Source: a virus
Reading direction: 5' to 3' (one strand)
Length of the DNA stretch: 64,000 bases
IMG/VR virus record: IMGVR_UViG_3300045988_135716
Span: 64,001-128,000 of that record
Positions 1 through 64,000 of the stretch are shown one piece after another. Made by a program: the position numbers and the translations under genes. The stretch's first letter is position 1; the number at the start of each line of letters is the position of its first letter. The notes beneath the pieces were generated by a model. The model saw nothing but the letters and a program-made list of their open reading frames with translations, was not told where the DNA came from and did not search any database.

Positions 1-143
1 TAGATACTACATATTATATTAATGACACACCAGATGGATTCCAGTGTGACTTATGGGATTATTATTTTGATGACTTAGAAACTATTGCTTCTCAGTTATA
101 TGACGAAATGCATGGTAGTGTGACGGAAATTAGAATTGAGTGA
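1..143 (+). CDS. hypothetical protein, 3' end only (truncated by window edge)
   Basis: Frame 3 is open from the window edge (..DTPDGFQCDLWDYYFDDLETIASQLYDEMHGSVTEIRIE) to TGA 141-143. Confidence 0.5.
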   Translation, partial: DTTYYINDTPDGFQCDLWDYYFDDLETIASQLYDEMHGSVTEIRIE

Positions 144-474
144 TACAATGCTGAAATCAAACTTTCATGGAGATGATGAAATGCTAGAAAAATTAATTAC
201 TGACAATAAAGAAAACTTTAAAGGTTATTATGTATTTGCAATCTGTATGTGGAAAGATAAATTATGCTTAGTGCCATGTGATGATGCAATGTCTGGGTAT
301 TATCCTGTATATGATAAAGCAATTAATATATCCGATATGCCAATCGTGAATTTTCCAAATAAAATCAATGGACAAAATATTGATGCAATAATTTTAAAAT
401 TATATAAAGGATCTATAGAATTTGATTTTGCAGAAGATACATGGGATGGATTTCAGCCATTAGGAGATTTATAG
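136..474 (+). CDS. hypothetical protein
   Basis: 112-codon ORF with TTG at 136 and first ATG at 148; start uncertain; tiles with neighbours. Confidence 0.6.
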   Translation: MSDTMLKSNFHGDDEMLEKLITDNKENFKGYYVFAICMWKDKLCLVPCDDAMSGYYPVYDKAINISDMPIVNFPNKINGQNIDAIILKLYKGSIEFDFAEDTWDGFQPLGDL

Positions 475-512
475 TAACTATGAAATCCAGCTTTCAAAGA
501 AAGGATTATTTT

Positions 513-1058
513 ATGAAGTATACAAAGTTTAGTGATATACCACAGTTTACAAGAGATGCAAGTTATCACGTTAATATGGATATTCGTAGAGTATCTATAT
601 GGATTGAAGAAAACATTAAAGAATATAATTTGCAACTTAATCCAGACTTCCAGAGAGGACATGTGTGGACAGAAGAACAACAGATTGCATGGTTGGAGTT
701 CTTTCTCAAAGGTGGTAAATCTGGTAATGATGTCTATTTTAATGATCCATTTTGGATGGACTGGAACATGAATAACACAAAACCGGATATATATAAAGAT
801 TTTGTTTGTGTAGATGGTTTACAGAGATTAACTTCCATTCAGAGATTTATAAATAATGAGATTAAAGTGTTTAATTCTTATTATAGAGAATATGAAGATC
901 CAAGGCATCTGAATACAAATACATTAATCATTCATGTAAATAATCTGAAAACAGAGAAAGAAGTATTGCAATGGTATATTGACATGAATGCAGGTGGAAC
1001 ACCACATGCAAAAGAAGAGATTGAACGTGTCAAGGAACTTATTGATAATTTGGAATGA
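513..1058 (+). CDS. DUF262 / ParB-like nuclease-domain protein
   Basis: FQRGHVW and VDGLQRLTSI (DGQQR-type) motifs typical of the DUF262 (GmrSD N-terminal) domain. The ORF opens at 441, but ATG 513 has an AAAGGA SD 7 nt upstream. Confidence 0.7.
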   Translation: MKYTKFSDIPQFTRDASYHVNMDIRRVSIWIEENIKEYNLQLNPDFQRGHVWTEEQQIAWLEFFLKGGKSGNDVYFNDPFWMDWNMNNTKPDIYKDFVCVDGLQRLTSIQRFINNEIKVFNSYYREYEDPRHLNTNTLIIHVNNLKTEKEVLQWYIDMNAGGTPHAKEEIERVKELIDNLE

Positions 1059-1110
1059 TTAGATGAAAAGTTGTTTTTTAAATTTTATGTTGCGTATGTA
1101 TGGGCGATGA

Positions 1111-1512
1111 TTATTTATCATCGTCCTTCTTGTTTGAGTTTAATACATCTAACATTATATTATAGAATATTTGATTTATATTTGGCGTTGCTTTGTCTAT
1201 TGCCTTTTTGAGTTCATTATTAGAGTCAGATACATAAGCGTCAGTATTATTTTTATTATTTTTCTGATTTTGTGAATGATAAACCCTAATTATATTCTTT
1301 TTCTTTTGCGGTTGCTTAGTTGAAATTAATAAATCATTTGGGGTACAATTAAATAATTCGCACATTTTTTCAAGTGTATCAAATGCGATTTTTGTAGTTT
1401 CGCCATTGTAGATTTTACAAGCTGCTTGGTATCCTATTCCAAGTGCGACAGCAAATTGATTAATGTTTTTATAATTCTCATCTACATACCTTTTAACCTC
1501 AAGTTTCATCAT
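1111..1512 (-). CDS. XRE/Cro-CI family helix-turn-helix transcriptional regulator
   Basis: N-terminal HTH_3-like segment (INQFAVALGIGYQAACKIYNGETTKIAFDTLEKMCELFNCTPNDLL). One of only two convincing minus-strand genes; divergent from a consensus promoter carrying operator repeats. Confidence 0.8.
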   Translation of the reverse strand: MMKLEVKRYVDENYKNINQFAVALGIGYQAACKIYNGETTKIAFDTLEKMCELFNCTPNDLLISTKQPQKKKNIIRVYHSQNQKNNKNNTDAYVSDSNNELKKAIDKATPNINQIFYNIMLDVLNSNKKDDDK

Positions 1513-1572
1513 AATACATCCCTCCGTATATAAATTGTATTATAGCATAGAACTTGAGATAAATAAATTGAT

Positions 1573-1628
1573 TTTTAGATTAAATCTTTAGATTATATCT
1601 TGACATCTAATCTAAAGAGTAATATAAT
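1573..1628 (+). promoter_or_regulatory. Consensus sigma-A type promoter with three operator-like 10-mers
   Basis: TTGACA 1600-1605, a 17-nt spacer, then TATAAT 1623-1628. The 10-mer (T/C)TTTAGATTA occurs at 1573-1582 and 1586-1595, and inverted (TAATCTAAAG) at 1608-1617 inside the spacer. Confidence 0.75.
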
Positions 1629-1665
1629 AGGCTCATAAGATAAAGAAAGGAGCTACACACACGAT

Positions 1666-2055
1666 ATGATGGAGTTTAATATATTTGATATTCTTTATGT
1701 CAAAACAAATGTTAATACATCAGCTAAATCACACGTTCAGCAGATCGAAAGACCTGTTGTTGTAATCCAGAATGATTCTGGAAATAAGTTTGCTCCTACT
1801 TTGATTGTCATGTGCTTAACCAGTAAAATCAAAAAGGTTGAGCAGCCCACTCACGAAGTAATTAAAGCTAGTAAATCTAATGGTTTAAAATGTGACTCAA
1901 TGGTTTTAGGAGAACAGATTTTTACTATTGATAAGCGTGATGTAGTTGAAAAATGGGGAAACATTGACAATGAAGAGGATAGACTTTTAGTAGAAAAATG
2001 TTTTCTTGCAAACTTATATGGTAAAAAGAAAATCAGAGTGGAGGAATTAGCATGA
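1666..2055 (+). CDS. mazF: MazF/PemK (EndoA-like) endoribonuclease toxin homologue
   Basis: ERPVVVIQNDSGNKFAPTLIVMCLTS..QPTHEVI..GLKCDSMVLGEQIFTIDK closely parallels B. subtilis EndoA/NdoA (RPVLVIQND.GN.FSPT.IVA.IT..LPTHVEI..DSVILLEQIRTIDK), recalled from memory. Confidence 0.85.
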   Translation: MMEFNIFDILYVKTNVNTSAKSHVQQIERPVVVIQNDSGNKFAPTLIVMCLTSKIKKVEQPTHEVIKASKSNGLKCDSMVLGEQIFTIDKRDVVEKWGNIDNEEDRLLVEKCFLANLYGKKKIRVEELA

Positions 2056-2330
2056 GTGGAAGAATTGTGTCCGTAGATGAAGCTATAAGATTGTTAACTG
2101 AGTATAAGAAAAACGGTGGAGAGAATGTGTTATTTTCCTCATTTGATTTAGATACAAGATCACCTGATTGTGAAGCAATTCCAATTAGTATTACTTGTGG
2201 AATTAAAGCAATTACAACAGGTCTTCCGATAACATATAATAGAAACTTTATAATGTCCACATTAAAAACACAAGATAAAAACAAAGAGAAGACGATATTA
2301 TTTGCTGAGAAGGGACATATGAAAATATAA
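2052..2330 (+). CDS. hypothetical protein, translationally coupled to the MazF-like gene (possible cognate antitoxin)
   Basis: ATGA start/stop overlap with the preceding gene; 92 aa with no recognisable motif. Confidence 0.55.
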   Translation: MSGRIVSVDEAIRLLTEYKKNGGENVLFSSFDLDTRSPDCEAIPISITCGIKAITTGLPITYNRNFIMSTLKTQDKNKEKTILFAEKGHMKI

Positions 2331-2365
2331 AATCGAAAAAATACAAACAAATGTTCTGGAAAGTA

Positions 2366-2394
2366 TTGACACAAACAAATGTTTGGTATATGAT
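2366..2394 (+). promoter_or_regulatory. Putative sigma-A type promoter
   Basis: TTGACA 2366-2371, a 17-nt spacer, then TATGAT 2389-2394, in a 310-nt non-coding gap. Confidence 0.5.
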
Positions 2395-2424
2395 ATGAAC
2401 ATCTTCACAAGATAATAAAAAAGT

Positions 2425-2470
2425 AAGGATCTTATCTCGGTGCGGGAACACCATATGAGATAAGAACCTT
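2425..2470 (+). ncRNA. Long imperfect hairpin, candidate small structured RNA
   Basis: AAGGATCTTATCTC (2425-2438) pairs with GAGATAAGAACCTT (2457-2470) with one mismatch. An inner GGTG/CACC helix is also present. Sits about 30 nt downstream of the putative promoter. Confidence 0.3.
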
Positions 2471-2615
2471 ACAAACAACACATATAACAGAGATTGGTAC
2501 AACCTCTTGCTATACATTTTTAGTTTAAGTCTTTTTAGTTTAAAAGTCAAGATAAAAGTCTAGCAATTCTGCGATTGTTCCAATTAATTACAACTAAATA
2601 TAGGAAATATTACAA

Positions 2616-2633
2616 ATGAAAGTCGGCTTTCAT
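2616..2633 (+). repeat. Dispersed palindrome family member (ATGAAAG-TCGG-CTTTCAT)
   Basis: Perfect TGAAAG-N4-CTTTCA palindrome followed by CGTAG; see the motif-family finding. Confidence 0.6.
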
Positions 2634-2641
2634 CGTAGTTT

Positions 2642-3592
2642 TTGTACGCATTTTTTGGAAGGGGGTCTGATTATATAAATAATTATGTAGATTGTGGTTC
2701 TTATTATATTGGGACTACTAAAACAGGATTAAAATTTTATTTTGATAAGAAATATTATAATATAGTATCTTTATATCATTGGAAAATGAATAGTGATCAT
2801 ATTCCAGTAACATGCGTTGATAATAAATATGTTTCAATTAAGAAAATATTATTTGGAAATATATCATTAAAACATATTAACGGGAATAAATCGGACATAA
2901 GAGAAGAAAATTTAATACCAACAAGAGGATTAAATCATGATGGTAAAACTTTTTTGAATGGTTATATTTCTATCTACATGCCAGAACATAAACGAGCATT
3001 TGATAATGGGTGTGTATATGAACATGTGTTAGTTGCAGAAAAAATGTTAAATAGAGAATTAAAAGAAACAGAATGCGTACATCATATAAATCATATTAGA
3101 ACAGATAATCGTCCAGAAAATTTGATGGTATTTCGTACAAACAAAGACCATATTTTGTTTCATGCAGGAAATTATGCAATTTTATTGGATGATGGCTCGT
3201 ATGTCGTTGATGATAAAAAGATAGAATATTTATATAAATATAATAATAGAACTGCGGAAGAAATTAAAAATAACGTTGAGGATAAAGGTTCAGTTACAGT
3301 AATTACATATAAAAGACAGATAGGAAAAGATTTATGTCCAGTCTGTTTAAAACATATGAAATCAATAAAAGCAAAAATGTGTAAAGAATGTTGGGACAAA
3401 GAAAAAAGTACAAATATACCTACAAAGGAAGAACTTGAAAAATATATTTATGATTTTTCATTTGAAAAAATCGGAAAAATGTATGGTGTAACAGGTAAGA
3501 ATATAACGAAATGGTGTAAAAAATATAATTTACCATATAGAAAAAAGGATATGGATAAAAATGAAAGGGGCGATGTAAATTGGATTGCTTAA
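2642..3592 (+). CDS. HNH homing-type endonuclease with C-terminal HTH
   Basis: HNH_3-like ECVHHINHIRTDNRPENLMVFRTNKDHILFH and C-terminal IGKMYGVTGKNITKWCKKYNLP. Start is uncertain (TTG 2642, or ATA 2675 downstream of a GGAAGGGGG SD). Confidence 0.8.
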   Translation: MYAFFGRGSDYINNYVDCGSYYIGTTKTGLKFYFDKKYYNIVSLYHWKMNSDHIPVTCVDNKYVSIKKILFGNISLKHINGNKSDIREENLIPTRGLNHDGKTFLNGYISIYMPEHKRAFDNGCVYEHVLVAEKMLNRELKETECVHHINHIRTDNRPENLMVFRTNKDHILFHAGNYAILLDDGSYVVDDKKIEYLYKYNNRTAEEIKNNVEDKGSVTVITYKRQIGKDLCPVCLKHMKSIKAKMCKECWDKEKSTNIPTKEELEKYIYDFSFEKIGKMYGVTGKNITKWCKKYNLPYRKKDMDKNERGDVNWIA

Positions 3593-4311
3593 TTACAAAC
3601 GGCAAGCAATATATCCGTTTAGATTCAAATGGTAGTCCTCAAACATGCGGTCAGGTACTTGCAGAAAGATTTTCAGAAGATAAAGCAAAAAACATTATCA
3701 AGAATCTTCCTAAACCATTGAGAAAATTTCACTTTAATGTTCAGCTAGTCTCTGAAATCGCTGCTCAACCTAAATCAATTGAAGAAGAAAAACTACCAGA
3801 AGATATTAACGGTATCTTAGCGGAACTTGACGATTACTATGAAGATTATCAGCGAAATTCAAAGTATGATAATCCTTATACATATCATGGAGAAACTGCT
3901 TTAGAGAAAGAACTTTCTATGAATGATATAGGAATCGGCAATTTCTTTAAGATGGTAATTGATTGTGTTTCTGATAGAGAGAAATACATTGAGAATATGG
4001 AATATCTTATTAAAGAATATGATCTGAAAATTCTTGACGTAAGACATTTTATCCGAGATGAAGAAACAAAATTGGGAACAGTGCCAATGAGTAGAATCAG
4101 TTACTTATTACAATATTATGAACGTCAACGTGCTATATGCAAGAGAAATAGAAATTGTGCAAAACTTTTCCAATATCATGTAGAGAGATTTAAAAACAGG
4201 AAATACATGAAAGTGATTGATAGGATTACAAATTCTAAATATAAATACAGACGTTTATCTAAAGAATATCTCGAAGATTATGCAAAAGGTATAACGAAAG
4301 AGAGAAAATAA
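3580..4311 (+). CDS. hypothetical protein
   Basis: 243-codon ORF with TTG start 9 nt after AAAGGGG; no recognisable motif. Confidence 0.6.
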   Translation: MDCLITNGKQYIRLDSNGSPQTCGQVLAERFSEDKAKNIIKNLPKPLRKFHFNVQLVSEIAAQPKSIEEEKLPEDINGILAELDDYYEDYQRNSKYDNPYTYHGETALEKELSMNDIGIGNFFKMVIDCVSDREKYIENMEYLIKEYDLKILDVRHFIRDEETKLGTVPMSRISYLLQYYERQRAICKRNRNCAKLFQYHVERFKNRKYMKVIDRITNSKYKYRRLSKEYLEDYAKGITKERK

Positions 4312-4345
4312 TTATTACATAGTTACATATCAACAGAGAGGATCG

Positions 4346-6610
4346 GTGATACGAATGCACTACAAAGACATTCTGGAATCTTATTACAAAGTTAATGAGA
4401 ACAATCCAGAAAACTCAGCAAAGAAATTACATAATGTTGTAGATAAAATTCTAAAACAGTTTGGTGGTATCACCGATATTGACAGGGATGAATGTTATTC
4501 TATAGCAAATTTAGAGATTACAAAATATATCAAAAGTCAATTAGATAAAGGAATTGAAGATTTTGATGAAGATAAATTCAATGGATTTATATATTTTGCA
4601 ATTTCCAGAAAAGTTAAGATGCATATTACAAGAAAAAACAGACAAAAGCGTTGTAAAATCGTAACAAAGATAGAAGATGGAAAGGAAATTAAGGAATATA
4701 TTTATCCAACATCATTAGATAATCTCATGTCTGACGATGGAAAAACAAAGATGATTGATATAATTCCTTCTGATTTTGATATAGAAAGCAGTATTGATGC
4801 AGGAGAACTATTAAATCTTGGAGAAAATGTAGTCAAATATATTGCTTCTCTTGGGTGTATAGAGCGCAAAATTGCAGATTTAATAATGCAAGGATGTAAT
4901 TCTACGGAGATCAAAAGCATATTAAAGCTTTCGGACAAAGAATATAATACATATCTTTCGGATATGAAAGAATATGAAAAAAGAAAACTTCTAAAGATGG
5001 AAGAATGTGAAAATGCAAATATTGAGGAGGAATTACCAATGGAAACAAAAACAACAACATCAGAAAGAACAAAATCTACCAGTTATTCAATAGAATCTCT
5101 TAGCAAACAGTTGAGACAGCACAGATTAAGAGACAACCATCCATTACAAAGAACTTCTGGACAATGGAGTCTACTTACAAAAAGCGAATTAATTTCTGAT
5201 ATTTTACAAGGTAATTCACTTTTACAGATTGTAATTTCAGAAGAAATTAAAGCCGGAATTATAATGCATTGGTTAATTGATGGAAAGCAGCGTTCTACAA
5301 ATTTAAAAGATTATCTTGAAGATGGATTTGCAATTTCCAAAAATGTACAGAGATATATGATTGAATATCAGAGCGACAAAACAGATGAAGATGGGAATGT
5401 AATTTTAAATGAAGATGGGTTTCCAATGCCAGAAAGTAAAGTATTTGATATTCGTGGAAAAAAATTTTCTCAATTGCCAGAAGAATTACAAGACAAATTT
5501 AAAGATTATCAAGTTCCTGTAATGCTCAATTTGAATTGTACAAAGAAAGATATTGCTTATGATATTGCACGATTCAACAGATGTAGACCAATGAATGTTT
5601 CTCAGTCAGGATGGCTAGGATTAGAAGAATCCTATGCTGAATATGTAGATAAGATTTTAAAGATGGATTTCTTTAAGGTTGATTGTGATAAGTCAAGTTA
5701 TTCAAATACGAATATTAAGAACGGATCACTTAGAAGAATTATTATTGAAGCAATAATGACATCTAAATATCTTAGTCATTTTGATAAAGACTTTGGTAAA
5801 ATGTGTGCTTACTTAACTGAAAATGCAAATGAATCAGTATTTATTGATTTTTATTTGACATTGGAGAAGTTATCTAATGTGTTAAGAGGTAATACATCAG
5901 ATATTTTTAATAACAAAAATTCATTTTTATGGTTTGCTTTATTTGATAAATTTTTAGAATATAACATTGAAGATGATAAATTTAATGGATTTATTCAGGA
6001 ATTTAAAGAGACATTACATAATAAAGAAATTGATGGTATTACATACGATTGCTTAAACGGTCAGAAAGGGACAAAGGATCGTTCTTCCGTAACAAAAAGA
6101 TTCAATCATTTGCTTACTCTGATGAAAGAATACTTACATATCGAAGATTCTGTTGAGGAAATCACAGAAGAACCAGAAACCATTGAAAATGATTTGTTTG
6201 ATACAGAAACAATTGAAGAATCATCTGAGAAACCTGCTATCGCAGAAGTAACAGAGTATTCAGCAATTGGAAATGTGGAAATTGAACACGTTGAAGGAGA
6301 AGTAGTAGATAACGATACATTAGATTTTGTGAAAGAATGTGTTGATAAGAACGTAACAGACATTGATGTTTCTTATTATGAAGACGACTTAAATACCATT
6401 ACAAAAGATGTACAGTCTAAGTTACTTGATGATGTAAACAGAAAATCTTTAATTGCAGTTATCGCATATGCGTATATGCAGGATGAAAATTACGAAGAAT
6501 GGTTTGAGAATTATTTTAAAAGAGTTGATACATATGATATTGATCAAAAAAAGAACTATCTCAATATGAGAAACGATTTGATTACTTTTAATAAAGGAGC
6601 AGTTGCATAA
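4346..6610 (+). CDS. Large fusion protein: sigma-70 region-4-like HTH N-terminal part, central DUF262/ParB-like nuclease domain, acidic C-terminal part
   Basis: IERKIADLIMQGCNSTEIKSILKLSDKEY resembles a sigma region 4 / LuxR-type HTH. PLQRTSGQWS...WLIDGKQRSTNL matches the DUF262 DGQQR motif. The start could instead be ATG 4355. Confidence 0.65.
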   Translation: MIRMHYKDILESYYKVNENNPENSAKKLHNVVDKILKQFGGITDIDRDECYSIANLEITKYIKSQLDKGIEDFDEDKFNGFIYFAISRKVKMHITRKNRQKRCKIVTKIEDGKEIKEYIYPTSLDNLMSDDGKTKMIDIIPSDFDIESSIDAGELLNLGENVVKYIASLGCIERKIADLIMQGCNSTEIKSILKLSDKEYNTYLSDMKEYEKRKLLKMEECENANIEEELPMETKTTTSERTKSTSYSIESLSKQLRQHRLRDNHPLQRTSGQWSLLTKSELISDILQGNSLLQIVISEEIKAGIIMHWLIDGKQRSTNLKDYLEDGFAISKNVQRYMIEYQSDKTDEDGNVILNEDGFPMPESKVFDIRGKKFSQLPEELQDKFKDYQVPVMLNLNCTKKDIAYDIARFNRCRPMNVSQSGWLGLEESYAEYVDKILKMDFFKVDCDKSSYSNTNIKNGSLRRIIIEAIMTSKYLSHFDKDFGKMCAYLTENANESVFIDFYLTLEKLSNVLRGNTSDIFNNKNSFLWFALFDKFLEYNIEDDKFNGFIQEFKETLHNKEIDGITYDCLNGQKGTKDRSSVTKRFNHLLTLMKEYLHIEDSVEEITEEPETIENDLFDTETIEESSEKPAIAEVTEYSAIGNVEIEHVEGEVVDNDTLDFVKECVDKNVTDIDVSYYEDDLNTITKDVQSKLLDDVNRKSLIAVIAYAYMQDENYEEWFENYFKRVDTYDIDQKKNYLNMRNDLITFNKGAVA

Positions 6611-7056
6611 TGAAAGATACAGTAAATGAAGTAAAGAAAAACTTATCAGAACTCGATTATCTTCTTGGAGAAAATAATGTTGAAGATATTAAGAAACGTA
6701 TTGGAGATTTGATTGTGGACAGAATAGCATCAGATTTACGTGCATATGACTATTATCTGTTTTATCCAGAAGATTATACCGAAACAATCAATAGTGCATT
6801 TGAGAAAATAGAGAAGAAAATAACAAAAATGTATTCCGATGCGTTATTGGAAACGGCAACAGAATCAGTTACACGATTTAAAGATATTGCATTATCACAT
6901 ATAAACGAAACACAGGGGCTACAATTGAGGTCGTGTCATAAATGTGAACATTGTAATTTTAATAGATGTAAATTCTATGAAGATTACTATTGGAAAGCAC
7001 ATGACGGAATTTGTGCAGAAGAAGGATTTATCAATTTTAAAGAGAAAGTAGATTAA
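6610..7056 (+). CDS. hypothetical protein with C-terminal Cys/His cluster
   Basis: TAATG overlap with the upstream gene; AAAGGAG SD; CHKCEHCNFNRCKF cluster. Confidence 0.65.
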   Translation: MKDTVNEVKKNLSELDYLLGENNVEDIKKRIGDLIVDRIASDLRAYDYYLFYPEDYTETINSAFEKIEKKITKMYSDALLETATESVTRFKDIALSHINETQGLQLRSCHKCEHCNFNRCKFYEDYYWKAHDGICAEEGFINFKEKVD

Positions 7057-7071
7057 TAAGGGAGATTACAT

Positions 7072-7659
7072 ATGAACATGAGACTTTCAGAAATTAAAAT
7101 TTCTGCGGATTTTGAAAGCAGTATTCCAAATACATATAAATATAATAAATGTGAAAATTACTATAACAAAACAGGAAATCAGGATAGGTACATAGTAGTA
7201 GATGAGAAGAATGTTTTAGTAGATGGTTATATAATGTATTTAGTATTGAAAAATCATGATGTGGAATATGGTAATGTAAAACGTTTGACATTAAGAAAAC
7301 ATACTTATACTGATAAGCAACGTAAAAAGTATGGACGATTGATTTCACCTAAACACGTTGTTACATACAAGGAAAAACCAACTGCTTATGTATACGGAAA
7401 ACATCCTAATAGTAAAGACAATAAAGAATACGTTTGGAGATTACCGCAAGCATGGGGATATATGAGTCTTATGTTACAAAAAGGTGATGTAATCTATTGT
7501 GGTACAAGATTTGGAGTTGCACCTGTTGTTGTAACTAAAGTGGAATTAAAATCTAATTTTGATACCAGTTTATGTATTAAAAAAGTATGCTCACAGAAGA
7601 TTTATAGGAATGGAGAATTATTAAAATATGATAGTAAGGATGGATCAACTAATGTGTAA
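7072..7659 (+). CDS. hypothetical protein (weak ParB N-terminal-like resemblance)
   Basis: GGGAG SD. The segment YIVVDEKNVLVDGYIMYLVLKNH is reminiscent of the ParB/Srx fold 'DGyhR' region, but the motif is incomplete. Confidence 0.6.
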   Translation: MNMRLSEIKISADFESSIPNTYKYNKCENYYNKTGNQDRYIVVDEKNVLVDGYIMYLVLKNHDVEYGNVKRLTLRKHTYTDKQRKKYGRLISPKHVVTYKEKPTAYVYGKHPNSKDNKEYVWRLPQAWGYMSLMLQKGDVIYCGTRFGVAPVVVTKVELKSNFDTSLCIKKVCSQKIYRNGELLKYDSKDGSTNV

Positions 7660-7819
7660 TCATAACTGGGTATTAATCGAAAAGCCACGACATTTAAAGT
7701 ATAATTATAGTGGGTTAGAAGTTGTGATTGGTAAATGTCGATGCACGAAATGTAAGAAGATAAAGGATAGAAAGATGATTGGTCACCAGATTGGAAATAT
7801 ATTTGAGGAGACAGGATAA
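7652..7819 (+). CDS. small zinc-ribbon-like protein
   Basis: CNHNW...CRCTKCKK Cys pairs. The ORF opens at 7628, but ATG 7652 follows an AAGGATGGA SD. Confidence 0.5.
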   Translation: MCNHNWVLIEKPRHLKYNYSGLEVVIGKCRCTKCKKIKDRKMIGHQIGNIFEETG

Positions 7820-7838
7820 AAGCGTGGTTTCATTGCCA

Positions 7839-8010
7839 GTTTTTAGAAGAGCTTAAATTTATAGAGTTCTAAAACTAATGAGGTACATTGGTTAAGTGTA
7901 GTGCACACGTTTTAGAAGAGTGTAAATTTATAGGGTTCTAAAGCTCCTTGCCCGTCATGCCGATAGCACAGCCAGTTTTAGAAGAGTGTAAATTTATAAG
8001 GTTCTAAAGC
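7839..8010 (+). CRISPR. Mini-CRISPR array: 3 repeats (36-37 nt) and 2 spacers (33 and 30 nt)
   Basis: R1 is 7839-7875 GTTTTTAGAAGAGCTTAAATTTATAGAGTTCTAAAAC. R2 is 7909-7944 GTTTTAGAAGAGTGTAAATTTATAGGGTTCTAAAGC. R3 is 7975-8010 GTTTTAGAAGAGTGTAAATTTATAAGGTTCTAAAGC. Unique spacers lie at 7876-7908 and 7945-7974. Repeat termini are type II-like (GTTTTAGA...CTAAAAC). Confidence 0.8.
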
Positions 8011-8288
8011 CTCAAATTTACAAGAACCTTATAAATTATGAAATGTACGTATGTACATACGTTGTCAACTAAAAATAGAATAAGTGATACATAAGTTGAA
8101 CTACATTATTATAAGAGAATATGTTATTGTGTCGCTCTAGCAATAATTATATCGTGAAAAGCTAAACATCCATTACATAATTCTGTAAAACACTCTTAAT
8201 GGAAGTGCTTGAACATCAAAGACTTATAATAATATTTTCGAAGAGCATTACCAGTTTTATACTGAGATTATATTTAAGGACAAAGAAA
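8011..8288 (+). ncRNA. Putative tracrRNA / omega-RNA-like scaffold fused to the last CRISPR repeat
   Basis: Anti-repeat AGAACCTTATAAATT (8023-8037) is the exact reverse complement of repeat bases 7991-8005. A 16-nt perfect palindrome ACGTATGTACATACGT lies at 8047-8062. The 278-nt non-coding stretch runs up to the IscB-like start, as omega-RNAs do. Boundaries are not determined. Confidence 0.5.
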
Positions 8289-9842
8289 ATGAATTACTTA
8301 GATTTTGCATTTGTAATAGATAAAAATAATAATCCTTGTATGCCTATTTATGAAGGATATGCAGGTAAATTATTGAGAAGTAAAAAAGCAGTTATTGTAA
8401 ATCATGATCCATTAGTTGTACAAAGACACGATGAATATAATGCAGATTTAGAGTTTAGAGATAGAATTACATTAAAAGTAGATACTGGATATGAAAATAT
8501 AGGATTTTCAGTCAGTGATAGTAAACATGAATATTTATCAGGTCAAGTTAAATTGCTTAATGGAATATCTAAGAGGTTATTGGCTAGAAAAGAACATAGA
8601 GGTTGTCGTAGACAAAGATTAAGATATAGAAAAAACAAAGCCATAGACTATAAAACAGTTAATAATCCAACATATAAAAATGGGAATCAAGATGGTTGGT
8701 TAGCACCTTCAATTTTACATAGAATTAATTCGCATTTGAGATTAGTTGATAAAATTGCTTCTTGGATTCCAATTGATAAAGTGATTATTGAAACTGCGAA
8801 CTTTGATATACAGAAAATAAAAGCTATATTAAACGACAAAGAAATTGAAGGAGTCGAATATCAGTTAGGAGAAATGTATGGATTTGAAAATGTTAAACAG
8901 TATGTAAGAGAACGAGACAATTATACTTGTCAAATATGCGAAGCTGGACAAGATAAAGATAAGAAAAATGTTCCTATAGAAGTACATCATATTATTCCAC
9001 GTTCAAAAGGAGGTTCTAATAAGCCAGATAATTTAATTTCGTTATGTAAAACCTGTCATAAAAAAGTTCATATGAATAATAATGACAATGATTTATTTAG
9101 AAAATTGCAACATGATGGAGTGAAAAATACATACAAAGATGCTTCATTTATGAACATCATGAGATGGACGCTATATAATCAGTTAAAAGAAAAATATGAC
9201 GTATCTATATCATATGGTTATATAACAAAATTAAATAGACGAATGGCAAATCTGAAAAAGTACCATTATATTGATGCGTTGTGCATTTCAGATTATCATG
9301 AAATTACACTTACTAAAAATATTTATTTAGTTGAACAAAAACGATGTAATGATAGATGTATGGAATCGTTTTTTGATGCCAAATATATTGATAGTAGAGA
9401 TAATAAAATAAAGGAAGGAACTGAATTATGTAAAGTCAGAAAATCATATGCATCGAGAAGATCTACAAGAAAAGAAGATATTGAAAACAATCGTATTTTT
9501 AGAAAAGAAAAAGTTGAAAAAGGAAGAAGACAATATAGATGTCATTCATATTGTTTAAAAGCAGGAGATTTAGTATATATAAATTATGGAAAACATAAAG
9601 GCAAAATAGCAGAATTTTCAACAATGAAAAAAACTCCAACTGGTTCATATCAAATAAAATTTATTTATGATGGACAAGAATGTAAATGTCCATCAATATC
9701 TATCAAACCAGAAGAGTATATTCAATTAACAACAAATCAATGTGACAAAGTAAAAATTGTACGTACTCGTAGAGGTATGATTTGGCGAAAAACTGATAGA
9801 TTAGAATATGAGTCAAACACACCTGAACAGTATAGACCTTAA
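8289..9842 (+). CDS. iscB: IscB-like RNA-guided nuclease (PLMP, split RuvC, Arg-rich bridge helix, HNH); compact Cas9-like effector
   Basis: Motifs occur in IscB/Cas9 order: NNPCMPI (PLMP), KVDTGYENIGFSV (RuvC-I), RGCRRQRLRYRKNK (RRXRR bridge helix), VIIETANFD (RuvC-II), CQIC..HHIIPRSKGGSNKPDNLISLCKTCHKKVH (HNH), HYIDALC (RuvC-III). ATG 8289 has an AGGA SD 8 nt upstream. The in-frame extension back to 8199 is probably non-coding. Confidence 0.8.
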   Translation: MNYLDFAFVIDKNNNPCMPIYEGYAGKLLRSKKAVIVNHDPLVVQRHDEYNADLEFRDRITLKVDTGYENIGFSVSDSKHEYLSGQVKLLNGISKRLLARKEHRGCRRQRLRYRKNKAIDYKTVNNPTYKNGNQDGWLAPSILHRINSHLRLVDKIASWIPIDKVIIETANFDIQKIKAILNDKEIEGVEYQLGEMYGFENVKQYVRERDNYTCQICEAGQDKDKKNVPIEVHHIIPRSKGGSNKPDNLISLCKTCHKKVHMNNNDNDLFRKLQHDGVKNTYKDASFMNIMRWTLYNQLKEKYDVSISYGYITKLNRRMANLKKYHYIDALCISDYHEITLTKNIYLVEQKRCNDRCMESFFDAKYIDSRDNKIKEGTELCKVRKSYASRRSTRKEDIENNRIFRKEKVEKGRRQYRCHSYCLKAGDLVYINYGKHKGKIAEFSTMKKTPTGSYQIKFIYDGQECKCPSISIKPEEYIQLTTNQCDKVKIVRTRRGMIWRKTDRLEYESNTPEQYRP

Positions 9843-9919
9843 TACATATCATATCTAAAACATTCTTATAAAAGATCCCAATTTTATCATAATTGAATAT
9901 ATAGAAAGAGGTGATAACC

Positions 9920-10066
9920 ATGATCCTAGTAATGCGAATAATCCTTGTACCATTATGTATCGCAAATGCGATTGTTCAGAAACGAAACACACAAAAAGTC
10001 CTCTGGTCTTGCATGGCATTATGTTGGCTTGGATTGTGTGTAGATGAAATTATGAAAATTTGGTAA
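9920..10066 (+). CDS. small hydrophobic protein (48 aa)
   Basis: AGAGGTGA SD; MILVMRIILVPLCIANAIV... membrane-like sequence; below the ORF-track size cut-off. Confidence 0.5.
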   Translation: MILVMRIILVPLCIANAIVQKRNTQKVLWSCMALCWLGLCVDEIMKIW

Positions 10067-10080
10067 AGAAAAGGAGAAAA

Positions 10081-10482
10081 ATGAGAGACAGAAGTGAATT
10101 TGGAAGAATGTATGGAATTATTTTCACCAATGATGATTATGTTGGTATGAAAAAGCTTGATGAAATTTTAAGAGAAAAGTTGGCACAAGGAATTAAGTGT
10201 GTAAGACATGACCGACTTGGATATTATTGTAATTACATTATGAAATTTTCGGATGATGATGTATGGAGAATTATTTCACCACATGACAAATCTGTGAGGT
10301 GCTTAAAATGGAATTTAGCATATATAGACGCTTATAATACTACTTTGGATGATTACATGAATATTATTATTCCTTCTGGTGATACAACAATGGTTGAAGA
10401 ACCAAAATATTTTAATTGGGATAATGAATATTTTAAAGATTTAGTTATTGGCAAACGGCAAGAATTTAAGTGGATAGAATAA
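10081..10482 (+). CDS. hypothetical protein
   Basis: The ORF opens at 10060 (TTG), but ATG 10081 follows an AAAAGGAG SD. Confidence 0.65.
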   Translation: MRDRSEFGRMYGIIFTNDDYVGMKKLDEILREKLAQGIKCVRHDRLGYYCNYIMKFSDDDVWRIISPHDKSVRCLKWNLAYIDAYNTTLDDYMNIIIPSGDTTMVEEPKYFNWDNEYFKDLVIGKRQEFKWIE

Positions 10483-10516
10483 TACGATGAAATGTGAGTT
10501 TTAGGAGTAATTAAGA

Positions 10517-10612
10517 ATGATAGAATTGATTTATAATATTATGTTAATTATGATACCTGTAATATATTTAACAAATGTTATTTACAATTGGGTTTTTAAG
10601 GAGAAGAAATGA
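10517..10612 (+). CDS. small hydrophobic peptide (31 aa)
   Basis: TAGGAG SD; MIELIYNIMLIMIPVIYLTNVIYNWVFKEKK; ATGA overlap with the next gene. Confidence 0.4.
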   Translation: MIELIYNIMLIMIPVIYLTNVIYNWVFKEKK

Positions 10613-10851
10613 AAGAGAGTCAGTGTGATAAATTATTTAACAGATTTGTAGATAGTTATAACAGTTCTAACTGGCATCCAAATGACATTAGAAGATTTCA
10701 TGAATATGTAGAATACTGTTATATGAATAATATAGATTGTTATGCTATGATTGAAAAAATTAAAAGATGCACATTTACAAAAGAAACAAAAGATATACTT
10801 ATAAGAAATGCATTAGACGTATATGAGTATTTACGAATAAAAGATATTTAA
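10609..10851 (+). CDS. hypothetical protein
   Basis: AAGGAG SD; 80-codon ORF. Confidence 0.65.
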   Translation: MKESQCDKLFNRFVDSYNSSNWHPNDIRRFHEYVEYCYMNNIDCYAMIEKIKRCTFTKETKDILIRNALDVYEYLRIKDI

Positions 10852-10954
10852 AACTTAGATGAATGACTTGTTTTATTAAAACTTGAGTTTCAAAGAAAGG
10901 AAGTGAGATACAATAAGTAAAGAATTTGAAAATGAATTTTATAAATTAGATTAT

Positions 10955-11212
10955 ATGCATAATTATATTTTGAATACTATGAATCACATACCAAGATATG
11001 TCTATGGTAAACCAAAACAATCAAAACGACTCATTAAAGAATATATGCTGAAAAATGAATATGATGAATATTTTACAGAAGAAATTAATAATGATTTTTG
11101 TGAAGGTTTTGGATGCGCAGTTGATTTAATATTTAATGAATTTTTAGATGATATTCATGAAAAATATGATCTATTAAAAAAAGGAAGATATGGAGAGAAT
11201 TATAATGGATAA
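10955..11212 (+). CDS. hypothetical protein (possible upstream ATA start at 10913)
   Basis: ATG 10955 has no SD. In-frame ATA 10913 lies 6 nt after AAGGAAGTGA. Confidence 0.6.
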   Translation: MHNYILNTMNHIPRYVYGKPKQSKRLIKEYMLKNEYDEYFTEEINNDFCEGFGCAVDLIFNEFLDDIHEKYDLLKKGRYGENYNG

Positions 11213-11615
11213 GGAGAAAGAAAAATTATCTAAAGAGATATTTCTTATTTGTAAGGGAAGATACAATTACGAAAAGTATGGTTCAGTGTTTGATGCAATG
11301 AATAAATATTATCATAAACATTATTGTGATGATATTGACATTACATATAAACTTGCCAATCAGATATTTTTATTTCCTATGGTTGAATGGATATTGGAGA
11401 ATCATAGAGATAATAAGTTGCATTCGTTTTTGTATCACATATTTAATAATAACTTATTTTGGAACGGAGAATGTAATTACGATGAGAACTTATTTAAAAA
11501 GATTTTGAGTTGGGTTGTTATAATAAATGTAAAACATTATAACGAAGAAACGGATGAATACGAATGGGTTATTGATTTATCTGATTTTGACGGAAAGGAT
11601 GTTGATTTAGAATGA
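11205..11615 (+). CDS. hypothetical protein
   Basis: The ORF opens at 11190; ATG 11205 follows a GGAGAG SD. Confidence 0.65.
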   Translation: MDKEKEKLSKEIFLICKGRYNYEKYGSVFDAMNKYYHKHYCDDIDITYKLANQIFLFPMVEWILENHRDNKLHSFLYHIFNNNLFWNGECNYDENLFKKILSWVVIINVKHYNEETDEYEWVIDLSDFDGKDVDLE

Positions 11616-11641
11616 TTAATAGTATCAAATAAGGAGAAAAT

Positions 11642-11791
11642 ATAGGTGTAGCAACACAGGTACAAGGTGCAGTTGTAGATGTATATCAACATCCAAAATT
11701 TAAAGGCATGTATGGATTTGTATATAGAGGTGAGAAGTGGACTTGTAGTGATTATGCTTTTGATAAGGAGTACAAGAGTGAAATGGATTAA
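11642..11791 (+). CDS. possible small protein with an ATA start
   Basis: 49-codon open frame (..VDVYQHPKFKGMYGFVYRGEKWTCSDYAFDKEY..) beginning 5 nt after AAGGAG. No ATG/GTG/TTG is available at the 5' end. Confidence 0.3.
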   Translation: MGVATQVQGAVVDVYQHPKFKGMYGFVYRGEKWTCSDYAFDKEYKSEMD

Positions 11792-11948
11792 GAGAAAAAT
11801 AATTATGTGGTTATTTGGATATGATTTTCCTCGATATGTGAGACAGTTCTATAAGGAACAGGATCAAGTGAGAAAATTGTACTCTGATATGCTACATGAA
11901 GAAGAAAGATTGTTAAGATGGATAAAGCTAGCAGAAGAAAAGAGGTGA
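11778..11948 (+). CDS. hypothetical protein
   Basis: GTG 11778 lies 7 nt after AAGGAG (11765-11770). The track ORF opens at 11679 without an SD. Confidence 0.5.
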   Translation: MKWIKRKIIMWLFGYDFPRYVRQFYKEQDQVRKLYSDMLHEEERLLRWIKLAEEKR

Positions 11949-11954
11949 GAATAA

Positions 11955-12560
11955 TTGAGTTACATAGGGAGTAGGGTTAAGTATATAGGCAATGTTTATG
12001 GTATGTCTTGTAAAGAAGGTATAATTATTGAAGAAAATACAGGCACTGTACAGGTTGAATTTGACAATGGGGTAATTCTTGATTTATGTAAAAAATATAT
12101 TGTAATAAACGAAAGTGAGGATAATAACATGGCAAAATTAGAAGGATATTATGCAGTAGCAGTAACAGAAGAAGGAATTGGGTATAATAAAAGAAATTAT
12201 TATTATGCGATTTTTGATGATGGTAACATATATAAAGTCGGAGATCAGGTTATAGTAAGTGGTTCAAATAATGACGTTTTGGAAATTAAAGATATTATCA
12301 CATTAGAAGAAGCAAAAGAAAAAGGAAGAAAAGATATTACTGCGGAAGTTATTTGTAAGGTTGATACATTAGCGTATGATAAACGTGTGGAAGAACGTAA
12401 AGAGAAAGTTGAACGTAAGAAAGAAGCTGATAAAATTAAGAAACAGATGGATAAAATGATTGCAGAAATGGATCAGACAAAGCGTTATGAGATGTATGCA
12501 AGTGATAATCCTGAGCTAGCAGAGAAATTAAAAGCATATAAGGAGCTGATTGGAGAGTAA
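11955..12560 (+). CDS. hypothetical protein with Lys/Glu-rich coiled-coil-like C-terminus
   Basis: TTG start after a GAGGTGAG SD; 201 codons. Confidence 0.65.
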   Translation: MSYIGSRVKYIGNVYGMSCKEGIIIEENTGTVQVEFDNGVILDLCKKYIVINESEDNNMAKLEGYYAVAVTEEGIGYNKRNYYYAIFDDGNIYKVGDQVIVSGSNNDVLEIKDIITLEEAKEKGRKDITAEVICKVDTLAYDKRVEERKEKVERKKEADKIKKQMDKMIAEMDQTKRYEMYASDNPELAEKLKAYKELIGE

Positions 12561-12561
12561 T

Positions 12562-12813
12562 ATGGAAGTCATGATAGCGATTTTAATTATAACATCTATT
12601 ATGTTGAGTATATTTTTTGTGTACAATGCTGTTGAAAGTGATGATTTGCCACATGAAACATACTTAATTATTTACAAAGATAAAAATTTGTTTGGGATAA
12701 TTACCACTACTTTATATTTGATTTTTTCAATTCCTGCACAGATAATTATATATTTATCTTATGTAATCATGGAGTTTATTGATTTGATTTATCGTTTAGG
12801 AGTAAAAAAGTAA
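12562..12813 (+). CDS. small membrane protein
   Basis: Two hydrophobic segments; the ORF opens at 12550 and ATG 12562 follows GGAGAG. Confidence 0.6.
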   Translation: MEVMIAILIITSIMLSIFFVYNAVESDDLPHETYLIIYKDKNLFGIITTTLYLIFSIPAQIIIYLSYVIMEFIDLIYRLGVKK

Positions 12814-13073
12814 TGAACAAAGAAAAGATACATAAATTTCGTAGGAAGTTAGGTTGGGTTGTTTTTCTTGGTGGGATGGTGGCAAACGTGATAATTTCAT
12901 GGGGATTTTTATTCATGAAACCCGTCTTTCATCTGTTATTTTCCATTGCAGCAGGGGTATTTTCAGTTAAATTATTGGGAATTTCACTATTAAAATGCTT
13001 TTTAGCTCCTATTGTATGGTATACATTATTATGGATTATAGAAGTAATTTTAGAATATTTGGGAGATTATTGA
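12813..13073 (+). CDS. small membrane protein
   Basis: TAATG overlap with the upstream gene; three hydrophobic segments. Confidence 0.65.
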   Translation: MNKEKIHKFRRKLGWVVFLGGMVANVIISWGFLFMKPVFHLLFSIAAGVFSVKLLGISLLKCFLAPIVWYTLLWIIEVILEYLGDY

Positions 13074-13184
13074 TAAATAAAGAGAAAGAATTAAAAGAAC
13101 ATATTGAAAAACGTATTCAGAATTATGTTTGGAAAGCTTTGACAGGAAAGAAATTAACTATTGAAGATTTAGGAGGATATAGCG

Positions 13185-13514
13185 GTGGCGGTTTTAAGAA
13201 CAGAAGATGGTAAAGAGTTGATTTTAACTTGTAGATGTGGATGTGATGATGGAATCCACTTTAAGATTGATAAGGATTTTGAAGATTATATGTATATGAC
13301 ATATACGAATGGTAATTTTTACCGTGATCAGGACAATGGATTCTTTAGAACATTAGGAAGAAAGTTACGAAAAGTTTTTGCAATCTTATTCAATCAAGAT
13401 TACTATTATGCAGAAGCAGTATTCTCTAAAGAAGATTTTGAAGAGTTTAGAGAATATATTAATAGTTTTGCAGTACATAAAGAAAACTCCACTGACGTTG
13501 TGGACAATCAGTAG
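13185..13514 (+). CDS. hypothetical protein
   Basis: GTG start 7 nt after an AGGAGGA SD. Confidence 0.65.
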   Translation: MAVLRTEDGKELILTCRCGCDDGIHFKIDKDFEDYMYMTYTNGNFYRDQDNGFFRTLGRKLRKVFAILFNQDYYYAEAVFSKEDFEEFREYINSFAVHKENSTDVVDNQ

Positions 13515-13643
13515 AGTTATTGGAATAGATCAAGACCAGTGATCTATGTAGAAAATCATATCATGTTTCTATGACTTGTTCAAGTCGATATTTCCAAGAT
13601 AATAATTAAAAATCAATATTAAATATATAGGAAGGATTATTTT

Positions 13644-13817
13644 ATGAACTCAGCATTTAGACAAATTTTAGAAAACCAGATGACAATTATGGAAGAATTA
13701 GGAGATATTAAATTTTGTGTATTAGGATTATTAAAAGGACATATCCCTGATGAATATAACAAGGCATTACTTGAAAGAATTGGGAGTACTGAAAAATTAT
13801 TAAAACAGAGAATATAG
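13644..13817 (+). CDS. small hypothetical protein (57 aa)
   Basis: AGGAAGGA SD; this plus-strand ORF is preferred over the overlapping minus-strand track ORF 13637-13825. Confidence 0.5.
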   Translation: MNSAFRQILENQMTIMEELGDIKFCVLGLLKGHIPDEYNKALLERIGSTEKLLKQRI

Positions 13818-13854
13818 TGATACATTGAATCTTGCTTTCAGGAGGTGCGATAAA

Positions 13855-14040
13855 GTGACAACAGTTGAATTTAGAAATGAATTAATAGACAGGTTGAATA
13901 ATAATGCAAGTCGTTATCACGGTGGAATTTGTAACGGAAAATATTTTCCAGAAGTAGAAACATTTGATGTTGATGAAGTTTATGAGATTATCGACAGAAT
14001 TTACTTCAATCAACCAGAAGATAATAACGAAAGTGAGTGA
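13855..14040 (+). CDS. hypothetical protein
   Basis: GTG 13855 follows a CAGGAGGTG SD; the track ORF opens at 13825. Confidence 0.6.
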   Translation: MTTVEFRNELIDRLNNNASRYHGGICNGKYFPEVETFDVDEVYEIIDRIYFNQPEDNNESE

Positions 14041-14045
14041 TTATA

Positions 14046-14693
14046 ATGTCATATTGGACTTACATAACAGGAACGATAACAGTATCTCCCATAGGGTGTA
14101 CACAAGCTCAGAAAAGGTACATTCTCGATACCGTCCTGGCACATCTACCGATAGTTTCTGGTTCAGAGAAAGATATGGATGTATATGTGATTCAGAAAAA
14201 TGGTCATAATAGTTCCTGTTCTTGTGATGAATTTGGTGAAAGAACTAATAATTTAACTGATTGGTATGGTGATAGAACAAGAAGTAGAGGAATGTTGTGT
14301 ACACAAGATGAATACATCTTAGTCGTAGACGCTGCATTAAGAGATAGAGAATTTGATCAGACATACAGAGAATTTATGAAATGGATTGTAAGATTAGGTA
14401 AAAGAGTCATGATTGATAATATTCTTGTAAAAATTAGTGGATATGATAAGTCTACAATCATCAAAGATTATTGTGTGAAAAATGAAAAATATTCATATCA
14501 GAATGTTTTCTTGAATCTATTTGAAGGTACAAGCTGGGTTAAAGAAGATGGAGAAGTTAATTGGTGTGAATATATGCTATATCCAAGAGCTAAAGATTCT
14601 GATTATCCCATGATGTTAGCTTATAAGTATTTCAATGATAAGGAAAATGATGAAGAAGTAGAGAGAAGAATGAAGTATGAGAGGGGTAAATGA
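14046..14693 (+). CDS. hypothetical protein
   Basis: ATG 14046 (the ORF opens at GTG 14037); 215 codons. Confidence 0.65.
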   Translation: MSYWTYITGTITVSPIGCTQAQKRYILDTVLAHLPIVSGSEKDMDVYVIQKNGHNSSCSCDEFGERTNNLTDWYGDRTRSRGMLCTQDEYILVVDAALRDREFDQTYREFMKWIVRLGKRVMIDNILVKISGYDKSTIIKDYCVKNEKYSYQNVFLNLFEGTSWVKEDGEVNWCEYMLYPRAKDSDYPMMLAYKYFNDKENDEEVERRMKYERGK

Positions 14694-15075
14694 AAAGTAT
14701 AAAGAGAAATATAAAACAGGAATGATATTCAGAAGTAAAAAATATCCATGGACTGATTTGGTAATTGATTTTGTTTCGTACATGAGAGGATCGGAAACAG
14801 CTTATACATTCAATATGAACTCAATTATAGACTGGGTAAGAATTAATGAAGAAGCATTCAATAAACATATCAGTGTAGCAAAAGGTATTAATTATAACAA
14901 AGTTAAAAATCATGAAGTGAGTACATTTCCATATCCATTTTTCGGTGAGATGCATCAGAAATCTATGGATAATTATATCAGAAAATATGAAATGGAATTT
15001 TGTGGTATGAGTGATAAAGAAGTTATTGTATTCAATGATGATGTTTTTGAGTATAGTTCTGGATTTAAAAAGTAA
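14677..15075 (+). CDS. hypothetical protein
   Basis: 132-codon ORF overlapping the upstream gene by 17 nt; start uncertain. Confidence 0.6.
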   Translation: MRGVNEKYKEKYKTGMIFRSKKYPWTDLVIDFVSYMRGSETAYTFNMNSIIDWVRINEEAFNKHISVAKGINYNKVKNHEVSTFPYPFFGEMHQKSMDNYIRKYEMEFCGMSDKEVIVFNDDVFEYSSGFKK

Positions 15076-15110
15076 CATCATGATAAAAATTAAAATATGG
15101 AGTACATAAA

Positions 15111-15271
15111 ATGAGCTACTGTGACGGAACCTGTAAGTATCTGAATACAAGAAAACACAAATGTGAATTGACAGGAGAAAACTCACATACATGAAATGGA
15201 GTTATGGAATCGAGTATTCAGTGCATGAACACAGAGGATTCTGTGAGAAAGATAAGGAGGACACAAAATGA
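15111..15271 (+). CDS. small Cys/His-rich protein, apparently interrupted by a -1 frameshift at an A-run
   Basis: GGAG SD. MSYCDGTCKYLNTRKHKCELTGEN stops at TGA 15192. The -1 frame from 15182 continues LTYMKWSYGIEYSVHEHRGFCEKDKEDTK to TGA 15269-15271, overlapping the next ATG. Confidence 0.4.
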
Positions 15272-15567
15272 AATTATTTAAAACAGTAGATGAGAAATTA
15301 GCAGAAATTGGATTTACAAAAGAAAAAGAAGACAAGTATGGGTGTGTATATAAAAGAAAAGATAAGAAATATAATTTTACACAAAAAGTTGTCATTGAAC
15401 ACAAAAAATCTGGTAGACATATTTTACAGTCATATGATCCAGATTTAGGAGATGATAAAGGAATTGGAAATACTTGTGTAGGACTTACAGGATACGAAAT
15501 GAAACTATTTCTTAAAAAGATGAAGCGGATGAAAATGTATTCTGGAAAGAAAGTAAGCATCGAATGA
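15268..15567 (+). CDS. hypothetical protein
   Basis: AAGGAGG SD; 99 codons. Confidence 0.7.
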   Translation: MKLFKTVDEKLAEIGFTKEKEDKYGCVYKRKDKKYNFTQKVVIEHKKSGRHILQSYDPDLGDDKGIGNTCVGLTGYEMKLFLKKMKRMKMYSGKKVSIE

Positions 15568-15572
15568 AATAA

Positions 15573-15588
15573 TGAAATTGGCATTTCA
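15573..15588 (+). repeat. Dispersed palindrome family member (TGAAAT-TGGC-ATTTCA)
   Basis: Perfect palindrome immediately 5' of the AAGGAG SD of the 15601 gene. Confidence 0.6.
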
Positions 15589-15600
15589 AAGGAGCGGAAT

Positions 15601-15837
15601 ATGTTAATTAGAAGTCAGGATAAAGAAATTTTAATCAATTTTAATAACTCACCGGCAATCAAAATCATGGAAACTAAGGGAGATGCAATAATTATCTGTT
15701 CAGATACATATGAGACGTTTGTTATTGGGAATTATTCCACCAAAGCAAAATCCCTGAAAGTATTAGATATGATTCAGGAATCCTATATAAATGGACATAT
15801 TGATTATCAGATGCCAGAAGATAGTGAGGTGGTATAA
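15601..15837 (+). CDS. hypothetical protein
   Basis: AAGGAG SD; 78 codons. Confidence 0.7.
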   Translation: MLIRSQDKEILINFNNSPAIKIMETKGDAIIICSDTYETFVIGNYSTKAKSLKVLDMIQESYINGHIDYQMPEDSEVV

Positions 15838-16278
15838 ATGAAAAATAGAGAAAAATTCGCTAAAGAAATTTTGGATATTGCTTGTAAAGGAAACCATTTT
15901 GGAGTAACAAAAGCAGGTGAAATTATTAGTTGTCATGAGACCGATTGTGAAAAATGTTTATTTAATGGTGATATTGATTGTGATATTAGTTTGGAGCAAT
16001 GGTCAGAATCAGAATATGTAGAGAAACATACAATTACATCAAAAGAAAAGGCATTTCTTGATACACTTGTACCTGACTGCAAATATATTGCAAGAGATGG
16101 TAATAATCGACTTTATATTTATGGTAAGAAACCAATACGTGAAGATAAAAGTGAATCTTGGGTATCTGATAATTCTAATTATTACTGTGCAACAAGAGAT
16201 ATGTTTGACTTTATTAAATGGGGAGACGTGGAACCTTGGAGAATTGAAGATTTAAAGAAATTAGAGGTGAGAGAATGA
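15838..16278 (+). CDS. hypothetical protein
   Basis: GAGGTGG SD; abuts the upstream stop. Confidence 0.7.
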   Translation: MKNREKFAKEILDIACKGNHFGVTKAGEIISCHETDCEKCLFNGDIDCDISLEQWSESEYVEKHTITSKEKAFLDTLVPDCKYIARDGNNRLYIYGKKPIREDKSESWVSDNSNYYCATRDMFDFIKWGDVEPWRIEDLKKLEVRE

Positions 16279-16676
16279 GTGGAGAAATGATGCAGTTTCC
16301 AAATAATATGAAACAATTTTTAAACAAATATTCATTTTTAGACAGAGAAAGAATATATACAAATGGAAGTTTATTGATTCCTACATTCAGAGCAGAACAA
16401 GCTCTTGAGTATTATGTTCCAAAATGGAATTCGATTAATAATGGTTTACCATGTATGGAATTAGTACATAAATCATCATTTAACAATACCTATGAATCAA
16501 AAAATGTTCTCATTCAAACAAAACGAGATGAAATATATTCGGCTTATTGTGTAAAAAGAGTATATAAAGACATGAAATTTAAGGAAGATATAAATTGGTA
16601 CACGCATGGAACAATGAAAGTGATGAGTAAAGTTGTTGCATGGATGCCATTACCAGAATTATATACAGGTGAGTAA
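16275..16676 (+). CDS. DUF551-like phage protein
   Basis: ATGA overlap with the upstream gene. The C-terminal VVAWMPLPELY resembles the conserved WmPLPepP end of DUF551. Confidence 0.55.
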   Translation: MSGEMMQFPNNMKQFLNKYSFLDRERIYTNGSLLIPTFRAEQALEYYVPKWNSINNGLPCMELVHKSSFNNTYESKNVLIQTKRDEIYSAYCVKRVYKDMKFKEDINWYTHGTMKVMSKVVAWMPLPELYTGE

Positions 16677-16678
16677 TT

Positions 16679-16822
16679 ATGTGTGATGATTATGAAGAAG
16701 ATCCATACGACTACTGTTATGAATGTGGTGGTTATGGTGACAATTATTATCTGGACGAAGATGGAGAATTAATCTGTAGATGTCCTGAGTGTCTGATGAA
16801 TCCTAATTCGTGGGATGATTAA
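16679..16822 (+). CDS. small zinc-ribbon protein (47 aa)
   Basis: AGGTGAG SD; CYECGG...CRCPEC Cys pairs. Confidence 0.5.
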   Translation: MCDDYEEDPYDYCYECGGYGDNYYLDEDGELICRCPECLMNPNSWDD

Positions 16823-17000
16823 TACATATCAAGTAAATTTCTATGGGTGGTCACCCAATTATTTCCAAAAACAAAGAAATATTATTTTTATCGGATAGTC
16901 ATGAATGTCCGATTTACGCAGCATTACAAAGTTTATAGAAAGGAATTTAGGTAAATTCTAGGATAAAGTAGTTGTACAACTCCCTATAAAATAAGGGAAT

Positions 17001-17984
17001 TTGAGTCATTTAGTTGAAAATAATAATTCATCTGAGAATGGATTAAGAGTATTAAGTCTATTCGATGGTATATCTTGTGGCAGAATTGCATTGGATAGAG
17101 CTGGATTTAAGGTTAAAGATTATTACGCTTATGAGATTGAACAGAATGCAATCAAGATAAGCAGATATAATTATCCGTCCATTTATCAATGTGGTGATGT
17201 TTTTGATGAAGATTTTAGTAAATATGATGGTATTGATTTGTTAATTGGTGGCAGTCCCTGTACTGAATTTTCAGTAGCAAAGTGTTCTAAAACTGCAAAA
17301 CATAAAAGAGAAGTCGTGCCTGGTGGAGATGGTTGGAAATTGTTTATGCAATATGTAAGAGCGTTACATGAATCGAAACCAAAATATTTTCTATATGAGA
17401 ACAATTATGGCATTGCAGATTCTATACGTGATGCTATCACAAAAGAACTTGGTGTTGAACATGTGCTTTTAGACAGCCAATTAGTTTCAGCTCAAAGACG
17501 TAAGAGATTATATTGGACGAATATTCCAATAAAAGGAGAACCAGAAGATAGAGGAATTTTAGTAAAGGATGTGATTGTAAATGATTCTGAACTAATTAAG
17601 CAGTTTGATGATCGTATTAGAAACACATTAGTCAAATGTGAGAATTACATAAAATATGATTTAAGTGGCAAAGGACATTTTTCTCAGCAAGATAGGATGT
17701 ATTTTCTTAATAATAAAGCACCAACAGTTCCAAGATGTAGAACTGAAACTAAATTTAATGTTTGGTTAGGTGGAGAAACATATAAGAAAACTTGTCCTGT
17801 TGAGATAGAAAGACTTCAAACATTACCAGATGGATATACGGAGTTTGGGTTGAATGAAGATGGAAGCATTGTGAAAATGCCGAAAACAAGAAGATTTGAA
17901 GCTATTGGTAACGGTTGGACTGTTGACATTATAGCTTGGATATTTAGTTTTATGAAGGAGAAACAAGATGCAAATAACAGCTAA
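17001..17984 (+). CDS. DNA (cytosine-5)-methyltransferase
   Basis: Motif I LSLFDGISCG, motif IV GGSPCTEFS, motif VI-like LYENN, QRRKR, motif X IGNGWTV. The TTG start is poorly spaced from the SD, so the start is uncertain. Confidence 0.85.
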   Translation: MSHLVENNNSSENGLRVLSLFDGISCGRIALDRAGFKVKDYYAYEIEQNAIKISRYNYPSIYQCGDVFDEDFSKYDGIDLLIGGSPCTEFSVAKCSKTAKHKREVVPGGDGWKLFMQYVRALHESKPKYFLYENNYGIADSIRDAITKELGVEHVLLDSQLVSAQRRKRLYWTNIPIKGEPEDRGILVKDVIVNDSELIKQFDDRIRNTLVKCENYIKYDLSGKGHFSQQDRMYFLNNKAPTVPRCRTETKFNVWLGGETYKKTCPVEIERLQTLPDGYTEFGLNEDGSIVKMPKTRRFEAIGNGWTVDIIAWIFSFMKEKQDANNS

Positions 17985-18834
17985 AAGCTATTTTAGTGGA
18001 GCAGGAGGAATGGATTTAGGAATAGAGGAATCTGGAATTAACATAATTGAATCGTATGAGATAGATAAAAAGTGTTGCGACACTTTGAGAAAGAATTTCA
18101 AACATCATGTAAATGAGTCAGATATTACACAGATTACAGTTCTCGATCAGAATGATGCGGATGTTTATATTGGTACATTTCCATGTACACGATATTCAAC
18201 CATTGCTGATATTTCAGGTATAAGAACAGGTGATGATTTATTTTTACATTTCTTTAGGCATATTGCTTTAGCACAACCAGAAATGTATGTAGTAGAAAAC
18301 GTTCCTGGAATGCTTAAATTCAAAGTAGTTATGGAAGCATTGACAAAATTACCTGATTATTACGTGAGAGTTGAATGTCCTATTAACGCAAATATGTGGT
18401 TGCCACAAGAAAGAAAACGATTGATTCTAATTGGAAGTAAGAAACCATTTACCAATTTTGATTATCCTGATTCTCAACCATTAAAACTGAAAGATATTAT
18501 CGAAAATGATGCTTCGATTGATATTCCACAATATGTATATAATCGCATTAATGGAAAATATAGAGATAAACCAATTGTTTCAGATCCAGATAATGATGAT
18601 CTTGCTCCAACATGTGTAGCGCATTACGCAAAAGATAAAGGAACAAGATTAATCAAAGATGGAAAGAGAATTAGACCATATACAGTAAGGGAATATGCTA
18701 GACTGCAAGGTTTTCCAGATTGGTTTGAGTTCTGTGGAACAGATAATGATGCTTATAGACAGATTGGTAATGCTGTTGCTGTTCCAATGGGACGTTGGAT
18801 TGGCAAACAGATTGTAAAATATTTTAATTCATAA
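17968..18834 (+). CDS. DNA (cytosine-5)-methyltransferase (second copy, divergent)
   Basis: Motif I YFSGAGGMDLG, motif IV GTFPCTRYS, motif VI VVENVPG, QERKR, motif X IGNAVAVPM; AAGGAG SD. Confidence 0.85.
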   Translation: MQITAKSYFSGAGGMDLGIEESGINIIESYEIDKKCCDTLRKNFKHHVNESDITQITVLDQNDADVYIGTFPCTRYSTIADISGIRTGDDLFLHFFRHIALAQPEMYVVENVPGMLKFKVVMEALTKLPDYYVRVECPINANMWLPQERKRLILIGSKKPFTNFDYPDSQPLKLKDIIENDASIDIPQYVYNRINGKYRDKPIVSDPDNDDLAPTCVAHYAKDKGTRLIKDGKRIRPYTVREYARLQGFPDWFEFCGTDNDAYRQIGNAVAVPMGRWIGKQIVKYFNS

Positions 18835-18855
18835 TAAGAAAAGGAGAAAAACACT

Positions 18856-18981
18856 ATGGGAATTACAAGCAAACAGACAGGGAAATTTAGAGGAATGATG
18901 AGAAAAATTGAAAATGAACAGCTTAAAATTAAAGCTGATTCCGTGAAACGTAAGAAGAAAGAAGATAAGAAAAATGCCTGA
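18856..18981 (+). CDS. small basic protein (41 aa)
   Basis: AAAAGGAG SD; overlaps the next start. Confidence 0.45.
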   Translation: MGITSKQTGKFRGMMRKIENEQLKIKADSVKRKKKEDKKNA

Positions 18982-19168
18982 CATTACAATGTGTTGTAGT
19001 AGTGACTGCCCTAAACGTAGTCATTGCTACAGGGCGCAAGCCAAACCAGACAAATTACAGAGTTATTCAGACTTTTCTGCTGAGTGTTTTCAATACAATT
19101 TCTTGCGATATTGGAGCATGAGTAGGGAATCTGACGAGATGAAAGGGAATAGCGATGAACGACATTAG
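18974..19168 (+). CDS. small Cys-rich protein
   Basis: 64 codons; CCSSDCPKRSHC motif. Confidence 0.55.
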   Translation: MPDITMCCSSDCPKRSHCYRAQAKPDKLQSYSDFSAECFQYNFLRYWSMSRESDEMKGNSDERH

Positions 19169-19316
19169 TCATTGTATAATGGGTGCGTTGATTATTCTAA
19201 ATATGATTGCGGCAAAACGGTACGCTAATCGAAATAAATTAGAATATGTCATTATTTTATGTACAACTTCGATAATTATAACAATATTGATGTGTTGTTT
19301 AGTAATGAATGGTTGA
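19155..19316 (+). CDS. small membrane protein (53 aa)
   Basis: Two hydrophobic segments; overlaps the upstream gene by 14 nt. Confidence 0.45.
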   Translation: MNDISHCIMGALIILNMIAAKRYANRNKLEYVIILCTTSIIITILMCCLVMNG

Positions 19317-19322
19317 TTTCAA

Positions 19323-19505
19323 ATGAGATGGTTAATTAATTATATACGAAGTTGTTTTTGTAAACATGACTGGGAATTAATTTTTGATACTCAAGTACAT
19401 GGTGAAAAATTAGATGGAAGTCCTTATGAATATCCATTATATCGTGTAAAAACATATCGTTGTAAAAAATGTGGAATGGAGAAGAAATATAAAAGTGTTA
19501 AATAA
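19323..19505 (+). CDS. small zinc-ribbon-like protein
   Basis: CFCKHDW...CKKCG motif; 60 codons. Confidence 0.55.
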   Translation: MRWLINYIRSCFCKHDWELIFDTQVHGEKLDGSPYEYPLYRVKTYRCKKCGMEKKYKSVK

Positions 19506-19803
19506 ATTTCCAATAATGCATTTGATTGGTAGTACGAAAATAGAAAATGAACAACAATTCATAGATGCTGAGAAATATTATACTAAAAATGGTTATATAG
19601 TATTTAAACCTGTATTTTTCGGGTTAGATAAAAATGATAAGAGGTTATCTATGTATACCGATATGTGTACACAAAAATTAAATATGTGTGATGTAGTTTG
19701 TGTCGTCACTGAACACATTGGAGAATCTACGAGAAAAAGAATAGAACAAGCAATGGAATCTGGTAAAGAAATTATATATTTTAATTTGGAAAGGAATAAA
19801 TAA
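19471..19803 (+). CDS. hypothetical protein (weak resemblance to DUF4406 / nucleoside deoxyribosyltransferase-like fold)
   Basis: 110-codon ORF. The pattern ..GYIVFKPV...CDVVCVVTEHIGESTRKRIEQAMESGKEIIYF is suggestive only; start uncertain (19471/19495/19516). Confidence 0.5.
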   Translation: MEWRRNIKVLNKFPIMHLIGSTKIENEQQFIDAEKYYTKNGYIVFKPVFFGLDKNDKRLSMYTDMCTQKLNMCDVVCVVTEHIGESTRKRIEQAMESGKEIIYFNLERNK

Positions 19804-19892
19804 TATGATTAAAATTGTTTGTATTGTGAGCTTTGTTTTACTTACATGTGTTGCTATTGGTGCATCGTTTGAATAAAATAACGAGGTGAAGA

Positions 19893-20207
19893 ATGAAGAA
19901 TTATATTCCTTTAAGATCGTCAAAATTATCAAAATACAAACAATATATGTATGTTGATTGTAAGAATTATCTTGCTGATGATTTATTCATAAAAAATAAA
20001 ATCACGGTGAATTTTGAAGGTGATTTCACAAAGGATGACTCTGATTATATTTTTGTATATTGTAAAATAAAAAAGAAAAATCAGGATAAATTCATTAAGG
20101 CTCTTGAAGAATTGAAAAATAAGATGTTAATTATGGGACATTCTGATTATGAATCATTTTGTGAAGAACATATTAACAGAATTTTAAATGATGCAAACAA
20201 TATATAA
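19893..20207 (+). CDS. hypothetical protein
   Basis: GAGGTGA SD; 104 codons. Confidence 0.7.
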   Translation: MKNYIPLRSSKLSKYKQYMYVDCKNYLADDLFIKNKITVNFEGDFTKDDSDYIFVYCKIKKKNQDKFIKALEELKNKMLIMGHSDYESFCEEHINRILNDANNI

Positions 20208-20245
20208 GTTGAAAGAAATCTTTTATTGTATCAAAGGTTACAAAA

Positions 20246-20794
20246 ATGAAAAGACAAAAAGCAAATAAAAAGATCCAAAATATTGTTGGAAATATTTGTT
20301 GCAATTGCGGAAAAACAGATCATATAGAATATCATCATATAGTTCCGTTGTCATTGGGAGGAAATGATATTGAATCAAATATTGTTCCAATATGTCATGT
20401 TTGCCATATGGCAGCTCATCATGGTAGGAATATCAATCATTACTTTGGTTCATTCAATAAAGGTGGAAGACCTTCAATCGCTAATATTGAAGACGATTAT
20501 AATATTTTTGATATGTATATAAATGGTGAAATTGGAAATAGAATGGTAAAACAAATGCTTGGATATTCTGATTCAACACAAATCAAAGATAGATCTGTTT
20601 TTAAAAAATACATAAAATCTAAAGGTATAAGTAGTATAAAAAATATCATAGATGTAGCAGCAACAAATAGATCCGATGGATTAAAAAATGGAGATGTAGT
20701 TGGAGAAATTATATATGAAGATGGTAGGCATGAAGATATTATTTATAAAGATACAGGATATAATCTTGTAGAATACCATCATCGTTGTAGTTGA
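20246..20794 (+). CDS. HNH endonuclease
   Basis: CCNCGKTDHIEYHHIVPLSLGGNDIESNIVPICHVCHMAAHHG is a canonical HNH motif. Confidence 0.85.
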   Translation: MKRQKANKKIQNIVGNICCNCGKTDHIEYHHIVPLSLGGNDIESNIVPICHVCHMAAHHGRNINHYFGSFNKGGRPSIANIEDDYNIFDMYINGEIGNRMVKQMLGYSDSTQIKDRSVFKKYIKSKGISSIKNIIDVAATNRSDGLKNGDVVGEIIYEDGRHEDIIYKDTGYNLVEYHHRCS

Positions 20795-20824
20795 AAAATT
20801 TATTTCATTTTAGAAGGTGATTTG

Positions 20825-21256
20825 ATGATTAATATTCAAGATGTTTCATTATTAAAGATAACGAAAGTGAGAGATTGGTCTATTCTTTTTGACTATGATG
20901 GAAAACATTATTTATTGCATGGAACTGGCGAAAGTGGAGAACCTGATCGACAAGAATTGTACGAGAGAAATCTAAATCAAAATGGAAAATATGATTTAGA
21001 GTATAAAAATGTTTGCTATGGAACTGAATATGTATCAAGAGATTACATTAAAAGTAAGAGCAACAAAACTATTGTTTATAATCAAATTGATAAAGATTTT
21101 TTCGCTTATAAATTGACTAAACGAGGATTTGCGGAAGGTATTATGGAAGATAAAGTACAATATGAAAACGATAGAATAGATAAGATTCAGAAGAAAATTA
21201 GAATATTTGAATATAAAATTTCTGAACTGAGAAGAACAATACAAGATTATATTTAA
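20825..21256 (+). CDS. hypothetical protein
   Basis: ATG 20825 (TTG 20822 is also possible) after GAAGGTGA. Confidence 0.65.
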   Translation: MINIQDVSLLKITKVRDWSILFDYDGKHYLLHGTGESGEPDRQELYERNLNQNGKYDLEYKNVCYGTEYVSRDYIKSKSNKTIVYNQIDKDFFAYKLTKRGFAEGIMEDKVQYENDRIDKIQKKIRIFEYKISELRRTIQDYI

Positions 21257-21281
21257 AATATTTCAAGGAGAGAAATAATAC

Positions 21282-21506
21282 ATGATTAAATATATTTGTG
21301 ACTTATGTGGCAAAGAATCAGGGTATTTAGACAAATATTATATTCCAATGATGTATTCAAATGGCAAATTCAAATCAGTACAATTACATTTATGTGATGA
21401 TTGCTGTAATAGAATTGATTTATTCATACGTGATATAGCATCTAAGAATATAGGGAAAAGACTGGATCAGATGATGAACACAAACGATAAGGATGATCTT
21501 TGGTAG
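21282..21506 (+). CDS. small zinc-finger protein
   Basis: AAGGAGAG SD; CDLCGK...CDDCC motif. Confidence 0.7.
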   Translation: MIKYICDLCGKESGYLDKYYIPMMYSNGKFKSVQLHLCDDCCNRIDLFIRDIASKNIGKRLDQMMNTNDKDDLW

Positions 21507-21520
21507 GAGAAATAAATAAT

Positions 21521-21733
21521 ATGTGGAAAGTAGATTATTACACTTTAGCGGTATGTGAAGATGGCTCTGTAGGAAATGTAAAACAATATAGTGACGTTTG
21601 GTACACAGAATATGGACCTCCAATTTTATTTGATAAATTACAAGAAATTACAGACAAAAGAAAAGGCAAAAATCAATATAAACCTGTAATTTTAAAAATT
21701 GAGTCTGTAGGAGGACATGGTGATATATGTTAG
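21521..21733 (+). CDS. hypothetical protein
   Basis: The ORF opens at 21500; ATG 21521 follows a TAGGAGA SD. Confidence 0.6.
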   Translation: MWKVDYYTLAVCEDGSVGNVKQYSDVWYTEYGPPILFDKLQEITDKRKGKNQYKPVILKIESVGGHGDIC

Positions 21734-22098
21734 ATCATTATGAATGGGAAAGTCAGATATACTTATATCCACCAGATAAAATGAATGATTTGTATTATAA
21801 AGTTTGTTGCTATTGGAATGCAAAAACTGAAATGTATGATTCTATTTTAGCTGACAGTTATCTATATGACTCAGCATATATTTCAAATCCTAAACTTCGT
21901 GGCTATTCTGCCGAATATTCCCGTCAAATATTTTTGTTTTGTCAACACGTACTTATTTGTGAATACAATAAGCCGTTTGATGAAAACTTATGGAAGAATA
22001 TAAATAACAATAGATATACTGCTCGTCAGTGGATGAAAGAATATGAAAGATTAAAGTCTAATGGAGAATTAGATTTTATAGAAAGATATAAACAATAA
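21727..22098 (+). CDS. hypothetical protein
   Basis: 123 codons; overlaps the upstream gene by 7 nt. Confidence 0.65.
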   Translation: MLDHYEWESQIYLYPPDKMNDLYYKVCCYWNAKTEMYDSILADSYLYDSAYISNPKLRGYSAEYSRQIFLFCQHVLICEYNKPFDENLWKNINNNRYTARQWMKEYERLKSNGELDFIERYKQ

Positions 22099-22116
22099 TA
22101 AATAAAAGGAGATTGA

Positions 22117-23480
22117 ATGAACTACGAAGATTTTCTAAAACAAAAGGATTATGTTCTGGAAAGTAGTGGATTTAATATTGATAAAGATAAATTAAATCCC
22201 ATGCTATTTGACTTTCAGAAAGACGTAGTAAGATGGGCATTAGCAAAAGGTAGAGCTTGTATTTTTGCAGAGTGTGGGCTTGGTAAAACGCCAATGCAAT
22301 TATCATGGGCGCATCAAGTACATCTACATACGGGCGGTAAAGTTTTAATTCTTGCACCTCTATCGGTTGCGGATCAGACAAAGAGAGAATCTGAAAAATT
22401 CCATTACAATGCAAAAGTATGTGAGAAACAGGAAGATTGTATTGATGGAATCAACATTACAAACTATGAGAAATTAGACAAATTCGTAGCAAATGAATTT
22501 GTTGGAGTAGTCTTAGACGAGAGTTCAATTCTTAAATCCTACACTGGTAAAGTGAGGACTTCTATTATCGAGAATTTCCAAAATGTTCCCTATAAATTAG
22601 CTTGTACTGCGAACCTGCCCCAAATGATTATATGGAGTTGGGAAATCATTCGGAATTTTGTGGAGTTATGACACGTTCAGAGATGTTATCAATGTTCTTT
22701 GTTCATGATGGTGGTCAAACATCTAAGTGGAGATTAAAAGGTCATGCAAAAGATGTATTTTGGCAATGGATGGCAAGTTGGTCTGTATTTATTGATAATC
22801 CATCAAATTTAGGATATGACGGTACAGATTATGAATTACCTAATTTGAATATTCATGAAATTATAGTTGATGGAGATGAACCAATCACTGAATCACTCAC
22901 ATTAACAGAGCGTAGAAATGCAAGAAAAGATACTCTTGAATTAAGATGTCAAAAAGCAGCAGATTTAGTAAATAATTCAGATGAACAATGGTTAGTCTGG
23001 TGTGATCTTAATGCAGAAGGCGATAGATTGAATGAACTGATTGAAGAAAGTAAAAACGTTCAAGGAAGTGATAAGAATAAATACAAGAGTGAAACAATGC
23101 TATCATTTTCTGATGAAAAATTAAAATGTCTTATCAGCAAGCCACAGCTCGCAGGATATGGCATGAATTGGCAGAATTGCCACAATGTTATTTTTACTGG
23201 ACTTTCTGATAGTTTTGAGCAATATTATCAGGCTGTAAGAAGATGTTGGCGTTTTGGTCAGACAAAAGAAGTCAATGTATACATAATCATTTCAGCAAAA
23301 GAAGGTTGTGTAAAAGAGAATATTGAAAGAAAGCAATTAGATTTCATTACTATGAGAGATGCAATGATTAATCTGACTAAAGAAATTACTAAGAAAGAGC
23401 TTAAATCAACGTGTAGGCTTACTACACCATATGAAGCAAATACAACAATGAAATTACCAAATTGGGAGGAATTCAAATAA
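22117..23480 (+). CDS. SNF2/DEAD-like superfamily 2 helicase, reading frame broken by an apparent -1 frameshift near 22612-22616
   Basis: Motif I ECGLGKTPMQ, motif II VVLDESS, motif III region LACTA|N|PAPNDYMELGN split between track ORFs 22117-22671 and 22602-23480. C-terminal motifs GYGMNWQ and AVRRCWRFGQ are present. Confidence 0.75.
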
Positions 23481-24388
23481 TGATGAACGTAATTGATCAA
23501 GCAGTAGCAAATAGATATGCACTTTATCATGGAGACAGTGTAGAAATTACTAAGGAGATTCCAGATAATAGCATTCACTACACTATCTTTTCACCACCAT
23601 TTTCACAGTTATATGTGTACTCTAATTCAGATAGAGATATGGGTAATTGTAAAGGTGATGAAGAATTCTATAATCATTTCAAATATCTTGCAAAAGAATT
23701 ATATAGAATTACAATGCCTGGACGACTTCTGAGTTTTCATTGTATGGATTTACCTCTTATGAAATCAAGAGATGGTGTAATTGGATTAAAAGATTTTCCT
23801 GCGCTCATGCTTAAAATCTTTCAGGATTGTGGATTTATCTATCATAGTAAAGTAACTATTTGGAAGAATCCTGTTACAGAAATGCAAAGAACAAAAGCAC
23901 TTGGGCTTTTACATAAACAGATTAAGAAAGATAGTAGTATGAGTCGTCAAGGACTTCCAGATTATGTGATCACGGTTAGGAAGCCTGGTGATAATCCAGA
24001 ACGAGTTGAACACACAAATGAATCATTTCCTGTTAATGTATGGCAAAATTACGCTTCACCTGTATGGATGGACATTAGGCAGAGTGATACATTACAGAGA
24101 AAATCAGCAAGATCTGAACAGGATGAGAAACATATTTGTCCATTACAGCTTGAAGTAATTCAGAGATGTATTGAATTATGGACGAATCCAAACGATATTG
24201 TGTTTGATCCGTTTGGTGGAATTGGTTCTACTCCATATGTTGCACTTAAATTAGGAAGAAGAGGAATTGCAAGTGAATTAAAAGATAGTTATTTTGAGCA
24301 GTTGAAGAAAAATGTAGAGTCTGTGGCTGCCGAAGAACCAGAATTATTTCCAGTTGGAGAAAAGAGTATTGAGGATGTAGTCGCATAA
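23480..24388 (+). CDS. N4-cytosine / N6-adenine DNA methyltransferase (beta class, N6_N4_Mtase-like)
   Basis: Catalytic SPPF (IFSPPFSQ) lies N-terminal to the SAM-binding DPFGGIGST. TAATG overlap with the helicase; GGGAGGA SD. Confidence 0.8.
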   Translation: MMNVIDQAVANRYALYHGDSVEITKEIPDNSIHYTIFSPPFSQLYVYSNSDRDMGNCKGDEEFYNHFKYLAKELYRITMPGRLLSFHCMDLPLMKSRDGVIGLKDFPALMLKIFQDCGFIYHSKVTIWKNPVTEMQRTKALGLLHKQIKKDSSMSRQGLPDYVITVRKPGDNPERVEHTNESFPVNVWQNYASPVWMDIRQSDTLQRKSARSEQDEKHICPLQLEVIQRCIELWTNPNDIVFDPFGGIGSTPYVALKLGRRGIASELKDSYFEQLKKNVESVAAEEPELFPVGEKSIEDVVA

Positions 24389-24435
24389 GCGGCTATATTC
24401 CTTATACAAAATATAATTTAAAGGAGAACAACACT

Positions 24436-24579
24436 ATGAAAGATTCAGTAAAAGAAACATTAAAAAGACTTGGGATTTCACTAACAAAAGAAACAGATAA
24501 AGGAACTTGTGTGAAAACTTCATATGAATTATTGGAAGAATTAGCAGAAAAGTGGGAAACACAGTTATTAAAAGATTGA
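24436..24579 (+). CDS. small hypothetical protein (47 aa)
   Basis: AAGGAG SD; below the ORF-track cut-off. Confidence 0.45.
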   Translation: MKDSVKETLKRLGISLTKETDKGTCVKTSYELLEELAEKWETQLLKD

Positions 24580-24599
24580 TAGTTTGAAAGGGTGAGAAC

Positions 24600-24809
24600 A
24601 TGAAAACAAGTACCAGATATCAGTGTGAATTTTGTGGAACAGAATATTCAGATAAAAATAAATGTAAACAGTGTGAAGAAAATCATAAAACAAATTTAAA
24701 AATTATAGGAAAAAAATATGTCTCATTCAAAGGAGATAATACTGGATATCCTACAAGAATTGAAGTGGAGTTTGAGAATGGAGAATTTGTGACATATAAA
24801 CGCTATTAG
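24600..24809 (+). CDS. small zinc-ribbon protein
   Basis: CEFCGT...CKQCE motif; GGGTGAG SD. Confidence 0.7.
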   Translation: MKTSTRYQCEFCGTEYSDKNKCKQCEENHKTNLKIIGKKYVSFKGDNTGYPTRIEVEFENGEFVTYKRY

Positions 24810-24810
24810 T

Positions 24811-24826
24811 TGAAACACGAGTTTCA
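24811..24826 (+). repeat. Dispersed palindrome family member (TGAAAC-ACGA-GTTTCA)
   Basis: Perfect palindrome 3 nt before the AGGAG SD of the 24842 gene. Confidence 0.6.
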
Positions 24827-24841
24827 CAGGAGAAATAATTT

Positions 24842-25435
24842 ATGAGTTATATTATTAAATCACCAGATGAACTAAAAGATCCATTCTTATGTTATTGTGT
24901 ATTCCATAGATTTATGGAAGAAGCTGGCGAAGATTATATTGATTACAATGAATGTATTGTAAACGGGACACCATTATTGTTCTGGATGCTTGGCAAAGGA
25001 TATATTTCAGATAAAGAAACAGAAGAAGTATTAAAGAGAAGTAATGGGAGATATATTTATGTTTCAGATATTTTAAAAGACGATGCGATTTTTAAAAAGA
25101 GTTACGGTGACACATCAATTGGATCAGCAAAATCATATAGCATTTTAGCGGAATATATGTGTCAGATTTCAGAATTTAGACAAAGATTATATGATAGTGT
25201 ATATGACAAAGCAACAGGATTTGAGAATTATAAATTTTATAAAGATGAAAATGAAATTAGTCTTGCTTGTATTATCAGTGATGAAAATATGATTGAAAGT
25301 AAATTGTATTCTTTAGAAGAATTAAAAAATATGACAGTATATGAATTTGATGATTTATCATATAAAGATCAGTTTAATGCAGTAAGAAATCTTACTATTA
25401 AAGAAGCCGATGGTATAGAAGAAAAATATAGTTAG
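24842..25435 (+). CDS. hypothetical protein
   Basis: AGGAG SD; 197 codons. Confidence 0.7.
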   Translation: MSYIIKSPDELKDPFLCYCVFHRFMEEAGEDYIDYNECIVNGTPLLFWMLGKGYISDKETEEVLKRSNGRYIYVSDILKDDAIFKKSYGDTSIGSAKSYSILAEYMCQISEFRQRLYDSVYDKATGFENYKFYKDENEISLACIISDENMIESKLYSLEELKNMTVYEFDDLSYKDQFNAVRNLTIKEADGIEEKYS

Positions 25436-25471
25436 TTTAAACACGGTTTTCAAAATTTGTAGGAGAAAAAC

Positions 25472-25780
25472 ATGGTTTTAAAAGATAAATATAATAATAA
25501 ATCATATTATTGCAAACTCACAGAAGACTTAGACCATTGCGCAGGATTTGATAAAAAAGCTTATAAGTATTATGAGCATTATTTACTTGATTATCGAAAT
25601 GTTGATGGGTTTTATAATTTTCCAATTCGTGTTCCTGGTGGTACAGTTGGTGGAATTTGGGTAGACGATCATAATATAATTGTTAATATAAAGATTGATC
25701 GTAATTATGTTGTGAAAACATATTCTGATGAATTGGATGCAATTATAGAGAAATACATTGGTAAGAAGATTGAGCTTTAA
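25472..25780 (+). CDS. hypothetical protein
   Basis: TAGGAG SD; 102 codons. Confidence 0.7.
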   Translation: MVLKDKYNNKSYYCKLTEDLDHCAGFDKKAYKYYEHYLLDYRNVDGFYNFPIRVPGGTVGGIWVDDHNIIVNIKIDRNYVVKTYSDELDAIIEKYIGKKIEL

Positions 25781-25792
25781 GAGGTGAAGTAG

Positions 25793-26233
25793 ATGGAGAG
25801 ATTAACAAAATGGGAAGATGATAGTATCACATATAACGAAAAACGAGAGTTTGAGTGTGGTGAATATTGCGATAGCTGCTCACAGGGTGCAGGAAATTGC
25901 AAAACAGTAGAGAATATGATTAAAAAGCTTGCCACTTATGAAGACTTAGAAGAACAGGGATTGCTTGTGAGATTGCCGTGTAAACTTAAAGATAAACTAT
26001 ATCATTTTTACGGAATAGATCTTGAAGATAATTTTGCAGATGTAATATCAGACGAAATCATAATGGAAGTTGTAGCAACGGAATTTATAATTGATAGTTA
26101 TGAAACCGCAATTAAGTGTATCACTGATTGGAATAGTCCATATGAATATTTGCCAGTGGTAGAGTTTGGTAAAACAGTATTCCTCAATCGTGAAGATGCT
26201 GAAAGAAAATTAAAGGAGTTAGAAAATGAATAA
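25793..26233 (+). CDS. hypothetical protein
   Basis: GAGGTGA SD; 146 codons; Cys cluster CGEYCDSCSQGAGNC. Confidence 0.7.
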   Translation: MERLTKWEDDSITYNEKREFECGEYCDSCSQGAGNCKTVENMIKKLATYEDLEEQGLLVRLPCKLKDKLYHFYGIDLEDNFADVISDEIIMEVVATEFIIDSYETAIKCITDWNSPYEYLPVVEFGKTVFLNREDAERKLKELENE

Positions 26234-26435
26234 TGTGTATCTAGTGATGAGAGAAAAAGATAATGTATTGGTTTCGATTATGCGAAATAAATTAGATGGT
26301 ACATATTCTTTTGTAAATTTAACAAAAGGACACATATGTACTTGTAAATTTAATAGTATTGAAGAAGCGATAAACGATATTCAAACTAAAAAAGAAAATG
26401 ATGAAGTTGTAGATTATTTTAAAGTAGGTGAGTAA
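26226..26435 (+). CDS. hypothetical protein
   Basis: AAGGAG SD; overlaps the upstream gene by 8 nt. Confidence 0.65.
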   Translation: MNNVYLVMREKDNVLVSIMRNKLDGTYSFVNLTKGHICTCKFNSIEEAINDIQTKKENDEVVDYFKVGE

Positions 26436-26438
26436 ATA

Positions 26439-26702
26439 GTGGATCGAAGAAATAGAAAGTATTATTTAGTGGAATTATCATATTGTCATAATGCATGTGT
26501 GAAAAAATTAAAAGAAATTAGAACTGTAAAAATTTCAAATCCTTATGATTTTGATAAAGATAAGGAATATGGATATGCAAATTGTTTAATTGGATTCTCC
26601 AATGATGTAGAAAATTCTGTTCTTACAGTTTTAAATTCAAAATGGGAATATGGTTATAAAGCAGAATATAAAGAAATTACTAAAGAAATGATTGGACATT
26701 AG
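26439..26702 (+). CDS. hypothetical protein
   Basis: GTG start 6 nt after AGGTGAG. Confidence 0.6.
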   Translation: MDRRNRKYYLVELSYCHNACVKKLKEIRTVKISNPYDFDKDKEYGYANCLIGFSNDVENSVLTVLNSKWEYGYKAEYKEITKEMIGH

Positions 26703-26720
26703 GAAAGGTATAAATAAAAA

Positions 26721-27224
26721 ATGGGAAAATCATTGAAATTTATAAAAGAGAGAATCCAATCAGGTGGAACAAACGGTATGGAAAATAATAAATATGACTG
26801 GATGGAAGAACAAACACCGTTTGAAGTTCTCAAAGAACCATTAAAATTAGTAATTAAAGATTCTATCTTATGTAACCAGACATTTGAATATAACATTCTA
26901 AATAAAGGTATATTTAATGTAAAACTTATTTATAATCCAGATGCCGAATATGATTATTTTACAATGCAACGTTGTTCATCTGATGGCACTTATGCACATC
27001 TTTATGAACTAATGGAAATATGTGTAGAAAACATCATTAATCTTAAAACTTATTTTAAGAATGTAACGCTTCCAAAAGATTTATCAGGGCATACTTTAAT
27101 TTATACTATAGGTAATTTTGTTTTAACTTCCGAAACGGATAAGGAAAAATTTAAAACAGAGGATAAGCCTTGGTTGGATTGTAGATTTACAGCAATGTTA
27201 CCTATTAAATTTGAGATTGAATAA
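26721..27224 (+). CDS. hypothetical protein
   Basis: 167 codons; tiles with neighbours. Confidence 0.65.
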   Translation: MGKSLKFIKERIQSGGTNGMENNKYDWMEEQTPFEVLKEPLKLVIKDSILCNQTFEYNILNKGIFNVKLIYNPDAEYDYFTMQRCSSDGTYAHLYELMEICVENIINLKTYFKNVTLPKDLSGHTLIYTIGNFVLTSETDKEKFKTEDKPWLDCRFTAMLPIKFEIE

Positions 27225-27264
27225 TATTTTAAATCGGACAGAAATTTAATTGGGAGTGATATCA

Positions 27265-27555
27265 ATGTGTAAAACAAGTACAAATATTAAACATAATCCA
27301 AAAACAAAAGTAACCGATATAGAACAGATTCTCGAGATTATAGATGATAGACCTTATTATTCATTAAAATATAAAAAAGTTGGAGAAGACTATTATCATA
27401 TAGGATATAGTTCATATGATTTCCATAATGTTCTTCAATGGGAGCAAGAATGTTTTGAGCTGGCTAATTGTATTGAATGTAAGTATGAACAGAAAAATGT
27501 TGTAGGGAGAAAGTGTCAAGCGTGTATAGGTAAAAATATGTTTGAGAAAATATGA
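27265..27555 (+). CDS. hypothetical Cys-rich protein
   Basis: The ORF opens at 27250 (TTG); ATG 27265 follows GGGAGTGA. Confidence 0.6.
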   Translation: MCKTSTNIKHNPKTKVTDIEQILEIIDDRPYYSLKYKKVGEDYYHIGYSSYDFHNVLQWEQECFELANCIECKYEQKNVVGRKCQACIGKNMFEKI

Positions 27556-27565
27556 GGAATAGAAA

Positions 27566-27751
27566 ATGATTAGTTTAGCAGGAAGTAGATTTAGAGTAGA
27601 GTATGATTTTGATAACGATGAATATAAAGTATTCACTAGGGATCATAGTGGACAAAAAGAAGTCACGGAATCTTTGAGTGCAGAGGACAAGGAAGAACTA
27701 ATAGATGATTTAATTTATGCTATTACAAAACTGGTCACAAAGGAAGCCTGA
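27566..27751 (+). CDS. hypothetical protein
   Basis: GAGGAA SD; 61 codons. Confidence 0.6.
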   Translation: MISLAGSRFRVEYDFDNDEYKVFTRDHSGQKEVTESLSAEDKEELIDDLIYAITKLVTKEA

Positions 27752-27764
27752 AACGGCAGTTTCA
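27749..27764 (+). repeat. Dispersed palindrome family member (TGAAAC-GGCA-GTTTCA)
   Basis: Perfect palindrome at the head of the 27.8-34.2 kb operon. Confidence 0.6.
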
Positions 27765-27820
27765 TTTGGAGAAATAAAGCACATAACAATAAATAATATA
27801 TAAAATAGGAGGAATAAAGA

Positions 27821-28429
27821 ATGATGAACAATTTTTTAAACGGGATGTTTGGGAAAATTGGAAGTGGAATGTGTAGGCTTTCAATGAATGGAGGAATTGC
27901 AGTAAAAACATCAAACGGTTACAAAAGCTACAATGTTAAAACAGGTAAACTTACTAATTGTAGCAATTTTGTGTTTGATATTGGAGAAGAATTTTTCTTT
28001 GTAATTCCAACAAATAAAGTAGAAAAAGGTGATATTATTTTAGTTAATAATAAACCAAAATGTGTCATTGAATCTGATAAAACTAAAATTACTGTAATCA
28101 ATTATGAAGATTCAACAGTAGAAACTATTTTACCTGAGAGACATGTATTTATGGGTAATACATATTTTTATGGGAAAATTGTTTCAATGTTTGGATGTGA
28201 TATTTTAAAAGGAAAGAAAGGCACAAACAATATTTTTAAATATATGATGCTTTCACAAATGATGAAAGGTGAAAACAATTCTTCTGGAATGCTAAATGGA
28301 AATAGTGGAGGAATGAGTGCTATGTTACCATTTATGATGATGGGTGGAAATATGGGAGAAATGTTTGATGGAATGTTTGATTTTGATACAGACAATGATA
28401 CAAATGTAGAAGAAGAGGAGGAAGCATAA
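27821..28429 (+). CDS. hypothetical protein with Gly/Met-rich then acidic C-terminal tail
   Basis: TAGGAGGA SD; C-terminal ..NSGGMSAMLPFMMMGGNMGEMFDGMFDFDTDNDTNVEEEEEA. Confidence 0.7.
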   Translation: MMNNFLNGMFGKIGSGMCRLSMNGGIAVKTSNGYKSYNVKTGKLTNCSNFVFDIGEEFFFVIPTNKVEKGDIILVNNKPKCVIESDKTKITVINYEDSTVETILPERHVFMGNTYFYGKIVSMFGCDILKGKKGTNNIFKYMMLSQMMKGENNSSGMLNGNSGGMSAMLPFMMMGGNMGEMFDGMFDFDTDNDTNVEEEEEA

Positions 28430-28430
28430 T

Positions 28431-29309
28431 ATGGGATGTGGATCATGGACAAGAGCTAGTTATACAAGTTATTCAAAATCAGTAGGAAGAAGTGTTTCAA
28501 AAGATGGAACAATTAGTGGTTCTTATTCTAATCAGGATATGTTCAAAGCTACAAATATTGATCCTGCACTGAATCCCAAAAATGTAATCAGAGAATGTTG
28601 CGACACAGAAGAACATCCAAATACAGTTCCAGTTATTTTAGCATTAGATGTTACTGGATCTATGGGACAAGCTGCCGTTGAAGTAGCAAAGAAACTCAAT
28701 GTAATTATGACTAAATTATATGAGAAAGTAACAGATGTTGAATTTCTCATTATGGGGATTGGAGATTTAGCATGTGACTTTTATCCTATTCAAGCTTCTC
28801 AGTTTGAATCAGATATTCGTATTGCTGAACAGCTTGATAAAATTTATTTTGAATTTGGTGGTGGTGGAAATAATTACGAGTCTTATACCGCAGCATGGTA
28901 TTTTGGTTCTCGTCATACAAAGCTTGATTGTTTAAATCGTGGAAGAAAAGGAATTATCATCACTATGGGAGATGAACAGCTTAATCCATATCTTCCGTTA
29001 AGAGGTCGTTATAGCGGATTGATTGAAGCAACAGGGGATAATCTTCAAGATGATGTAGAAACAAAAGATTTATATAATGAAGTTTCTAAAAAATTTAATA
29101 TTTATCATTTAGATGTAAATCATGGTCGTAGATGGGACGAAGATGAGATTGAAACATCTTATAGAAAATATCTTGACGATGTTCATTTTAGAAAAGTGAC
29201 TATGGATAGTATTACGAATGAAATTGTAGACATTATCATTAATGAAGCAGAAAATAATGTAGTAAATTCAGTTACAAAATCTTCTGGTTCAGAAGAAATT
29301 ACATGGTAG
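28431..29309 (+). CDS. von Willebrand factor A (vWA) domain protein
   Basis: MIDAS-type DxSxS motif in VPVILALDVTGSMGQAAVEVAKKL; the start lies 2 nt after the upstream stop. Confidence 0.7.
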   Translation: MGCGSWTRASYTSYSKSVGRSVSKDGTISGSYSNQDMFKATNIDPALNPKNVIRECCDTEEHPNTVPVILALDVTGSMGQAAVEVAKKLNVIMTKLYEKVTDVEFLIMGIGDLACDFYPIQASQFESDIRIAEQLDKIYFEFGGGGNNYESYTAAWYFGSRHTKLDCLNRGRKGIIITMGDEQLNPYLPLRGRYSGLIEATGDNLQDDVETKDLYNEVSKKFNIYHLDVNHGRRWDEDEIETSYRKYLDDVHFRKVTMDSITNEIVDIIINEAENNVVNSVTKSSGSEEITW

Positions 29310-29326
29310 AATAGGAGAATTAAAAG

Positions 29327-30427
29327 ATGAAAGACATTAAGATTGTAATTGGAGCAAATTTTGGGGATGAAGGAAAGGGCTTGATGACAGATTATTTTTC
29401 GCAAAAATCCAATAGCATTGTTGTGTGTTCAAATGGTGGAGCGCAAAGAGGACATACTGTAACAACGCCAACTGCAATTAGACATGTCTTTCATCATTTT
29501 GGATCAGGTACATTTAATAACGCAAGTACATATTTATCTGAGGATTTTATTCTTAATCCAATTATTTTTAAACAAGAATATGATGAGTTAGTAAAACTTA
29601 ATCATAATCCAAATGTATATATTAATCAAAATTGCATGATAACAACTCCATTTGATATGATAGCTAATCAAATCGTTGAGGAAAGCCGTGGTAAAAATAA
29701 ACATGGTAGTTGTGGATTAGGGGTTTTTGAGACAATTAAAAGATATAGAGCTGGTGTAACTGATTTAGATTACAATATTAAAGAATACTATTTGGAACAA
29801 CTTAAAAAGGAGGACATTGAATTATCAGGCGAATGGTTGAAAATCTTTTTTGATAATGGTATATTTGAACATTTCTTAGAAGACTTGGATTTTATGAATA
29901 GCCATTCATTGTGTATTTCAGATGAATATTTCTTAAATCAGTATGACAATATTATTTTTGAAGCAGCACAAGGGCTTTTACTTGATCAAAATAATATTGA
30001 TTATTTTCCACATCTTACCCCATCTAACACTGGAATTAAAAATCCCAAGAAAATAATTGAAAATATTGAATGGAATGATGATATAAATATTGAAACTTGT
30101 TATGCATCTCGTACTTATTTAACAAGACATGGCGCAGGGAAATTTCCATCAGAATGCAATAAAAATTTTATTAACGAATATATGTATGATAAAACAAATG
30201 TTCCAAATCCTTTTCAAGATAGATTAAGATATGGATATCTTAATCTAAGAGAACTATATAATAGATGTTCTGATGATATTGGAGATTTTGGAAACACAAA
30301 ATCAATTGCAATTACCCATTGTAACGAATATGACAAATGGGATAATGATTTGCTTATAAATTTATTTAATGATTGGAATATTTATTATTCTGATGGAGAA
30401 ACCCGAAATGATGTAGATTTAAGATAA
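29327..30427 (+). CDS. Short adenylosuccinate synthetase-family enzyme (PurA/PurZ-like)
   Basis: Collinear with PurA motifs: GDEGKG, GGAQRGHT (compare GGHNAGHT), HHFGSG, GSCGLGV, FEAAQGLLLD (compare FEGAQGTLLD), TPSNTG, TRHGAGKFPSE. At 366 aa it is shorter than bacterial PurA, as in archaeal PurA and phage PurZ. Confidence 0.8.
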   Translation: MKDIKIVIGANFGDEGKGLMTDYFSQKSNSIVVCSNGGAQRGHTVTTPTAIRHVFHHFGSGTFNNASTYLSEDFILNPIIFKQEYDELVKLNHNPNVYINQNCMITTPFDMIANQIVEESRGKNKHGSCGLGVFETIKRYRAGVTDLDYNIKEYYLEQLKKEDIELSGEWLKIFFDNGIFEHFLEDLDFMNSHSLCISDEYFLNQYDNIIFEAAQGLLLDQNNIDYFPHLTPSNTGIKNPKKIIENIEWNDDINIETCYASRTYLTRHGAGKFPSECNKNFINEYMYDKTNVPNPFQDRLRYGYLNLRELYNRCSDDIGDFGNTKSIAITHCNEYDKWDNDLLINLFNDWNIYYSDGETRNDVDLR

Positions 30428-30456
30428 ATAAAATGTTGTTTTCAAAGGAGGATAAG

Positions 30457-31041
30457 ATGAAAAGACAGATAAGAAAATTAGTTTTTGAGACAAATTCATC
30501 AAGCACACACGCTATTTGCATTACAAAAAAGAAAGATAATTATAAACTTCCAAATCATATTGATTTTGAATTTGGTGAGTTTGGGTGGGAATATGGTGAA
30601 TATAGTGATACACGTAATAAAGCATCATATTTAATTACTGCAATTTTTAGTTTTAGCAAAAGTGAAGCAGATGAAAACCTTACACGATTAAAAAATATTT
30701 TGGATTCTCATAATATTACATATTCAATTCCAGAACCAAAAGTTGAATTAGATAGGTGGAGAGGAAAAGAATATTATTATTATGATATTGGTGATAATTA
30801 CATTGACCACGTAAGAGAAACGCAAGACTTTGTAGATGCGGTTTTATCAGATTCAGAAAAGTTATTTAGATATTTATTCGGAGATTCTTTTATTATTACT
30901 GGTAATGACAATGACGATAGCTACAGGGATAGAATGTGTATCTATGAAGGTGAAGAAGAAACAGATTATGGATGCTATCCGATTTACGGAGATTTAAAAC
31001 CTGAATTTAATGATTATGAAATTTATGAGAAAGGAAATTAA
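30457..31041 (+). CDS. hypothetical protein, ETNSSS-motif family (paralogue 1)
   Basis: AAAGGAGG SD. The N-terminus MKRQIRKLVFETNSSSTHAI is almost identical to that of the next gene. Confidence 0.7.
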   Translation: MKRQIRKLVFETNSSSTHAICITKKKDNYKLPNHIDFEFGEFGWEYGEYSDTRNKASYLITAIFSFSKSEADENLTRLKNILDSHNITYSIPEPKVELDRWRGKEYYYYDIGDNYIDHVRETQDFVDAVLSDSEKLFRYLFGDSFIITGNDNDDSYRDRMCIYEGEEETDYGCYPIYGDLKPEFNDYEIYEKGN

Positions 31042-31044
31042 ATT

Positions 31045-31341
31045 ATGAAGAGACAAATTAGACGAGGTGTATTTGAAACTAATTCATCAAGCGTACATAG
31101 CTTAACAATGTGTACACAATCAGATTATGATAGATGGAAAAATGGAGAACTTATTTATGATTATTGGGATGGTAAGTTAATTTCAACTGACGAATTAGAT
31201 GATGATTATGAAGAAGGAAGATATTATACATATGAGAATTTTAATGATTATGAACAATTTGATTTTGAAACATATGAATATGACTTTACGACAGAAAATG
31301 GTGATACGGTAGTTGCATTTGGATATTACGGTCACGATTGA
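31045..31341 (+). CDS. hypothetical protein, ETNSSS-motif family (paralogue 2, short)
   Basis: N-terminus MKRQIRRGVFETNSSSVHSL; acidic/aromatic C-terminal part. Confidence 0.7.
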   Translation: MKRQIRRGVFETNSSSVHSLTMCTQSDYDRWKNGELIYDYWDGKLISTDELDDDYEEGRYYTYENFNDYEQFDFETYEYDFTTENGDTVVAFGYYGHD

Positions 31342-31356
31342 TTAGGAGGATTAAGA

Positions 31357-32247
31357 ATGGGATTATTAGGAAGATATAAAAACGGTAACTTTGTGACAAC
31401 TATTTTAAGTGACGGAACAAAAATTAGAGAAACAGAAGATGATGAATTTATTCCTTCATTTGCTGAAAATATGGATATAAAAATTTGCAACTATTGTGAT
31501 ATGGGATGTAAATTTTGTCATGAGGGTAGCACAATAAATGGCAAGTTTGGTAATATTTTAAATGAAAAATTTGTTGATACTTTACATCCATATCAAGAAG
31601 TTGCGATTGGCGGTGGTGATGCAACCAGTCATCCTGATTTAATTCCATTCTTACAAAAACTAAAAGAACGAAAAGTTATTGCAAATATGACTGTTAATCA
31701 GATCCATTTTGAAAAGAAGCATGAATTAATAAAGAGATTAGTCAATGAGAAATTAATCTATGGTCTTGGCGTTTCGTTAGTAAATCCCACAAAACATTTT
31801 ATTGAACTTATAAAACAATATCCAAATGCAGTTATTCATGTAATTAATGGTGTATTAAAACCATCTGATATAAAAGCATTAGAGAATAATAATTTAAAGA
31901 TGTTAATTCTTGGGTATAAACATTTGCGTAGAGGTAATGAGTATTTTGAAGAAGAACAGAATGATATTGAGACTAAGCAGCAATGGTTATATGAAAATCT
32001 TGAAGATATTATTCAGAAATTTAAAGTTGTAAGTTTCGATAATCTTGCCATTGAACAGTTGAATGTAAAAAGATTATTAACACAGGAAGAATGGGATGAG
32101 TTTTATATGGGTGATGACGGAAAAGTTACATATTATGTTGATATGGTAGAGCGTAAATTTGCTCAGAGTTCAACTGCTCCATTTGATAAAAGATACGATT
32201 TACTTGATTCAGTAGACGATATGTTTCATGTTATTACAAATTTATAG
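31357..32247 (+). CDS. radical SAM enzyme
   Basis: CX3CX2C cluster in ICNYCDMGCKFCHEG and a GGE-like IGGGDATSHPD segment; TAGGAGGA SD. Confidence 0.75.
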   Translation: MGLLGRYKNGNFVTTILSDGTKIRETEDDEFIPSFAENMDIKICNYCDMGCKFCHEGSTINGKFGNILNEKFVDTLHPYQEVAIGGGDATSHPDLIPFLQKLKERKVIANMTVNQIHFEKKHELIKRLVNEKLIYGLGVSLVNPTKHFIELIKQYPNAVIHVINGVLKPSDIKALENNNLKMLILGYKHLRRGNEYFEEEQNDIETKQQWLYENLEDIIQKFKVVSFDNLAIEQLNVKRLLTQEEWDEFYMGDDGKVTYYVDMVERKFAQSSTAPFDKRYDLLDSVDDMFHVITNL

Positions 32248-32257
32248 AGGATATGAT

Positions 32258-32485
32258 ATGACAGAACAAGAAATGATTGAATATTTAAAATCAACAGGAC
32301 TATACGAAGAACATGAAGATTTCTTTTATGAAAAAGAAATGCTAAATACAAATAAAACTGTTCCAATTAGTGATCTTGTTGAAAGATTTATTGGAATTGA
32401 TAAAGAATTTGAAGGAAGACCTTGGAATATCTTACAAATTCTTACAAATATTAATATGATTATTCCTGTAGAGGATAGAAAATAA
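32258..32485 (+). CDS. hypothetical protein
   Basis: The ORF opens at 32228; ATG 32258 follows an AGAGGA SD. Confidence 0.6.
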   Translation: MTEQEMIEYLKSTGLYEEHEDFFYEKEMLNTNKTVPISDLVERFIGIDKEFEGRPWNILQILTNINMIIPVEDRK

Positions 32486-32498
32486 TAGAGGAATTAAA

Positions 32499-32747
32499 AT
32501 GAACAGATTTTTTGGAATGATGCCACGTAATGAAATTGATAAAGAAGAAACATTGATTGATGAAAATAATTATAAAGTAACAATTCAAGCTGGATGCAAT
32601 GGATATACGATTATATATGCAGATGGAAGTTCTATGTATGAAGATATTACTTGTTCTACAGAAGAGAATTTTAACAAGGCATTCAGATTAGCTGAAAGTA
32701 GTGTTGGAAAACTAACTAGGACTGGACAAGTAAGTGAGGAACGTTAA
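32499..32747 (+). CDS. hypothetical protein
   Basis: AGAGGAA SD; 82 codons. Confidence 0.65.
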   Translation: MNRFFGMMPRNEIDKEETLIDENNYKVTIQAGCNGYTIIYADGSSMYEDITCSTEENFNKAFRLAESSVGKLTRTGQVSEER

Positions 32748-32748
32748 A

Positions 32749-32994
32749 TTGATTGAACTACATAAAGTAGAACAACGATTGAAAGAAATAGAAAAGAAGT
32801 TTGGTAAAGATGACTTATTTGGGTATATTGATGGATATGATTTCTCACTTATTATGCAAGATTTATTAATTCCAGATGGAGATTATGTCGTTGATACAGG
32901 TAACTGGGAGAATGTAAATTATTTCTGTGCATATGGATTGATTAAGAGAATAAAGAAACATCCGTTAATATGGAGATTATTTTTTATAATCTAG
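32749..32994 (+). CDS. hypothetical protein
   Basis: TTG 32749 lies 8 nt after GAGGA; the track ORF opens at 32734. Confidence 0.55.
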   Translation: MIELHKVEQRLKEIEKKFGKDDLFGYIDGYDFSLIMQDLLIPDGDYVVDTGNWENVNYFCAYGLIKRIKKHPLIWRLFFII

Positions 32995-33033
32995 TGATGA
33001 ATTGTTGTTTCATTTGAAAGAAAGGAGAATTTT

Positions 33034-33891
33034 ATGCCAACAAGAGATGATCTAGGAACTAGAATGAAAACTTTTTATGAGGAAATTCCAAAAACAAAAC
33101 TTATGCGTCGCTGTCCAGTTACTATTAGAATTGATGGAAAAGCATTCCATACATTTACAAGAGGATTTCAAAAACCATTTGATGAAGTTTTAATTGAAGC
33201 TATGCAGAAAACAATGAAATATCTTTGTGAAAATATCCAAGGATGTGTATTGGGATATACTCAGTCTGATGAGATTACATTGATTCTGGTTGACTATAAG
33301 AAATTAAATTCTTCTGCATGGTTTGATTATGAAGTTCAGAAAATGTGCAGTATCGCAGCGAGTATGGCTACAATGGCGTTTAATAGATTTTTCATGTATG
33401 AATATGAAGAGTTTAATAGATGGGTTAATGAAGGAAATCCAACAGATGAAGATAGACGATTAAATGATATTTATTATGATGCGATGTGTAAAGGTGCAAT
33501 GTTTGATGCACGTTGTTTCAATATTCCAAAAGAAGAAGTAACAAATCTTATCTACTGGCGACAATTAGACGCTTCTCGTAATTCAATTCAGATGGTAGGT
33601 CAAGCCAATTTCTCTCATAAAGAACTACAAAATAAATCATGTAATCAAATTCAGGATATGTTAATGGAGCAAAAAGGTATCAATTGGAATGATTTACCGA
33701 CATATCAGAAAAGAGGGGCTTGTTGTATTAAAAATAGCCATATAGTTAGATGTTCATCAGATGGAACAGAACTTTGTATAATTAAAGATCCTGGAAAACC
33801 CACAAATGAATGGATTATTGATAAAAATATTCCTATTTTTAAAGGATGTAAGAGGGAATATATTGATAAGTTAATTAATGTAGGAGAATGA
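33034..33891 (+). CDS. Thg1-like protein (tRNA-His guanylyltransferase family, 3'-5' nucleotidyltransferase)
   Basis: The N-terminal half matches Thg1/TLP hallmarks: ..RMKTFYE...CPVTIRIDGKAFHTFTRGFQKPFDEVLIEAM...GYTQSDEITLIL, including the catalytic D of RIDG and the SDE carboxylates. Confidence 0.75.
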   Translation: MPTRDDLGTRMKTFYEEIPKTKLMRRCPVTIRIDGKAFHTFTRGFQKPFDEVLIEAMQKTMKYLCENIQGCVLGYTQSDEITLILVDYKKLNSSAWFDYEVQKMCSIAASMATMAFNRFFMYEYEEFNRWVNEGNPTDEDRRLNDIYYDAMCKGAMFDARCFNIPKEEVTNLIYWRQLDASRNSIQMVGQANFSHKELQNKSCNQIQDMLMEQKGINWNDLPTYQKRGACCIKNSHIVRCSSDGTELCIIKDPGKPTNEWIIDKNIPIFKGCKREYIDKLINVGE

Positions 33892-33917
33892 ATTGCGTCT
33901 TTCATGAGGTGAGAAAT

Positions 33918-34211
33918 ATGTTTGAATTAGAATTATTTGATAAAATTCCAATGTCTGTTTATAAATTAATTTATGAACAAACTTTTGAATCACAAAGAAT
34001 GCAAGATGAAGATGAATTATATTTTACACATGGAATATCTGATCCAAATAGTTGCGATTATCATATGATGGATTTTGAAACAACTGAAATTTTAGGTACA
34101 TTTATGGATTTACGTCCAGTATCTCCAAATCAATTAAAGAGGATATTAATTTTAGGCTATTTATTTAATATGGTTTTTGGTAGATATTATACGGATAAAA
34201 ATGAGGAATAA
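33918..34211 (+). CDS. hypothetical protein
   Basis: The ORF opens at 33888; ATG 33918 follows a GAGGTGAG SD. Confidence 0.6.
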   Translation: MFELELFDKIPMSVYKLIYEQTFESQRMQDEDELYFTHGISDPNSCDYHMMDFETTEILGTFMDLRPVSPNQLKRILILGYLFNMVFGRYYTDKNEE

Positions 34212-34214
34212 TAA

Positions 34215-34298
34215 ATGGATGAATTTACAGTAACCTTAGAATTGTTATTTATGGTGTTACTTAGTGGATGCGTATTAATTGGGAGGAATAAAGAATGA
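34215..34298 (+). CDS. small hydrophobic peptide (27 aa)
   Basis: MDEFTVTLELLFMVLLSGCVLIGRNKE; ATGA overlap with the next gene. Confidence 0.35.
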   Translation: MDEFTVTLELLFMVLLSGCVLIGRNKE

Positions 34299-34552
34299 GA
34301 TTGATTGATGCAGATAAAATAATTAATTCTCTTGGAAGTTCAGATGTAGATTTATACATATCTGGATTGATTGATGAACAGCCGACAGCTTTTGATGTGG
34401 ACAAGGTTGTGGAGCAGTTGAAACAGTTAAAAATGAGATACTTCTTAACAATTGCAAATACGGGAGATGCCGATAAAGATTGTGCTTATAAAAACATTGC
34501 AAATACAATTGATAGAGCCATTGATATTATAAAAGGTGGTAGAGTTGAATGA
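34295..34552 (+). CDS. hypothetical protein
   Basis: GGGAGGA SD; 85 codons. Confidence 0.7.
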   Translation: MRLIDADKIINSLGSSDVDLYISGLIDEQPTAFDVDKVVEQLKQLKMRYFLTIANTGDADKDCAYKNIANTIDRAIDIIKGGRVE

Positions 34553-34977
34553 GAGAAATTCTTTTCAGGGCAAAGCGGGTTGGAGACGATGAATGGGTTG
34601 AGGGATATTATCAGAAAAGACGTAACTTTTTAGGAAATGAAGAACATTTAATCTTCCATGTAGATAGTCATACGGTATGGGAATACACGGAAATTAATCC
34701 AGAAACCCTCTGCCAGTTCACGGGGCTTTATGACAGATATGAAAACAAAATTTGGGAGAACGATGTTTTAAAAACATGGTCTGATGAATATGCGCAAGTT
34801 AAATTCGGACTGTACAACACAGGTTTTGCTAGTGGTAATTGCAACCAAGGATTCTATGTTACATTTTCGGAAGATTCATATAACCGGCATGAACTAGGAT
34901 ATTGGTGTAAAAAAACTTATGTAAGAGGAAACATTTTCGATAATCCAGAATTATTACAGGAGGAAGCAGATGAGTAA
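34549..34977 (+). CDS. yopX: YopX-family phage protein
   Basis: MREILFRAKRVGDDEWVEGYY...LCQFTGLYDRYENKIWENDVL matches the YopX pattern (FRaw...QyTGlkDknGkeIyEGDi). Confidence 0.75.
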   Translation: MREILFRAKRVGDDEWVEGYYQKRRNFLGNEEHLIFHVDSHTVWEYTEINPETLCQFTGLYDRYENKIWENDVLKTWSDEYAQVKFGLYNTGFASGNCNQGFYVTFSEDSYNRHELGYWCKKTYVRGNIFDNPELLQEEADE

Positions 34978-34982
34978 ATCTA

Positions 34983-35261
34983 GTGATTGATACACCAGAA
35001 ACTTGTGTAGAATGTATATTTTGTCAAGAATACAGTACAAAAAGTAGAGAATATGCATATTGCTATGTGACCAATGGGGATAGCGAAAATGACATAAAAC
35101 TAATTGACTGTATATACGGATATCGTCAATCTAAACCCGATTGGTGTCCATTGATAGAATTACCTAAAAAGAAAAATTGGGGAGAAATATTTAATGGAAA
35201 TGTTAAAGGTTGGAATGATTGTTTGAGAGAAATTACAGGTAGTCAAAAAATTAACAGTTGA
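34983..35261 (+). CDS. Cys-rich hypothetical protein
   Basis: GTG start; CVECIFC...CYV...WCP motifs. Confidence 0.55.
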   Translation: MIDTPETCVECIFCQEYSTKSREYAYCYVTNGDSENDIKLIDCIYGYRQSKPDWCPLIELPKKKNWGEIFNGNVKGWNDCLREITGSQKINS

Positions 35262-35275
35262 AAGTTTACTTTCAA
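35256..35275 (+). repeat. Dispersed palindrome family member (GTTGAAAG-TTTA-CTTTCAAC)
   Basis: 8-bp perfect arms overlapping the stop codon of the upstream gene. Confidence 0.6.
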
Positions 35276-35297
35276 CTCATAAAATGGAGGGATTTAT

Positions 35298-35843
35298 ATG
35301 AAAAAGCATATTGATGTAGATTTTAATTGCGGAATGACAATTGAAGAAGCTGTTAAATACTTACACCAGTTGTCATATAAAACTGGTAAGGATTATTGTG
35401 GAGCTTTTAATGGTAATACTTTAAGTTCTGATATGACAGTAGATGAAGCATATGTTAAATGTATTGGTAAAACATTTAAAGAATTTAAAGATGAAAAAGA
35501 AAAAATGAGACAAGATTTAATCAGGAGAGAAGAAGAACATAAAAAGAAAATTCCAGAACTAACAAAATATTGGATTAAAGAAGGACATAAAGTTTTATCA
35601 CAAGACAAATGGGACGAATGGGATAGATGTGTACCTATCAGATTAGGTGATCTGTACAAAGGAATGGAGTTAGGTCAATGTTTAGATATTATTAAAACTG
35701 TTAAGGATAATTCTATTGTCGCAGGTATTGAAGTAATGAAGAATCAAGGTCACTCAGGAATGTCTTGGGGACTTATGAAATCTATGATTTATACATTTTG
35801 CGATTGTGGTAACGAATTTGTTGAAGCTTTAGATAATATGTAA
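35298..35843 (+). CDS. hypothetical protein
   Basis: GGAGGG SD; 181 codons. Confidence 0.7.
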   Translation: MKKHIDVDFNCGMTIEEAVKYLHQLSYKTGKDYCGAFNGNTLSSDMTVDEAYVKCIGKTFKEFKDEKEKMRQDLIRREEEHKKKIPELTKYWIKEGHKVLSQDKWDEWDRCVPIRLGDLYKGMELGQCLDIIKTVKDNSIVAGIEVMKNQGHSGMSWGLMKSMIYTFCDCGNEFVEALDNM

Positions 35844-35897
35844 TTTTTCTAAGAGCATTTCTGCTCAAAATTCCATAAAAAATACAATTGAATAGAG

Positions 35898-36290
35898 GTG
35901 AGAGTAATAGTACACAAATCTAAAAGATTCACTAATACATGGTGGAGTTTATGTACTAACTATGAGGATTATCTTAACTTTGCAAAAGAAATGTATCAAT
36001 GGAAAAGTGAAGATGCCATATTTGGCGGTGAGCAATTCCAAACAGACGCTTCATTATTTGATAGTGTGAGTTCTTGGATGGACACATTTGAAGTTCCATA
36101 TATATTAGAAGATCCTAATGATAAGTACTCTGATGAGCATGAGATTAATAATCCATTGACTGATAAATACGAAATTAAAAATAAACCAGAAGAGAATGAA
36201 TATCCAGTAGTGGTTTATATGTATAGAGTGCAAGGTTATTTTAATGTTGATTGGTTTATCATTAAAGAATTGGAAAGTGAGGATAAATAA
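35898..36290 (+). CDS. hypothetical protein (start probably ATA 35907)
   Basis: GTG 35898 lies inside the AGAGGTGA SD itself. In-frame ATA 35907 sits 5 nt after it. Confidence 0.65.
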   Translation: MRVIVHKSKRFTNTWWSLCTNYEDYLNFAKEMYQWKSEDAIFGGEQFQTDASLFDSVSSWMDTFEVPYILEDPNDKYSDEHEINNPLTDKYEIKNKPEENEYPVVVYMYRVQGYFNVDWFIIKELESEDK

Positions 36291-36655
36291 TGCCGACAGG
36301 ATATACGTCTTATATTAAGGATGGGAAAATAACATCTGGTAAAGAATTTTTGAAGCTATGTACAAGAGCATTTGGAATTGCGATTGATTTAAAAGATGAA
36401 TCTTTAGATGTTCCAACACCAAATCATTTTGAGCCACATCCTTATTATGAAAAAGCATACAAAGATTCTGTAGTGTCAAGAGAAAAAGCGTATAGCATGA
36501 CTTTTGAAGAGGTAAAAGAAGATATAATATCTAAGTATCATGATAATAAGGGTAGGGCAGCAAAAATACTTGAAGAATATAAAGATGAAGATAAAAAGTA
36601 CCTAAAAGTACGAGAAGAAGTTGAAAAATGGATTCCACCAACACCAGAACATTAA
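36290..36655 (+). CDS. hypothetical protein
   Basis: TAATG overlap with the upstream gene; GTGAGGA SD. Confidence 0.7.
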   Translation: MPTGYTSYIKDGKITSGKEFLKLCTRAFGIAIDLKDESLDVPTPNHFEPHPYYEKAYKDSVVSREKAYSMTFEEVKEDIISKYHDNKGRAAKILEEYKDEDKKYLKVREEVEKWIPPTPEH

Positions 36656-36688
36656 AATCTAAAGAAATTTTGTTTAGAACAAATTGAT

Positions 36689-36913
36689 ATGTCATTGAAT
36701 ACATCTTTATATGAATGGTGTGAAAAAGATATAAATAAGGAATTAGATACTTCTGATGATACAGTTAAGAAATATATTGATATTTTAAGAGATAATGCAG
36801 ATGAAAAATTGAAAAGAGCATATAAACATTGGCAAGAAGAATTAAGGAGAGTAGAAGAAAAGAATCTATGGATGAAACAATTTTTAGATAGTTTGGAGGA
36901 CATAAAATGGTAA
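36689..36913 (+). CDS. hypothetical protein
   Basis: 74 codons; weak SD. Confidence 0.55.
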   Translation: MSLNTSLYEWCEKDINKELDTSDDTVKKYIDILRDNADEKLKRAYKHWQEELRRVEEKNLWMKQFLDSLEDIKW

Positions 36914-37242
36914 ATTTTGAAGAAAAATTTAATGATTTAATTCAGAAAAAGATTATCAATGACATTTCAAAACAGGATCTTATCAAAATTAATTATGATA
37001 ATAGGTATGAAGTTCCATACGAAATCCTTAAAGAATGTTATGAAAAAATTGATATTGAAAAAGTAAAAGAGAAAATTATATCACGATTAGAAGAAGAAAT
37101 GGCAGATAAGATTGTTAATAAAATGGTTACTGAATTTTCAAATGACATTAAACAGATTATGTGCAATCGTGAACTTAGAGAAGATTTGAGATATTATATG
37201 AGAACTAAAATTAAAGAAATCAATGACAAAGTGATGGGCTAG
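36907..37242 (+). CDS. hypothetical protein
   Basis: GGAGGA SD; 111 codons. Confidence 0.7.
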   Translation: MVNFEEKFNDLIQKKIINDISKQDLIKINYDNRYEVPYEILKECYEKIDIEKVKEKIISRLEEEMADKIVNKMVTEFSNDIKQIMCNRELREDLRYYMRTKIKEINDKVMG

Positions 37243-37324
37243 CATCACATGAAACAAACGATTCAAGGAGGTGATTTAAACGTCAAAAACTTGTTTTATT
37301 ATATTTTTTATAGTTCTATGGATT

Positions 37325-37579
37325 ATGAGTGGATTCATTTCTATTGTTTTTGCATACGCATATAGTACAAGAGGAGAAGAATATAATCCAAATTATCTTG
37401 ATGGAGAAATTAAATATATAATATTATTATCTTTTGGTGGTTGTATGACATTAATAGTAACCATAGTTGCTTTTATATATGTATGGATTAATGAACACAA
37501 ACCAAAATCAAGATCATTTACAAAATTTATCTATTGGTTAGGAAACATTGGAGTTAAGAAAGATGATGATAAGACATGA
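37325..37579 (+). CDS. small membrane protein (frame open and hydrophobic from 37280)
   Basis: ATG 37325 has no SD. A perfect AAGGAGGTGA (37265-37274) lies 5 nt before in-frame ACG 37280, and the intervening codons encode more of the hydrophobic helix. Confidence 0.6.
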   Translation: MSGFISIVFAYAYSTRGEEYNPNYLDGEIKYIILLSFGGCMTLIVTIVAFIYVWINEHKPKSRSFTKFIYWLGNIGVKKDDDKT

Positions 37580-37857
37580 GGGTTGTAGAACTTATAAGAA
37601 AATTACAAGAAATCGGCTATGATGAGAATACTGAATTGACATTTAGTTGCACAGATGGTGAAACAGGTGAGTATTACGTTATTCCATTTGAAGAAATTAC
37701 ATATGGAGAAGAATTAACTGGTGAGTCGTATGATAATGATGTGATTGATATTTCAGTAGATATTGATTCAGTGGAAGAATATATCAAGGCAAAAGCAGAA
37801 GTTGAATTAGAGAAACAAACGCAAAGAGTAATTAAAGCATTAGAGGATTATAGTTAA
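37576..37857 (+). CDS. hypothetical acidic protein
   Basis: ATGA overlap with the upstream gene. Confidence 0.65.
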   Translation: MRVVELIRKLQEIGYDENTELTFSCTDGETGEYYVIPFEEITYGEELTGESYDNDVIDISVDIDSVEEYIKAKAEVELEKQTQRVIKALEDYS

Positions 37858-37858
37858 T

Positions 37859-38134
37859 ATGAGAACATATAAAAAGGTATTATTTTATAAAGAAGCGGAA
37901 TCACCTCTTGCATGGAGAGATGATCGTAAGGCAAGAACAAAAATCGAAGTTATTATGTGGTTTGATTTTAAAGAAGGATTAAGATTTTCAGTTGGAGCAG
38001 GAAATATTACTTCTTGTGAAAGAAACATCTTTAAAGCCATTTGGAGAGTATTGGAACATGAATCTATTGGAATGGCGAAATATGATTGTTTGAAAGAAGA
38101 TACTAGATCAAAGGGACTATGGAAAAAATTATAA
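37859..38134 (+). CDS. hypothetical protein
   Basis: AGAGGA SD; 91 codons. Confidence 0.65.
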   Translation: MRTYKKVLFYKEAESPLAWRDDRKARTKIEVIMWFDFKEGLRFSVGAGNITSCERNIFKAIWRVLEHESIGMAKYDCLKEDTRSKGLWKKL

Positions 38135-38154
38135 AGAGAAAGAGGTAATAGAAT

Positions 38155-38340
38155 ATGAAAACAATCTATGAATTAAATGAGAAAGATATCGCAACGCTTG
38201 TAGCCGAAAAATTTGACATTGGAACAGAATGTGTTCACGTAAGCTATGACAATGTAACAACTGGATATGGTGTTGCAGAAACTACGAATCCTACTATTAA
38301 GATTCAAATTATTACGGATAAAGAAATAGACGAAGTATAA
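38155..38340 (+). CDS. hypothetical protein
   Basis: AGAGGT SD; 61 codons. Confidence 0.6.
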   Translation: MKTIYELNEKDIATLVAEKFDIGTECVHVSYDNVTTGYGVAETTNPTIKIQIITDKEIDEV

Positions 38341-38380
38341 CTTTGAATTCTCGATTTCATGGGATAAAAGGTGATGTTTT

Positions 38381-38734
38381 ATGAATAAAAGAACACGTAA
38401 AAAGCGGTTAAAGAAACAAGGATTGTATGTAAATCCAAAAGAAACATGGAATCTGGATTGTAATATTGCAAAATATGTTCTTCCAAGATTAAAGATGTAT
38501 AAGAAATTAACCATTGCTTATCCTGGATATGGCGAAGCGAATACACCTGAAAAATGGGATGCTCTATTGGATAAAATGATTTGGTCATTCGAGCAAGTTG
38601 CTAATGATTATGAGATATATGCGTCTATAAATTTTAAGGATTCCGATTGGATGGATAAATACAATGAACTGAATGATAAGATTCAAGAAGGATTGATATT
38701 ATTTGCAAAATGGTTTCGGTATTTATGGTGGTGA
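38381..38734 (+). CDS. hypothetical protein
   Basis: AAAAGGTGA SD 6 nt upstream of the ATG. Confidence 0.7.
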   Translation: MNKRTRKKRLKKQGLYVNPKETWNLDCNIAKYVLPRLKMYKKLTIAYPGYGEANTPEKWDALLDKMIWSFEQVANDYEIYASINFKDSDWMDKYNELNDKIQEGLILFAKWFRYLWW

Positions 38735-38738
38735 GAAA

Positions 38739-39062
38739 ATGAAAGAGATTTTAGGTAATAACCTTGAGCAATTCTTTTTTGTACTGGATTATCCAAAAGA
38801 ATATGGAGCAGTATGTACATACAAAAGTAATAGATATGAAGTTTGGTTAATGGATGATGAAATATTTGATATGATTTCAGATCTGTCAGAAGAAAAATTT
38901 GTGAAATTCGCAGGTGAAGATGCTTGGTGGAGAAGTAGTAACGGTAGTGTATTATATTCACTTGATAAAGGAGAAGTAACAATTAACAACCAGAAAATGA
39001 TTGGATGGATTAGAAAACCTTGGGATGAAGAAATATCAATCATTATCAGAGTATCTATGTGA
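38739..39062 (+). CDS. hypothetical protein, paralogue A of a local pair
   Basis: ILGNNLEQFFFVLDYP..C.YK.N.YEVWLMDDEIFDMISDLSEEKFVKFAGEDAWW parallels the 39179 gene. The ORF opens at 38703. Confidence 0.65.
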   Translation: MKEILGNNLEQFFFVLDYPKEYGAVCTYKSNRYEVWLMDDEIFDMISDLSEEKFVKFAGEDAWWRSSNGSVLYSLDKGEVTINNQKMIGWIRKPWDEEISIIIRVSM

Positions 39063-39177
39063 ATTTATTGGAGCTTCTACACCTCAGAATGTTGTGGCTT
39101 GTGTAATGGATTTAGCAAAATTCAATCATTTATCAATGGGTGAATTGTTTAAAAAATATGAACCAGTGGAGGATTAA
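39025..39177 (+). CDS. possible small overlapping gene (50 aa)
   Basis: MKKYQSLSEYLCEFIGASTPQNVVACVMDLAKFNHLSMGELFKKYEPVED fills the gap between the paralogues; weak SD. Confidence 0.3.
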   Translation: MKKYQSLSEYLCEFIGASTPQNVVACVMDLAKFNHLSMGELFKKYEPVED

Positions 39178-39178
39178 A

Positions 39179-39463
39179 TTGAAAAATATAAAAGCGATTA
39201 TTGGTACTAATCTTGAGAAGCTTTTTTTAAATTTAAAATATCCAGAACATTGCAAAGCTGCCTGTATATATAAAAATAATGAATATGAAATAGAAGTATG
39301 GGTTATGCCAGACAAAGTATACGATATTATTGTTAAGATGTCTAGTAGAAAATTTAAGAAACTAGCCGGAGAAAATGCATTTTGGGCGGAATGGGTTGGA
39401 AATGGAGTAGAAAGAGATGAATATGGGAGAGTAACTGGTTGGTCTTGGACTGAATTGCCGTAA
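39179..39463 (+). CDS. hypothetical protein, paralogue B of a local pair
   Basis: TTG start 5 nt after GTGGAGGA. IIGTNLEKLFLNLKYP..C.YKNNEYEIEVWVMPDKVYDIIVKMSSRKFKKLAGENAFW. Confidence 0.6.
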   Translation: MKNIKAIIGTNLEKLFLNLKYPEHCKAACIYKNNEYEIEVWVMPDKVYDIIVKMSSRKFKKLAGENAFWAEWVGNGVERDEYGRVTGWSWTELP

Positions 39464-39528
39464 ATAATTCGAATATAGAATTAAAAGATTGAATTATTTA
39501 GAAAATACATAAAGGAGTATGTTGAAAT

Positions 39529-39840
39529 ATGAAGAAATCAGAACCAAAATTAATTTTAAATCTGCAAGTTGATAGTGAAGAACTCGATCAGAAAGTTAAA
39601 CTTGCAATGGATAAGTACATTGAAGATGTAATTGTGGGTAATCTTGATGATGAAATTGAAAAGATTGTCACTAAAAGAATTGAAGCATTAGTATCAGCAG
39701 ATAGATGGAATCCAAATCGAAAAATTAAAGATAAAACATTAGAAACGTATGTAAAAGAAGCAACAGAGAAAGTTATTAGTGATGTAATTGATAAGAATAT
39801 CAAAGATATTTTTGCAAAGAAAGTTGCGGAGATGCTATAG
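39529..39840 (+). CDS. hypothetical protein
   Basis: AAAGGAG SD; 103 codons. Confidence 0.7.
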   Translation: MKKSEPKLILNLQVDSEELDQKVKLAMDKYIEDVIVGNLDDEIEKIVTKRIEALVSADRWNPNRKIKDKTLETYVKEATEKVISDVIDKNIKDIFAKKVAEML

Positions 39841-39847
39841 GTTAAAT

Positions 39848-40045
39848 ATGAAGAGAAAGAAGAAACAGAATAACAAATTATCAGACAAAGAAAAATTGTT
39901 GAATAATTTTAAAACAGTGGAAGATTATATGGTAAAGAAAATCGAGAATCATATTACGCAAAGCATTTATAAAGAAATAGAACAACGTTTATATTTTAAT
40001 AAAATCGTAAGTGATGTTTATACAAAATTTAAAGACAAAAAGTAA
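39848..40045 (+). CDS. small basic protein
   Basis: The ORF opens at 39788 inside the upstream gene; ATG 39848 is the first start after its stop. Confidence 0.5.
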   Translation: MKRKKKQNNKLSDKEKLLNNFKTVEDYMVKKIENHITQSIYKEIEQRLYFNKIVSDVYTKFKDKK

Positions 40046-40260
40046 CATAAAATATTTCTTTCATCGTAGTCTTGAATATCCTTGATTTCACTGACTTCTG
40101 AAAGAGATAACGTAATCAGAATACATAGAATCATGTGGTTTTGGGACGCTGAAACCGTATAAATATTAGTGATTTAATATATCACATGAAAGAAATAATT
40201 GATCGAAGAAAGGAAAACATAGTCTCATGAGGTAAGCTGCGCAGCACTTTAGGGACGAAT

Positions 40261-41352
40261 ATGAATAATAAAACATTTAATCCATTAAATGTAAGCAGTA
40301 AATTTGCAATCTGTGGGCTACCAATAAGAGTAGATACATATAAAACTTGTAGTTTTGGATGTAAATATTGCTTTTCAAATTACAGAAAGATTATGGAATT
40401 TGAGAAACAATTACAAGTAGCGAATATCAAATCTGTAGAAAGAAAACTGGATAAAATACTTAACAAGAAAGAAGTAAATCCTGAAAATTTCTTAGATGTA
40501 TTAATTTCACAAGGATATGACTGGCATTGTGGTGGAATGAGCGATCCATTTCAACCAGTAGAACAGAAACTTCAAATTACAAAACAGTTGATTGATATAA
40601 CAAATCAGTATGATATACATATTTTGTTTAGCACTAAATCTGATACAACTTATAATTGTGATATAAAACCAGAATTACATACATTTCAATTGTCTGTTAC
40701 TAACACTAATGATAGAGTAGATTTTGAGCCAAATGTACCAGATATTTCAAAAAGATACAAATTCTATAAATCTCTTAAAGAACGTGGATTTAAAGTAGGT
40801 ATTAGAATCCAACCGTTTATCCCAGATATTTCCACATTAGACATAATAGAAAAATTTAAAGATGCTGATCATTTCACAATTGAAGGATTGAAACTTGTTC
40901 CACAAAATAAGCAACATAAAGATTACTTGCTTGAATTAACAGGATTACATCATTCTGATTTTACACAAATGGGATTATTGAATTTAAAACCAGAAATAAG
41001 AAATGAATTATATAAGCCATTTATTGATAAGCTGCAAGAATATGGAATCTCATATAGTATTGCTGATAATGATTTACATCATTTAGGAACGTCAAAGTGT
41101 TGTTGTGGAGACACTTTGATACATAAAAGTACAGATTTTAATAATACGTCAATGATATGTAGATATGGAATCAACTATACAAGAGAACAGTTAAATAAAG
41201 AACTTAAAAGGTGTAGTGTTGATTGTTGTAAATGTAATCAGTTATTTACATCTAATAGGCAAGAAGGATGTGTAACAGTACAGGATTTTTATAATAAGAG
41301 GTTCGATAGAAAATCAAGTCCATTTAGTCCTAAATTTCTGTATCTAAATTAA
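40261..41352 (+). CDS. radical SAM enzyme, SplB/COG1533-like (spore-photoproduct-lyase-like DNA repair family)
   Basis: CX3CX2C cluster in VDTYKTCSFGCKYCFSNY near the N-terminus, as in COG1533 proteins; preceded by a 215-nt non-coding leader. Confidence 0.65.
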   Translation: MNNKTFNPLNVSSKFAICGLPIRVDTYKTCSFGCKYCFSNYRKIMEFEKQLQVANIKSVERKLDKILNKKEVNPENFLDVLISQGYDWHCGGMSDPFQPVEQKLQITKQLIDITNQYDIHILFSTKSDTTYNCDIKPELHTFQLSVTNTNDRVDFEPNVPDISKRYKFYKSLKERGFKVGIRIQPFIPDISTLDIIEKFKDADHFTIEGLKLVPQNKQHKDYLLELTGLHHSDFTQMGLLNLKPEIRNELYKPFIDKLQEYGISYSIADNDLHHLGTSKCCCGDTLIHKSTDFNNTSMICRYGINYTREQLNKELKRCSVDCCKCNQLFTSNRQEGCVTVQDFYNKRFDRKSSPFSPKFLYLN

Positions 41353-41606
41353 AAATAATCGTCAGAAAAATCACCCCATCCTTCAGACATAGCTTTAGAA
41401 ATAAGTTCTAGCATAACAGCAAAAGATGGAATCCTTGCTTGCCCTCTTGATGGAATCATATTTCCATCGGATGTTCTCCAAATAAATCTATAACCTTCTT
41501 TTTCTTTATTATCTGAATATGGGTATATAACATGTTGTAAACATAAAAATTCCCCGTCTTTTGCTTGTTTTTTAATTTCGTTTAATATTTTTATTGTCAT
41601 AATCAA
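41349..41606 (-). CDS. hypothetical protein (minus strand, convergent with the radical SAM gene)
   Basis: GAGGA SD on the minus strand 8 nt before the ATG; 85 codons; 4-nt overlap of the two stop regions. Confidence 0.6.
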   Translation of the reverse strand: MIMTIKILNEIKKQAKDGEFLCLQHVIYPYSDNKEKEGYRFIWRTSDGNMIPSRGQARIPSFAVMLELISKAMSEGWGDFSDDYF

Positions 41607-41737
41607 TTATCCTCTTGAAATTTTTCTTAACTAAATTAGATCATATTTTGTATAAAAAATCAAGAGGTATATTGATTTATCAAAAAATCTATCATTACAA
41701 CCAAATAAAATGTTTATTAAGAAAGAAAGGGATAACA

Positions 41738-42004
41738 ATGAAATGTGTAAGTAAGAAACAATATGAATGCATAAAATTAACAAAGGAAAATTTAAAAGAA
41801 TTTTTAAGAATAGTTGAACCTTATCTTGATAGTAAATATGTCTTTATCCAAGATGATAATGATAAATATTGTCTTGTTAAACTTTTTAAAGTGGAGAAAT
41901 ATTATTTTTACAATGATTGGTATGTTTTCGATTGGGACGAAGCAACGTGGGGACGTTATACAGACGAAGAATTTAAAGAAGAATTTGAATTATTAGATGA
42001 ATAA
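41738..42004 (+). CDS. hypothetical protein
   Basis: ATG 41738 follows AAAGGGA; the track ORF opens at 41615 (TTG) in the divergent intergenic region. Confidence 0.6.
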   Translation: MKCVSKKQYECIKLTKENLKEFLRIVEPYLDSKYVFIQDDNDKYCLVKLFKVEKYYFYNDWYVFDWDEATWGRYTDEEFKEEFELLDE

Positions 42005-42016
42005 AGGAATAAATAA

Positions 42017-42424
42017 ATGAGAATATTTGATGAAAATAATTATTGTATACAACCAGTGCTAAATGTTGCTGATTTATCGGATGATAAAATTGTAATCTTA
42101 TATCCGAAAGAATTTATTGGTGATCCAGTATTAGAAGAAAATATTCCTAAAATGATTTCAGTAGTTAGAGAATATATTAAAGAGTTTGAATCATATTTAA
42201 TGTTTAAAAATATGATAGGAAATGCTAGATGGGATTCAGAGAAACTTAAATATGGCAATATAGCCTATGAGCACCAGGAAAAAGCAGATAAATTAGCAGA
42301 AAAAATGAACGAAGGTATTAGCCCTTATGGTTGGTATATTAATAAAGTAAATGATAAATTAGCGTTCAATGGAATTTCACAAGAAGTTGATTACGCCGTA
42401 TGTTTAGAAAAGATTGAAAGGTGA
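42017..42424 (+). CDS. hypothetical protein
   Basis: AAAGGAA SD; 135 codons. Confidence 0.7.
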   Translation: MRIFDENNYCIQPVLNVADLSDDKIVILYPKEFIGDPVLEENIPKMISVVREYIKEFESYLMFKNMIGNARWDSEKLKYGNIAYEHQEKADKLAEKMNEGISPYGWYINKVNDKLAFNGISQEVDYAVCLEKIER

Positions 42425-42502
42425 TTCACGATAGAAATTAAATTAAAAAATGGAAGTAAATTAGAGAATATAGAATCAAAAGATAGTAAACGTAGTAATT
42501 CC

Positions 42503-42685
42503 ATGAGAATTAAATTTGGAGAATGGGAAACTACAACACAAGAAAATTCAGAAGAAGTAATGAAGAAACAAATTTTATATTATCAGGAGCACCCAGAAGA
42601 ATTTCTTGAATTGATGGGGCATGATTTACACTTGTATTGGTATCAGAAATTATGGATAAAGTTTTTAGCAAAAATTGGGAGGTAA
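42503..42685 (+). CDS. hypothetical protein (possible ATA start at 42431)
   Basis: ATG 42503 has no SD. In-frame ATA 42431 lies 6 nt after AAAGGTGA. Confidence 0.6.
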   Translation: MRIKFGEWETTTQENSEEVMKKQILYYQEHPEEFLELMGHDLHLYWYQKLWIKFLAKIGR

Positions 42686-42688
42686 ATT

Positions 42689-42913
42689 ATGAATTTCGCA
42701 AGCGCATTATTTTCACTTAAAAGAGGACACAAAATCAGGAGAAAACATTGGACAGGTTGGTGGGAACTGGATGGTAATGAAGTTATGATGCACTGTCATG
42801 ATGGTAGAATTATCAATATCAGAGATTCAGAAGATATTACATATACAATCGAGAACATGGCATGCGATGATTGGACTATTGCTGATAATTGTGGAGTAAA
42901 GGGAGAAATTTAG
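42689..42913 (+). CDS. DUF2829-family protein (the family that includes the Thoeris anti-defence sponge Tad2)
   Basis: MNFASALFSLKRGHKIRRKHWTG....DDWTI fits the DUF2829 pattern (M.F.eAl.alk.GkkvrRkgW.g ... eDW.i), recalled from memory. Confidence 0.6.
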   Translation: MNFASALFSLKRGHKIRRKHWTGWWELDGNEVMMHCHDGRIINIRDSEDITYTIENMACDDWTIADNCGVKGEI

Positions 42914-42918
42914 ATCAG

Positions 42919-42936
42919 ATGAAAGTTCCCTTTCAT
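42919..42936 (+). repeat. Dispersed palindrome family member (ATGAAAG-TTCC-CTTTCAT)
   Basis: Perfect palindrome followed by CGTA, nearly identical in frame to the copy at 2616-2633. Confidence 0.6.
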
Positions 42937-43011
42937 CGTAAAAAATAGGTCTTTTGAGGTGTATTTTTGATTGAAATATGCCTTAAAAGGCACATATGAG
43001 GTGATAAATGG

Positions 43012-43185
43012 ATGAATAATGTTAAAGTTACAAAGCAATTTGTGGAATATTCGAAGAGATTAGCGGAAGATATTCTTGGATTTAATCAATGTTGTAGTCA
43101 CGGTCGTACAGATAGCGAAAGAAATAGAAAACTAAGATACCATATTAAACGTTGTGAGAAATTGCTTAATGAAATGGAGAAGTGA
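43012..43185 (+). CDS. small hypothetical protein (57 aa)
   Basis: GAGGTGA SD; below the ORF-track cut-off. Confidence 0.45.
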   Translation: MNNVKVTKQFVEYSKRLAEDILGFNQCCSHGRTDSERNRKLRYHIKRCEKLLNEMEK

Positions 43186-43188
43186 TAT

Positions 43189-43560
43189 ATGAATTATATA
43201 AAACGTGGGATTAAAGTATCTTTATGTTTTTATGGTAATTCTCAGACAAAATATTTTATGAACGAAAAAAATGAATTTACGATTAATGGGAAACCTACGT
43301 TCCAACATATAGAGGGGTTTCAAATGTGGATTCCACCAGAAAAAAGAAGTTTTACTTTAGTCCCTGATTATAGTTACAAAAATTATAAACATATTAGAAA
43401 CTATGAAGAATTACTATATCATGCAATTATGGATGGAAATAATGCAGAAAAGTTTGGAAGAAATTGTGTACATGCTATTGAAGATTATATGAAATCTTAT
43501 GGTATCAATTACATTCCAAAATATTCAATTGAATTTGAACGATGTGATATTGTGGAGTGA
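43189..43560 (+). CDS. hypothetical protein
   Basis: GGAGAAG SD; 123 codons. Confidence 0.7.
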   Translation: MNYIKRGIKVSLCFYGNSQTKYFMNEKNEFTINGKPTFQHIEGFQMWIPPEKRSFTLVPDYSYKNYKHIRNYEELLYHAIMDGNNAEKFGRNCVHAIEDYMKSYGINYIPKYSIEFERCDIVE

Positions 43561-43567
43561 ATGGTGT

Positions 43568-43741
43568 ATGAGAGGTCAACGAGCAGAATTAAAAATTATA
43601 GATGATTCATTTGACAATTGGTGTATTGAACATGAAGAGGAAATAAATGAAATTTTACAGCCATTTTTTAAAACATCCGATGAGGTCAAAGAATTTAAAA
43701 ATCAGTTTATTTATATGTCATCTAAAGGAGAAATGAAATGA
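43568..43741 (+). CDS. hypothetical protein
   Basis: The ORF opens at 43499 inside the upstream gene; ATG 43568 follows GGAGTGA. Confidence 0.55.
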   Translation: MRGQRAELKIIDDSFDNWCIEHEEEINEILQPFFKTSDEVKEFKNQFIYMSSKGEMK

Positions 43742-44007
43742 TTCTGATTGAAGGTAATTGGGAAGAAGTTAATGATCTTCAAGATGCTGCTTGTCTTGTA
43801 AGAAGTTATTACAATTCGGATTTGGCGGATGAGATTGAGAAGCTAACACCGATACATAGCGATGAAGAATATCAGGAATTGTTAGATAAAGTTTATGATT
43901 TAGAAAAAGAAAACGAAGATTTGCAAGATGAAAATTGTTCTTTAGATTCGAAGAATGATATGTTAAGAGAGAAAATTGAGCAGTTAGAAGATATACTAGA
44001 AAGTTGA
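43738..44007 (+). CDS. hypothetical acidic coiled-coil protein
   Basis: ATGA overlap with the upstream gene; AAAGGAG SD. Confidence 0.7.
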   Translation: MILIEGNWEEVNDLQDAACLVRSYYNSDLADEIEKLTPIHSDEEYQELLDKVYDLEKENEDLQDENCSLDSKNDMLREKIEQLEDILES

Positions 44008-44040
44008 ATTTTTCATTTCATGGAAAGGAGAAATGACATT

Positions 44041-44325
44041 ATGGGTTGTCCAGAAAATTCTTATGAGCGAATGTGTAGAGAAATAGACAGGATTATGTCT
44101 GATAAACCTAATACGAATTTTGATATTTCATTTGATGAGGTATTAAATCGAGTTAAAGCATATGAACATAATCCTAATTTTTATTATAATAGTGGAATAG
44201 CTGCTAGAAATGTTTTTTGTGATATTGCTGAAAACGAAGGAAATGATGCTTTTAATGCAGCATGTGCTGGATTGTATATGTTTGAAGAATTGATTGGGTT
44301 ACACAAAGGGGATGAAGATATATGA
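44041..44325 (+). CDS. hypothetical protein
   Basis: ATG 44041 follows AAAGGAG; the ORF opens at 44020. Confidence 0.6.
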   Translation: MGCPENSYERMCREIDRIMSDKPNTNFDISFDEVLNRVKAYEHNPNFYYNSGIAARNVFCDIAENEGNDAFNAACAGLYMFEELIGLHKGDEDI

Positions 44326-44912
44326 ATTCGACAGAACAAGATAATATAAATTTCCTGCTTAACAAATATAAAGATATAGTCAAAAATGATGATGGTTCAT
44401 TTAGATTGGCTCATCGTTGTATTCCTGGTGATAATGATAGCTATGTCAAATTTGTATACACAGGTAGACACAATTATAATGAACTTGAACATAACTGTTA
44501 TTGTCATAAATGTAAATATTGTGAATTAAATCATCCATTTAATTACTGTCTTCTAAGAACAACTCTTGAAAACTCATCTATTAAAGTTCCTACGCATTAT
44601 GTTGCTAATTGTGACGCATATGATCCAATAGAATATCTCAATATCATTCGTAATAAAAGTGAAATGATTACCTTCATAGAAATGATTCAACAATATTTTG
44701 GCAGTCCTGAGTATTGCGAAAAATATTTTGGATTTAATACAAATGTAGATGATGATACAGGAGAAGTTTTAGAGACAATTAGAGAATATTATGAACGTGA
44801 TGGAGAATTTAATAATATACCAGATAAATACCCATGTGTAATTTATTTTCCAATTGACGATATAGACATTCACAAGAAACTAGAATGGATTTATATAGGA
44901 GAATCAGCATGA
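44322..44912 (+). CDS. hypothetical Cys/His-rich protein
   Basis: ATGA overlap with the upstream gene; 196 codons. Confidence 0.7.
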   Translation: MNSTEQDNINFLLNKYKDIVKNDDGSFRLAHRCIPGDNDSYVKFVYTGRHNYNELEHNCYCHKCKYCELNHPFNYCLLRTTLENSSIKVPTHYVANCDAYDPIEYLNIIRNKSEMITFIEMIQQYFGSPEYCEKYFGFNTNVDDDTGEVLETIREYYERDGEFNNIPDKYPCVIYFPIDDIDIHKKLEWIYIGESA

Positions 44913-45520
44913 AGAAAACATTAGTTATTAGTGCTTATACCTGTTGCGGTAAAACATATGCAAGTGAACACATAAAAGATTATGATATCTTGGATGTTGA
45001 TATTCGTAAATTTAAGACCATAAAGCGATTACCAAACGAAGAAGAAATTGAAAAAGAACGTCAATGGTGGGAATCAAGTCTGCATCTTATGTCTACAGAA
45101 GCACATCTAAATCAATTCAAACAACAAATTATCAGTGTCGATAATCCAAATTTTCCAGACAATTTTATCCAATATATAAAAGAGAATATAGGTAAAGTAG
45201 ACGTTATATTTGTAGATAGCGACGTTAGGATTAGACAATGGCTTAATGAAGCAAAAATTAAATTTGTAACGGTTTATCCTCGGAATAGTTGTTTGTGTGA
45301 ATGGGTTGGAAGAATGTATTTACAGGATTATCCTGATTTGATTATCAGAAACAAAATTAATGGATGGCATCATGAGGTATACCCTGTTAAAGAGCCATAT
45401 GGAGATCAACTAATTCGATTGTCTCACGGAAAATACATTAGTGAGAAATTTATTGATGATTGTTTTATTTTAGGCTATGGAATAAATGGAGGATTAGAGA
45501 ATGAAAGTAATTCAAAATAA
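44909..45520 (+). CDS. P-loop NTPase / kinase-like protein
   Basis: Walker A-like ISAYTCCGKTY at the N-terminus; TAGGAG SD; the ORF opens at 44885. Confidence 0.5.
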   Translation: MKKTLVISAYTCCGKTYASEHIKDYDILDVDIRKFKTIKRLPNEEEIEKERQWWESSLHLMSTEAHLNQFKQQIISVDNPNFPDNFIQYIKENIGKVDVIFVDSDVRIRQWLNEAKIKFVTVYPRNSCLCEWVGRMYLQDYPDLIIRNKINGWHHEVYPVKEPYGDQLIRLSHGKYISEKFIDDCFILGYGINGGLENESNSK

Positions 45521-46004
45521 TTATAAAAATATACCAAGAAATCCGCAACAATTACCAGAACAAACTAAACCAAAAATAGAAAAAGTAAAAATAAAATGTG
45601 AGAATTGCGGATCAATTCTTGAAGTGTTAAGAGAAGATACTCATATAGGATACTTAGGATTACCCCATGTCACCTGTCCATGCTGCGATTACGAGATGGA
45701 CGTTGAAGAATTTGACGATGATTCTATTGATATTTATGTATCAAACGTAAAATATCCTACGCATTTTACTGTATCAAGTAAAGATTTTAGAGCTATTGAA
45801 GTTTCAGATGAAGAAATTAATAAATGGATTCAACAAGGAATTGAATATTTTAGAGGAAACCCAGAAGCATATTCTTATTTTATGGGTTCTGGTAACAGTA
45901 TGATACATATGTACAAATTCGATGAGGATAAAGAATACTATGTCGTAGTGTCAAAAGATTATGAATCAGGTAAAATTGAGTTTGATAAAGAAGATTGTGT
46001 ATGA
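45501..46004 (+). CDS. hypothetical zinc-ribbon protein
   Basis: CENCGS...CPCCDY motif; GGAGGA SD. Confidence 0.7.
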   Translation: MKVIQNNYKNIPRNPQQLPEQTKPKIEKVKIKCENCGSILEVLREDTHIGYLGLPHVTCPCCDYEMDVEEFDDDSIDIYVSNVKYPTHFTVSSKDFRAIEVSDEEINKWIQQGIEYFRGNPEAYSYFMGSGNSMIHMYKFDEDKEYYVVVSKDYESGKIEFDKEDCV

Positions 46005-46225
46005 GTAAAAAAAATAAAATCAAAGGTAAATGTCCTAGATGTGGTTCTAAATTAGAGATGGGTTTATTGTGTTATGAATTTTCATATATGGACAAACCAG
46101 AAGTCACAGAACTTTTACCAATATGTACAAATGATAATTGCGATGAATCGTGTGGATATGGTAGTGAAATCAGATATAGATGGATCAACCATAGGACAGT
46201 AAAAATTGATGGATTATGGGACTAA
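46001..46225 (+). CDS. small zinc-ribbon protein
   Basis: ATGA overlap with the upstream gene; CPRCGS...C..DNCDESC motif. Confidence 0.6.
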   Translation: MSKKNKIKGKCPRCGSKLEMGLLCYEFSYMDKPEVTELLPICTNDNCDESCGYGSEIRYRWINHRTVKIDGLWD

Positions 46226-46261
46226 TTAAAACTCTGATTTCATAGAGAAAGTGAGAACATT

Positions 46262-46570
46262 ATGAGTATAAACGAAGATTTTCAAATTCTTGCGAAAAAG
46301 TTGGACAATTGTGAACTACTTACTAATTACAATCTGAATGTATTAAATGAAGATATGATGTTGTTACAAAATGCTTTTATTGGAGCGTTAGTTGCAAGAG
46401 ATATTTCTGAAATGGAACGCTTATTGAATAATATAAAAGAACTTGCATACAGAATGAGGAATACATTAAAGAGAACAGAATCAATAGAATCACCAGATGT
46501 ATTGGCTTCAAAATTTGTAGCGACTTATGATATTTTTGAGAAGATTTCAAAGATTCAAACAAAGAAATAA
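46262..46570 (+). CDS. hypothetical protein
   Basis: AAGTGAG SD; 102 codons. Confidence 0.7.
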   Translation: MSINEDFQILAKKLDNCELLTNYNLNVLNEDMMLLQNAFIGALVARDISEMERLLNNIKELAYRMRNTLKRTESIESPDVLASKFVATYDIFEKISKIQTKK

Positions 46571-46573
46571 ATA

Positions 46574-46640
46574 GTGTAGACATGGTGTGATTCTATATGT
46601 AGAAATATAGAATGGTAGGGTTCAAGTCCCTACCTACACA
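46574..46640 (+). ncRNA. tRNA-like element lacking a D-arm (canonical T-arm and acceptor stem)
   Basis: The T-arm TAGGG-TTCAAGT-CCCTA (46616-46632) has a canonical GTTCAAGTC T-loop. GTGTAG (46574-46579) pairs with CTACAC (46634-46639). The central hairpin is CTATA/TATAG with an 8-nt loop TGTAGAAA. Only 12 nt sit where the D-arm should be. Confidence 0.35.
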
Positions 46641-46670
46641 TTCAAAAATAAATATGAAAGGAGAATAATT

Positions 46671-47459
46671 ATGGCAAATATACCGCCAAAGAATCAAAGA
46701 TTTGAAAGTGGCGAAATTGTGTTTTGGTGTCATCAATGTGGACATAAATATTCAGTTCATTATGGAATTGTAGATGAACAGTATAAATTTGGCGTTTATA
46801 TTGATTATCTCTCACCAAGAGAACGTAGAAGAATCTATTCTGACTATGTAAAAGGTATTCCGATTGATGAATTTGAAACAGAACAAAGATTTCACAAACT
46901 TCCTAAGAATTGGAGTTATGATACAAAGCTATTTGAGATTAAACAAGATCCATTAACAGATGAAGAGATTAATTTTAAATTGGACATTAACAAACCAGAA
47001 ACATTAAAAGAAGCATATAATAAAGGATTCTTAGTAAAACGTGCGAAAATCTTTCATGGAGAAATTCGTTCAGAGATTACTAATGATGGTTGGAGAATAC
47101 ATAAAGGGTATCCGCAAGATTTGGGAATCAATAGGACTCCAAATTATACAACTATAACTTGCTCAAAAGTATATCGCACATATGATGAAGCACAGAAAGA
47201 AGTAGATGAACATATTGCGGAATATAAACGTCAAGCTGCTTTATCTGATTACGATTGGTCTGTTGAGCAGATTGATAAGATATTAGGTTATTATAAGAAC
47301 ATTTGCGATTTAACTGATAGTGAAGTAAAACAGTATCGTGATTGGATATTATCACAAGATGATATAGAGAATATAGAAGTAAGAATCCATTTCGGAAATC
47401 TCGAATTTCGAAATTGGAACAAACATAAGAAATGGCATGGTATAGAAACTAATATGTGA
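46671..47459 (+). CDS. hypothetical protein
   Basis: AAAGGAG SD; 262 codons. Confidence 0.7.
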   Translation: MANIPPKNQRFESGEIVFWCHQCGHKYSVHYGIVDEQYKFGVYIDYLSPRERRRIYSDYVKGIPIDEFETEQRFHKLPKNWSYDTKLFEIKQDPLTDEEINFKLDINKPETLKEAYNKGFLVKRAKIFHGEIRSEITNDGWRIHKGYPQDLGINRTPNYTTITCSKVYRTYDEAQKEVDEHIAEYKRQAALSDYDWSVEQIDKILGYYKNICDLTDSEVKQYRDWILSQDDIENIEVRIHFGNLEFRNWNKHKKWHGIETNM

Positions 47460-47467
47460 GGTGGATT

Positions 47468-47653
47468 ATGAGAAATATAGATAGATTTAGAGCAATGTCA
47501 CTTGAAGAACTTGCACCATATTTAGTTTATAGAACTATGATCAATAAATCAGAAGTTTGGTGTAGTCCTAGTGGATATACGTTTAGTAATAAAGATGCTG
47601 CGATTGAGAATTGTATTCATTGGTTAGATAAAGAATATCATAAGGAGAATTAA
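47468..47653 (+). CDS. hypothetical protein
   Basis: ATG 47468 follows GAGGTGG; the ORF opens at GTG 47456. Confidence 0.6.
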   Translation: MRNIDRFRAMSLEELAPYLVYRTMINKSEVWCSPSGYTFSNKDAAIENCIHWLDKEYHKEN

Positions 47654-47697
47654 AAGATAAGAGTAAATAAATTCTGAATTTCATGGAGAATAAAAAA

Positions 47698-48114
47698 ATG
47701 GGAGAAGATAATAAAGAGATTAATGAAATACATTTAACGAATGGTGACAATCCAATTATGCAAATTACTGATATTCAAGATGGTGATTTGAAATATGAAT
47801 ACAATACAAAATATAAAGCACGATTAAATAAATTTGATGGTTCATTTTGTATTAATGTATCTGAGCCAATTGATTATAAAAAGATACATAAGCTTTTTGG
47901 TATTGATGAATCTAAGATTACTGATAAATACGATATGAAAGTTTCAAAACTTATTCCATGTAAATGGCACAAAAAGAAGAGAATTAATAAAAAGATGCTA
48001 AAGAAACATGGACATCCAAATTATGTTCATAGATTTGAAATTGTAAAAGGGTGGAAGTTAAATGCATACACAAATGGAGAATTTGAATTTGCCAAGGATG
48101 GTGATAAGTTATGA
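47698..48114 (+). CDS. hypothetical protein
   Basis: ATG 47698 follows GGAGAA; the ORF opens at 47683. Confidence 0.6.
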   Translation: MGEDNKEINEIHLTNGDNPIMQITDIQDGDLKYEYNTKYKARLNKFDGSFCINVSEPIDYKKIHKLFGIDESKITDKYDMKVSKLIPCKWHKKKRINKKMLKKHGHPNYVHRFEIVKGWKLNAYTNGEFEFAKDGDKL

Positions 48115-48296
48115 AAGATGTTAAAATTGCAAGATTTGTAGAATTAATCATTAAAGGCAAAACAGCAATCGAAGCTGCGAGAGAATCCGGTATATCACAT
48201 TTACTAATGGATGAAGTATTGACAGAATTATCAAAAGAAGATTATGAATCTGATTGGGATAAATTAGCAAAGGCAATTATGGGAGAGTGTATATGA
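48111..48296 (+). CDS. small HTH-like protein
   Basis: ATGA overlap with the upstream gene; IIKGKTAIEAARESGISHLLM resembles a short HTH. Confidence 0.6.
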   Translation: MKDVKIARFVELIIKGKTAIEAARESGISHLLMDEVLTELSKEDYESDWDKLAKAIMGECI

Positions 48297-48646
48297 TTAA
48301 AAATGAAAAAGATAGTGTTTATTTAATCAATCATTCATATGGAGAAGTAATAGATGGAATTACATGGGATGAATCTTCCGCAAAATTCCTGGTAGATAAG
48401 CTCAATGAGAGATGTAAAAAAGTAAATAAATGTATTAAATGTAGAAAAAGCAATTTTAAAATTGGTGAAGAAACGTGTGATAAAGCAGAAATCTATTTTA
48501 GTAGCAATGGATATGGTAGTAGATGTGCTGTATATTGCGTCAATGATGTTACTGATAAATTAAATAAAGATTATATTGAATCACCATATGAGTATCATTA
48601 TCAGAAGATTGACGTACTTGATGTGAAGAAAATGTTAGGAGAATAA
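48293..48646 (+). CDS. hypothetical protein
   Basis: ATGA overlap with the upstream gene; GGGAGAG SD. Confidence 0.65.
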   Translation: MIKNEKDSVYLINHSYGEVIDGITWDESSAKFLVDKLNERCKKVNKCIKCRKSNFKIGEETCDKAEIYFSSNGYGSRCAVYCVNDVTDKLNKDYIESPYEYHYQKIDVLDVKKMLGE

Positions 48647-48651
48647 GATTT

Positions 48652-48915
48652 ATGATTAGTGCAAAAGAAGCAAGAGAATTAAGTAAAAGAAATACAGAAT
48701 ATAATGATAAATTAAAAAATTATATTAATAAAATAGACAATGAAATACGAAAACATGCTTCATACTCAGAAGATGATGCAATTCAATGGACAATTTCAAA
48801 ACCAGAACCATTTAGAACGTTATCAAAAGATTTAGAAGATGTTTTAAGAAAAAATGGTTATGATTTTGCTGTAAAATATGAAAAAGACCATAGTATAATT
48901 CAAATTTCTTGGTAA
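48652..48915 (+). CDS. hypothetical protein
   Basis: TAGGAG SD; 87 codons. Confidence 0.7.
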   Translation: MISAKEARELSKRNTEYNDKLKNYINKIDNEIRKHASYSEDDAIQWTISKPEPFRTLSKDLEDVLRKNGYDFAVKYEKDHSIIQISW

Positions 48916-48930
48916 ATGGAGAATAAATAA

Positions 48931-49176
48931 ATGAACATTAAAGTAACTGGTAAAATTGAAAAACCTGTTGAGATTAATCCATTAGATGTAATCAGAGAGT
49001 TAAAGTTGCAATTGCTTGGTAGAAATGATTATTTCATTGGTGACGATGGACAAGTTTATTATCAAGAACAATGTAGCTTATATGGAGATTATGAAAATAT
49101 TTTAGCACCAGATTATCTTCAAAAGAAAGTTGACTTAGTAAGAGCATTAAATATTCTTATAAATGAATTATCGTAA
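48931..49176 (+). CDS. hypothetical protein
   Basis: ATGGAGAATAAATAAATG leader, identical to that of the 49681 ORF. Confidence 0.7.
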
Positions 49177-49187
49177 AGGAGAAGTTA

Positions 49188-49676
49188 ATGAACAGACAAA
49201 TGTGTGATGTTTGTAAAACACAAGATGCATCAACAAGCTATAAAGTGAAAGAATCACATATGATGCATGGATCATGGGAAGGAATATGGGAACCATATAA
49301 AAAGATTGACATATGTGATAAATGCGCAGAGAAAATATTGCATATGGAAACATTAGGTTCAAGAATGCGTGATTCACTTCGTAGACAAAAAGAAATAAAT
49401 ATAAAATGTGGATTAGAAAAAAGAGAAATAAAACAGGGTGATATTGTTAAACATTTCAAAAGAGAAACAACAATTTTGTCAAATGAATACCTATATAAAA
49501 TTTTGTGTGTTGCCAAACTTACAGAAGAAGATGAATATGTAGTTGTATATCAGGCTTTATATGGCGATTTTAAAATCTATGCAAGACCTTATGAAATGTT
49601 TATAAGTGAAGTGGATCATCAAAAATATCCTGATATTAAACAAAAATATAGATTTGAAAAATGGAATGGAGAATAA
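49188..49676 (+). CDS. DUF1653-domain protein with N-terminal zinc-ribbon
   Basis: The C-terminal half IVKHFKRE...[38 protein letters not shown] matches the DUF1653 pattern (YrHyKG..Y.v...a.hte..e..VvYq.ly....w.RP..mF). Confidence 0.65.
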
Positions 49677-49680
49677 ATAA

Positions 49681-49857
49681 ATGGCATGTGAGAAATATAC
49701 AAATTGTGAATATTGCAAAAAAGATTATCATTGTCCATACGATCACATGTGTGATGGAAGTCCTTGATGTAGAGAATTTCAATGTACAGTAGATAATTGT
49801 AAAAGATATGAGTGTATCTCATATGAAGAAGAATTATTCGAGTTGAGAGGATATTGA
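49681..49857 (+). CDS. small Cys-rich protein with an in-frame TGA at 49765-49767
   Basis: GGAG SD. MACEKYTNCEYCKKDYHCPYDHMCDGSP-TGA-CREFQCTVDNCKRYECISYEEELFELRGY. The Cys pattern continues for 29 stop-free codons with no internal start. Confidence 0.4.
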
Positions 49858-49874
49858 AAGGAGAATAAATACAT

Positions 49875-50513
49875 ATGAAATATAGTGACAATATTACAAT
49901 TCAAAAATTCATAGAACAATTGATTGATGTATTAAAATACGAGAATACATATAGAGAACCAAATGGTAAAAAGCTGGATATCCCGTTTTTGGTATCTGTG
50001 CTATGGCAAGATTTAACGAATAACTATGAATGTTATAATGAATTTTGTTCTGATTTAAGAGATTGTGATAATTATGATATTGTAATTGGAGAAGACAATT
50101 ATAGTATCTGTAAAGTAAATGTATTTCTTTACAATGAAACCGAAAATGATAATTGGAAATGTGCAGAAGAATCAGATTTTAGATATGAAATTACATTCAG
50201 TTACGATGAACGTAATTGGGGAGATTGTGAATGTAATCCTGGTGATCCAGATTATAGAGAAGATAAAGAATGTTGTGGACATGGATGTGATTGGGATGCT
50301 CCAAGTGTCGAAGTTAGAAAAAGTTTTCTTGTATCGAATCACTCATGGAGTGGTGATAAACATGATTATTGGGACTTTGAAGATAAGTTTTATGCAGATG
50401 ATAAAGAAGAAAATGAAAAGAAACTTCTAGCAGAAAGAGAATGTAAGATTAGAAATCTTAAAGAAACTATCGAAAATGCTCAAAAAGAGTTAAAAAAGTT
50501 AGAGAATTTATAG
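49875..50513 (+). CDS. hypothetical protein
   Basis: AAAGGAG SD; 212 codons. Confidence 0.7.
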   Translation: MKYSDNITIQKFIEQLIDVLKYENTYREPNGKKLDIPFLVSVLWQDLTNNYECYNEFCSDLRDCDNYDIVIGEDNYSICKVNVFLYNETENDNWKCAEESDFRYEITFSYDERNWGDCECNPGDPDYREDKECCGHGCDWDAPSVEVRKSFLVSNHSWSGDKHDYWDFEDKFYADDKEENEKKLLAERECKIRNLKETIENAQKELKKLENL

Positions 50514-50514
50514 A

Positions 50515-50530
50515 TGAAACTTTCGTTTCA
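50515..50530 (+). repeat. Dispersed palindrome family member (TGAAAC-TTTC-GTTTCA)
   Basis: Perfect palindrome beginning 2 nt after the upstream stop. Confidence 0.6.
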
Positions 50531-50560
50531 AATGGAGAATATATAGATAGGAGATGAGAA

Positions 50561-50779
50561 ATGATGAAACCAATTATTAATCCATGGTTGATTTATTTTG
50601 CTAGTAGAGCAGATGCGTTAGGAACTTTATTTCTAATTGTTGCAATAGTTGCATTTGTGATATGTTGGATAGAATTTGATGATTTAACAAAAAATGGATT
50701 TAAACTATTTATTTCAATTGGGATTATTTTTATGATTCTAACAGTTCTTACCAAACTACTGAAACCGTTTATACAATGA
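50561..50779 (+). CDS. small membrane protein
   Basis: TAGGAG SD; two hydrophobic helices. Confidence 0.7.
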   Translation: MMKPIINPWLIYFASRADALGTLFLIVAIVAFVICWIEFDDLTKNGFKLFISIGIIFMILTVLTKLLKPFIQ

Positions 50780-50907
50780 TGGTAGCAAATGAAATTACAT
50801 CGGACAATATTCAAGCCATTGGTAAAACTGGTAAAGATGTAGTGGATTACATTACAAATCAGATTGACAAAATTATGAATAAGGATGATGAAAAGGAGAA
50901 TAAATGA
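50776..50907 (+). CDS. small hypothetical protein (43 aa)
   Basis: ATGA overlaps at both ends, coupling it to both neighbours. Confidence 0.45.
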   Translation: MMVANEITSDNIQAIGKTGKDVVDYITNQIDKIMNKDDEKENK

Positions 50908-51215
50908 TTAATGTAGTAGAAGATATTGTTAAAATTATGAAATATGACAAATCACATAATTTTAAAGTTGTAGTTGAACCAAATGGAATTACAGTATCAC
51001 TTAGTGAAGGAAACTTTAATGATGTCTTTGATATTCCAATAAAATATGATTGCTCAGACGGAATATATATTGATAATGAAAAGCAAAAGGGAGTAATTGG
51101 TATTTGCGACATTAATCTTGTTAAAGATATTATGGAATATCTTGAAAAACATATGAATGAACTTGATGAGTTATGTACTCAATGTGATTGGTCAGGTAGA
51201 CAGGAAGAAAATTAA
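50904..51215 (+). CDS. hypothetical protein
   Basis: AAAGGAG SD; 103 codons. Confidence 0.7.
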   Translation: MINVVEDIVKIMKYDKSHNFKVVVEPNGITVSLSEGNFNDVFDIPIKYDCSDGIYIDNEKQKGVIGICDINLVKDIMEYLEKHMNELDELCTQCDWSGRQEEN

Positions 51216-51244
51216 AATCCAAATTTCATCGGAGAATATAAAAT

Positions 51245-51526
51245 ATGAATGACAATTATAAAAAATGGAATGAAACGATTTGTCAAATGATTGACAGGAA
51301 TTATAATGTAGAATGCACTGGATGTCGAGATGATGTTAAGTTTAATCATAATTTTATTAATTCAACAAGAGACATAATGTTTTATAAAAGATATAGAAAT
51401 GTAAAATTAATAAATATTATGGGATTGTTTGAACAGTTCCATTTTCAAACAGAAGATGGTGAGTTATTAATACTTCCAGGACGATACATTATTTCAATTT
51501 TGCCAGTAAAAAATAAAGAGAAATAA
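51245..51526 (+). CDS. hypothetical protein
   Basis: CGGAG SD; 93 codons. Confidence 0.7.
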   Translation: MNDNYKKWNETICQMIDRNYNVECTGCRDDVKFNHNFINSTRDIMFYKRYRNVKLINIMGLFEQFHFQTEDGELLILPGRYIISILPVKNKEK

Positions 51527-51768
51527 ATCTTGTAGATTCAATCGAATCGAATTTTCCAAATAAATCGAAACTGAATAGAGAAATAAAATATGGGTGGTTA
51601 GCAGCATACCCTTGGGATTTTGCACCCATAAACCACTGTTGACATAGAATTTATCTTATAGATTTAATTCCATGTTCCGTCCGATAGGGCGTTTATCATA
51701 AATGTTGATACATTTCTACAACATTACAGAGTTATAAAAAATAATAATTATACAAGGAGGACATTTAA

Positions 51769-52836
51769 ATGTCAGACACAAAGAAAAAAGGAAGATTATT
51801 TGATTTACCAGAAACAAAAGGAGCATTCCAGTTAAAAGCAATTGCTACTGGGATGAATAAAGACAAAGTATACAAAGAACTCAGAACTAAGAGTAATCGA
51901 GAGATGAGAATGCTTAACTTTGGAGCAACTTACGAAGATGGTAAAACATTATATATTAATCTTCAAGGTATGGAACAGGAATATGTTTACTTTTCTAAGA
52001 GAGCAGAGAAGAAGGGTGACAAACCAGAAATAGTAAAAGTTCCGTGGGCTGATAGATTTACATATAATCGTGAAGGATTCAGATTAATTGGTAAAAATAT
52101 TGGTGTAAAAAAGAAAATTGATTCCGAAGGCAAAACAGTAAATGATAAAAAAGTACTTACGGATTTTGATGCTTGTAAAGAAATTAAAGACAATCTAAAA
52201 GATGGTAACAGTGTATTTATCAGAGGAAACATTGATTATAGTAGTTTTCCTGATAACAATGGCAATAAAAGAACATCAACAAAACTTATTCCTAATCAGG
52301 TTTCATTATGTGCAGATATTGACTTTAATGATGAAAAGTTTGAAAAGCAGAATGACTTTAATCAGGTAATCATTTTTATGGGAATCGAACAGGAAAAATC
52401 AGATAATGATAAACCTACAGGAAGATTCATTGTACTGGCAAAAATTGTTACATATAGCAATATTGAAGATGTAGAGTTTGTCATTGAAGATACTTCACTT
52501 GCAAATAAATTTAGAAAGTCATTAAAACCATATAATGCAATCAAAGTTAGTGGACATATGATTTCTGCTACTCAGATTGAAACAGTAGAAAACGATGATG
52601 AGTGGGGAGAAGAAGATAAGATCGAGAAAGTATCTGCGCCAACAAAACGTGAGTTTATTATTACTGGCGCAAAAGGTTCTTCAATCGACAAAGAACTCTA
52701 TACAGAAGAGAATGTTATGGAAGCAATCGCAAAAATTAGAAATGCTAATAAGGCAGAAGAAAGTTTTGGATCAACGTCTGATGATTGGGGAAATGTAGAT
52801 AGTCTCGATGACGGAGATGATGATGCTTGGGATTAA
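51769..52836 (+). CDS. putative single-stranded DNA-binding protein (replication module)
   Basis: First gene after a 242-nt intergenic region, with an AAGGAGG SD. The acidic C-terminal tail ..DSLDDGDDDAWD resembles SSB tails. No OB-fold motif could be verified by eye. Confidence 0.4.
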   Translation: MSDTKKKGRLFDLPETKGAFQLKAIATGMNKDKVYKELRTKSNREMRMLNFGATYEDGKTLYINLQGMEQEYVYFSKRAEKKGDKPEIVKVPWADRFTYNREGFRLIGKNIGVKKKIDSEGKTVNDKKVLTDFDACKEIKDNLKDGNSVFIRGNIDYSSFPDNNGNKRTSTKLIPNQVSLCADIDFNDEKFEKQNDFNQVIIFMGIEQEKSDNDKPTGRFIVLAKIVTYSNIEDVEFVIEDTSLANKFRKSLKPYNAIKVSGHMISATQIETVENDDEWGEEDKIEKVSAPTKREFIITGAKGSSIDKELYTEENVMEAIAKIRNANKAEESFGSTSDDWGNVDSLDDGDDDAWD

Positions 52837-52862
52837 TTAGTATTTAATTCATGAGTAGCAAT

Positions 52863-52884
52863 GGAACGTCAGAAATGGCGTTCC
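52863..52884 (+). other. GC-containing hairpin between the SSB-like and ATPase genes
   Basis: GGAACG-N10-CGTTCC; no T-tract follows, so it is not a classical terminator. Confidence 0.3.
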
Positions 52885-52927
52885 TAATATAAAAATAATA
52901 ATTACATATAATTGGAGGAATTTATCA

Positions 52928-54091
52928 ATGGCAAAAGCAAGAAAAGCATCAGTAACACAAAGTAAATTAGGAATGATTTTATATGGAGAACAGTTTACAG
53001 GCAAATCTACAATGGCAATGCAGCTTGCATATTTTAAACGACCAGATGGTAAGCCATTTAGAGTATTATATCTCGATCCTGAAACTGGTTCAATTGATGA
53101 CTATCTTGGAGAACTAGAAGCAAATGGTGTAAATCTTGAGAATATTTATATTGTATATACACAATCTCTTGGTGAAGTAAGACAGTATATTGCAAAAGTA
53201 AAAAATGGTGAAGATTTTTATGAATTAGACGATGATGGAATGGAAACAGATAATGTAGTTCTTGATGCTGACGGAGAACCATTTAGAGCAGATGCAATTG
53301 TTGTAGATGGAACTACAATCCTTAATCTTACAGCAAAACAAGGACTTGTTGAATTTTCTAAGAAAAGAAATAAAGTTAAAGCAGATAAAGATGGACTTGT
53401 TGGAGATGCCAGACTGGTAAAAATTGAAGGTGCAGGAATGGAGCTGAAAGATTATCAGACAATTAATTTCAAAGGACAGGATTTAATCCTTGATCTTATG
53501 GCTTCTGGTGTTCATTATATTGTGACTGCTAGAGAAACAGATGAAAAGCAAACAATTAAACAGGCAGATGGAACAACAATGAGTGTTGTAACGGGCAAGA
53601 AAATTCCAGACGGATTTAAAGGTATGGCGTATAATACTAAAACTGAAATTCGTATGTTTAGAAACGAAGATGGAACTGTATGCGCACATATCAAAAAAGA
53701 TAGAACCCATACACATGCAGATAATTCTATTGTAGAAGATCCAACATTACTTGATTGGCAGTCCGTAATTGATAAAACAGCAGATAAAAAATCATTTGTC
53801 GTTAAAAATGACTTAACAAAAGCAGTTGATGTAGAACAAGATATTTATAGCAAAGAAATTCTTGGAAAAGTTGGTGAACCAGATATGTCTGAATCAGACA
53901 ATAATGTATCTAGTTCAGTAAGCACTGATGTAGAAGTTCTTAAAAAAGAAATTATTGCTAGAAGAAATACACTTCCACCCACTGAAAAGAAAGCAATGAA
54001 AGAAAAACTTGAAGCAGCAGGTCTTCCTACAGCATACAAAAATGTTACTGATGTTGAGATTCTAAAAAAAGTATTAGAAATGTTTGAGTAA
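52928..54091 (+). CDS. AAA_24 / Sak4-like RecA-fold ATPase
   Basis: Walker A YGEQFTGKST and Walker B-like AIVVDGTT; N-terminal layout as in phage AAA_24 proteins. Confidence 0.65.
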   Translation: MAKARKASVTQSKLGMILYGEQFTGKSTMAMQLAYFKRPDGKPFRVLYLDPETGSIDDYLGELEANGVNLENIYIVYTQSLGEVRQYIAKVKNGEDFYELDDDGMETDNVVLDADGEPFRADAIVVDGTTILNLTAKQGLVEFSKKRNKVKADKDGLVGDARLVKIEGAGMELKDYQTINFKGQDLILDLMASGVHYIVTARETDEKQTIKQADGTTMSVVTGKKIPDGFKGMAYNTKTEIRMFRNEDGTVCAHIKKDRTHTHADNSIVEDPTLLDWQSVIDKTADKKSFVVKNDLTKAVDVEQDIYSKEILGKVGEPDMSESDNNVSSSVSTDVEVLKKEIIARRNTLPPTEKKAMKEKLEAAGLPTAYKNVTDVEILKKVLEMFE

Positions 54092-54103
54092 TTAAAAAAT
54101 ATT

Positions 54104-54132
54104 CACTACCTGGTTATATTAACTGGGTAGTG
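54104..54132 (+). terminator. possible weak intrinsic terminator
   Basis: CACTACC (54104-54110) pairs with GGTAGTG (54126-54132), followed by TTT only. Confidence 0.3.
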
Positions 54133-54146
54133 TTTGAAGGTATTAT

Positions 54147-55031
54147 ATGAGAGCTAATTATAAAGATGTTATAAAAAAAAGAGCACCAAAATGTTTTTGT
54201 TGCAGAGAACAATTTGAACTTCATAGAGGACACAATGATGATAGTATTTTATTTTTCGACAATCATTTTTTTCATAAAAAATGTTTTGTTGAAAAGAATA
54301 AAATTGTTAGATTATGTCATGAATGTAAACAAGAAATAGAATTAATTGAAAATAGTGATAATATTGTCCGTTACGATGGAAGATTTTATCATAAAGATTG
54401 TTTTATACAATGGTGTAATGGAACAAAGCACCGTAGTCAAAAAAGACAATTTGCTCTAAAAAATATTGATGAATATGTAAAAAATGCAAATTCTGAAATA
54501 GATATACTATTAAAACAAAAGTATATTGACAGTAAGCATTTAGATAAATTAGCGAATAGAGCGTGTGAAAAAATTCAGCAAATATTTGATGAAACGGATT
54601 TAAATGCATTTTTACGAGAAGAATATGGTTCAAATATCTTGGGTAGTAAGAGTACATTCTGGGTGAACTATCTTGCTCCAATTTTAAAAGGAACACAAAA
54701 TAGCCAAATTATTATCCCAGCAAGTGATTTGTTATATATGTGGAAAAAAAAATTAGATTACTTACACAAACAAAATGAAAGACTTAAATCAAAACACCCA
54801 GATCAAATATTTCAACCAATACATATTGCATCATATGATTTGGCAATTCTTGTAAATAAATATGATAGTTATTTACGTTGGAAAGAAAAACAAAAAATAC
54901 TTGAATCTGAAAAAGAAATAGAGAAATCACAAAATATTGTTAGTAAATCAATCGGTTATACAAATGTAGAAAAAGGCAATTCTAATAATACAGATAATAT
55001 TTCAGATTTAGTGGATGATATTTTTGGATAA
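54147..55031 (+). CDS. zinc-finger protein of the replication module
   Basis: Two repeats of the C..C...(F/Y)HK.CF type (CFCCRE...FFHKKCF; CHECKQ...FYHKDCF). Confidence 0.65.
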   Translation: MRANYKDVIKKRAPKCFCCREQFELHRGHNDDSILFFDNHFFHKKCFVEKNKIVRLCHECKQEIELIENSDNIVRYDGRFYHKDCFIQWCNGTKHRSQKRQFALKNIDEYVKNANSEIDILLKQKYIDSKHLDKLANRACEKIQQIFDETDLNAFLREEYGSNILGSKSTFWVNYLAPILKGTQNSQIIIPASDLLYMWKKKLDYLHKQNERLKSKHPDQIFQPIHIASYDLAILVNKYDSYLRWKEKQKILESEKEIEKSQNIVSKSIGYTNVEKGNSNNTDNISDLVDDIFG

Positions 55032-55043
55032 GGAGTTAGCATA

Positions 55044-56594
55044 TTGGAAAATGAACATGAGTTAAGAGATTGTAATATTCAGAGTGAAATATGTTTCGTT
55101 GGTGCGCTTCTTCGTTCTCCAGACTTAGTTGTAAACTATAGTAATTTTATGAGAAGCAAATATGATTTCTCGGATCAAGCAACAAAGTTTTTCTATGATA
55201 GCTTTGAAACATATTATCTTACATTTTCGCAAACTGTAGACGAAACAAAAATGAATGTTTTTATGAGTCAAAATGAGGAAAGACTAAAACTTTATAAACA
55301 ATATAAAGGTTGGAAAACACTTCAACGTTATATGACTCTTGCAGATGAAAATGATGTAAAAAATTATTTTGATACTGTAAAGAAATATTCATTAGTAAGA
55401 GAATATGGAAGAAATGGATTTCCAGTTGAAAAAATATTATCTCATAAAAACTTTGATAAAATGTCTCCGAATGACATTTATAGAATTATCCGCACAAAAG
55501 CAGATAAAATAAATACAGTAATTAATGCTGGTGAAGAAGCAGTAGAACTTACTGATAAAAACTCATCTCAAATTGATAAATATCTTGAAAAACCAAATTT
55601 CGGTTTACCTTTCCCTTGGTATATGTATAATGAATATTTTCTTGGTCTTAGAGAAACAAAAGTATTATTTGAAGGATTTCTTTCAAATGAGGGTAAAACC
55701 AGAAAGCTTGTGTTACTAGCGGCATATGTTGCGCTTGTTCAAAATGAAAATTTCTTTCTTATGAGCAACGAAATGGACGAAGAAGATCTTAGAAGTTGTT
55801 TGATTACGACTGTTATCAATAATAAAGAATTTCAAGATTTACATGGTGTATACATAAATAAGCCAGAAAAAGAAATTGTATTAGGTGTTTACCATGATAA
55901 AAAAGGTAACATTTTACGAAGAAAAATTGATGATAGTGGTGTATACATAGAAAGTAATGAAGATTATATTCAAAGAATTAAAGATACATCAGAAGAATAC
56001 TGGAATGTAAAAAAAATTACAGACTGGATTGATTCTCATGAAAAAGGTAAGGTCATGTTCAAAGATGTTGGAGATGATTATAGTCCTGAAAGAATTGAAT
56101 TTGAATTGCGAAAAGCAAAAATGGTTCAGAATATCAAATACTATGGATATGATACCCTTAAAGGTTATAACACTGATGATTGGTCACAAATTAAGCAGTT
56201 TGCAACAAAACTCAAAGAACTTACAAAAGAGCTTCGTATGAGTGGATTTGCTGTATTTCAGCTTAGTGACGATACAGTATTTACTGATATTTTTAGCTTG
56301 AGTAGTAATAATATTGCAAATGCAAAACAGATCAAGCACGTTGCAGATATTTTAAATATTGGTAAAAAACTTTCAAAGGAAGAATATCACAAATATCAAG
56401 TTGTTTTAGAAGTTGATTCTTGGGGTGAACCAATTACAGAAGACTTAGACCTAAGTAAACAGTATTTTTGTATTAAGGTGGATAAAAACAGAGCAGGTAG
56501 TAAAGACAAGATTATGTTATTTGAAATTAATCTAAACTTTAATACTTGGGTAAATATAGGATATATCATAAAGAAACAGAGAAATAATGATTAG
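55044..56594 (+). CDS. dnaB: DnaB-like replicative DNA helicase
   Basis: The DnaB N-terminal-like SEICFVGALLRSPDLV (compare EqavLGalLldp), the RecA-like C-terminal half with SNEGKTRK, and the position directly upstream of the primase. TTG start 8 nt after GGAG. Confidence 0.65.
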   Translation: MENEHELRDCNIQSEICFVGALLRSPDLVVNYSNFMRSKYDFSDQATKFFYDSFETYYLTFSQTVDETKMNVFMSQNEERLKLYKQYKGWKTLQRYMTLADENDVKNYFDTVKKYSLVREYGRNGFPVEKILSHKNFDKMSPNDIYRIIRTKADKINTVINAGEEAVELTDKNSSQIDKYLEKPNFGLPFPWYMYNEYFLGLRETKVLFEGFLSNEGKTRKLVLLAAYVALVQNENFFLMSNEMDEEDLRSCLITTVINNKEFQDLHGVYINKPEKEIVLGVYHDKKGNILRRKIDDSGVYIESNEDYIQRIKDTSEEYWNVKKITDWIDSHEKGKVMFKDVGDDYSPERIEFELRKAKMVQNIKYYGYDTLKGYNTDDWSQIKQFATKLKELTKELRMSGFAVFQLSDDTVFTDIFSLSSNNIANAKQIKHVADILNIGKKLSKEEYHKYQVVLEVDSWGEPITEDLDLSKQYFCIKVDKNRAGSKDKIMLFEINLNFNTWVNIGYIIKKQRNND

Positions 56595-57638
56595 TTGGAG
56601 GGTGGCAGCTTGGATGTACGAGAATTAAAAAATTATATATTTGAAAATAATTATTCGGAGCAAATATTGGAATCTCTTGGTTGCCACCATATCAAGTATC
56701 ATTCAGCAGGAGCATATTGGACAGCGGGCAATCCAGACGGAGATAATAAAGGTGCAATTATTCTATACAATAATGAATCACTTATTTGCTTAAATAAAAC
56801 ACGACAAATGATTAAGGTTAATAGGCAAACAGATTTAATTGATTTAGTTTGCTATGTTAAGAATCTTACATTTCCAGAAGGATTAAAAGAAATATGTTCA
56901 GAAATAGGTATGTCTTATTATCATGATTTTAATGAAGATGTACCAGATAGTTTTAAAATACTGAAAATGTTAGAAGATATGGATTCTAGTATATCAGAAG
57001 AAAGAGAAAAACCATTAGCCCCAATTTCAGAAGATATTCTTTTATATTATAAACCATATGTAAATGATTTATTTTATGAAGATCACATAGATTACCAAAC
57101 TCAAAAAGAATTTGAAATTGGATTTGATGAAGAAAGTAATAGATATACAGTTCCAATTCGTTCAGAGATTGGGGATTTAGTTGGAGTTAAAGCAAGATAC
57201 TTTGATAGAAAAGTTCCTGATGGAATGAATAAATACATTTATTTAGAACCATGTGCAAAATCAAAAATTATATATGGATTGAATAAAACACTTCCATATA
57301 TAAAAAGAACAGGACGTATTTATGTAGGAGAAGCAGAGAAGTTTGTTCTTGAGCTGTGGAGTCATGGAGTGAGAAATACAGGTGGTACAGGTGGAAAAGA
57401 ATTATCTCAATATCAAATAGATATGTTAATACGGCTTGGAGTAGAAGTTATATTTTGTTTTGATGAAGATGTAACAAAAGAAGAACTTGAATTATTAGCA
57501 GAAAGGTTCCCGAATGGTATGCCTTTGTACTATATGTTTGATGAAGAAAAAAAACTTTTACATGAGCATGAATCACCGTCTGATAATCCTGAAATTTGGG
57601 ACTATATGGTAGAACATAATATATATAAACTTAGATAA
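56595..57638 (+). CDS. dnaG: TOPRIM-domain DNA primase
   Basis: TOPRIM signature YVGEAEKF...VIFCFDEDV. The start is ambiguous (TTG 56595, or TTG 56610 which is 8 nt after GGAGG). Confidence 0.7.
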   Translation: MEGGSLDVRELKNYIFENNYSEQILESLGCHHIKYHSAGAYWTAGNPDGDNKGAIILYNNESLICLNKTRQMIKVNRQTDLIDLVCYVKNLTFPEGLKEICSEIGMSYYHDFNEDVPDSFKILKMLEDMDSSISEEREKPLAPISEDILLYYKPYVNDLFYEDHIDYQTQKEFEIGFDEESNRYTVPIRSEIGDLVGVKARYFDRKVPDGMNKYIYLEPCAKSKIIYGLNKTLPYIKRTGRIYVGEAEKFVLELWSHGVRNTGGTGGKELSQYQIDMLIRLGVEVIFCFDEDVTKEELELLAERFPNGMPLYYMFDEEKKLLHEHESPSDNPEIWDYMVEHNIYKLR

Positions 57639-57650
57639 GAGGGTGTATAT

Positions 57651-59423
57651 TTGAAATATAGATTGTACGAAAACAGTAAAAATGATACTTCTAATGTATT
57701 AAAAGAAGTTTTAAAAAACAGAGGAATTGACAATTACTATGAATATTTAAATTTAAAAAGTGATGTAGTTATTCCGTATTCCAGGTTAGACAATATAGAC
57801 AAAGCAGTTAATTTATTTATGAAACATTTTGAAAATAGAAATAAAATAGAGATATTAGTTGACTCTGATCCAGATGGTTATTGTTCCGCTGCAATGATAT
57901 ATTCATACATAAAACAATTGGATAATAGTTATCCAGTGGGATATATATTACACACAAGGGCAAAATCTCATGTGCTTGATGATGATGTTGCAGTTTCAGA
58001 AGATACAAAATTACTTATTATTCCAGATGCAGGAACAAATGACGTAATACAATGTAAGACTTTAAATGAAAATGGGATTGATATTTTAATCCTTGATCAC
58101 CATGAATCAGAAGAAAAAAATCCATACGCATTAATTGTAAACAATCAGATGAGTGCTAATTATACTAATAAGAGTTTTTGCGGAGCAGGTATTGTTTATA
58201 AATTTTTACAAGCATTAGATTCTGAAACTTGGAATGAATTTGCTGATGATTATTTGGATTTATGTGCTTTAGCAAATATTAGTGATGTTATGGATATGAG
58301 GTCATTTGAAACACGATACTTAACAGATGTGGGACTGTCAAATATTACAAACAAATGTTTTCAGTCACTTATTAAATCACAAGATTATAGTATAAATGAC
58401 AAAATCAATATTCACAATATTCAGTGGTATATTACACCAATTCTAAATGGAATGATTCGCATTGGTTCATTCAAAGACAAAGAACTATTATTTAAAGCAT
58501 TTATCGAGCAAGATGAAGTCTTTGAATATAAGAAACGTGCTACAAAAAATAAACCTATGGAGACTATTCAAGAGAATATTTACGATAGGGCTGCAAGGTT
58601 ATGTAAAAATGCAAAGTCAAGACAAGACAAATTAAAAGAAAAAGGTGTAAAAATTATCTCCGAAATTGCAAGCCAATTACCAGATACAGATAAAGTAATT
58701 ATGCTTGATACAACAGAATATCTTGACGGTGGGCTAACTGGTGTAACTGCTATTAAAATTGCAGAACAATATAATAAACCATGTATTTTGCTAAAAAAAT
58801 ATTATGATAAAAAAACAAATAGTACGGTATATGGTGGAAGTGCAAGAAACGTAAACCATAGTCCTATTGATAGTTTTAAAGATATTGTTAATTCAACAGA
58901 AATTATTCACGGCAAAGGACATCCAAATGCGTTTGGTATAGTAGATTTGTCACTAGATAATATTGAAAACGCCTTGAAGCAGCTAAATACACTTCTTAAA
59001 GATATTGAATATGATTCTACATATAAAGTTGATTTTATCTTAGACATAAATCATGTCACAATTCCATTAATTATAGAATTATCAAAATTTGAAAATATTG
59101 TTGGTCAAGGAATTGAAGAACCGATAATTGCGGTAGAGAATATTTCATTAACAAGAAATAGTTTTGAAGTATTTGGCAAAAATGAAGATACAATAAGCTT
59201 TATGATTAATGGTATAAAATATATTCAGTTTAAATGTAAAGAAGGAAATAGATTATATGATTTTTTACAAAATGCATGGGACAACAATGATGTAATTTTC
59301 TTTACAATAGTTGGAAAACCAACAATTAATGAATATAACGGTATTAGAACACCACAAATTATTATCGAAGATGTAAATGTAATTGATACAATTAGTCAAG
59401 ATGATAGTGGTGATGACTGGTAG
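57651..59423 (+). CDS. DHH/DHHA1 phosphoesterase, RecJ-like single-strand exonuclease
   Basis: DHH motifs VDSDPDGYCS, IIPDAGTND and ILDHHES; DHHA1-like GGSARN...GKGHPNAFG. Confidence 0.8.
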   Translation: MKYRLYENSKNDTSNVLKEVLKNRGIDNYYEYLNLKSDVVIPYSRLDNIDKAVNLFMKHFENRNKIEILVDSDPDGYCSAAMIYSYIKQLDNSYPVGYILHTRAKSHVLDDDVAVSEDTKLLIIPDAGTNDVIQCKTLNENGIDILILDHHESEEKNPYALIVNNQMSANYTNKSFCGAGIVYKFLQALDSETWNEFADDYLDLCALANISDVMDMRSFETRYLTDVGLSNITNKCFQSLIKSQDYSINDKINIHNIQWYITPILNGMIRIGSFKDKELLFKAFIEQDEVFEYKKRATKNKPMETIQENIYDRAARLCKNAKSRQDKLKEKGVKIISEIASQLPDTDKVIMLDTTEYLDGGLTGVTAIKIAEQYNKPCILLKKYYDKKTNSTVYGGSARNVNHSPIDSFKDIVNSTEIIHGKGHPNAFGIVDLSLDNIENALKQLNTLLKDIEYDSTYKVDFILDINHVTIPLIIELSKFENIVGQGIEEPIIAVENISLTRNSFEVFGKNEDTISFMINGIKYIQFKCKEGNRLYDFLQNAWDNNDVIFFTIVGKPTINEYNGIRTPQIIIEDVNVIDTISQDDSGDDW

Positions 59424-59432
59424 GAGAAAAAT

Positions 59433-62400
59433 ATGTATAGTGCATTACACAATCATGATTATTATTCACTTCTTGATGGATATGGAAGTCCAAAGGAAAT
59501 GCTTGATAGAGCAAAAGAAATAGGATTAAAAGCATATGCAATTACAAATCATGGAAATGCTTATGCATTCATTTACTATGATCTTATTAAAAAAGAATAT
59601 CCTGATATTAAGATGATTTATGGATGTGAGTTATATGAATGCGAAGACATTACAATTAAAAACAAAGAAAGTAAATATTTTCATTTAATTTGTCTTATTA
59701 GAAATGAACAGGGAAGAAAAGATTTAAATAAAGTTATTACAAAAAGTAATTTTGAAGGATTTTACTTCAAGCCAAGATGTGCAATTGAAGATTTAAAGCC
59801 TTATGCAGAAAATTTTGTTATTTCATCTGCTTGTTTAGCAAGTAAATTAGCAAGAGAATCAGATTTTAAAAAGTGTATTGAATATGTGAATGAATATAAA
59901 TCTATTTTCCCACATTTCTATCTTGAGATGCAATCTCATAGTCATCAGGATCAGTGTTTATATAACCAAAAAATCTTAGAATTATCAAAAATCACAAATA
60001 CCCCATTTATTATTACAACTGATAGTCATGCTCCAAGAAAAGAAGATTTATATTATCAGGATAAACTTATCCAAATTGGTAGAAAAAGTACAAATAATGA
60101 TAAAAATGCTATTGAAAATAGCGAAATCTATGAAGGTTGTTATATACAGACCGAAGAAGAAATTCATGAATGTATGGATGATCAAATCGGGTATGAAAAT
60201 GTTTGCATTGGATTAGAAAATACAAATAAGGTGGCAGATTTAATTGAAGAAGTTAATATGCCGTTTCAAAAACCTCAACTACCAACATTTCCGCTACCAG
60301 ACGGTTATAAGGACAATAATGAATTTTTATGGCATTTGATAAAACAAGGATGGAAAGATAGAGGATATGATAAGTTAGATAAAGAATCACAACAAATAAG
60401 AAAGAACAGGCTTAACTATGAAATGAGTGTTATTCATTCAATGGGATTTGACGGATATTTCTTGTTTGTGTGGGATTTTATCAAAGCTGCTGAAAATTTA
60501 GGAATTGAAGTTGGCAAAGGTAGGGGTAGTGCCGCAGGCTCACTTGTATGTTATTGCTGTCATATTACAGATATTGATCCTATTAAATATGGATTAATTT
60601 TTGAGCGTTTCTTAAATCCAGAACGTGTCGGACTTCCAGATATAGATACAGATGTTGGTGATAGGGACGCAATTATCAAATATCTTGTAGATAAATATGG
60701 AGAAGATAGAGTATGTCAGATTATCAACTATTCATATATTACTCCAACAGTAGCCATTACTGATGTAGGCAAAATTCTTGGATTCCCATATAACCAGATG
60801 CAAAAACTTTCTCAAAAATTTACATCTGATAAATGGGACGAATGCATGAAAACAAATCCTAAATTGCTTATAGATAATCCACAATATGCAGAACTGTTTG
60901 ATATTGCGAAACATTTAAGTGGTCGTGTAAAAACAGTATCTATTCATGCTGGTGGTATTGGTATTGTTGATACATCTGTTAACGACTATATGCCAATGAA
61001 AATTGGTACAAATGGTGAGCATGTAATCCAAGCAGATAAACACTATATTGAAGATATAGGTATTGTAAAATTTGACCTTTTAGGCGTAGCAACTCTTAAT
61101 CTTGTGAAAGAGATTAAAGATGACTTACATTTAAATCCTTGGGACTATGATATTAACAATCCTGCGTTTGAAAATGATCGACTAACATATGAACTTCTAG
61201 CAAGTGGTAAAACAAATGGAGTATTCCAGGTTGAATCAGCAGGAATGAAAGACTTGCTTATTAGGTTAAAACCAAAATTAGAACAATTAGACTTTGAAGT
61301 TATTTCTGTTATTTTAGCACTGTATAGACCAGATAGTATGGGCGCACTTGATGAATATGTTGAGATGGCTACAGGAGGAAGTAGACCACCATCAATTCAT
61401 CCTGATATGGACGAAATTCTTAAAGATACAAATTACTGTATGATTTATCAGGAGCAATTACTTGATATTGTAAAAAAGTTTGGTGGAAGAACATATGGTG
61501 GTGCGGATTTGTTCCGTAAGGCAATTGGAAAGAAGATTGTAGAATTAGTTAAAAAAGAGTCTGAAATTCTTAGAAATGAAATAGTTGACAATGGCTATTC
61601 AAAAGAAATTGCTAATAAAATTGCAGATGAACTTTCTTCTAAAGGAGGTTATCTTTTCAACAAAAGTCATTCATATAGCTATGCGGTACTTTGTTTTGAA
61701 ACTGCATGGTTCAAAGCTCACTATCCTACATATTTTTTCAAGGCATTATTTAACCAAAACAAAGATAAAGCAGGCGCAATCAACAAATATATTCTTGATG
61801 CAAAATATTTTAAAGTAAGTGTTAAACCACCGAATATAAATCATTCTGGTATGAATTTTACAGTAGATAATGGACAAGTATTATTTGGGTTATCTGCAAT
61901 TAGTGGCATTGGAGAATCACTTTCTAAGCAGATCATTGAAGAAAGAGAGAATAATGGTATATATAAATCATTTAATGATTTGGTAACAAGACTTTCTTTA
62001 GGCAAAGCTTCTGTTATTGCGTTAATTAAATCTGGTGCGATTCCATGTAAAAATAAAAAAGAAAAACTTGTATCATATTTAAAATCACAATATCAACCAC
62101 TTAAATTTTCAGAAGTACAATCTTTACCTACATATAAAAAACTTGAAGAAGATTGGGGAATTAATTTACAAGACTATATTATTTCTACATCTGGAAAAAG
62201 AATAGTATACGATAAAGATGCGTTACTTATTAAATATAACAAGTTAAAAAAAGAACAATTTAATGATAGTCAGGAAATTAGATTTCAAAAATATATTGAT
62301 GAGAATAAGAAATATCTTGAAGATGAACAGTTTTGGGAATTTCAGACATTGCAAGTCTTTATTAATGACAATCCATTTGATGCAGCGTATAAATTTTTGA

Positions 62401-62702
62401 CACCATTTGAAGATATTATTGATGGAGAGAAATGTACATTAGTTGGTATTATTGCAAAAGTGCAAAAAAAGAAAGACAAAAATGGTAAACAATTTGCATA
62501 TATCAATATATATTCAAGTTTTGGGCTAGTAGAAGGAATTGTTTGGCATAATCAATTAAAAGAATATGAAGATATTGTAAAAAAAGGACAACAGGTGGCG
62601 ATTCTTTGTAAGAAAGATAGTGAAGAAAAAGTAGTTGTAGAGAAATTAAAACCATACAACAAATGGTTAGAATATGTGAGAAAACAAGGGGTGAAAGTAT
62701 AA
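59433..62702 (+). CDS. dnaE: DNA polymerase III alpha subunit (DnaE type)
   Basis: PHP domain LHNHDYYSLLDGYGSP and HGNAY. Palm/fingers motifs GKGRGSAAGSLVCYCCHITDIDP, PDIDTDV, IHAGG and KFDLLG. 1089 aa. Confidence 0.92.
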   Translation: MYSALHNHDYYSLLDGYGSPKEMLDRAKEIGLKAYAITNHGNAYAFIYYDLIKKEYPDIKMIYGCELYECEDITIKNKESKYFHLICLIRNEQGRKDLNKVITKSNFEGFYFKPRCAIEDLKPYAENFVISSACLASKLARESDFKKCIEYVNEYKSIFPHFYLEMQSHSHQDQCLYNQKILELSKITNTPFIITTDSHAPRKEDLYYQDKLIQIGRKSTNNDKNAIENSEIYEGCYIQTEEEIHECMDDQIGYENVCIGLENTNKVADLIEEVNMPFQKPQLPTFPLPDGYKDNNEFLWHLIKQGWKDRGYDKLDKESQQIRKNRLNYEMSVIHSMGFDGYFLFVWDFIKAAENLGIEVGKGRGSAAGSLVCYCCHITDIDPIKYGLIFERFLNPERVGLPDIDTDVGDRDAIIKYLVDKYGEDRVCQIINYSYITPTVAITDVGKILGFPYNQMQKLSQKFTSDKWDECMKTNPKLLIDNPQYAELFDIAKHLSGRVKTVSIHAGGIGIVDTSVNDYMPMKIGTNGEHVIQADKHYIEDIGIVKFDLLGVATLNLVKEIKDDLHLNPWDYDINNPAFENDRLTYELLASGKTNGVFQVESAGMKDLLIRLKPKLEQLDFEVISVILALYRPDSMGALDEYVEMATGGSRPPSIHPDMDEILKDTNYCMIYQEQLLDIVKKFGGRTYGGADLFRKAIGKKIVELVKKESEILRNEIVDNGYSKEIANKIADELSSKGGYLFNKSHSYSYAVLCFETAWFKAHYPTYFFKALFNQNKDKAGAINKYILDAKYFKVSVKPPNINHSGMNFTVDNGQVLFGLSAISGIGESLSKQIIEERENNGIYKSFNDLVTRLSLGKASVIALIKSGAIPCKNKKEKLVSYLKSQYQPLKFSEVQSLPTYKKLEEDWGINLQDYIISTSGKRIVYDKDALLIKYNKLKKEQFNDSQEIRFQKYIDENKKYLEDEQFWEFQTLQVFINDNPFDAAYKFLTPFEDIIDGEKCTLVGIIAKVQKKKDKNGKQFAYINIYSSFGLVEGIVWHNQLKEYEDIVKKGQQVAILCKKDSEEKVVVEKLKPYNKWLEYVRKQGVKV

Positions 62703-64000
62703 ATGAATGAAGATGATATTTTACAGTTTAATATAATTGTATTAAGCGAAACGTATTATTCAGACGAAACAACATGGGGATGTTTTAATTTCTCTACAAA
62801 AGATGATATTCCATACTTTGTAGAAACATCTATATCATTTGATCCATTTAAAGAAAACCATTCAGATGAGAATGTAAAAGTAAGTAAGTTAGTAGGTAAA
62901 ATGCAACATCTAGTTGTTGGTGGAGAATATATAGTTAAAGCGCAATATAAGCGTGACAAAAAATATGGTGATCAGTACACTCCGATTGCAATTTATGCGG
63001 TTATTCCTCAAACGAGAGAAACACAATTACTATTTTTGAAATCAATGATTCCTATTACAATTGCAGAAAATCTTATAGACGCATATCCAAATGTCGTAAA
63101 TGATGTTGCGAATGGGACTTTAAAGGATATTGATTATAGCTTAGTAAAAGGAGTAAGAGAATTAACATGGAATAGAATTAAAGAAAAAATTATTAACAAT
63201 TATTTAATTTCGGATATTATTGTGATGTTAAAACCCTTAGGCGTAACATATGCAATGATAAAAAAGCTATTATCAGAAGAGCCTAACCCTGTATTGTTAA
63301 AACAAGAAATTGAAAAAAATCCGTGGATATTAACAAAAATTAACGGGCTAGGGTTCAAACGTGTCGATGACTTAGCATTGAGATTACATCCAGACAAAAT
63401 TGATTCTATAGATAGATTAGTTGCCTTTGTAAAATATTATTTTATAGAACTTGGAGAAAGTAATGGTCATACATGGTGTTCTGAATCTATTTTAAAGTCT
63501 GCAATTAGCAATAATGTTCCTGAATGTGTAGATGAAATAGATTGGTTATTAACTAATGATGAATTTTTATATATTGATAATGAACGTGTAGGACTAAAAT
63601 ATTATCATGATATTGAATTAAAAATATTTGATATTATAAAAAGAAAAGCTGATACATTGACTTTTGATGTTCCCCAAGATGTAGTTGACAATGCAATTAA
63701 TCAAGCCGAAGAGGAGCAAGGTTTTCAGTATACAACTGAACAAAATTATGTAATCAGACAATCACTTCAAAGAAGTGTTAGCTTTATTACAGGGAAAGCA
63801 GGTACGGGAAAATCGTCAATTATGAGAGGAATTATAAAAGCATATCAATTGGCGAATAAAAATATAGCAGCATCCGCTTTATCAGCAATGGCTTCACAAC
63901 GAATTACAGAAGCAACAGATTTTCCTGCCGCTACAATCCATAGAACATTAGGATGTGTTGGATTGAATAAGTTTACATTTAATAAAGATAATCATTTACT
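62703..64000 (+). CDS. RecD2-like SF1 helicase, 5' part (runs off the window)
   Basis: The frame is open from ATG 62703 to the window end. HhH-like INGLGFKRVDDLA, Walker A ITGKAGTGKSS, then AALSAMASQRITEATDFPAATIHRTLG, typical of RecD/AAA_30 helicases. Confidence 0.75.
   Translation, partial: MNEDDILQFNIIVLSETYYSDETTWGCFNFSTKDDIPYFVETSISFDPFKENHSDENVKVSKLVGKMQHLVVGGEYIVKAQYKRDKKYGDQYTPIAIYAVIPQTRETQLLFLKSMIPITIAENLIDAYPNVVNDVANGTLKDIDYSLVKGVRELTWNRIKEKIINNYLISDIIVMLKPLGVTYAMIKKLLSEEPNPVLLKQEIEKNPWILTKINGLGFKRVDDLALRLHPDKIDSIDRLVAFVKYYFIELGESNGHTWCSESILKSAISNNVPECVDEIDWLLTNDEFLYIDNERVGLKYYHDIELKIFDIIKRKADTLTFDVPQDVVDNAINQAEEEQGFQYTTEQNYVIRQSLQRSVSFITGKAGTGKSSIMRGIIKAYQLANKNIAASALSAMASQRITEATDFPAATIHRTLGCVGLNKFTFNKDNHL

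What the first reader, a model, noticed from the sequence alone, without database searches (positions are those of the whole stretch)
7839..9842. Phage-borne IscB-like (Cas9-ancestor) nuclease directly downstream of a type II-like mini-CRISPR array
Three 36-37 nt direct repeats (R2 GTTTTAGAAGAGTGTAAATTTATAGGGTTCTAAAGC, R3 with one substitution, R1 more diverged) are separated by unique 33- and 30-nt spacers. They sit about 280 nt upstream, on the same strand, of a 517-aa ORF. That ORF carries, in order, a PLMP-like N-terminus (NNPCMPI), RuvC-I (KVDTGYENIGFSV), an Arg-rich bridge helix (RGCRRQRLRYRKNK), RuvC-II (VIIETANFD), HNH (CQIC..HHIIPRSKGGSNKPDNLISLCKTCHKKVH) and RuvC-III (HYIDALC). This is the IscB/Cas9 core architecture without a REC lobe. 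The repeats begin GTTTTAGA and end CTAAA(A/G)C, as type II repeats do. No cas1, cas2 or cas4 lies anywhere in the 64 kb. IscB is normally guided by a single omega-RNA inside IS200/605 elements. A multi-spacer array next to an IscB-sized effector inside a phage genome is therefore unusual and sits on the proposed IscB-to-Cas9 path. A phage could use it against competing mobile elements or host defence loci.
Basis: partly seen in the sequence, partly recalled or inferred. Interest (0 to 1): 0.95.

Follow-up and report, generated by a model that had tools for sequence, protein, structure and literature searches.

The report
Phage IscB nuclease with mini-CRISPR array
A large gut phage carries a compact RNA-guided DNA cutter (IscB, the ancestral type of Cas9) next to a three-repeat CRISPR-like array with at least one spacer matching other phages; this kind of system is already known, but this phage-specific branch hints at how such arrays gain new spacers.

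Summary
Three 36-nt repeats (7840-8010) with 33- and 30-nt spacers lie 278 nt upstream, on the same strand, of an intact 517-aa IscB (8289-9842). The IscB passes NCBIfam guided_IscB (E 3.5e-88), and its predicted fold best matches OgeuIscB.

The DNA between them encodes a structured RNA. An anti-repeat (8023-8037) pairs 15/15 with the last repeat. The rest is a diverged HEARO/omega-RNA scaffold with strong covariation (23 compensated pairs). The window is phage DNA and holds no Cas1, Cas2, Cas4 or TnpA.

All 17 relatives examined with upstream sequence (45-72% identity, large viral contigs) have the same layout, with 1-7 repeats of 66-nt period. Near-identical phages carry different spacers.

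Spacer 2 matches a motif found in Bacteroides phage BU2-1 and 69 viral contigs. A Lachnospiraceae CRISPR array targets the same site. Spacers of sister phages hit a gene of a sibling phage.

This is a phage-borne clade of the known CRISPR-associated IscB class, most likely used against competing phages. The new lead is a type II-A leader-end motif (ATTTGAG, opposite strand) next to the IscB-proximal repeat. It suggests a host adaptation machinery adds spacers there.

The parts
7834..7839 (+). Left edge of the cassette (TGCCAG). Homology to the IscB-less relative MT835469.1 ends at 7833.
7840..7875 (+). Repeat R1, distal from IscB and degenerate (5 mismatches; starts TTTTT instead of GTTTT).
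7876..7908 (+). Spacer 1 (33 nt). No match found anywhere.
7909..7944 (+). Repeat R2 (reference copy).
7945..7974 (+). Spacer 2 (30 nt, 60% GC in a 30% GC genome). Its core matches a 23-nt motif in Bacteroides phage BU2-1 (25/25), in 69 IMG/VR contigs (best 28/30), and a spacer of a Lachnospiraceae CRISPR array (27/30).
7975..8010 (+). Repeat R3, proximal to IscB. Nucleotides 17-31 pair with the anti-repeat, and nucleotides 2-7 pair with CTAAAA at 8069-8074.
8011..8017 (-). CTCAAAT, which reads ATTTGAG on the minus strand and abuts the repeat. It is identical to the type II-A group-1 leader-end motif. It is conserved across the clade although unpaired in the RNA.
8023..8037 (+). Anti-repeat AGAACCTTATAAATT. 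It is 15/15 complementary to R3, 14/15 to R2 and 13/15 to R1. It is the only such site in the window outside the repeats.
8038..8288 (+). Guide-RNA scaffold derived from HEARO/omega-RNA. Covarying helices lie at 8105-8115/8223-8233, 8119-8130/8140-8152, 8154-8174/8198-8214 and 8252-8255/8261-8264. A lineage-specific hairpin lies at 8047-8062. The ribosome-binding site AAGGA is at 8276-8280.
8289..9842 (+). iscB, 517 aa. PLMP-type N-terminus; RuvC-I D65; Arg-rich bridge helix about residues 93-124; RuvC-II E168; HNH residues 214-261; RuvC-III H326/D329; C-terminal beta-rich domain residues 340-517, presumed to read the target-adjacent motif (TAM).
9911..10066 (+). A 51-aa hydrophobic ORF that travels with iscB in the closest relative (L016). 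The right edge of the cassette lies at about 10072.

Best explanation
The segment from 7834 to about 10072 is a CRISPR-associated IscB cassette carried by a large AT-rich gut phage. Shown: an intact IscB nuclease; a 3-repeat array; and a conserved structured RNA scaffold of omega-RNA descent whose 5' anti-repeat pairs with the last repeat. Inferred: the array and scaffold are transcribed together towards iscB. The last repeat folds back on the anti-repeat. The 5' end of that repeat pairs with CUAAAA further downstream. Spacer 2 is thereby presented as the guide of a natural single-guide RNA. IscB loaded with this RNA opens matching double-stranded DNA next to an unknown target-adjacent motif (TAM) and cuts both strands with its RuvC and HNH sites. 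The upstream spacer could act only after pairing with the anti-repeat in trans, or it may be an ageing remnant. Spacer 2 and two spacers of sister phages match other phages. The system most likely destroys or out-competes phages that co-infect the same cell. Spacers turn over although no adaptation genes are nearby. The most likely source is a host type II-A Cas1-Cas2 machinery acting on the ATTTGAG/repeat junction at the IscB-proximal end. This last step is the weakest.
For: IscB identity: NCBIfam guided_IscB 295.7 bits against a cut-off of 175; Pfam RRXRR and HNH; sequence hits to solved IscBs; AlphaFold model with pLDDT 78 whose best fold matches are OgeuIscB complexes at E 4e-25; catalytic residues conserved. 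Guide RNA: repeat/anti-repeat 15/15. Of 57 pairs, 97% are paired against 35-46% in slid controls, 23 pairs carry changes on both sides, and 0 of 500 shuffles reach this. The scaffold aligns block by block with HEARO RNAs of canonical IscB loci. Conservation of the system: 14 IMG/VR loci, the metagenome loci L089/L090, L094 and L095, and the more distant L096-L100 all carry 1-7 repeats of 66-nt period ending 231-285 nt before the ORF. Spacer turnover: L002 and L003 are 95% identical in their flanks but share no spacer, and L094 has a single repeat at the same site. Targets: spacer 2 matches phage BU2-1 and 69 viral contigs, and a bacterial CRISPR array targets the same site. L009 and L005 spacers match a gene of sibling phage L006 at 27/30 and 25/30; the mismatches are synonymous (L009) or fall at 3-nt intervals (L005). 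The window spacers do not match the window itself. The same architecture was shown to be an active RNA-guided nuclease in DelIscB (PMC12660989).
Against: No expression, processing or cleavage data exist for this locus. No perfect protospacer was found. The best match to spacer 2 is 28/30, and most instances mismatch the two guide positions next to the repeat, where mismatches should hurt most. Spacer 1 and 25 of the 27 sister-phage spacers have no match. The TAM is unknown. The window RNA alone folds only slightly better than shuffles (z = -1.65), and Rfam HEARO does not detect it. The promoter scan is uninformative. No matching host repeat was found in GTDB representative genomes. The host of this phage is not known.
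Confidence: 0.75

Rival explanations
1. Selfish homing rather than defence. The guides direct cuts in sibling phages at or near the allelic locus. Recombinational repair then copies the cassette and its flanks into the rival, as with free-standing homing endonucleases of T-even phages.
For: Two sister-phage spacers hit a gene that lies immediately upstream of the array in sibling phage L006, inside an insertion that the spacer-bearing phages lack. The cassette sits in a variable slot: the IscB-less relative holds an ADP-ribosylglycohydrolase gene there, and L016 has both. The concept is laid out in PMC13565253.
Against: Spacer 2 of the window targets a motif in unrelated, much smaller phages and a microvirus, which cannot serve as homing recipients. 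This reading is not exclusive of inter-phage warfare.
Confidence: 0.15
2. The guides are aimed at the host, either at its chromosome or at defence loci, to take over or disarm the cell.
For: Phage CRISPR spacers against host genes are reported for huge phages (PMC7162821). Spacer 1 has no identified target. The spacer-2 motif also occurs in bacterial genome contigs, probably in prophages.
Against: Every match found lies in phage or prophage-like contexts, or inside a host CRISPR spacer. None lies in a housekeeping or defence gene.
Confidence: 0.07
3. A decaying transposon relic. The 'array' is a tandem duplication of the 5' end of an IS200/605 omega-RNA with no adaptive role. IscB acts only with the last guide, or not at all.
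For: The nearest array-less relatives examined are HEARO-bearing IscBs, one of them (L101) next to a TnpA. R1 is degenerate. The sequence before R1 is simply phage flank.
Against: The strict geometry of 36-nt repeats plus 30-nt spacers holds across four repeat families. Spacers differ between near-identical phages and match foreign phages. The ORF and scaffold are under clear purifying and compensatory selection. No TnpA was found among the ORFs scanned around the cassette.
Confidence: 0.05
4. A miniature bona fide type II CRISPR-Cas9 system.
For: Type II-like repeat termini, 36/30 geometry, an anti-repeat, and an ATTTGAG motif.
Against: The effector scores as IscB. It has the PLMP N-terminus and no REC lobe. 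Cas9 structures match far worse (E 1e-10 or weaker, TM at most 0.35). No cas1, cas2 or csn2 is present. The scaffold is fused to the array and is of omega-RNA descent.
Confidence: 0.02

Closest known systems
CRISPR-associated IscB ('CasIscB'; Altae-Tran et al. 2021; DelIscB, PMC12660989)
   Same: An IscB-sized effector. An array upstream on the same strand. An anti-repeat and scaffold in the non-coding RNA between array and ORF. No adaptation genes are described.
   Different: This effector is 517 aa against 457 aa. It is found in large gut phages, whereas DelIscB comes from an aquatic metagenome. The ATTTGAG junction motif and the phage-derived spacers are not reported for DelIscB in the text I could read.
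Canonical IS200/605 IscB with HEARO/omega-RNA (OgeuIscB; Clostridioides locus L101)
   Same: Same protein family and fold, at about 40% identity to Clostridial IscBs. The 3' two-thirds of the guide RNA is homologous.
   Different: The canonical element has a single guide taken from the transposon flank, a TnpA partner in L101, and an Rfam HEARO hit of 134-141 bits. Here there are several spacers, no TnpA, no HEARO hit, and the first omega-RNA hairpin is replaced by a repeat/anti-repeat duplex.
Type II-A CRISPR-Cas9
   Same: 36-nt repeats that start GTTTTAG and end CTAAAAC, 30-nt spacers, repeat/anti-repeat pairing, a degenerate terminal repeat, and an ATTTGAG/G(T/C)TT junction motif (PMC5382924).
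   Different: No Cas9, Cas1, Cas2 or Csn2. The leader-end motif sits at the 3' end of the array relative to transcription, so the polarity is inverted. The tracr-like part is fused in cis.
Phage-encoded CRISPR systems without adaptation modules (huge phages, Cas-phi; PMC7162821)
   Same: Compact arrays, no Cas1/2/4, spacers against other phages that bacterial CRISPR also targets.
   Different: The effector here is an IscB rather than Cas12j, Cas9 or a class 1 complex. The phages are about 100-200 kb.
TranC (intermediates between TnpB and Cas12)
   Same: A transposon-type RNA-guided nuclease that has acquired a CRISPR array. One TranC was found in a phage.
   Different: TranC belongs to the TnpB/Cas12 lineage, not the IscB/Cas9 lineage.

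Membership tests
IscB (OMEGA RNA-guided endonuclease) | Profile match over the PLMP, RuvC, bridge-helix and HNH core above the curated cut-off | tested here: met
   NF040563 guided_IscB E 3.5e-88, 295.7 bits against 175, residues 8-333. PF14239 RRXRR E 2.7e-37 and PF01844 HNH.
IscB (OMEGA RNA-guided endonuclease) | IscB fold without a REC lobe, plus a C-terminal TAM-interacting domain | tested here: met
   Best Foldseek hits are 8csz_D, 9liq_A and 7xht_A (E 4e-25 to 7e-19, TM 0.48-0.57). Cas9s reach TM 0.35 at most. Only about 50 residues separate the bridge helix from RuvC-II.
IscB (OMEGA RNA-guided endonuclease) | Intact RuvC (D, E, H/D) and HNH catalytic residues | tested here: met
   D65, E168, H326, D329, H233/H234, N248 and H257 are invariant or nearly so in 50 sequences.
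IscB (OMEGA RNA-guided endonuclease) | HEARO/omega-RNA encoded directly upstream | tested here: inconclusive
   No Rfam RF02033 hit at E up to 10, whereas relatives L101 and L102 score 134-141 bits. The scaffold nevertheless aligns with them through invariant blocks and has its own covariation support.
IscB (OMEGA RNA-guided endonuclease) | Residence in an IS200/605 element with TnpA (typical, but not universal) | tested here: not met
   No Y1_Tnp among the ORFs scanned around the cassette. The outgroup L101 has one.
CRISPR-associated IscB | Repeat-spacer array on the same strand upstream of iscB, followed by an anti-repeat within the upstream non-coding RNA | tested here: met
   Layout as described for DelIscB.
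CRISPR-associated IscB | Association conserved among relatives, with spacers that vary | tested here: met
   All 14 IMG/VR loci, the metagenome loci L089/L090, L094 and L095, and L096-L100 have arrays. Related phages carry different spacers.
CRISPR-associated IscB | Guide-dependent DNA cleavage | not testable with these tools
   Needs biochemistry.
Type II CRISPR-Cas | Cas9 effector with a REC lobe | tested here: not met
Type II CRISPR-Cas | Adaptation module (cas1, cas2, with or without csn2/cas4) at the locus | tested here: not met
   PADLOC on 90 ORFs and Pfam on selected ORFs. Only 64 kb of the genome was available.
Type II CRISPR-Cas | Type II-A array geometry and the leader-end motif ATTTGAG/GTTT | tested here: met
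   36-nt repeats with about 30-nt spacers. The motif abuts the IscB-proximal repeat on the minus strand, against PMC5382924. Its orientation relative to transcription is inverted.
Phage-encoded CRISPR loci lacking adaptation genes | Located in a phage genome, compact array, spacers against other phages | tested here: met
   against PMC7162821.

The most novel reading that the evidence does not exclude
These phage IscB arrays are built to be extended by a host type II-A Cas1-Cas2 machinery, with inverted polarity. The canonical leader-end motif ATTTGAG sits on the opposite strand, next to the IscB-proximal repeat, in the loop between repeat and anti-repeat. Each new spacer would be inserted there. 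Because transcription runs towards that end, the newest spacer is automatically the one fused in cis to the omega-RNA scaffold. It would work as a ready-made single-guide RNA with no processing. Older spacers drift upstream and decay, which would explain the short arrays and degenerate distal repeats. Such a locus would be a living example of how a transposon nuclease and its omega-RNA became coupled to CRISPR adaptation, and of a phage parasitising host adaptation.
Probability: 0.35. Interest if true: 0.8.

Novelty: new member of a known kind. Interest (0 to 1): 0.55.

Why it matters
CRISPR-associated IscBs are the natural intermediates between single-guide transposon nucleases and CRISPR-Cas9, yet few have been examined and their biology is largely unknown. 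This clade supplies a coherent set: at least 41 protein clusters in the database, of which every locus examined (17 clusters) lies in a viral contig or phage-like gene context. In these loci the array size runs from one repeat (no spacer) to seven, spacers turn over between near-identical genomes, and several spacers have identifiable phage targets. It therefore gives a concrete system for two questions. How does an omega-RNA hairpin become a repeat/anti-repeat pair? How do arrays without Cas1-Cas2 acquire spacers? The ATTTGAG junction motif yields a directly testable answer to the second. The 517-aa enzyme with a natural single-guide layout is also a candidate compact editor.

Tried and rejected
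- **Rfam** on 7600-8400 at E up to 10 gave no HEARO hit or any credible family.
- **Single-sequence folding** of the guide region gave only z = -1.65. I relied on comparative analysis instead.
- **The promoter/terminator scan** found 25 sites against 17.9 expected and no terminator, so it was uninformative.
- **Repeat searches** found nothing for family A in IMG/VR, nothing for families A/B in GTDB genomes, and nothing meaningful in GenBank phages or PLSDB plasmids. No host array with this repeat was found.
- **Spacer 1** has no match in GenBank phages, IMG/VR, the window or the fetched loci.
- **The 27 sister-phage spacers** have no match in GenBank phages.
- **The first PADLOC run** on all 112 ORFs was swamped by methyltransferase models. 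I repeated it on the 90 other ORFs.
- **Extra IMG/VR scans** with family B and C repeats returned only contigs already held, so the polarity test could not be enlarged.
- **Ten places requested for one IscB protein** returned five, and four of the contigs break inside the last repeat.
- **Literature**: Altae-Tran 2021 and the DelIscB supplement are not held. Identity to published CRISPR-associated IscBs could not be measured.
- **Rejected readings**: Cas9 or type II proper; a generic intergenic repeat; a transposon with TnpA.
Full report
**Observation**

- Three direct repeats of 36 nt lie at 7840-7875, 7909-7944 and 7975-8010. They are 86%, 100% and 97% identical to the middle copy.
- The spacers between them are unique: 33 nt and 30 nt.
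- The repeat occurs nowhere else in the 64 kb at up to three mismatches. None is expected by chance.
- The ORF downstream starts at the ATG at 8289, eight nucleotides after an AAGGA ribosome-binding site. It ends at 9842, giving 517 aa, and begins 278 nt after the last repeat.

**The protein**

It is an IscB.
- NCBIfam's equivalog model guided_IscB matches residues 8-333 at E 3.5e-88 (295.7 bits; cut-off 175).
- Pfam finds RRXRR (E 2.7e-37) and HNH.
- The closest solved proteins by sequence are IscBs: TbaIscB, OgeuIscB and HfmIscB.
- An AlphaFold2 model built on 50 homologues has pLDDT 78 and pTM 0.67.
- Its best structural matches are OgeuIscB-omega-RNA-DNA complexes (8csz_D, E 4e-25; TM 0.5-0.57). 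IsrB, type II-D Cas9s and larger Cas9s follow at much lower coverage.
- The catalytic residues of RuvC (D65, E168, H326, D329) and HNH (H233/H234, N248, H257) are invariant or nearly so in the family alignment.
- About 50 residues separate the bridge helix from RuvC-II, so there is no REC lobe.

**The RNA**

Thirteen bases after R3 lies AGAACCTTATAAATT (8023-8037). It is perfectly complementary to 15 nt of R3, 14/15 to R2 and 13/15 to R1. It is the only such site in the window outside the repeats.

I aligned the stretch from the last repeat to the start codon in eleven distinct loci.
- RNAalifold predicts 51 pairs, 22 of them with compensatory changes.
- I added a 6-bp helix between repeat nucleotides 2-7 (UUUUAG) and CUAAAA (8069-8074). 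It covaries A-U to G-C in the family whose repeat begins GUUUUGG.
- With that helix, 97% of cells are paired, against 35-46% when the partners are slid.
- 23 pairs carry changes on both sides, and 0 of 500 shuffles reach the observed values.

Rfam's HEARO model does not detect the window. It does score 134-141 bits on the upstream regions of ordinary IscB genes about 40% identical to this one. The window scaffold aligns with those HEARO RNAs through a series of invariant blocks: ATAG..T.AG, CTAC, CTCTAG, TAAACAT, AAGTG and AGAG.

The scaffold is therefore a diverged omega-RNA. Its first hairpin has been replaced by a repeat/anti-repeat duplex.

**Context**

- The window is phage DNA. It encodes a phage-type DNA polymerase, a RecJ-like exonuclease, a DnaB-like helicase, several methyltransferases and a PurZ-like enzyme.
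- Across 4000-14000 it aligns in patches, 88% identical on average, with a 176-kb phage from human faeces (MT835469.1).
- That relative lacks the cassette. Homology stops at 7833, six bases before R1, and resumes at 10479. Its slot holds an ADP-ribosylglycohydrolase gene.
- In the contig that carries a 93%-identical IscB, the nuclease and a 51-aa hydrophobic ORF precede that same gene. This places the right edge of the cassette near 10072.
- No TnpA was found among the ORFs scanned around the cassette.
- PADLOC on 90 ORFs detects only NsnA, PD-T4-2_A, mREase_IV and DpdF. Pfam on the large ORFs shows no Cas1.

**Relatives**

A database search finds 41 protein clusters of the same length at 45-93% identity. 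Below that, identity drops to ordinary IscBs of about 450 aa at about 40%.
- Fourteen IMG/VR loci (contigs up to 206 kb), metagenome contigs, and three more distant members at 45-53% identity were examined.
- Every one with upstream sequence has 1-7 repeats of 36 nt with spacers of about 30 nt. The arrays end 231-285 nt before the ORF.
- Four or more repeat families exist, and the anti-repeat covaries with them.
- Several of these phages share other genes with the window.
- None of 50,697 GenBank phage records holds a member of the clade. The best hit is 38.6% identical.

**Spacer dynamics**

- Phages with 95% identical flanks carry entirely different spacers: L002 has six and L003 has three. 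A metagenome contig with the same flank has a single repeat and no spacer.
- The distal repeat is degenerate in nearly every lineage.
- In one family the distal spacer is shared while the proximal spacers differ.

**Targets**

Spacer 2 is 60% GC in a 30% GC genome.
- It matches Bacteroides phage BU2-1 over 25/25 nt (E 1e-3), a faecal phage contig and a microvirus.
- Its 21-nt core is present in 69 IMG/VR contigs, with a best overall match of 28/30.
- It is also present in 17 bacterial genome contigs from both Bacteroidota and Bacillota.
- In one of these, a Lachnospiraceae MAG, the sequence is a spacer inside a bacterial CRISPR array of at least 16 repeats. That spacer overlaps the window spacer at 27/30.
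- Two spacers of sister phages match a 68-aa gene that sits just upstream of the array in sibling phage L006. The gene lies within an insertion the spacer-bearing phages lack.
- One spacer's mismatches are all synonymous, and the other's fall at 3-nt intervals. This marks them as taken from a homologous gene.
- Spacer 1 and the other sister-phage spacers have no match.
- The window spacers do not match the window itself.

**Mechanism**

Shown:
- an intact IscB;
- an array;
- a conserved guide scaffold fused to the last repeat;
- spacer turnover;
- phage-derived spacers.

Inferred from the characterised homologous layout of DelIscB and from IscB structures:
- The transcript runs through the array into the scaffold.
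- The last repeat pairs with the anti-repeat.
- The adjacent spacer serves as the guide.
- IscB cuts matching DNA next to an unknown TAM.

Whether upstream spacers are used is open, as it is for DelIscB. The likely benefit is exclusion of competing phages. A homing-like drive among siblings is a non-exclusive alternative.

**A new lead**

Immediately after the proximal repeat, 13 of the 15 array loci tabulated have CTCAAA; L098 and L100 have CTCAAT and CTCAAA, and L007/L008 and L096 deviate. This stretch is unpaired in the RNA and absent from canonical HEARO RNAs.
- On the opposite strand it reads (A)TTTGAG followed by G(T/C)TTTAGA.
- That is the leader-end/repeat junction conserved in 87 of 167 type II-A loci. 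Together with the first repeat, it is sufficient for adaptation (PMC5382924).
- The repeat termini are inverted copies of each other, the geometry is 36 + 30 nt, and the distal repeat is degenerate.
- This suggests that a host type II-A Cas1-Cas2 machinery inserts spacers at the IscB-proximal end. The newest spacer would then always be the one fused to the scaffold.

This is inference only. No host array with these repeats was found. PAM selection by a host Cas9 would not guarantee an IscB TAM.

**Comparison with what is known**

- CRISPR-associated IscBs were reported in 2021 and named CasIscBs.
- DelIscB has the same layout and is an active nuclease.
- More than 16% of IscB/HEARO loci are viral or prophage-derived.
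- Phage CRISPR loci without Cas1/2/4 whose spacers hit other phages are documented.

The finding is therefore a new, phage-specific member of a known class, not a new class. I did not find this clade, its spacer targets or the ATTTGAG junction motif described in the papers I could search. The key 2021 paper was not available to me.

**Verdict**

The novelty was overstated. Interest is moderate (0.55). It would rise to about 0.8 if the adaptation-hijack model proves correct (probability about 0.35).

Noticed in passing
window 7948-7972 (reverse complement); loci L017-L088 and L104-L120: The 23-nt motif GCTGTGCTATCGGCATGACGGGC is conserved exactly in dozens of otherwise unrelated phages, prophages and a microvirus, from hosts in both Bacteroidota and Bacillota. 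Where a downstream ORF of at least 40 aa is found, it mostly lies 4-17 nt before the start codon, and the ORFs are many different small ones. It has no Rfam match and its function is unknown.
   Followed up: partly
L116:3505-4532: A Lachnospiraceae MAG has a CRISPR array of at least 16 repeats (GTCACTCCCTGTGCGGGAGTGTGGATTGAAAT). One 35-nt spacer covers the same site as window spacer 2 (27/30). This hints that the targeted phages, and perhaps this phage, infect Lachnospiraceae.
   Followed up: partly
window 29327-30427: A PurZ-like adenylosuccinate synthetase (phrog_1211 E 5.6e-62; Pfam Adenylsucc_synt). This could mean the phage replaces adenine with 2-aminoadenine in its DNA, which might also shield it from nucleases.
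   Followed up: no
L094:3607-5143: A relative of the family-B phages carries, about 1 kb from its IscB, a TnpB/Cas12f-like gene (439 aa). It is followed by two 36-nt repeats with a 31-nt spacer, a second RNA-guided nuclease with its own mini-array.
   Followed up: partly
L006:2178-3604: Sibling phage L006 has an insertion just upstream of its array: a 68-aa ORF (unannotated; HTH-like only by eye) plus a SIR2-family gene (Pfam E 2.9e-56). Spacers in phages L005 and L009, which lack the insertion, target the 68-aa gene.
   Followed up: partly
window 9911-10066: A 51-aa hydrophobic ORF immediately after iscB. It is 92% conserved in the closest relative (L016) and absent from the other clade members.
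   Followed up: partly
window 17001-18834 and 23462-24388: Three DNA methyltransferase genes: one PHROG-annotated DNA methyltransferase (class not determined), one C5 and one N6/N4. They suggest heavy self-modification of the phage DNA.
   Followed up: no
window 8108-8135 (minus strand): The best promoter-like site in the region on the minus strand (GCGACA-16-TATAAT, 10/12) would transcribe the array in the canonical type II-A direction. The number of such sites is not above chance.
   Followed up: no
L132-L135: Four independent assemblies that carry an identical IscB all break inside the last repeat. Arrays of this clade will therefore be under-represented in short-read assemblies.
   Followed up: yes
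window 31357-32247 and 33034-33891: A radical-SAM gene and a Thg1-like (tRNA-His guanylyltransferase family) gene. Homologues occur next to IscB in relatives L006 and L096.
   Followed up: no

Follow-up and report, generated by a model that had tools for sequence, protein, structure and literature searches.

Short CRISPR arrays borne by viruses depend on host effectors. Such mini-arrays are described as serving in conflicts between viruses, with no adaptation genes and with spacers that match related viruses (PMC11656645; modelled in PMC7099407), and these sources, as far as their accounts of the arrays go, do not present them as carrying a nuclease of their own. Classical IscB nucleases of IS200/IS605 elements, such as OgeuIscB or that of Clostridioides, use one guide taken from the transposon flank, have an internal guide adaptor hairpin and are found with TnpA nearby. 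CRISPR-associated IscBs are the only natural systems between such a one-guide transposon nuclease (OMEGA) and Cas9. They were reported by Altae-Tran in 2021, with 31 loci, as related by papers citing that work (PMC12660989), and also include DelIscB, whose ncRNA contains spacers, repeats and an anti-repeat hairpin, the same elements as those described here (PMC12660989). An expressed ncRNA, its binding by IscB and TAM-dependent guided cleavage are, within that account, demonstrated for DelIscB and the 2021 system only. According to the DelIscB authors, it is still unknown whether, and in what way, processing splits the array RNA into a crRNA-like and a tracrRNA-like part (PMC12660989).

We looked at a locus of this kind in the window, i.e. 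the whole 64,000-nt stretch of viral DNA that was analysed. Positions 7834-9842 would constitute a compact, phage-borne CRISPR-associated IscB cassette in which array-derived guides are carried on a covalent scaffold, and we give this explanation as a whole a probability of about 80%. The layout is real and conserved; CRISPR-associated IscB being already known since 2021, it is a new case, on a phage. Like the 2021 system and DelIscB, it has an ncRNA gene with spacers, repeats, an anti-repeat hairpin and an omega-like scaffold 5' of IscB, and both are viewed as OMEGA-to-Cas9 intermediates. Unlike them, it resides on large phage genomes of the gut and rumen, with type II-A-like repeats and an inverted leader-anchor-like motif. 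DelIscB, likened here by description, has 457 aa vs 517 aa for the present nuclease. Compared with the virus-borne mini-arrays, which are likewise short, this phage brings a minimal effector and a scaffold.

The cassette, its nuclease and its relatives

The array, the nuclease gene and the borders were located as follows.

7834-9842, + strand: self-contained cassette (mini-array, putative omega-RNA scaffold and iscB), absent from the syntenic phage MT835469.1
7840-7875, + strand: repeat 1, degenerate and farthest from iscB, 86% identical to the reference copy, with weaker anti-repeat pairing (-11.4 kcal/mol)
7876-7908, + strand: spacer 1, 33 nt, without a match in the phage collection or IMG/VR
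7909-7944, + strand: repeat 2, pairing with the anti-repeat at -18.0 kcal/mol via one G-U pair
7945-7974, + strand: spacer 2, 30 nt, guide of the putative native single-guide RNA
7975-8010, + strand: repeat 3, terminal, whose 3' half (7991-8005) is the 5' arm of the guide-adaptor-like hairpin and whose 5' half (7982-7989) complements a distal scaffold loop
8011-8017, + strand: CTCAAAT motif directly 3' of the terminal repeat, reverse complement of the type II-A leader-anchoring ATTTGAG
8289-9842, + strand: iscB, 517 aa, with a PLMP-like N-terminus (NPCMPI), split RuvC, Arg-rich bridge helix, HNH and a C-terminal region of ~180 aa

The three 36-nt repeats span 7840-8010 and the two spacers measure 33 and 30 nt. 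The homology to MT835469.1 stops at 7833/7834, just after GTGGTTTCAT, and resumes, diverged, directly 3' of the iscB stop codon, the cassette thus ending with the array on one side and with this stop codon on the other. No Y1 transposase or TnpA was found adjoining the cassette, nor did the 21 ORFs of at least 230 aa include one. Cas1 was likewise not found near the cassette or in these large ORFs, and neither cas1 nor cas2 nor csn2 was found in the 64-kb window. A promoter scan was uninformative (34 sites vs 26 expected) and a terminator scan called none.

The ATG start at 8289 is backed by homologues and by a Shine-Dalgarno sequence, AAGGA (8276-8280). The product matched the Pfam families RRXRR (2.7e-37, 128.7 bits) and HNH (6e-13), scored 295.7 bits (3.5e-88, cutoff 175) with the NCBIfam guided_IscB equivalog, and matched TbaIscB and OgeuIscB among PDB chains at 1e-29 to 1e-31. 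Cas9 PDB chains reached only E = 8e-9 to 0.045, by matching in the HNH region. Residues D65, E168, H233/H234, N248, H257, H326 and D329 are invariant in 23 homologues, and the NPCMPI motif does not vary in the clade either. The protein combines a PLMP/RRXRR N-terminus, a split RuvC with an HNH insert and an Arg-rich bridge helix, lies in the range of ~400-550 aa and has no REC lobe. These results show that the predicted ORF product is an IscB nuclease with intact catalytic residues. The locus does not have the marks of type II Cas9, the 517-aa effector fitting the IscB model best and no Cas1 having been found in the window's large ORFs.

More than 50 related phage and metagenome loci, falling into 14 repeat subfamilies, were collected. 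The same arrangement recurs in 14 loci from IMG/VR, in 34 from metagenomes and in additional contigs, the IscB identities being 45-97%, and the order array, terminal repeat, anti-repeat, scaffold and iscB was found in all save a few loci cut by contig ends. The array was always joined to the scaffold and iscB. The hosts of this cassette clade are large phage genomes from gut and rumen. The number of repeats varies from 1 to 8 among relatives, and degeneracy is greater in the first repeat than in the last in 21 of the 25 informative cases. At the lower end, L022 and L025 have a single repeat and no spacer, which corresponds to the one-guide omega-RNA between which and a crRNA:tracrRNA pair the original prediction had placed the locus.

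The repeat/anti-repeat hairpin and the omega-RNA scaffold

Between the terminal repeat and iscB, the following elements were defined.

8023-8037, + strand: anti-repeat, forming the 3' arm of the hairpin as an exact reverse complement of 7991-8005
8040-8062, + strand: lineage-specific insert in the variable linker, holding the 16-nt palindrome 8047-8062 (ACGTATGTACATACGT); its columns are gaps in the other 28 aligned sequences
8070-8084, + strand: conserved single-stranded motif TAAAAATAGAATAAG, start of the core scaffold, with nearly invariant columns in the A2 alignment
8105-8233, + strand: long-range helix 8105-8115 / 8223-8233 enclosing inner hairpins; 6 of 11 pairs changed on both sides, 97.8% paired
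8124-8146, + strand: hairpin 8124-8129 / 8141-8146, conserved loop TGTCGCTCTAG; both sides altered in all 6 stem pairs
8134-8138, + strand: 5' strand of a pseudoknot, loop bases GCTCT
8166-8206, + strand: hairpin 8166-8172 / 8200-8206, whose loop ACACTCTT (8190-8197) complements the repeat 5' half AAGAGTGT (7982-7989)
8242-8246, + strand: 3' strand of the pseudoknot, AGAGC, inside ATTTTCGAAGAGC; TYGAAGAG is kept in all subfamilies regardless of repeat sequence
8252-8264, + strand: terminal hairpin CAGT-TTTAT-ACTG, just 5' of the Shine-Dalgarno sequence; 3 of 4 pairs changed on both sides

It had been claimed that part of repeat 3 is followed, 17 nt downstream, by its exact reverse complement, and the coordinates were confirmed: 7991-8005 and 8023-8037 form an inverted repeat with 15-nt arms, 100% complementary (15/15 between repeat and scaffold anti-repeat), with 17 nt between them. 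For the hairpin 7975-8045, a folding energy of -15.3 kcal/mol was computed (z = -3.8), which none of 200 shuffles equalled. Of the RNA folding that had been proposed as a check, this part was significant, whereas the MFE fold of 7945-8295 as a whole was not (z = -1.3), leaving the hairpin and the comparative analysis alone as informative. Inverted arms of 15 nt around a loop of at most 60 nt were seen in 1 of 100 mononucleotide shuffles of 7000-9000. Decisive evidence against chance came from comparative co-variation over the 14 repeat subfamilies, which supports the predicted pairing. The mean duplex energy was -16.6 kcal/mol with the cognate and -7.1 kcal/mol with non-cognate partners (permutation p = 5e-5), and in 11 of the 14 subfamilies the own partner ranked first in this comparison. 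The compensatory changes that had been looked for in homologous loci were found: both partners differ in 9 of the 13 repeat/anti-repeat pairs, and 79.8% of cells are paired. These pairs were counted on a MAFFT alignment that was not fitted to the structure. In several subfamilies, an extra segment lies between repeat and anti-repeat and is complementary to the repeat 5' end, and a simple hairpin does not fit there.

The distance from repeat 3 to the iscB ATG is 278 nt, with ~250 nt of non-coding sequence 3' of the anti-repeat. This stretch had been said to match the place of IscB omega-RNAs, and it proved to be structured and covarying. It shares homology with the omega-RNA of L084, an IS200/IS605 IscB element from Clostridioides with TnpA adjoining, which is the closest non-CRISPR relative (nhmmer E = 1e-8). 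A scaffold HMM built without the window matched 8071-8267 at E = 6e-34. Overall, 88.4% of the scaffold cells are paired vs 35-44% with slid partners, and 33 of 51 pairs are changed on both sides. Five helices covary, namely the long-range helix, three hairpins and the pseudoknot; in the latter, pairing is 100% and covariation is seen at one pair (AU 19, GC 9, GU 1). The pairing of loop 8190-8197 with the repeat 5' half is moderately supported, the evidence being weaker than for the other helices: 66% is paired, 4 pairs are changed on both sides, and predicted energies are -6.7 kcal/mol for cognate and -5.2 kcal/mol for non-cognate partners (p = 0.0016). The scan with covariance models that had been suggested (Rfam, 6500-10500, E <= 10) returned no omega-RNA, HEARO or tracrRNA match, and only chance snoRNA-like ones.

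Comparative analysis thus shows the 278-nt leader to be a predicted omega-RNA scaffold. The hairpin sits at the place of the guide adaptor hairpin of omega-RNAs, and covariation shows that the predicted adaptor is made here of the 3' half of the last repeat and a co-evolving cis anti-repeat. The guide adaptor hairpin has been equated with the repeat:anti-repeat duplex of Cas9 (PMC9640706). The ORF is immediately preceded, on its own strand, by a structured, putative omega-RNA gene whose presumed guide is at the 5' end, and this omega-like scaffold and iscB are in turn directly preceded by an array, again on that strand. The claim that a terminal repeat fused to its own anti-repeat forms an omega-RNA-like single guide abutting the IscB gene is accordingly borne out as a prediction from sequence and comparison. 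With classical IscBs, the locus shares the protein family, the position of the omega-RNA upstream of the ORF, and a scaffold that is homologous from CTACGTTAT onward (motifs, pseudoknot and terminal hairpin). It differs from them in that the hairpin consists of a CRISPR repeat and its anti-repeat, the guides come from an array, and TnpA was not found.

Other details of the original prediction fared less well. The palindrome 8047-8062 is present, but it belongs to a lineage-specific insert confined to the window and to L021, a relative of 97% identity, in which it is slightly degenerate. The segment ATTTTCGAAGAGC (8234-8246) had been taken as a 12/13 echo of the repeat; the real match to the repeat 5' end is 10/13 for repeats 2 and 3 and 11/13 for repeat 1, and a derivation from the repeat is rejected, this segment being the 3' strand of the scaffold pseudoknot, kept whatever the repeat. 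The resemblance of CATTACCAGTTTTA (8246-8259) to the leader-repeat junction CATTGCCAGTTTTTA (7831-7845) is due to chance and is not conserved as repeat-related; three bases of this supposed leader echo are phage flank, also present in a phage without the cassette.

Proposed guide RNA, rival explanations and probable targets

A rightward transcript through the array into the scaffold would give a covalent native single-guide RNA. Its guide would be the last spacer (7945-7974), more likely the 3' 16-20 nt of it. Upstream units, i.e. spacer 1 with repeat 2, may pair with the anti-repeat in trans after processing or through alternative folds; repeat 2 pairs with the anti-repeat and, therefore, spacer 1 and repeat 2 could use the same scaffold. 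IscB loaded with such a guide would cut matching DNA beside a 3' target-adjacent motif.

The locus shares with type II-A crRNA:tracrRNA the 36-nt GTTTT...AAAAC repeats, the ~30-nt spacers, the spacer-then-repeat polarity of the guide and a duplex adjoining the guide. Unlike type II-A, it has neither Cas9 nor a REC lobe. The partner of its anti-repeat is the 3' half of the repeat, this anti-repeat being covalently joined to the array on the downstream side, and its scaffold is ~250 nt long with a pseudoknot. A GTDB search for host repeats gave 17 matches, with arrays only at L072, L061 and L067. The phage repeats closely resemble, in unchanged orientation, those of L072 (a Clostridia MAG with Cas9-Cas1-Cas2-Csn2) and L061 (a Ruminococcus MAG). 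A 25-nt repeat match at L063 was rejected as an array, since it is coding sequence.

Three other explanations were weighed against the covalent cassette. In a pure dual-RNA model, the scaffold from the anti-repeat on would be a separate tracrRNA-like RNA pairing only in trans with crRNAs cut from the array; the terminal repeat would adjoin the anti-repeat in the genome alone, and no covalent single guide would function. Repeat 2 indeed pairs almost like repeat 3 (-18.0 vs -18.3 kcal/mol), the arrays reach 8 repeats, so that upstream spacers, if used, need trans or alternative pairing, and Cas9 systems work in this way (PMC9640706). However, no conserved promoter is visible in the gap from terminal repeat to anti-repeat, which measures 11-40 nt across loci, and L022 and L025, with their single repeat, can be understood only as covalent guide-scaffold RNAs. 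Moreover, the DelIscB ncRNA works as a single guide RNA with its repeat/anti-repeat hairpin truncated to a GAAA loop (PMC12660989). We consider the pure form of this model unlikely; the single-guide and dual-RNA models are not exclusive and become compatible once the hairpin is cleaved.

That the array chiefly serves the type II-A Cas9 of the host, as crRNA supply or decoy, with the adjacency of iscB being secondary, seems very improbable to us. The anti-repeat in the IscB scaffold tracks every repeat change over the 14 subfamilies, a pattern to be expected only where the repeat is used by the RNA of IscB itself, and the array never occurs apart from scaffold and iscB, although 36-nt repeats and 29-31-nt spacers, the likeness to the L072 and L061 repeats in the same orientation and the leader-anchor-like motif flanking the array would all suit a service to Cas9. 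Finally, the ~29% G+C of the cassette region and the one shuffle in 100 that gave a 15-nt inverted repeat could point to a chance inverted repeat in AT-rich DNA, or the hairpin could be a mere terminator or attenuator between array and iscB. Yet its stem has no U-tract after it, the terminator scan was empty, and covariation in more than 25 distinct sequences effectively refutes this idea, to which we leave almost no weight.

The preferred reading thus remains a CRISPR-associated IscB cassette guided by its array. The 92 spacers of the clade were concatenated and searched against 50,697 phage records, which gave one 25-nt match, and five further IMG/VR scans returned mostly the arrays themselves. 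No perfect (30/30) protospacer was found for any of the 92 spacers in the phage records and IMG/VR, and targets and target-adjacent motif are therefore inferred. The best match of spacer 2 is 27/30, with a 23-nt core that is invariant in Bacteroides phage BU2-1 and five IMG/VR contigs. The first spacers of L009 (27/30) and L005 (25/30) match the same gene in the related phage L006, which is small and helix-turn-helix-like, and twin spacers of L046 match a gene start in another viral contig (21/30). The spacers that could be placed match genes of other phages, including related IscB carriers, and therefore the likely role of the cassette would be competition between phages in the same host, not transposon homing. 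Homing, with the flank serving as guide against the empty site, was rejected for the window, because the 5-6 nt adjoining repeat 1 (TGCCAG) are cassette sequence and the seed would mismatch the MT835469 empty site. A spacer of L002 shares a 12-nt identity with the insertion flank of the window, at the wrong (5') spacer end, and gives no support to homing. The cassette would arm these phages with a minimal RNA-guided weapon, its probable targets being rival phages.

The set of more than 50 loci, with 14 co-varying subfamilies, 1-8 repeats and a covariation-backed scaffold, bears on the processing question raised by the DelIscB authors. It constitutes a series of natural experiments on the structural parts of the repeat, including collapsed single-repeat forms. 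In practical terms, it offers nucleases of 515-580 aa that may accept arrayed guides.

Possible direction of array growth

In type II-A systems, the leader-anchoring motif is ATTTGAG/GTTT (PMC5382924), and the host type II-A locus L072 has ATTTGGG directly before the repeat at the 5' end of its array. In the cassette, the sizes of repeats and spacers and the repeat sequence fit type II-A arrays, but the motif is inverted and located at the iscB-proximal end, and the upstream end has no motif. Among 37 unique loci, the successive bases of CTCAAAT are conserved despite diverging repeats (C in 29, T in 34, C in 37, A in 36, A in 37 and A in 33). The polarity of the arrays points to an entry of new spacers next to the scaffold, and the locus set hints at spacer gain without cas1-cas2 of the phage itself. 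Tentatively, and with the odds somewhat against it, the array may grow at the scaffold end through the host type II-A Cas1-Cas2-Csn2, which would insert spacers at the scaffold-fused position and push older ones upstream. If true, the newest spacer would automatically be the guide of the native single-guide RNA, the phage effector would be parasitising the host adaptation machinery, and this would be a living route from a single omega-RNA guide slot to a CRISPR array.

The presence of an inverted type II-A anchor motif adjoining a terminal repeat is possibly a new observation in itself.

The iscB gene and the borders of the cassette

We set the start of the listed ORF (8199-9842, + strand) at ATG 8289, giving a product of 517 aa, because homologues of 513-520 aa begin with MNY or MEY and a Shine-Dalgarno sequence, AAGGA, is present at 8276-8280. 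The product matched the Pfam families RRXRR (2.7e-37) and HNH, and reached 295.7 bits with the NCBIfam equivalog 'RNA-guided endonuclease IscB' (cutoff 175). The nearest solved structures were those of TbaIscB, OgeuIscB and other IscBs (1e-29 to 1e-31), and Cas9 chains were matched through the HNH region only. Across 23 clade members, no variation was seen in the PLMP-like motif NPCMPI or in the catalytic residues of RuvC and HNH. Judged from its sequence, the ORF product is an IscB.

G+C is about 29% across the whole window. The + strand, on which all large ORFs lie, carries a phage replication and modification module comprising DNA polymerase III alpha, RecJ, a DnaB-like helicase, SSB, three DNA methyltransferases, Thg1 and adenylosuccinate synthetase. 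Among the phage genes, those at 2642-3592, 17001-18834, 23462-24388 and 33034-33891 encode an HNH_3 endonuclease, two adjacent C5 cytosine methyltransferases, an N6/N4 methyltransferase and a Thg1-like tRNA-His guanylyltransferase. Neither Cas1, a Y1 transposase nor any tRNA gene was found in the window.

The 176-kb human-faeces phage MT835469.1 is syntenic with the window over at least 15 kb and has no array, scaffold or iscB. Its homology ends sharply at 7833/7834 and restarts, in diverged form, directly past the iscB stop codon; the cassette is therefore a discrete unit of about 2 kb. A related locus with a 93% identical IscB (L016) has it at the same site, upstream of the ADP-ribosylglycohydrolase gene found there in MT835469. 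The region downstream of the cassette is a variable hot spot: when 9843-10480 was compared with two collected loci (L001:6222-7270 and L016:1759-2800), the window was found to lack the ADP-ribosylglycohydrolase of MT835469 and L016; in its place are two ORFs, one small and hydrophobic (9911-10066), the other of 133 aa and uncharacterised (10081-10482).

Pairing of the terminal repeat with its anti-repeat

The original prediction held that the terminal repeat is fused to its own anti-repeat in a single-guide, omega-RNA-like arrangement. Reading of 7400-8700 together with a repeat finder bore out all its coordinates for repeats, hairpin arms, palindrome and putative echoes. The two spacers of the window array are 33 and 30 nt long.

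Array and neighbouring elements (window positions, + strand)
7840-7875, +, repeat 1, 36-nt direct repeat, 86% identity to the reference copy (repeat finder)
7909-7944, +, repeat 2, 36-nt direct repeat (repeat finder)
7975-8010, +, repeat 3, 36-nt direct repeat (repeat finder)
7991-8005 / 8023-8037, +, perfect 15-nt inverted repeat, 17 nt between arms
8047-8062, +, palindrome
8234-8246, +, ATTTTCGAAGAGC
8246-8259, +, CATTACCAGTTTTA

The segment 7975-8045 folds into a predicted hairpin of -15.3 kcal/mol (z = -3.8; none of 200 shuffles was as stable), and 100 shuffles of the surrounding 2 kb produced a 15-nt inverted arm once. Taken alone, the hairpin is suggestive, not conclusive. The anti-repeat would pair with repeat 3 at -18.3 kcal/mol, with repeat 2 at -18.0 and with the degenerate repeat 1 at -11.4.

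Close relatives in a protein search numbered about 40 (45-93% identity, 513-579 aa); beyond them, identity falls to about 40%, at the level of ordinary 450-aa IscBs. By exact protein look-up, we assembled 14 IMG/VR loci, 34 metagenome loci and several contigs, many of them on viral contigs of 80-216 kb, and read the layout from 1.1 kb upstream of each iscB. Every non-truncated locus had a single layout: array, terminal repeat, short linker, anti-repeat, scaffold, Shine-Dalgarno and iscB. Repeats are 36 nt, spacers 29-31 nt and the conserved scaffold 230-290 nt. Arrays hold 2-8 repeats, except in L022 and L025, which have one repeat and no spacer. In these two loci (L022:2717-3003, L025:2723-3003), phage flank adjoins the single repeat in the place of the guide, as in a classical one-guide omega-RNA; the flank of L022 is common to another locus, L003, which has three spacers. 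[quoted passage not shown] Five linkers (L018, L046, L044, L012, L034) contain an extra segment before the anti-repeat whose sequence complements the repeat's first 8-13 nt (e.g., ATTCCAAAAC). The resulting order A-B-A'-B' is not possible in a simple hairpin; the segment may represent a pseudoknot, a different fold or the remnant of a repeat.

The repeats sort into 14 subfamilies differing at many positions. For each subfamily, the best duplex of the repeat 3' part with the following region was calculated in all repeat-scaffold combinations. Cognate pairs averaged -16.6 kcal/mol versus -7.1 for non-cognate ones, and the cognate repeat ranked top for 11 of the 14 scaffolds (permutation p = 5e-5, the floor of the test). 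Alignment A2 was made with plain MAFFT from 29 distinct sequences and took no account of structure. In it, columns 17-30 and 82-94 form a helix of 13 pairs, 9 of which changed on both sides, and 79.8% of cells are paired. This covariation, seen in both duplex energies and A2 pairs, indicates that the repeat/anti-repeat pairing is under selection.

A further contact, additional to those originally listed, would join the repeat 5' half AAGAGTGT (7982-7989) to the complementary scaffold loop ACACTCTT (8190-8197). Clear compensatory cases occur in L002 (AAGAATGT/ACATTCTT), L017, L046 and L041. Its overall support is weaker than that of the repeat/anti-repeat pairing (cognate -6.7 versus non-cognate -5.2 kcal/mol, p = 0.0016; 66% paired).

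The omega-RNA scaffold and its known relatives

Helices were located, in window coordinates, with RNAalifold and pair counting.

Scaffold elements (window positions, + strand)
8105-8115 / 8223-8233, +, long-range helix (RNAalifold and pair counts)
8124-8129 / 8141-8146, +, hairpin with invariant loop ..CTCTAG.. (RNAalifold and pair counts)
8154-8156 / 8212-8214 plus 8166-8172 / 8200-8206, +, composite hairpin (RNAalifold and pair counts)
8252-8255 / 8261-8264, +, terminal hairpin (RNAalifold and pair counts)
8134-8138 / 8242-8246, +, pseudoknot of GCTCT loop bases with AGAGC, five pairs kept in 29/29 sequences

Overall, 88.4% of cells were paired versus 35-44% when partners were slid by 1-3 columns, and the covariation score was 0.47 versus 0.07-0.14. 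One pseudoknot pair switches between A-U (19), G-C (9) and G-U (1). The pseudoknot resembles the 'nexus pseudoknot' of four base pairs in the OgeuIscB omega-RNA (PMC9640706). A scaffold profile built without the window matched 8071-8267 at E = 6e-34 and the leader of a Clostridioides IscB, with TnpA adjoining, at E = 1e-8; no Rfam family matched the scaffold even at E <= 10. These comparisons identify the leader after the array as a predicted omega-RNA scaffold. In the transposon-borne Clostridioides IscB, an ordinary hairpin, CACTACCC-TAAA-GGGTAGTAG, lies between guide and core scaffold, whereas the phage clade has the repeat 3' half, loop and anti-repeat in that space. Kato et al. described the guide adaptor hairpin as the counterpart of the Cas9 repeat:anti-repeat duplex (PMC9640706), and Hirano et al. 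proposed that the guide adaptor region became the CRISPR array.

The original observation holds, the omega-RNA-like interpretation is supported, and several secondary clues fared differently. The palindrome exists, but within a 23-nt insert confined to the window and its 97%-identical relative L021, where all other sequences have gaps. The 13-mer ATTTTCGAAGAGC, taken as a 12/13 echo of the repeat, agrees at 10/13 positions with repeats 2 and 3 and 11/13 with repeat 1. It consists of the pseudoknot strand and flank, and is not repeat-derived because TYGAAGAG is kept in subfamilies with very different repeat starts (GTTTTGGATATC, GTTTTGTAACCA, others). The supposed leader echo CATTACCAG is conserved GYATTACC plus the terminal hairpin; its counterpart at 7831-7839, which other loci lack, includes three bases (CAT) of phage flank that MT835469 has too. 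The self-complementary repeat ends are real and covary (AG/CT, GG/CC, GT/AC); they are also common to type II-A repeats in general, a bacterial one found here among them.

The window arrangement is the same as that described for CRISPR-associated IscBs (Altae-Tran 2021; DelIscB, PMC12660989). The feature belongs to this known kind as a new, phage-borne member. We found no description of IscB-CRISPR cassettes on phages in the open-access literature. What makes the feature valuable is the comparative series around the locus and the possible growth of the array at an inverted leader, not the architecture itself.

Proposed spacer entry and probable targets

Directly after the terminal repeat (8011-8017 in the window, same place in L002-L054), nearly all loci have the heptamer CTCAAAT or a variant differing at one position (C 29, T 34, C 37, A 36, A 37, A 33 for CTCAAA(T) in 37 unique loci), although the repeat subfamilies diverge. 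The reverse complement of CTCAAAT, ATTTGAG, is the conserved end of type II-A leaders, where it abuts the first repeat (GAG/GTTT; PMC5382924). A genome scan with the repeat pattern found, in a Clostridia MAG, a bona fide Cas9-Cas1-Cas2-Csn2 locus (L072:312-6959), whose repeat, GTTTGAGAGTAGTGTAATTTTATAGGGGTCTCAAAC, is oriented as in the phages with the leader end ATTTGGG on its upstream side. In a Ruminococcus MAG array (L061:1-290), the degenerate repeat is the one furthest downstream. Phage array polarity is opposite to that of both. In 21 of the 25 phage arrays that were informative, degeneracy was greater in the first repeat than in the last (p = 9e-4; mean mismatches 3.7 versus 0.9), and upstream spacers were common and downstream ones different in five pairs of related arrays (L011/L012, L036/L037, L039/L053, L009/L047, L042/L043), with three comparisons ambiguous or contrary (L026/L027, L007/L010, L032/L052). 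Because of the CTCAAAT motif, the degenerate first repeats and the common upstream spacers, we tentatively propose, at about one chance in three, that new spacers enter at the scaffold, iscB-near end, probably with the help of the host's type II-A adaptation proteins, as Cas1 is absent from the window. However, guides can form without the upstream repeat, which might degenerate simply because of this, and in an inverted array a Cas9-selected PAM would sit on the wrong side for IscB.

The L072 and L061 repeats are very close to rumen-type phage IscB repeats. The organisms of these two MAGs are candidate hosts or repeat donors; the sole cultured-phage spacer match points instead to Bacteroides.

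Array content differs between near-identical phages, and in two cases (L046 / L081:3960-4060 and L015 / L083) adjacent spacers of one array are variants of one protospacer; spacers therefore turn over. The twin variants suggest repeated acquisition against diverging targets. Those of L046, e.g., GATGTACCCGGCAGATGAAGTCCAGATGTT and GATGTACCCAGCAGATGAAGCAGAAATGTT, lie at the start of a MYPADE.. gene and span its start codon; a homologue of this gene is on a 60-kb viral contig. No spacer had a perfect protospacer in the collections searched. Spacer 1 of L009/L047 (27/30) and spacer 1 of L005 (25/30, opposite sense) both matched one small helix-turn-helix-like gene (L006:2520-2720, also L029 and L030), carried by a different phage with the same IscB type, which indicates that these arrays are probably aimed at related phages. 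Since the placeable spacers point at phages, competition between phages is the favoured putative role of the array. Homing into an empty site found no support for the window, where the guide-proximal bases beside repeat 1 are cassette-specific.

The terminal spacer of the window (7945-7974) includes a 23-nt block, GCCCGTCATGCCGATAGCACAGC, that is unchanged in Bacteroides phage BU2-1 (L055:1501-1525) and in five IMG/VR contigs (L056-L060), the flanks of which cannot otherwise be aligned; the block had no Rfam match. When it is read in reverse, a Shine-Dalgarno sequence and ATG often follow it at a distance of 10-50 nt.

What the first reader, a model, noticed from the sequence alone, without database searches (positions are those of the whole stretch)
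27749..34211. Compact operon combining vWA, PurA/PurZ-like, two ETNSSS-motif paralogues, radical SAM and Thg1-like enzymes
Eleven tightly abutting plus-strand genes, with gaps of 2-40 nt, follow one palindrome-family motif at 27749. They are: a Gly/Met-rich protein; a vWA protein (MIDAS DVTGS); the PurA-like ligase; two paralogues sharing the N-terminus MKRQIR..VFETNSSS(T/V)H, which I cannot assign to a known family; a radical SAM enzyme (C-DMG-C-KF-C); three small unknowns; a Thg1-like 3'-5' nucleotidyltransferase; and one more unknown. Three nucleotide-handling enzymes plus unknown paralogues in one transcription unit suggest a nucleotide or nucleic-acid modification, repair or signalling pathway that I do not recognise as a described cluster.
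Basis: inference. Interest (0 to 1): 0.7.

Follow-up and report, generated by a model that had tools for sequence, protein, structure and literature searches.

The report
Three shuffled accessory modules, not one operon
The eleven genes are real, but related phages show they are three separately inherited gene sets; one of them is a widespread, undescribed pairing of a radical-SAM enzyme with proteins that all carry the same 28-residue start and often sit beside RNA-repair genes.

Summary
All eleven genes and the domain calls hold: vWA fold, PurA-like ligase, two ETNSSS paralogues, radical SAM enzyme and Thg1-like enzyme. The one-pathway reading fails.

The closest relative (98% identity) keeps only g1-g2-g3-g8-g11. 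Among 116 related viral loci with full flanks, none has all eleven genes. Tight spacing is window-wide (median gap 12 nt).

Three units are inherited separately:
- **Module A:** a Met/Gly-rich protein, a vWA protein and a PurA-like ligase. They are linked in 52-53 of 53 loci and also in Vibrio, Rhizobium, marine and mycobacterial phages. The ligase is neither bona fide PurA nor PurZ.
- **Module B:** one radical SAM enzyme plus 1-9 proteins sharing an invariant N-terminal head (IR...FETNSSS.H) on at least 28 unrelated bodies. Linkage is reciprocal: 64 of 77 motif-seeded loci and 76 of 79 rSAM-seeded loci. The ETN1 body has a confident predicted fold with no PDB match, no Pfam family and no literature.
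- **Module C:** a bacterial-type Thg1-like tRNA 5'-end repair enzyme.

Module B often lies among RNA-repair genes in unrelated phages, so a nucleic-acid repair theme is plausible for part of the block. My best guess is that the radical SAM enzyme modifies, or works through, the shared head.

The parts
27749..27764 (.). Palindrome / hairpin motif TGAAAC-N4-GTTTCA. It overlaps the stop codon of the upstream gene and is the first of the two motif copies that bracket the block.
   Evidence: Exact match at this site. The family has 25 copies against 6.2 expected. Copies are typically placed at stop codons, just ahead of the next ribosome-binding site.
27821..28429 (+). g1: a 202-aa protein with a beta-rich N-terminal domain, a Met/Gly-rich tail and an acidic end. 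First gene of module A.
   Evidence: No Pfam, PHROG or NCBIfam family. Linked to g2-g3 in 52 of 53 loci. A probable homologue sits upstream of the vWA gene in Vibrio, Rhizobium and marine phages (hhalign probability 80%, E 1.4e-5, 96 columns, with the same Met-rich tail).
28431..29309 (+). g2: a vWA-fold protein with a MIDAS-like motif D73-V-T75-G-S77, T163 and D181, and an invariant N-terminal MG. Second gene of module A.
   Evidence: phrog_2971, function unknown. AlphaFold2 pLDDT 87.2, pTM 0.88. Foldseek top hits are the SpaC vWA domain, integrin beta-I and alphaM I-domains, collagen VI vWA and TFIIH p44. It co-occurs with the PurA-like gene in Mycobacterium (200 vs 201 records), Rhizobium (10 vs 10) and Vibrio (6 vs 6) phages.
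29327..30427 (+). g3: a divergent ligase of the adenylosuccinate-synthetase superfamily, neither PurA nor PurZ by curated cut-offs. Third gene of module A.
   Evidence: Pfam PF00709 at 2.4e-34. NCBIfam PurA scores 96 bits against a 402 cut-off, and PurZ 38.7 against 300. GDEGKG, GHT and AQG are retained. The guanine motif TKxD reads THCN (my own reading of the C-terminus, not tool-aligned).
30457..31041 (+). ETN1: a 194-aa protein with the N-terminal head MKRQIRKLVFETNSSSTH on a confidently predicted body with no PDB match. Module B.
   Evidence: phrog_28997. 1685 representatives at 50% clustering and no Pfam family. Invariant polar residues are listed. AlphaFold2 pLDDT 93, but the head is coil at pLDDT 62-75. 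The best Foldseek PDB hit is E 0.32 with TM<0.2.
31045..31341 (+). ETN2: a 98-aa protein with the same 28-residue head on an unrelated, short, acidic body ending in FGxYG(H/Y)D. Module B.
   Evidence: hhalign between the ETN1 and ETN2 profiles aligns only residues 1-28 (probability 99.3%). Orthologues occur in the same order in Lak megaphages.
31357..32247 (+). Radical SAM enzyme, 296 aa, with a single CX3CX2C cluster and no SPASM or twitch cysteines. It has a conserved 40-residue N-terminal extension. Module B.
   Evidence: Pfam PF04055 and phrog_16999. In 51 homologues the only invariant cysteines are C47, C51 and C54. A profile search of the PDB gives only weak generic radical-SAM core hits. 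It is linked to ETN genes in 64 of 77 and 76 of 79 loci.
32258..32485 (+). g7: a small 75-aa ORF of unknown function. It appears with module B only in the closest relatives.
   Evidence: No family hits. Start codon. Found in only a few relatives.
32499..32747 (+). g8: a small 82-aa ORF of unknown function. Retained in the closest relative MT835469.1, rarely detected in other relatives.
   Evidence: 94.6% identical in MT835469.1, which lacks g4-g7 and g9-g10. Detected in only 2 of 63 rSAM-anchored loci and none of 53 g3-anchored loci.
32734..32994 (+). g9: a small 86-aa ORF of unknown function with a GTG start. It varies in presence and travels with g8 in a few relatives.
   Evidence: No family hits. 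The g8-g9 pair is seen in L015, L017, L019 and L022.
33034..33891 (+). Thg1-like protein (bacterial-type TLP), a 3'-5' nucleotidyltransferase for tRNA 5'-end repair. Module C.
   Evidence: Pfam Thg1 at 8e-30 and phrog_4717 at 8e-90. Bacillus thuringiensis TLP 4KGK at 1.1e-59. RIDG and SDE acidic motifs align with those of 4KGK (identified as the catalytic carboxylates from my own knowledge), and there is a ~30-residue insertion. Homologues occur in 164 phage records.
33888..34211 (+). g11: a 107-aa ORF of unknown function. Retained in the closest relative MT835469.1 and in a minority of other relatives.
   Evidence: 91.6% identical in MT835469.1. No family hits. Detected in 5 of 53 g3-anchored and 6 of 63 rSAM-anchored loci.
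35259..35274 (.). Next intergenic copy of the hairpin motif (TGAAAGTTTACTTTCA). If the motif marks unit boundaries, the unit runs to here rather than to 34211.
   Evidence: It was also picked up as a stem-loop by the terminator-like scan on the minus strand.

Best explanation
The 6.4-kb block is a mosaic of three independently inherited accessory modules. They sit in the early/middle accessory region of a ~176-kb, 30% GC gut phage with Herelle-like replication genes.

**Module A (g1 - vWA - PurA-like).** This is a conserved three-protein unit found in very distant phages. The ligase keeps the phosphotransfer residues of adenylosuccinate synthetase (GDEGKG Asp, GHT His, AQG Gln). It has lost the guanine-specificity motif, and the aspartate-binding region is not conserved in its clade. 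I infer that it still activates a 6-oxopurine nucleotide by phosphorylation and displaces the phosphate with an amine. The NTP and amine preferences are probably altered, and it probably acts together with the vWA/MIDAS protein and g1. The likely purpose is nucleotide-pool salvage or counter-defence.

**Module B (ETN1, ETN2, rSAM).** One small radical SAM enzyme with a single cluster is dedicated to a family of proteins that share an invariant 28-residue N-terminal head (x-I-R-x-x-x-F-E-T-N-S-S-S-x-H) on otherwise unrelated bodies. I infer that the radical SAM enzyme binds this head and modifies a residue in it, most likely in the Ser-Ser-Ser/His loop, as a maturation step. The logic resembles anaerobic sulfatase-maturating enzymes or glycyl-radical activases. 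The matured proteins probably act in the RNA-repair or counter-defence setting in which the module is usually embedded.

**Module C.** This is a bacterial-type Thg1-like enzyme that repairs or extends tRNA 5' ends.

**Shown versus inferred.** The module boundaries, linkage statistics, folds and motifs are shown by tool results. Every chemical step is inferred.
For: **Mosaic structure**
- The closest relative has only g1-g2-g3-g8-g11, with clean cassette-like gaps at gene boundaries.
- None of 53 + 63 related loci with full flanks has all eleven genes, and the order and spacing of the modules vary.
- In metagenome relatives L007-L010, ETN-ETN-rSAM lies upstream of g1-vWA-PurA or without it.

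**Module A**
- g1 and g2 accompany g3 in 52 and 53 of 53 loci.
- vWA and PurA-like genes are adjacent in Vibrio phiKT1024, Rhizobium RHph_Y65, mycobacteriophage Pleione and three marine contigs.
- Their taxon counts in the phage database match.
- The vWA fold is confirmed and g1 homology is probable.
- The PurZ-defining Ser is an Asp here.

**Module B**
- Loci seeded on the ETN motif carry the rSAM on the same strand in 64 of 77 cases.
- Loci seeded on the rSAM carry the motif in 76 of 79 cases, and never on the opposite strand.
- In the phage database, all 24 records with ETN1 also have the rSAM.
- In Lak phages the rSAM plus 4-5 ETN genes form a plus-strand island among minus-strand genes.
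- There are 1-9 ETN genes per rSAM. R, F, ETNSSS and H are invariant in 187-188 of 188 proteins, always at residues 10-18.
- There are at least 28 body groups unlinked by BLAST, and ETN1 and ETN2 share only 28 residues.
- The head is the least confident part of an otherwise pLDDT-93 model.

**RNA-repair context**
- Searches show the neighbouring genes.
- Thg1-like genes: 4 observed against 0.07 expected. RlaP: 7 observed against about 0.12 expected from phage-database density.

**Module C**
-. The role of Thg1 in phage RNA repair is described in PMC7824862.
Against: - No experiment or structure of a complex links the rSAM to the head. Adjacency is equally compatible with the head being a docking or catalytic element of an rSAM holoenzyme rather than its substrate.
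- Protein-modifying rSAM oxidases such as anSME carry SPASM auxiliary clusters, and this enzyme has none.
- The ETN1 body has its own set of invariant polar residues (Y, DH, TGNDN, KGN). It may therefore be an enzyme whose head is simply part of the active site.
- About 10% of ETN loci with adequate flanks show no rSAM at my tblastn threshold.
- For module A, no substrate evidence exists. The ligase could be an ordinary AMP-synthesis auxiliary gene.
- The enrichment of RNA-repair genes uses a crude whole-database background, and the loci are not phylogenetically independent.
- In about 15 of the 160 related loci examined, the two triads do abut exactly as in the window. Co-transcription here is therefore not excluded.
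Confidence: 0.65

Rival explanations
1. One reading: all eleven genes form one operon encoding a single nucleotide or nucleic-acid modification, repair or signalling pathway. Its enzymes (vWA, PurA-like, ETN, rSAM, Thg1) would act in sequence.
For: All genes are co-oriented and tightly spaced between two copies of the hairpin motif. In about 15 of the 160 related loci examined, ETN/rSAM follows g3 directly. Six to seven fully flanked loci per anchor set (6 of 63 rSAM-anchored, 7 of 53 g3-anchored; the two sets overlap) carry g1-3, ETN/rSAM and Thg1 within the 8-10 kb flanks.
Against: None of 116 fully flanked loci has all eleven genes. The 98%-identical relative lacks six of them. None of 77 diverse ETN loci has the vWA or PurA-like gene. 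None of the vWA/PurA loci examined in other phage lineages showed an ETN or rSAM homologue of this kind. Tight spacing is the window-wide norm.
Confidence: 0.05
2. The ETN head is not a substrate. It is a docking or catalytic element, so each ETN protein is an interchangeable subunit that forms a holoenzyme with the rSAM. The bodies would choose different RNA, tRNA or nucleotide targets. The module would be a radical-based RNA repair or modification machine working alongside Thg1-like, RlaP, CCA-adding and ligase enzymes.
For: The linkage data are the same as for the main explanation. Invariant polar residues E, T, N, S, S, S and H look like a catalytic or ligand-binding loop. ETN/rSAM is embedded in RNA-repair islands; in L175 and L190 a Thg1-like gene follows the rSAM directly, and in L177 and L233 an RlaP gene precedes the ETN genes directly. 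Many radical SAM enzymes act on tRNA (general knowledge).
Against: No nucleic-acid-binding domain was detected in the rSAM or the ETN proteins. ETN2-type bodies are short and very acidic, which argues against RNA binding. Most ETN loci (about 65-78%) show no detectable RNA-repair neighbour within the flanks.
Confidence: 0.25
3. The PurA-like gene is a PurZ, and the block belongs to a 2-aminoadenine (Z-genome) pathway.
For: PHROG 1211 is labelled '2-aminooxy adenylosuccinate synthetase'. Many database records copy that name.
Against: The NCBIfam PurZ model scores 38.7 bits against a 300-bit cut-off. The PurZ-specific Ser is an Asp here (GDEGKG). No PurZ structure appears among the 22 PDB hits, whereas bacterial PurA enzymes do. 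The neighbours are vWA and ETN genes, not DatZ or MazZ. The same clade occurs in about 200 cluster C mycobacteriophages; from my own knowledge, not a tool result, no Z-DNA has been reported for these.
Confidence: 0.03
4. The PurA-like protein is an ordinary auxiliary metabolic gene that boosts AMP synthesis. Its association with the vWA protein and g1 is structural or regulatory only, or fortuitous.
For: The catalytic Asp, His and Gln are retained. Phages often carry purine-pathway genes (general knowledge). NAD and nucleotide salvage genes lie nearby in several lineages.
Against: The score is far below the PurA equivalog cut-offs. The guanine-specificity motif is lost and the aspartate-binding segment is not conserved within the clade. 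The link to the vWA gene is near-perfect across four distant phage lineages.
Confidence: 0.2

Closest known systems
Adenylosuccinate synthetase PurA and phage PurZ (2-aminoadenine pathway)
   Same: It belongs to the same superfamily (Pfam PF00709). The P-loop GDEGKG, the catalytic His (GHT) and the Gln (AQG) are retained.
   Different: It fails the curated PurA and PurZ cut-offs. Its C-terminus is about 65 residues shorter. TKxD reads THCN, and the aspartate-binding Thr/Arg segment is not conserved. It has Asp where PurZ has Ser. It is always paired with a vWA protein and g1, whereas PurZ pairs with DatZ and MazZ.
Radical SAM maturases with dedicated protein substrates (anSME with sulfatases; PflA or NrdG with glycyl-radical enzymes)
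   Same: One radical SAM enzyme is encoded next to its protein partners. An invariant short motif is shared by several paralogous partners. The enzyme's size and single cluster resemble the activases.
   Different: There is no SPASM domain, unlike anSME. The head has no Gly-radical motif and no C/S-x-P-x-R motif. The partner proteins are small (92-318 aa), and ETN1, the only one modelled, has a predicted fold with no PDB match. No chemistry has been demonstrated.
RiPP systems in which one radical SAM enzyme serves several precursor peptides
   Same: A conserved N-terminal segment is followed by a variable remainder. There are several copies per enzyme, arranged in tandem.
   Different: At least ETN1, the one partner modelled, is a folded protein with its own conserved active-site-like residues rather than a short peptide. 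No RRE or SPASM domain and no protease or transporter genes are present. The invariant part looks like the reactive site rather than a leader.
Bacterial Thg1-like proteins (for example Bacillus thuringiensis TLP, PDB 4KGK) and phage RNA-repair islands (Rnl, Pnkp, RlaP, CCA-adding enzyme, Thg1; PMC7824862)
   Same: g10 matches 4KGK at 1e-59 and keeps the RIDG and SDE acidic motifs that align with 4KGK. The surrounding gene theme recurs in other phages.
   Different: g10 has a 30-residue insertion. No tRNA genes lie in this window. The ETN/rSAM and PurA-like triads are not described as parts of such islands.
vWA/MIDAS partner proteins (MoxR-vWA chaperones, TerY/TerF vWA, Ro60 vWA)
   Same: The fold is vWA, and the MIDAS residues D-x-T-x-S...T...D are conserved.
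   Different: No MoxR ATPase, TROVE or Ter genes are adjacent. No Pfam vWA model detects it. It has a unique, conserved 60-residue N-terminal extension that begins with MG.

Membership tests
PurA (adenylosuccinate synthetase, EC 6.3.4.4) | Match to the superfamily model PF00709 | tested here: met
   2.4e-34, 119 bits against a 27-bit cut-off, covering residues 6-284 of 366.
PurA (adenylosuccinate synthetase, EC 6.3.4.4) | Score above the NCBIfam equivalog cut-offs | tested here: not met
   96 bits against 402, 91.5 against 445, and 83 against 395.
PurA (adenylosuccinate synthetase, EC 6.3.4.4) | Catalytic Asp13 and Lys16 (GDEGKG), His41 (GHT) and Gln224 (AQG) | tested here: met
   Alignments to PDB PurA chains and the clade alignment.
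PurA (adenylosuccinate synthetase, EC 6.3.4.4) | Guanine-specificity motif (T-K-x-D) and the aspartate-binding Thr300/Thr301/Arg303 | tested here: inconclusive
   The C-terminal 100 residues give no PDB hit. By eye TKxD corresponds to THCN. The R-x-R segment is not conserved within the clade.
PurZ (2-aminoadenine pathway) | NCBIfam NF038379 cut-off | tested here: not met
   38.7 bits against 300.
PurZ (2-aminoadenine pathway) | Ser in place of the PurA catalytic-loop Asp (S14 in phiVC8, S23 in S-2L) | tested here: not met
   The residue is Asp14 in GDEGKG.
PurZ (2-aminoadenine pathway) | Neighbouring DatZ and MazZ genes | tested here: not met
   The adjacent genes are the vWA, g1 and ETN genes. 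The rest of the phage genome was not scanned.
von Willebrand A domain | Rossmann-like vWA fold | tested here: met
   The AlphaFold2 model (pLDDT 87) gives 192 Foldseek PDB hits at E<=1e-3, all of them vWA or I-domains.
von Willebrand A domain | MIDAS residues D-x-S/T-x-S ... T ... D | tested here: met
   D73, T75, S77, T163 and D181 are invariant or nearly so in 95 homologues. Metal binding itself was not tested.
von Willebrand A domain | Match to a Pfam vWA model | tested here: not met
   No hit for g2 or three distant homologues at E<=0.1. A profile search of PDB sequences found nothing.
Radical SAM superfamily | CX3CX2C cluster motif and a PF04055 match | tested here: met
   C47, C51 and C54 are invariant in 51 homologues. 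PF04055 scores 30.0 bits against 29.5.
SPASM/twitch radical SAM maturases (anSME, RiPP enzymes) | Auxiliary Fe-S cluster cysteines in a C-terminal extension | tested here: not met
   There are no further conserved cysteines. Only the N-terminal core matches SuiB, PqqE and SkfB, and weakly.
Glycyl-radical enzyme / activase pairs | Conserved Gly-radical motif (RVxG) in the partner protein | tested here: not met
   The head consensus has no invariant Gly. The Gly at position -3 occurs in only 84 of 188 proteins.
Thg1 / Thg1-like proteins | Thg1 catalytic domain with the metal-binding Asp and Asp-Glu | tested here: met
   PF04446 at 8e-30. 4KGK at 1.1e-59, with RIDG and SDE aligned.
Thg1 / Thg1-like proteins | Templated 3'-5' addition on tRNA | not testable with these tools
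   This needs an enzyme assay.
Known anti-phage defence systems (PADLOC) | Match to any defence-system protein model | tested here: not met
   The only hit is a generic pVip match for the rSAM at E 0.0027.

The most novel reading that the evidence does not exclude
The ETN-head/rSAM module is a new kind of radical-SAM system. A dedicated single-cluster enzyme would install a post-translational modification (or protein-derived cofactor) on the invariant Ser-Ser-Ser/His loop of a portable 28-residue N-terminal head. That step would activate a diversifying set of phage effector proteins, of which the one modelled (ETN1) has a predicted fold with no PDB match. These effectors would act in RNA repair or counter-defence. 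A second, less likely reading concerns the vWA-partnered PurA-like ligase: it may re-aminate deaminated adenine nucleotides, or ligate a non-aspartate amine, to counter nucleotide-targeting host immunity.
Probability: 0.3. Interest if true: 0.85.

Novelty: new variant of a known kind. Interest (0 to 1): 0.6.

Why it matters
**ETN-head family and its radical SAM enzyme.** The pair is abundant: 1685 representative clusters at 50% identity and at least 570 viral contigs. It spans phages of Firmicutes, Bacteroidota (including Lak megaphages), cyanobacteria and candidate phyla radiation (CPR) bacteria, and contigs binned with archaeal (Methanobrevibacter) genomes. It has no Pfam family, no PDB fold match and no literature.

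An invariant head on many unrelated bodies, with 1-9 copies next to one enzyme, gives radical-SAM enzymologists a clean and directly testable question. It may also reveal a new protein modification or a new arm of phage RNA repair and counter-defence.

**vWA-partnered PurA-like triad.** This is a second conserved module of unknown function, present in about 200 well-studied mycobacteriophages. Genetics is therefore feasible straight away.

**Annotation.** The result also corrects the widespread habit of labelling this ligase clade as PurZ.

Tried and rejected
- **PurZ / Z-genome reading:** rejected on the curated score, the Asp14 residue and the neighbouring genes.
- **Sequence searches for the ETN proteins, g1, g2 and the small ORFs g7-g9 and g11:** Pfam, NCBIfam and PADLOC gave no significant family for any of them (two weak sub-threshold matches only), and the PDB sequence/profile searches run for g2 found nothing meaningful.
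- **rSAM against the PDB:** a profile search gave only generic core matches.
- **Fold search of the ETN1 model:** nothing in the PDB, and only one uncharacterised phage protein in BFVD.
- **C-terminus of the PurA-like protein against the PDB:** no hit.
- **Possible tRNA-His link through the Ma-LMM01 gp131 annotation 'histidyl tRNA synthetase':** dropped. gp131 has no Pfam support and no similarity to the Thg1-like gene.
- **RiPP-precursor reading of the ETN proteins:** rejected. ETN1 is a confidently folded 194-aa protein with its own invariant residues.
- **Rfam scan of 24-37 kb:** nothing above threshold.
- **Promoter and terminator scans:** not above shuffled expectation.
- **Literature searches:** 'ETNSSS', vWA plus adenylosuccinate synthetase, and phage radical SAM paralogues all returned nothing relevant.

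Full report
**Setting.** The window has about 30% GC and essentially all its genes lie on the plus strand. Replication genes at 55-63 kb are a DnaB-like helicase, a primase, a RecJ-like exonuclease and a large PolA of phrog_405. HNH endonucleases and DNA methyltransferases lie upstream. It is therefore a large phage. The nearest public record is an unannotated 176-kb human-gut phage, MT835469.1. A 98%-identical copy of g2 is labelled in NCBI as coming from an Anaerobutyricum hallii assembly, which hints at the host. No tRNA genes lie in the window.

**Observation.** The eleven ORFs are present. Two starts need correction: ETN1 begins at ATG 30457 behind an AAAGGAGG site, and g7 begins at ATG 32258.
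- The palindrome at 27749 is exact. It belongs to a family with 25 matches against 6.2 expected.
- Its members usually begin at or just after a stop codon and precede the next ribosome-binding site.
- Tight spacing is not a property of this block. The window has 115 plus-strand genes with a median gap of 12 nt.

**Identities.**
- g3 is a member of the adenylosuccinate-synthetase superfamily (Pfam 2.4e-34).
- g6 is a radical SAM enzyme with a single CX3CX2C motif.
- g10 is a bacterial-type Thg1-like protein (PDB 4KGK at 1e-59, with the RIDG and SDE acidic motifs aligned).
- g2 has no sequence-level family, even with a profile. Its AlphaFold2 model (pLDDT 87, pTM 0.88) is clearly a vWA domain. 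D73-x-T75-x-S77, T163 and D181 are conserved in 95 homologues.
- g1, g7, g8, g9 and g11 match nothing significant.

**Synteny test.** MT835469.1 is about 98% identical in the shared genes. It carries only g1-g2-g3-g8-g11, with short spacers where g4-g7 and g9-g10 would be. ETN1 and the rSAM have no tblastn hit anywhere in that record. I then fetched 160 IMG/VR loci anchored on the rSAM or on g3.
- Among 53 g3-anchored loci with at least 8 kb on both sides, g1 is present in 52 and g2 in 53.
- In the same set ETN/rSAM is present in only 17. It lies directly after g3 in 5 and upstream of g1 in 12. Thg1 is present in 13.
- Among 63 rSAM-anchored loci, an ETN gene is present in 62, but g1-g3 in only 22-24 and Thg1 in 12.
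- No locus has all eleven genes.
- Some relatives carry a 357-aa zinc-ribbon ORF, probably a homing endonuclease, inserted between g2 and g3.

**Module A: g1 - vWA - PurA-like.** The vWA and PurA-like genes are adjacent, sometimes with a small ORF between them. This holds in Vibrio phage phiKT1024, Rhizobium phage RHph_Y65, mycobacteriophage Pleione and three marine metagenome contigs.
- Their taxon distributions in the phage database match closely: Mycobacterium 200 vs 201 records, Rhizobium 10 vs 10, Vibrio 6 vs 6.
- The gene upstream of the vWA gene in the Vibrio, Rhizobium and marine loci has the same build as g1, including a Met/Gly-rich tail. It is a probable homologue (hhalign 80%, E 1.4e-5).
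- The ligase is not PurA by curated cut-offs (96 bits against 402) and not PurZ (38.7 against 300).
- It keeps GDEGKG, GHT and AQG. It therefore has Asp where PurZ has the specificity-defining Ser.
- Its C-terminal 100 residues match nothing in the PDB. By eye the guanine motif TKxD is THCN, and the aspartate-binding segment is not conserved in the clade.
- Neighbours in other lineages are NAMPT, NADAR, NMNAT/Nudix, a PRTase-like gene, a polynucleotide kinase, a Ser/Thr kinase, a TROVE protein, a ligase and a metallophosphatase.

I infer a PurA-type phosphorylate-then-aminate reaction on a purine nucleotide with altered NTP or amine preference. It is probably used for nucleotide-pool salvage or counter-defence together with the vWA protein. 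This is inference only.

**Module B: ETN-head proteins plus the rSAM.** ETN1 and ETN2 share only residues 1-28 (hhalign 99.3%).
- *Abundance.* The family is large: 1638 clusters at 90% identity and 1685 representatives at 50%. None has a Pfam domain.
- *Motif-seeded test.* A genome-wide scan seeded only with FETNSSS[TVI]H returned 77 loci. They came from MAGs and isolates of Firmicutes, Bacteroidota, CPR bacteria, Planctomycetes, Treponema and Methanobrevibacter. Sixty-four carry a g6-like rSAM on the same strand within a few kb, and several of the rest are truncated contigs.
- *Reciprocal test.* A scan seeded on rSAM motifs found at least 570 viral contigs. Of the 79 fetched, 76 carry the motif on the same strand and none on the other strand.
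- *Phage database.* The same 24 records (Lak megaphages and the Microcystis phage Ma-LMM01 group) carry both genes. In Lak-A2 the rSAM and five ETN genes form a plus-strand island among minus-strand genes.
- *The head.* Across 188 ETN proteins the Glu of the motif is always at residue 10-12. R(-5), F(-1), ETNSSS and H(+7) are invariant. Lengths run from 92 to 318 aa, excluding two truncated fragments of 20 and 50 aa, and copy number per locus from 1 to 9.
- *The bodies.* They fall into at least 28 groups unlinked by BLAST. The ETN1 type occurs in 63 loci and the ETN2 type in 40.
- *ETN1 structure.* ETN1 orthologues also conserve Y58, D117-H118, T148-G-N-D-N152, K192 and N194 (the alignment numbering is one higher because my query carried one extra residue). 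The model is very confident (pLDDT 93, pTM 0.87), except that the first 16 residues, which hold the motif, are coil at pLDDT 62-75. It has no structural neighbour in the PDB (best E 0.32, TM<0.2). In BFVD it matches only one uncharacterised phage protein.
- *The rSAM.* It has no auxiliary-cluster cysteines, and it has a conserved 40-residue N-terminal extension. A profile search of the PDB finds only weak generic core similarity.
- *Literature.* No paper in the searchable library contains the motif.

The simplest reading is that the rSAM recognises the shared head and modifies it. The rival reading is that the head docks each ETN protein to the rSAM as part of a holoenzyme.

**Context of module B, and module C.** Thg1-like proteins, RlaP, CCA-adding enzyme and RNA ligases are recognised phage RNA-repair components (PMC7824862).
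- Using seven such proteins as tblastn probes, 18 of 80 diverse ETN loci and 28 of 79 rSAM-seeded loci have at least one within 6-8 kb.
- Examples include RlaP-x-CCA-DHH-ETNx3-rSAM in Eubacterium plexicaudatum ASF492. Others are RNA ligase plus a PNK-like kinase just upstream (L008, L009) and a Thg1-like gene directly after the rSAM (L175, L190).
- Against whole-database densities, Thg1-like genes (4 observed, 0.07 expected) and RlaP (7 observed, about 0.12 expected) are enriched about fifty-fold. This background is crude and the loci are not independent.
- The proximity of the Thg1-like gene to ETN/rSAM in the window is therefore probably thematic, reflecting a shared RNA-repair or counter-defence island. 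It is not an obligate coupling. Most ETN loci lack a Thg1-like gene nearby, and Lak phages keep theirs roughly 50-125 kb away from the ETN/rSAM module.

**Verdict.** The block contains one ordinary element and two conserved, undescribed modules.
- The ordinary element is a Thg1-like repair enzyme.
- The ETN-head/rSAM module is the more remarkable of the two undescribed ones. It combines an invariant portable head, many unrelated bodies, one dedicated enzyme and, for ETN1, a predicted fold with no PDB match.
- Defence-system models and Rfam add nothing.

Noticed in passing
window 24811, 25437, 27749, 35259, 37250, 42920, 46227, 50515 and others: There is a family of TGAAAC-N4-GTTTCA hairpins or palindromes. 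The stem sequence is conserved and the loop varies. They usually start at or within 8 nt of a stop codon and lie 10-60 nt before the next start, often directly before the GGAG ribosome-binding site. They could be intercistronic RNA processing or regulatory sites, or an operator for a dimeric protein.
   Followed up: partly
L124 8915-9988 (also L111, L135 and others; an 0.8-kb variant in L034 and L170): In several relatives a 357-aa ORF with CxxC...CxxC zinc-ribbon motifs is inserted exactly between g2 (vWA) and g3 (PurA-like). It is probably a homing endonuclease. In L124 the ligase P-loop reads GDCGKG instead of GDEGKG.
   Followed up: partly
L249 3733-5139, L250 3743-5140, L249 9396-9833, L002 5038-5682, L003 2546-4221: NAMPT, NADAR, NMNAT/Nudix and PRTase-like genes recur within a few kb of the g1-vWA-PurA-like triad in marine, Vibrio and Rhizobium phages. 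This points to a link with NAD or ADP-ribose salvage.
   Followed up: partly
L009 13479-14375: A second, different radical SAM gene (PF04055 at 8.5e-17 plus Fer4_12) lies immediately upstream of g1-vWA-PurA-like in some relatives. It is distinct from the ETN-linked rSAM.
   Followed up: no
L226 and L228 (Fibrobacter and Prevotella rumen MAG contigs); L204 (Methanobrevibacter MAG): There are extreme expansions of ETN-head genes, with nine copies (L226, L228) or six copies (L204) next to one rSAM. This suggests diversification under selection.
   Followed up: partly
L004 3971-4771 (Ma-LMM01 gp131): This gene is annotated 'histidyl tRNA synthetase' and lies directly upstream of the cyanophage ETN/rSAM module. 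It has no Pfam hit at E<=0.1 and no similarity to the Thg1-like gene, so the annotation looks unsupported.
   Followed up: yes
L218 9883-10683 and L178 10186-10989: A vWA-TerF-like protein (PF10138 at 4e-58), unrelated in sequence to g2, lies directly downstream of the ETN/rSAM module in two Clostridia-type loci. This is a second, independent pairing of a vWA protein with this module.
   Followed up: no
window 17001-18834 and 22602-24388: Two adjacent ORFs both match the same region of the DNA methyltransferase family phrog_116. A neighbouring pair matches helicase and methyltransferase fragments. These may be split or duplicated genes near HNH endonucleases.
   Followed up: no
P0276: A 98%-identical copy of the vWA protein is recorded in NCBI on a 7.3-kb contig of an Anaerobutyricum hallii assembly. 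This hints at the host genus of this phage group.
   Followed up: no
window 25271-25333: There is a weak, sub-threshold Rfam match to Bacilli-1 sRNA (23.8 bits against a gathering score of 55.6, E 0.083). It is probably chance.
   Followed up: no
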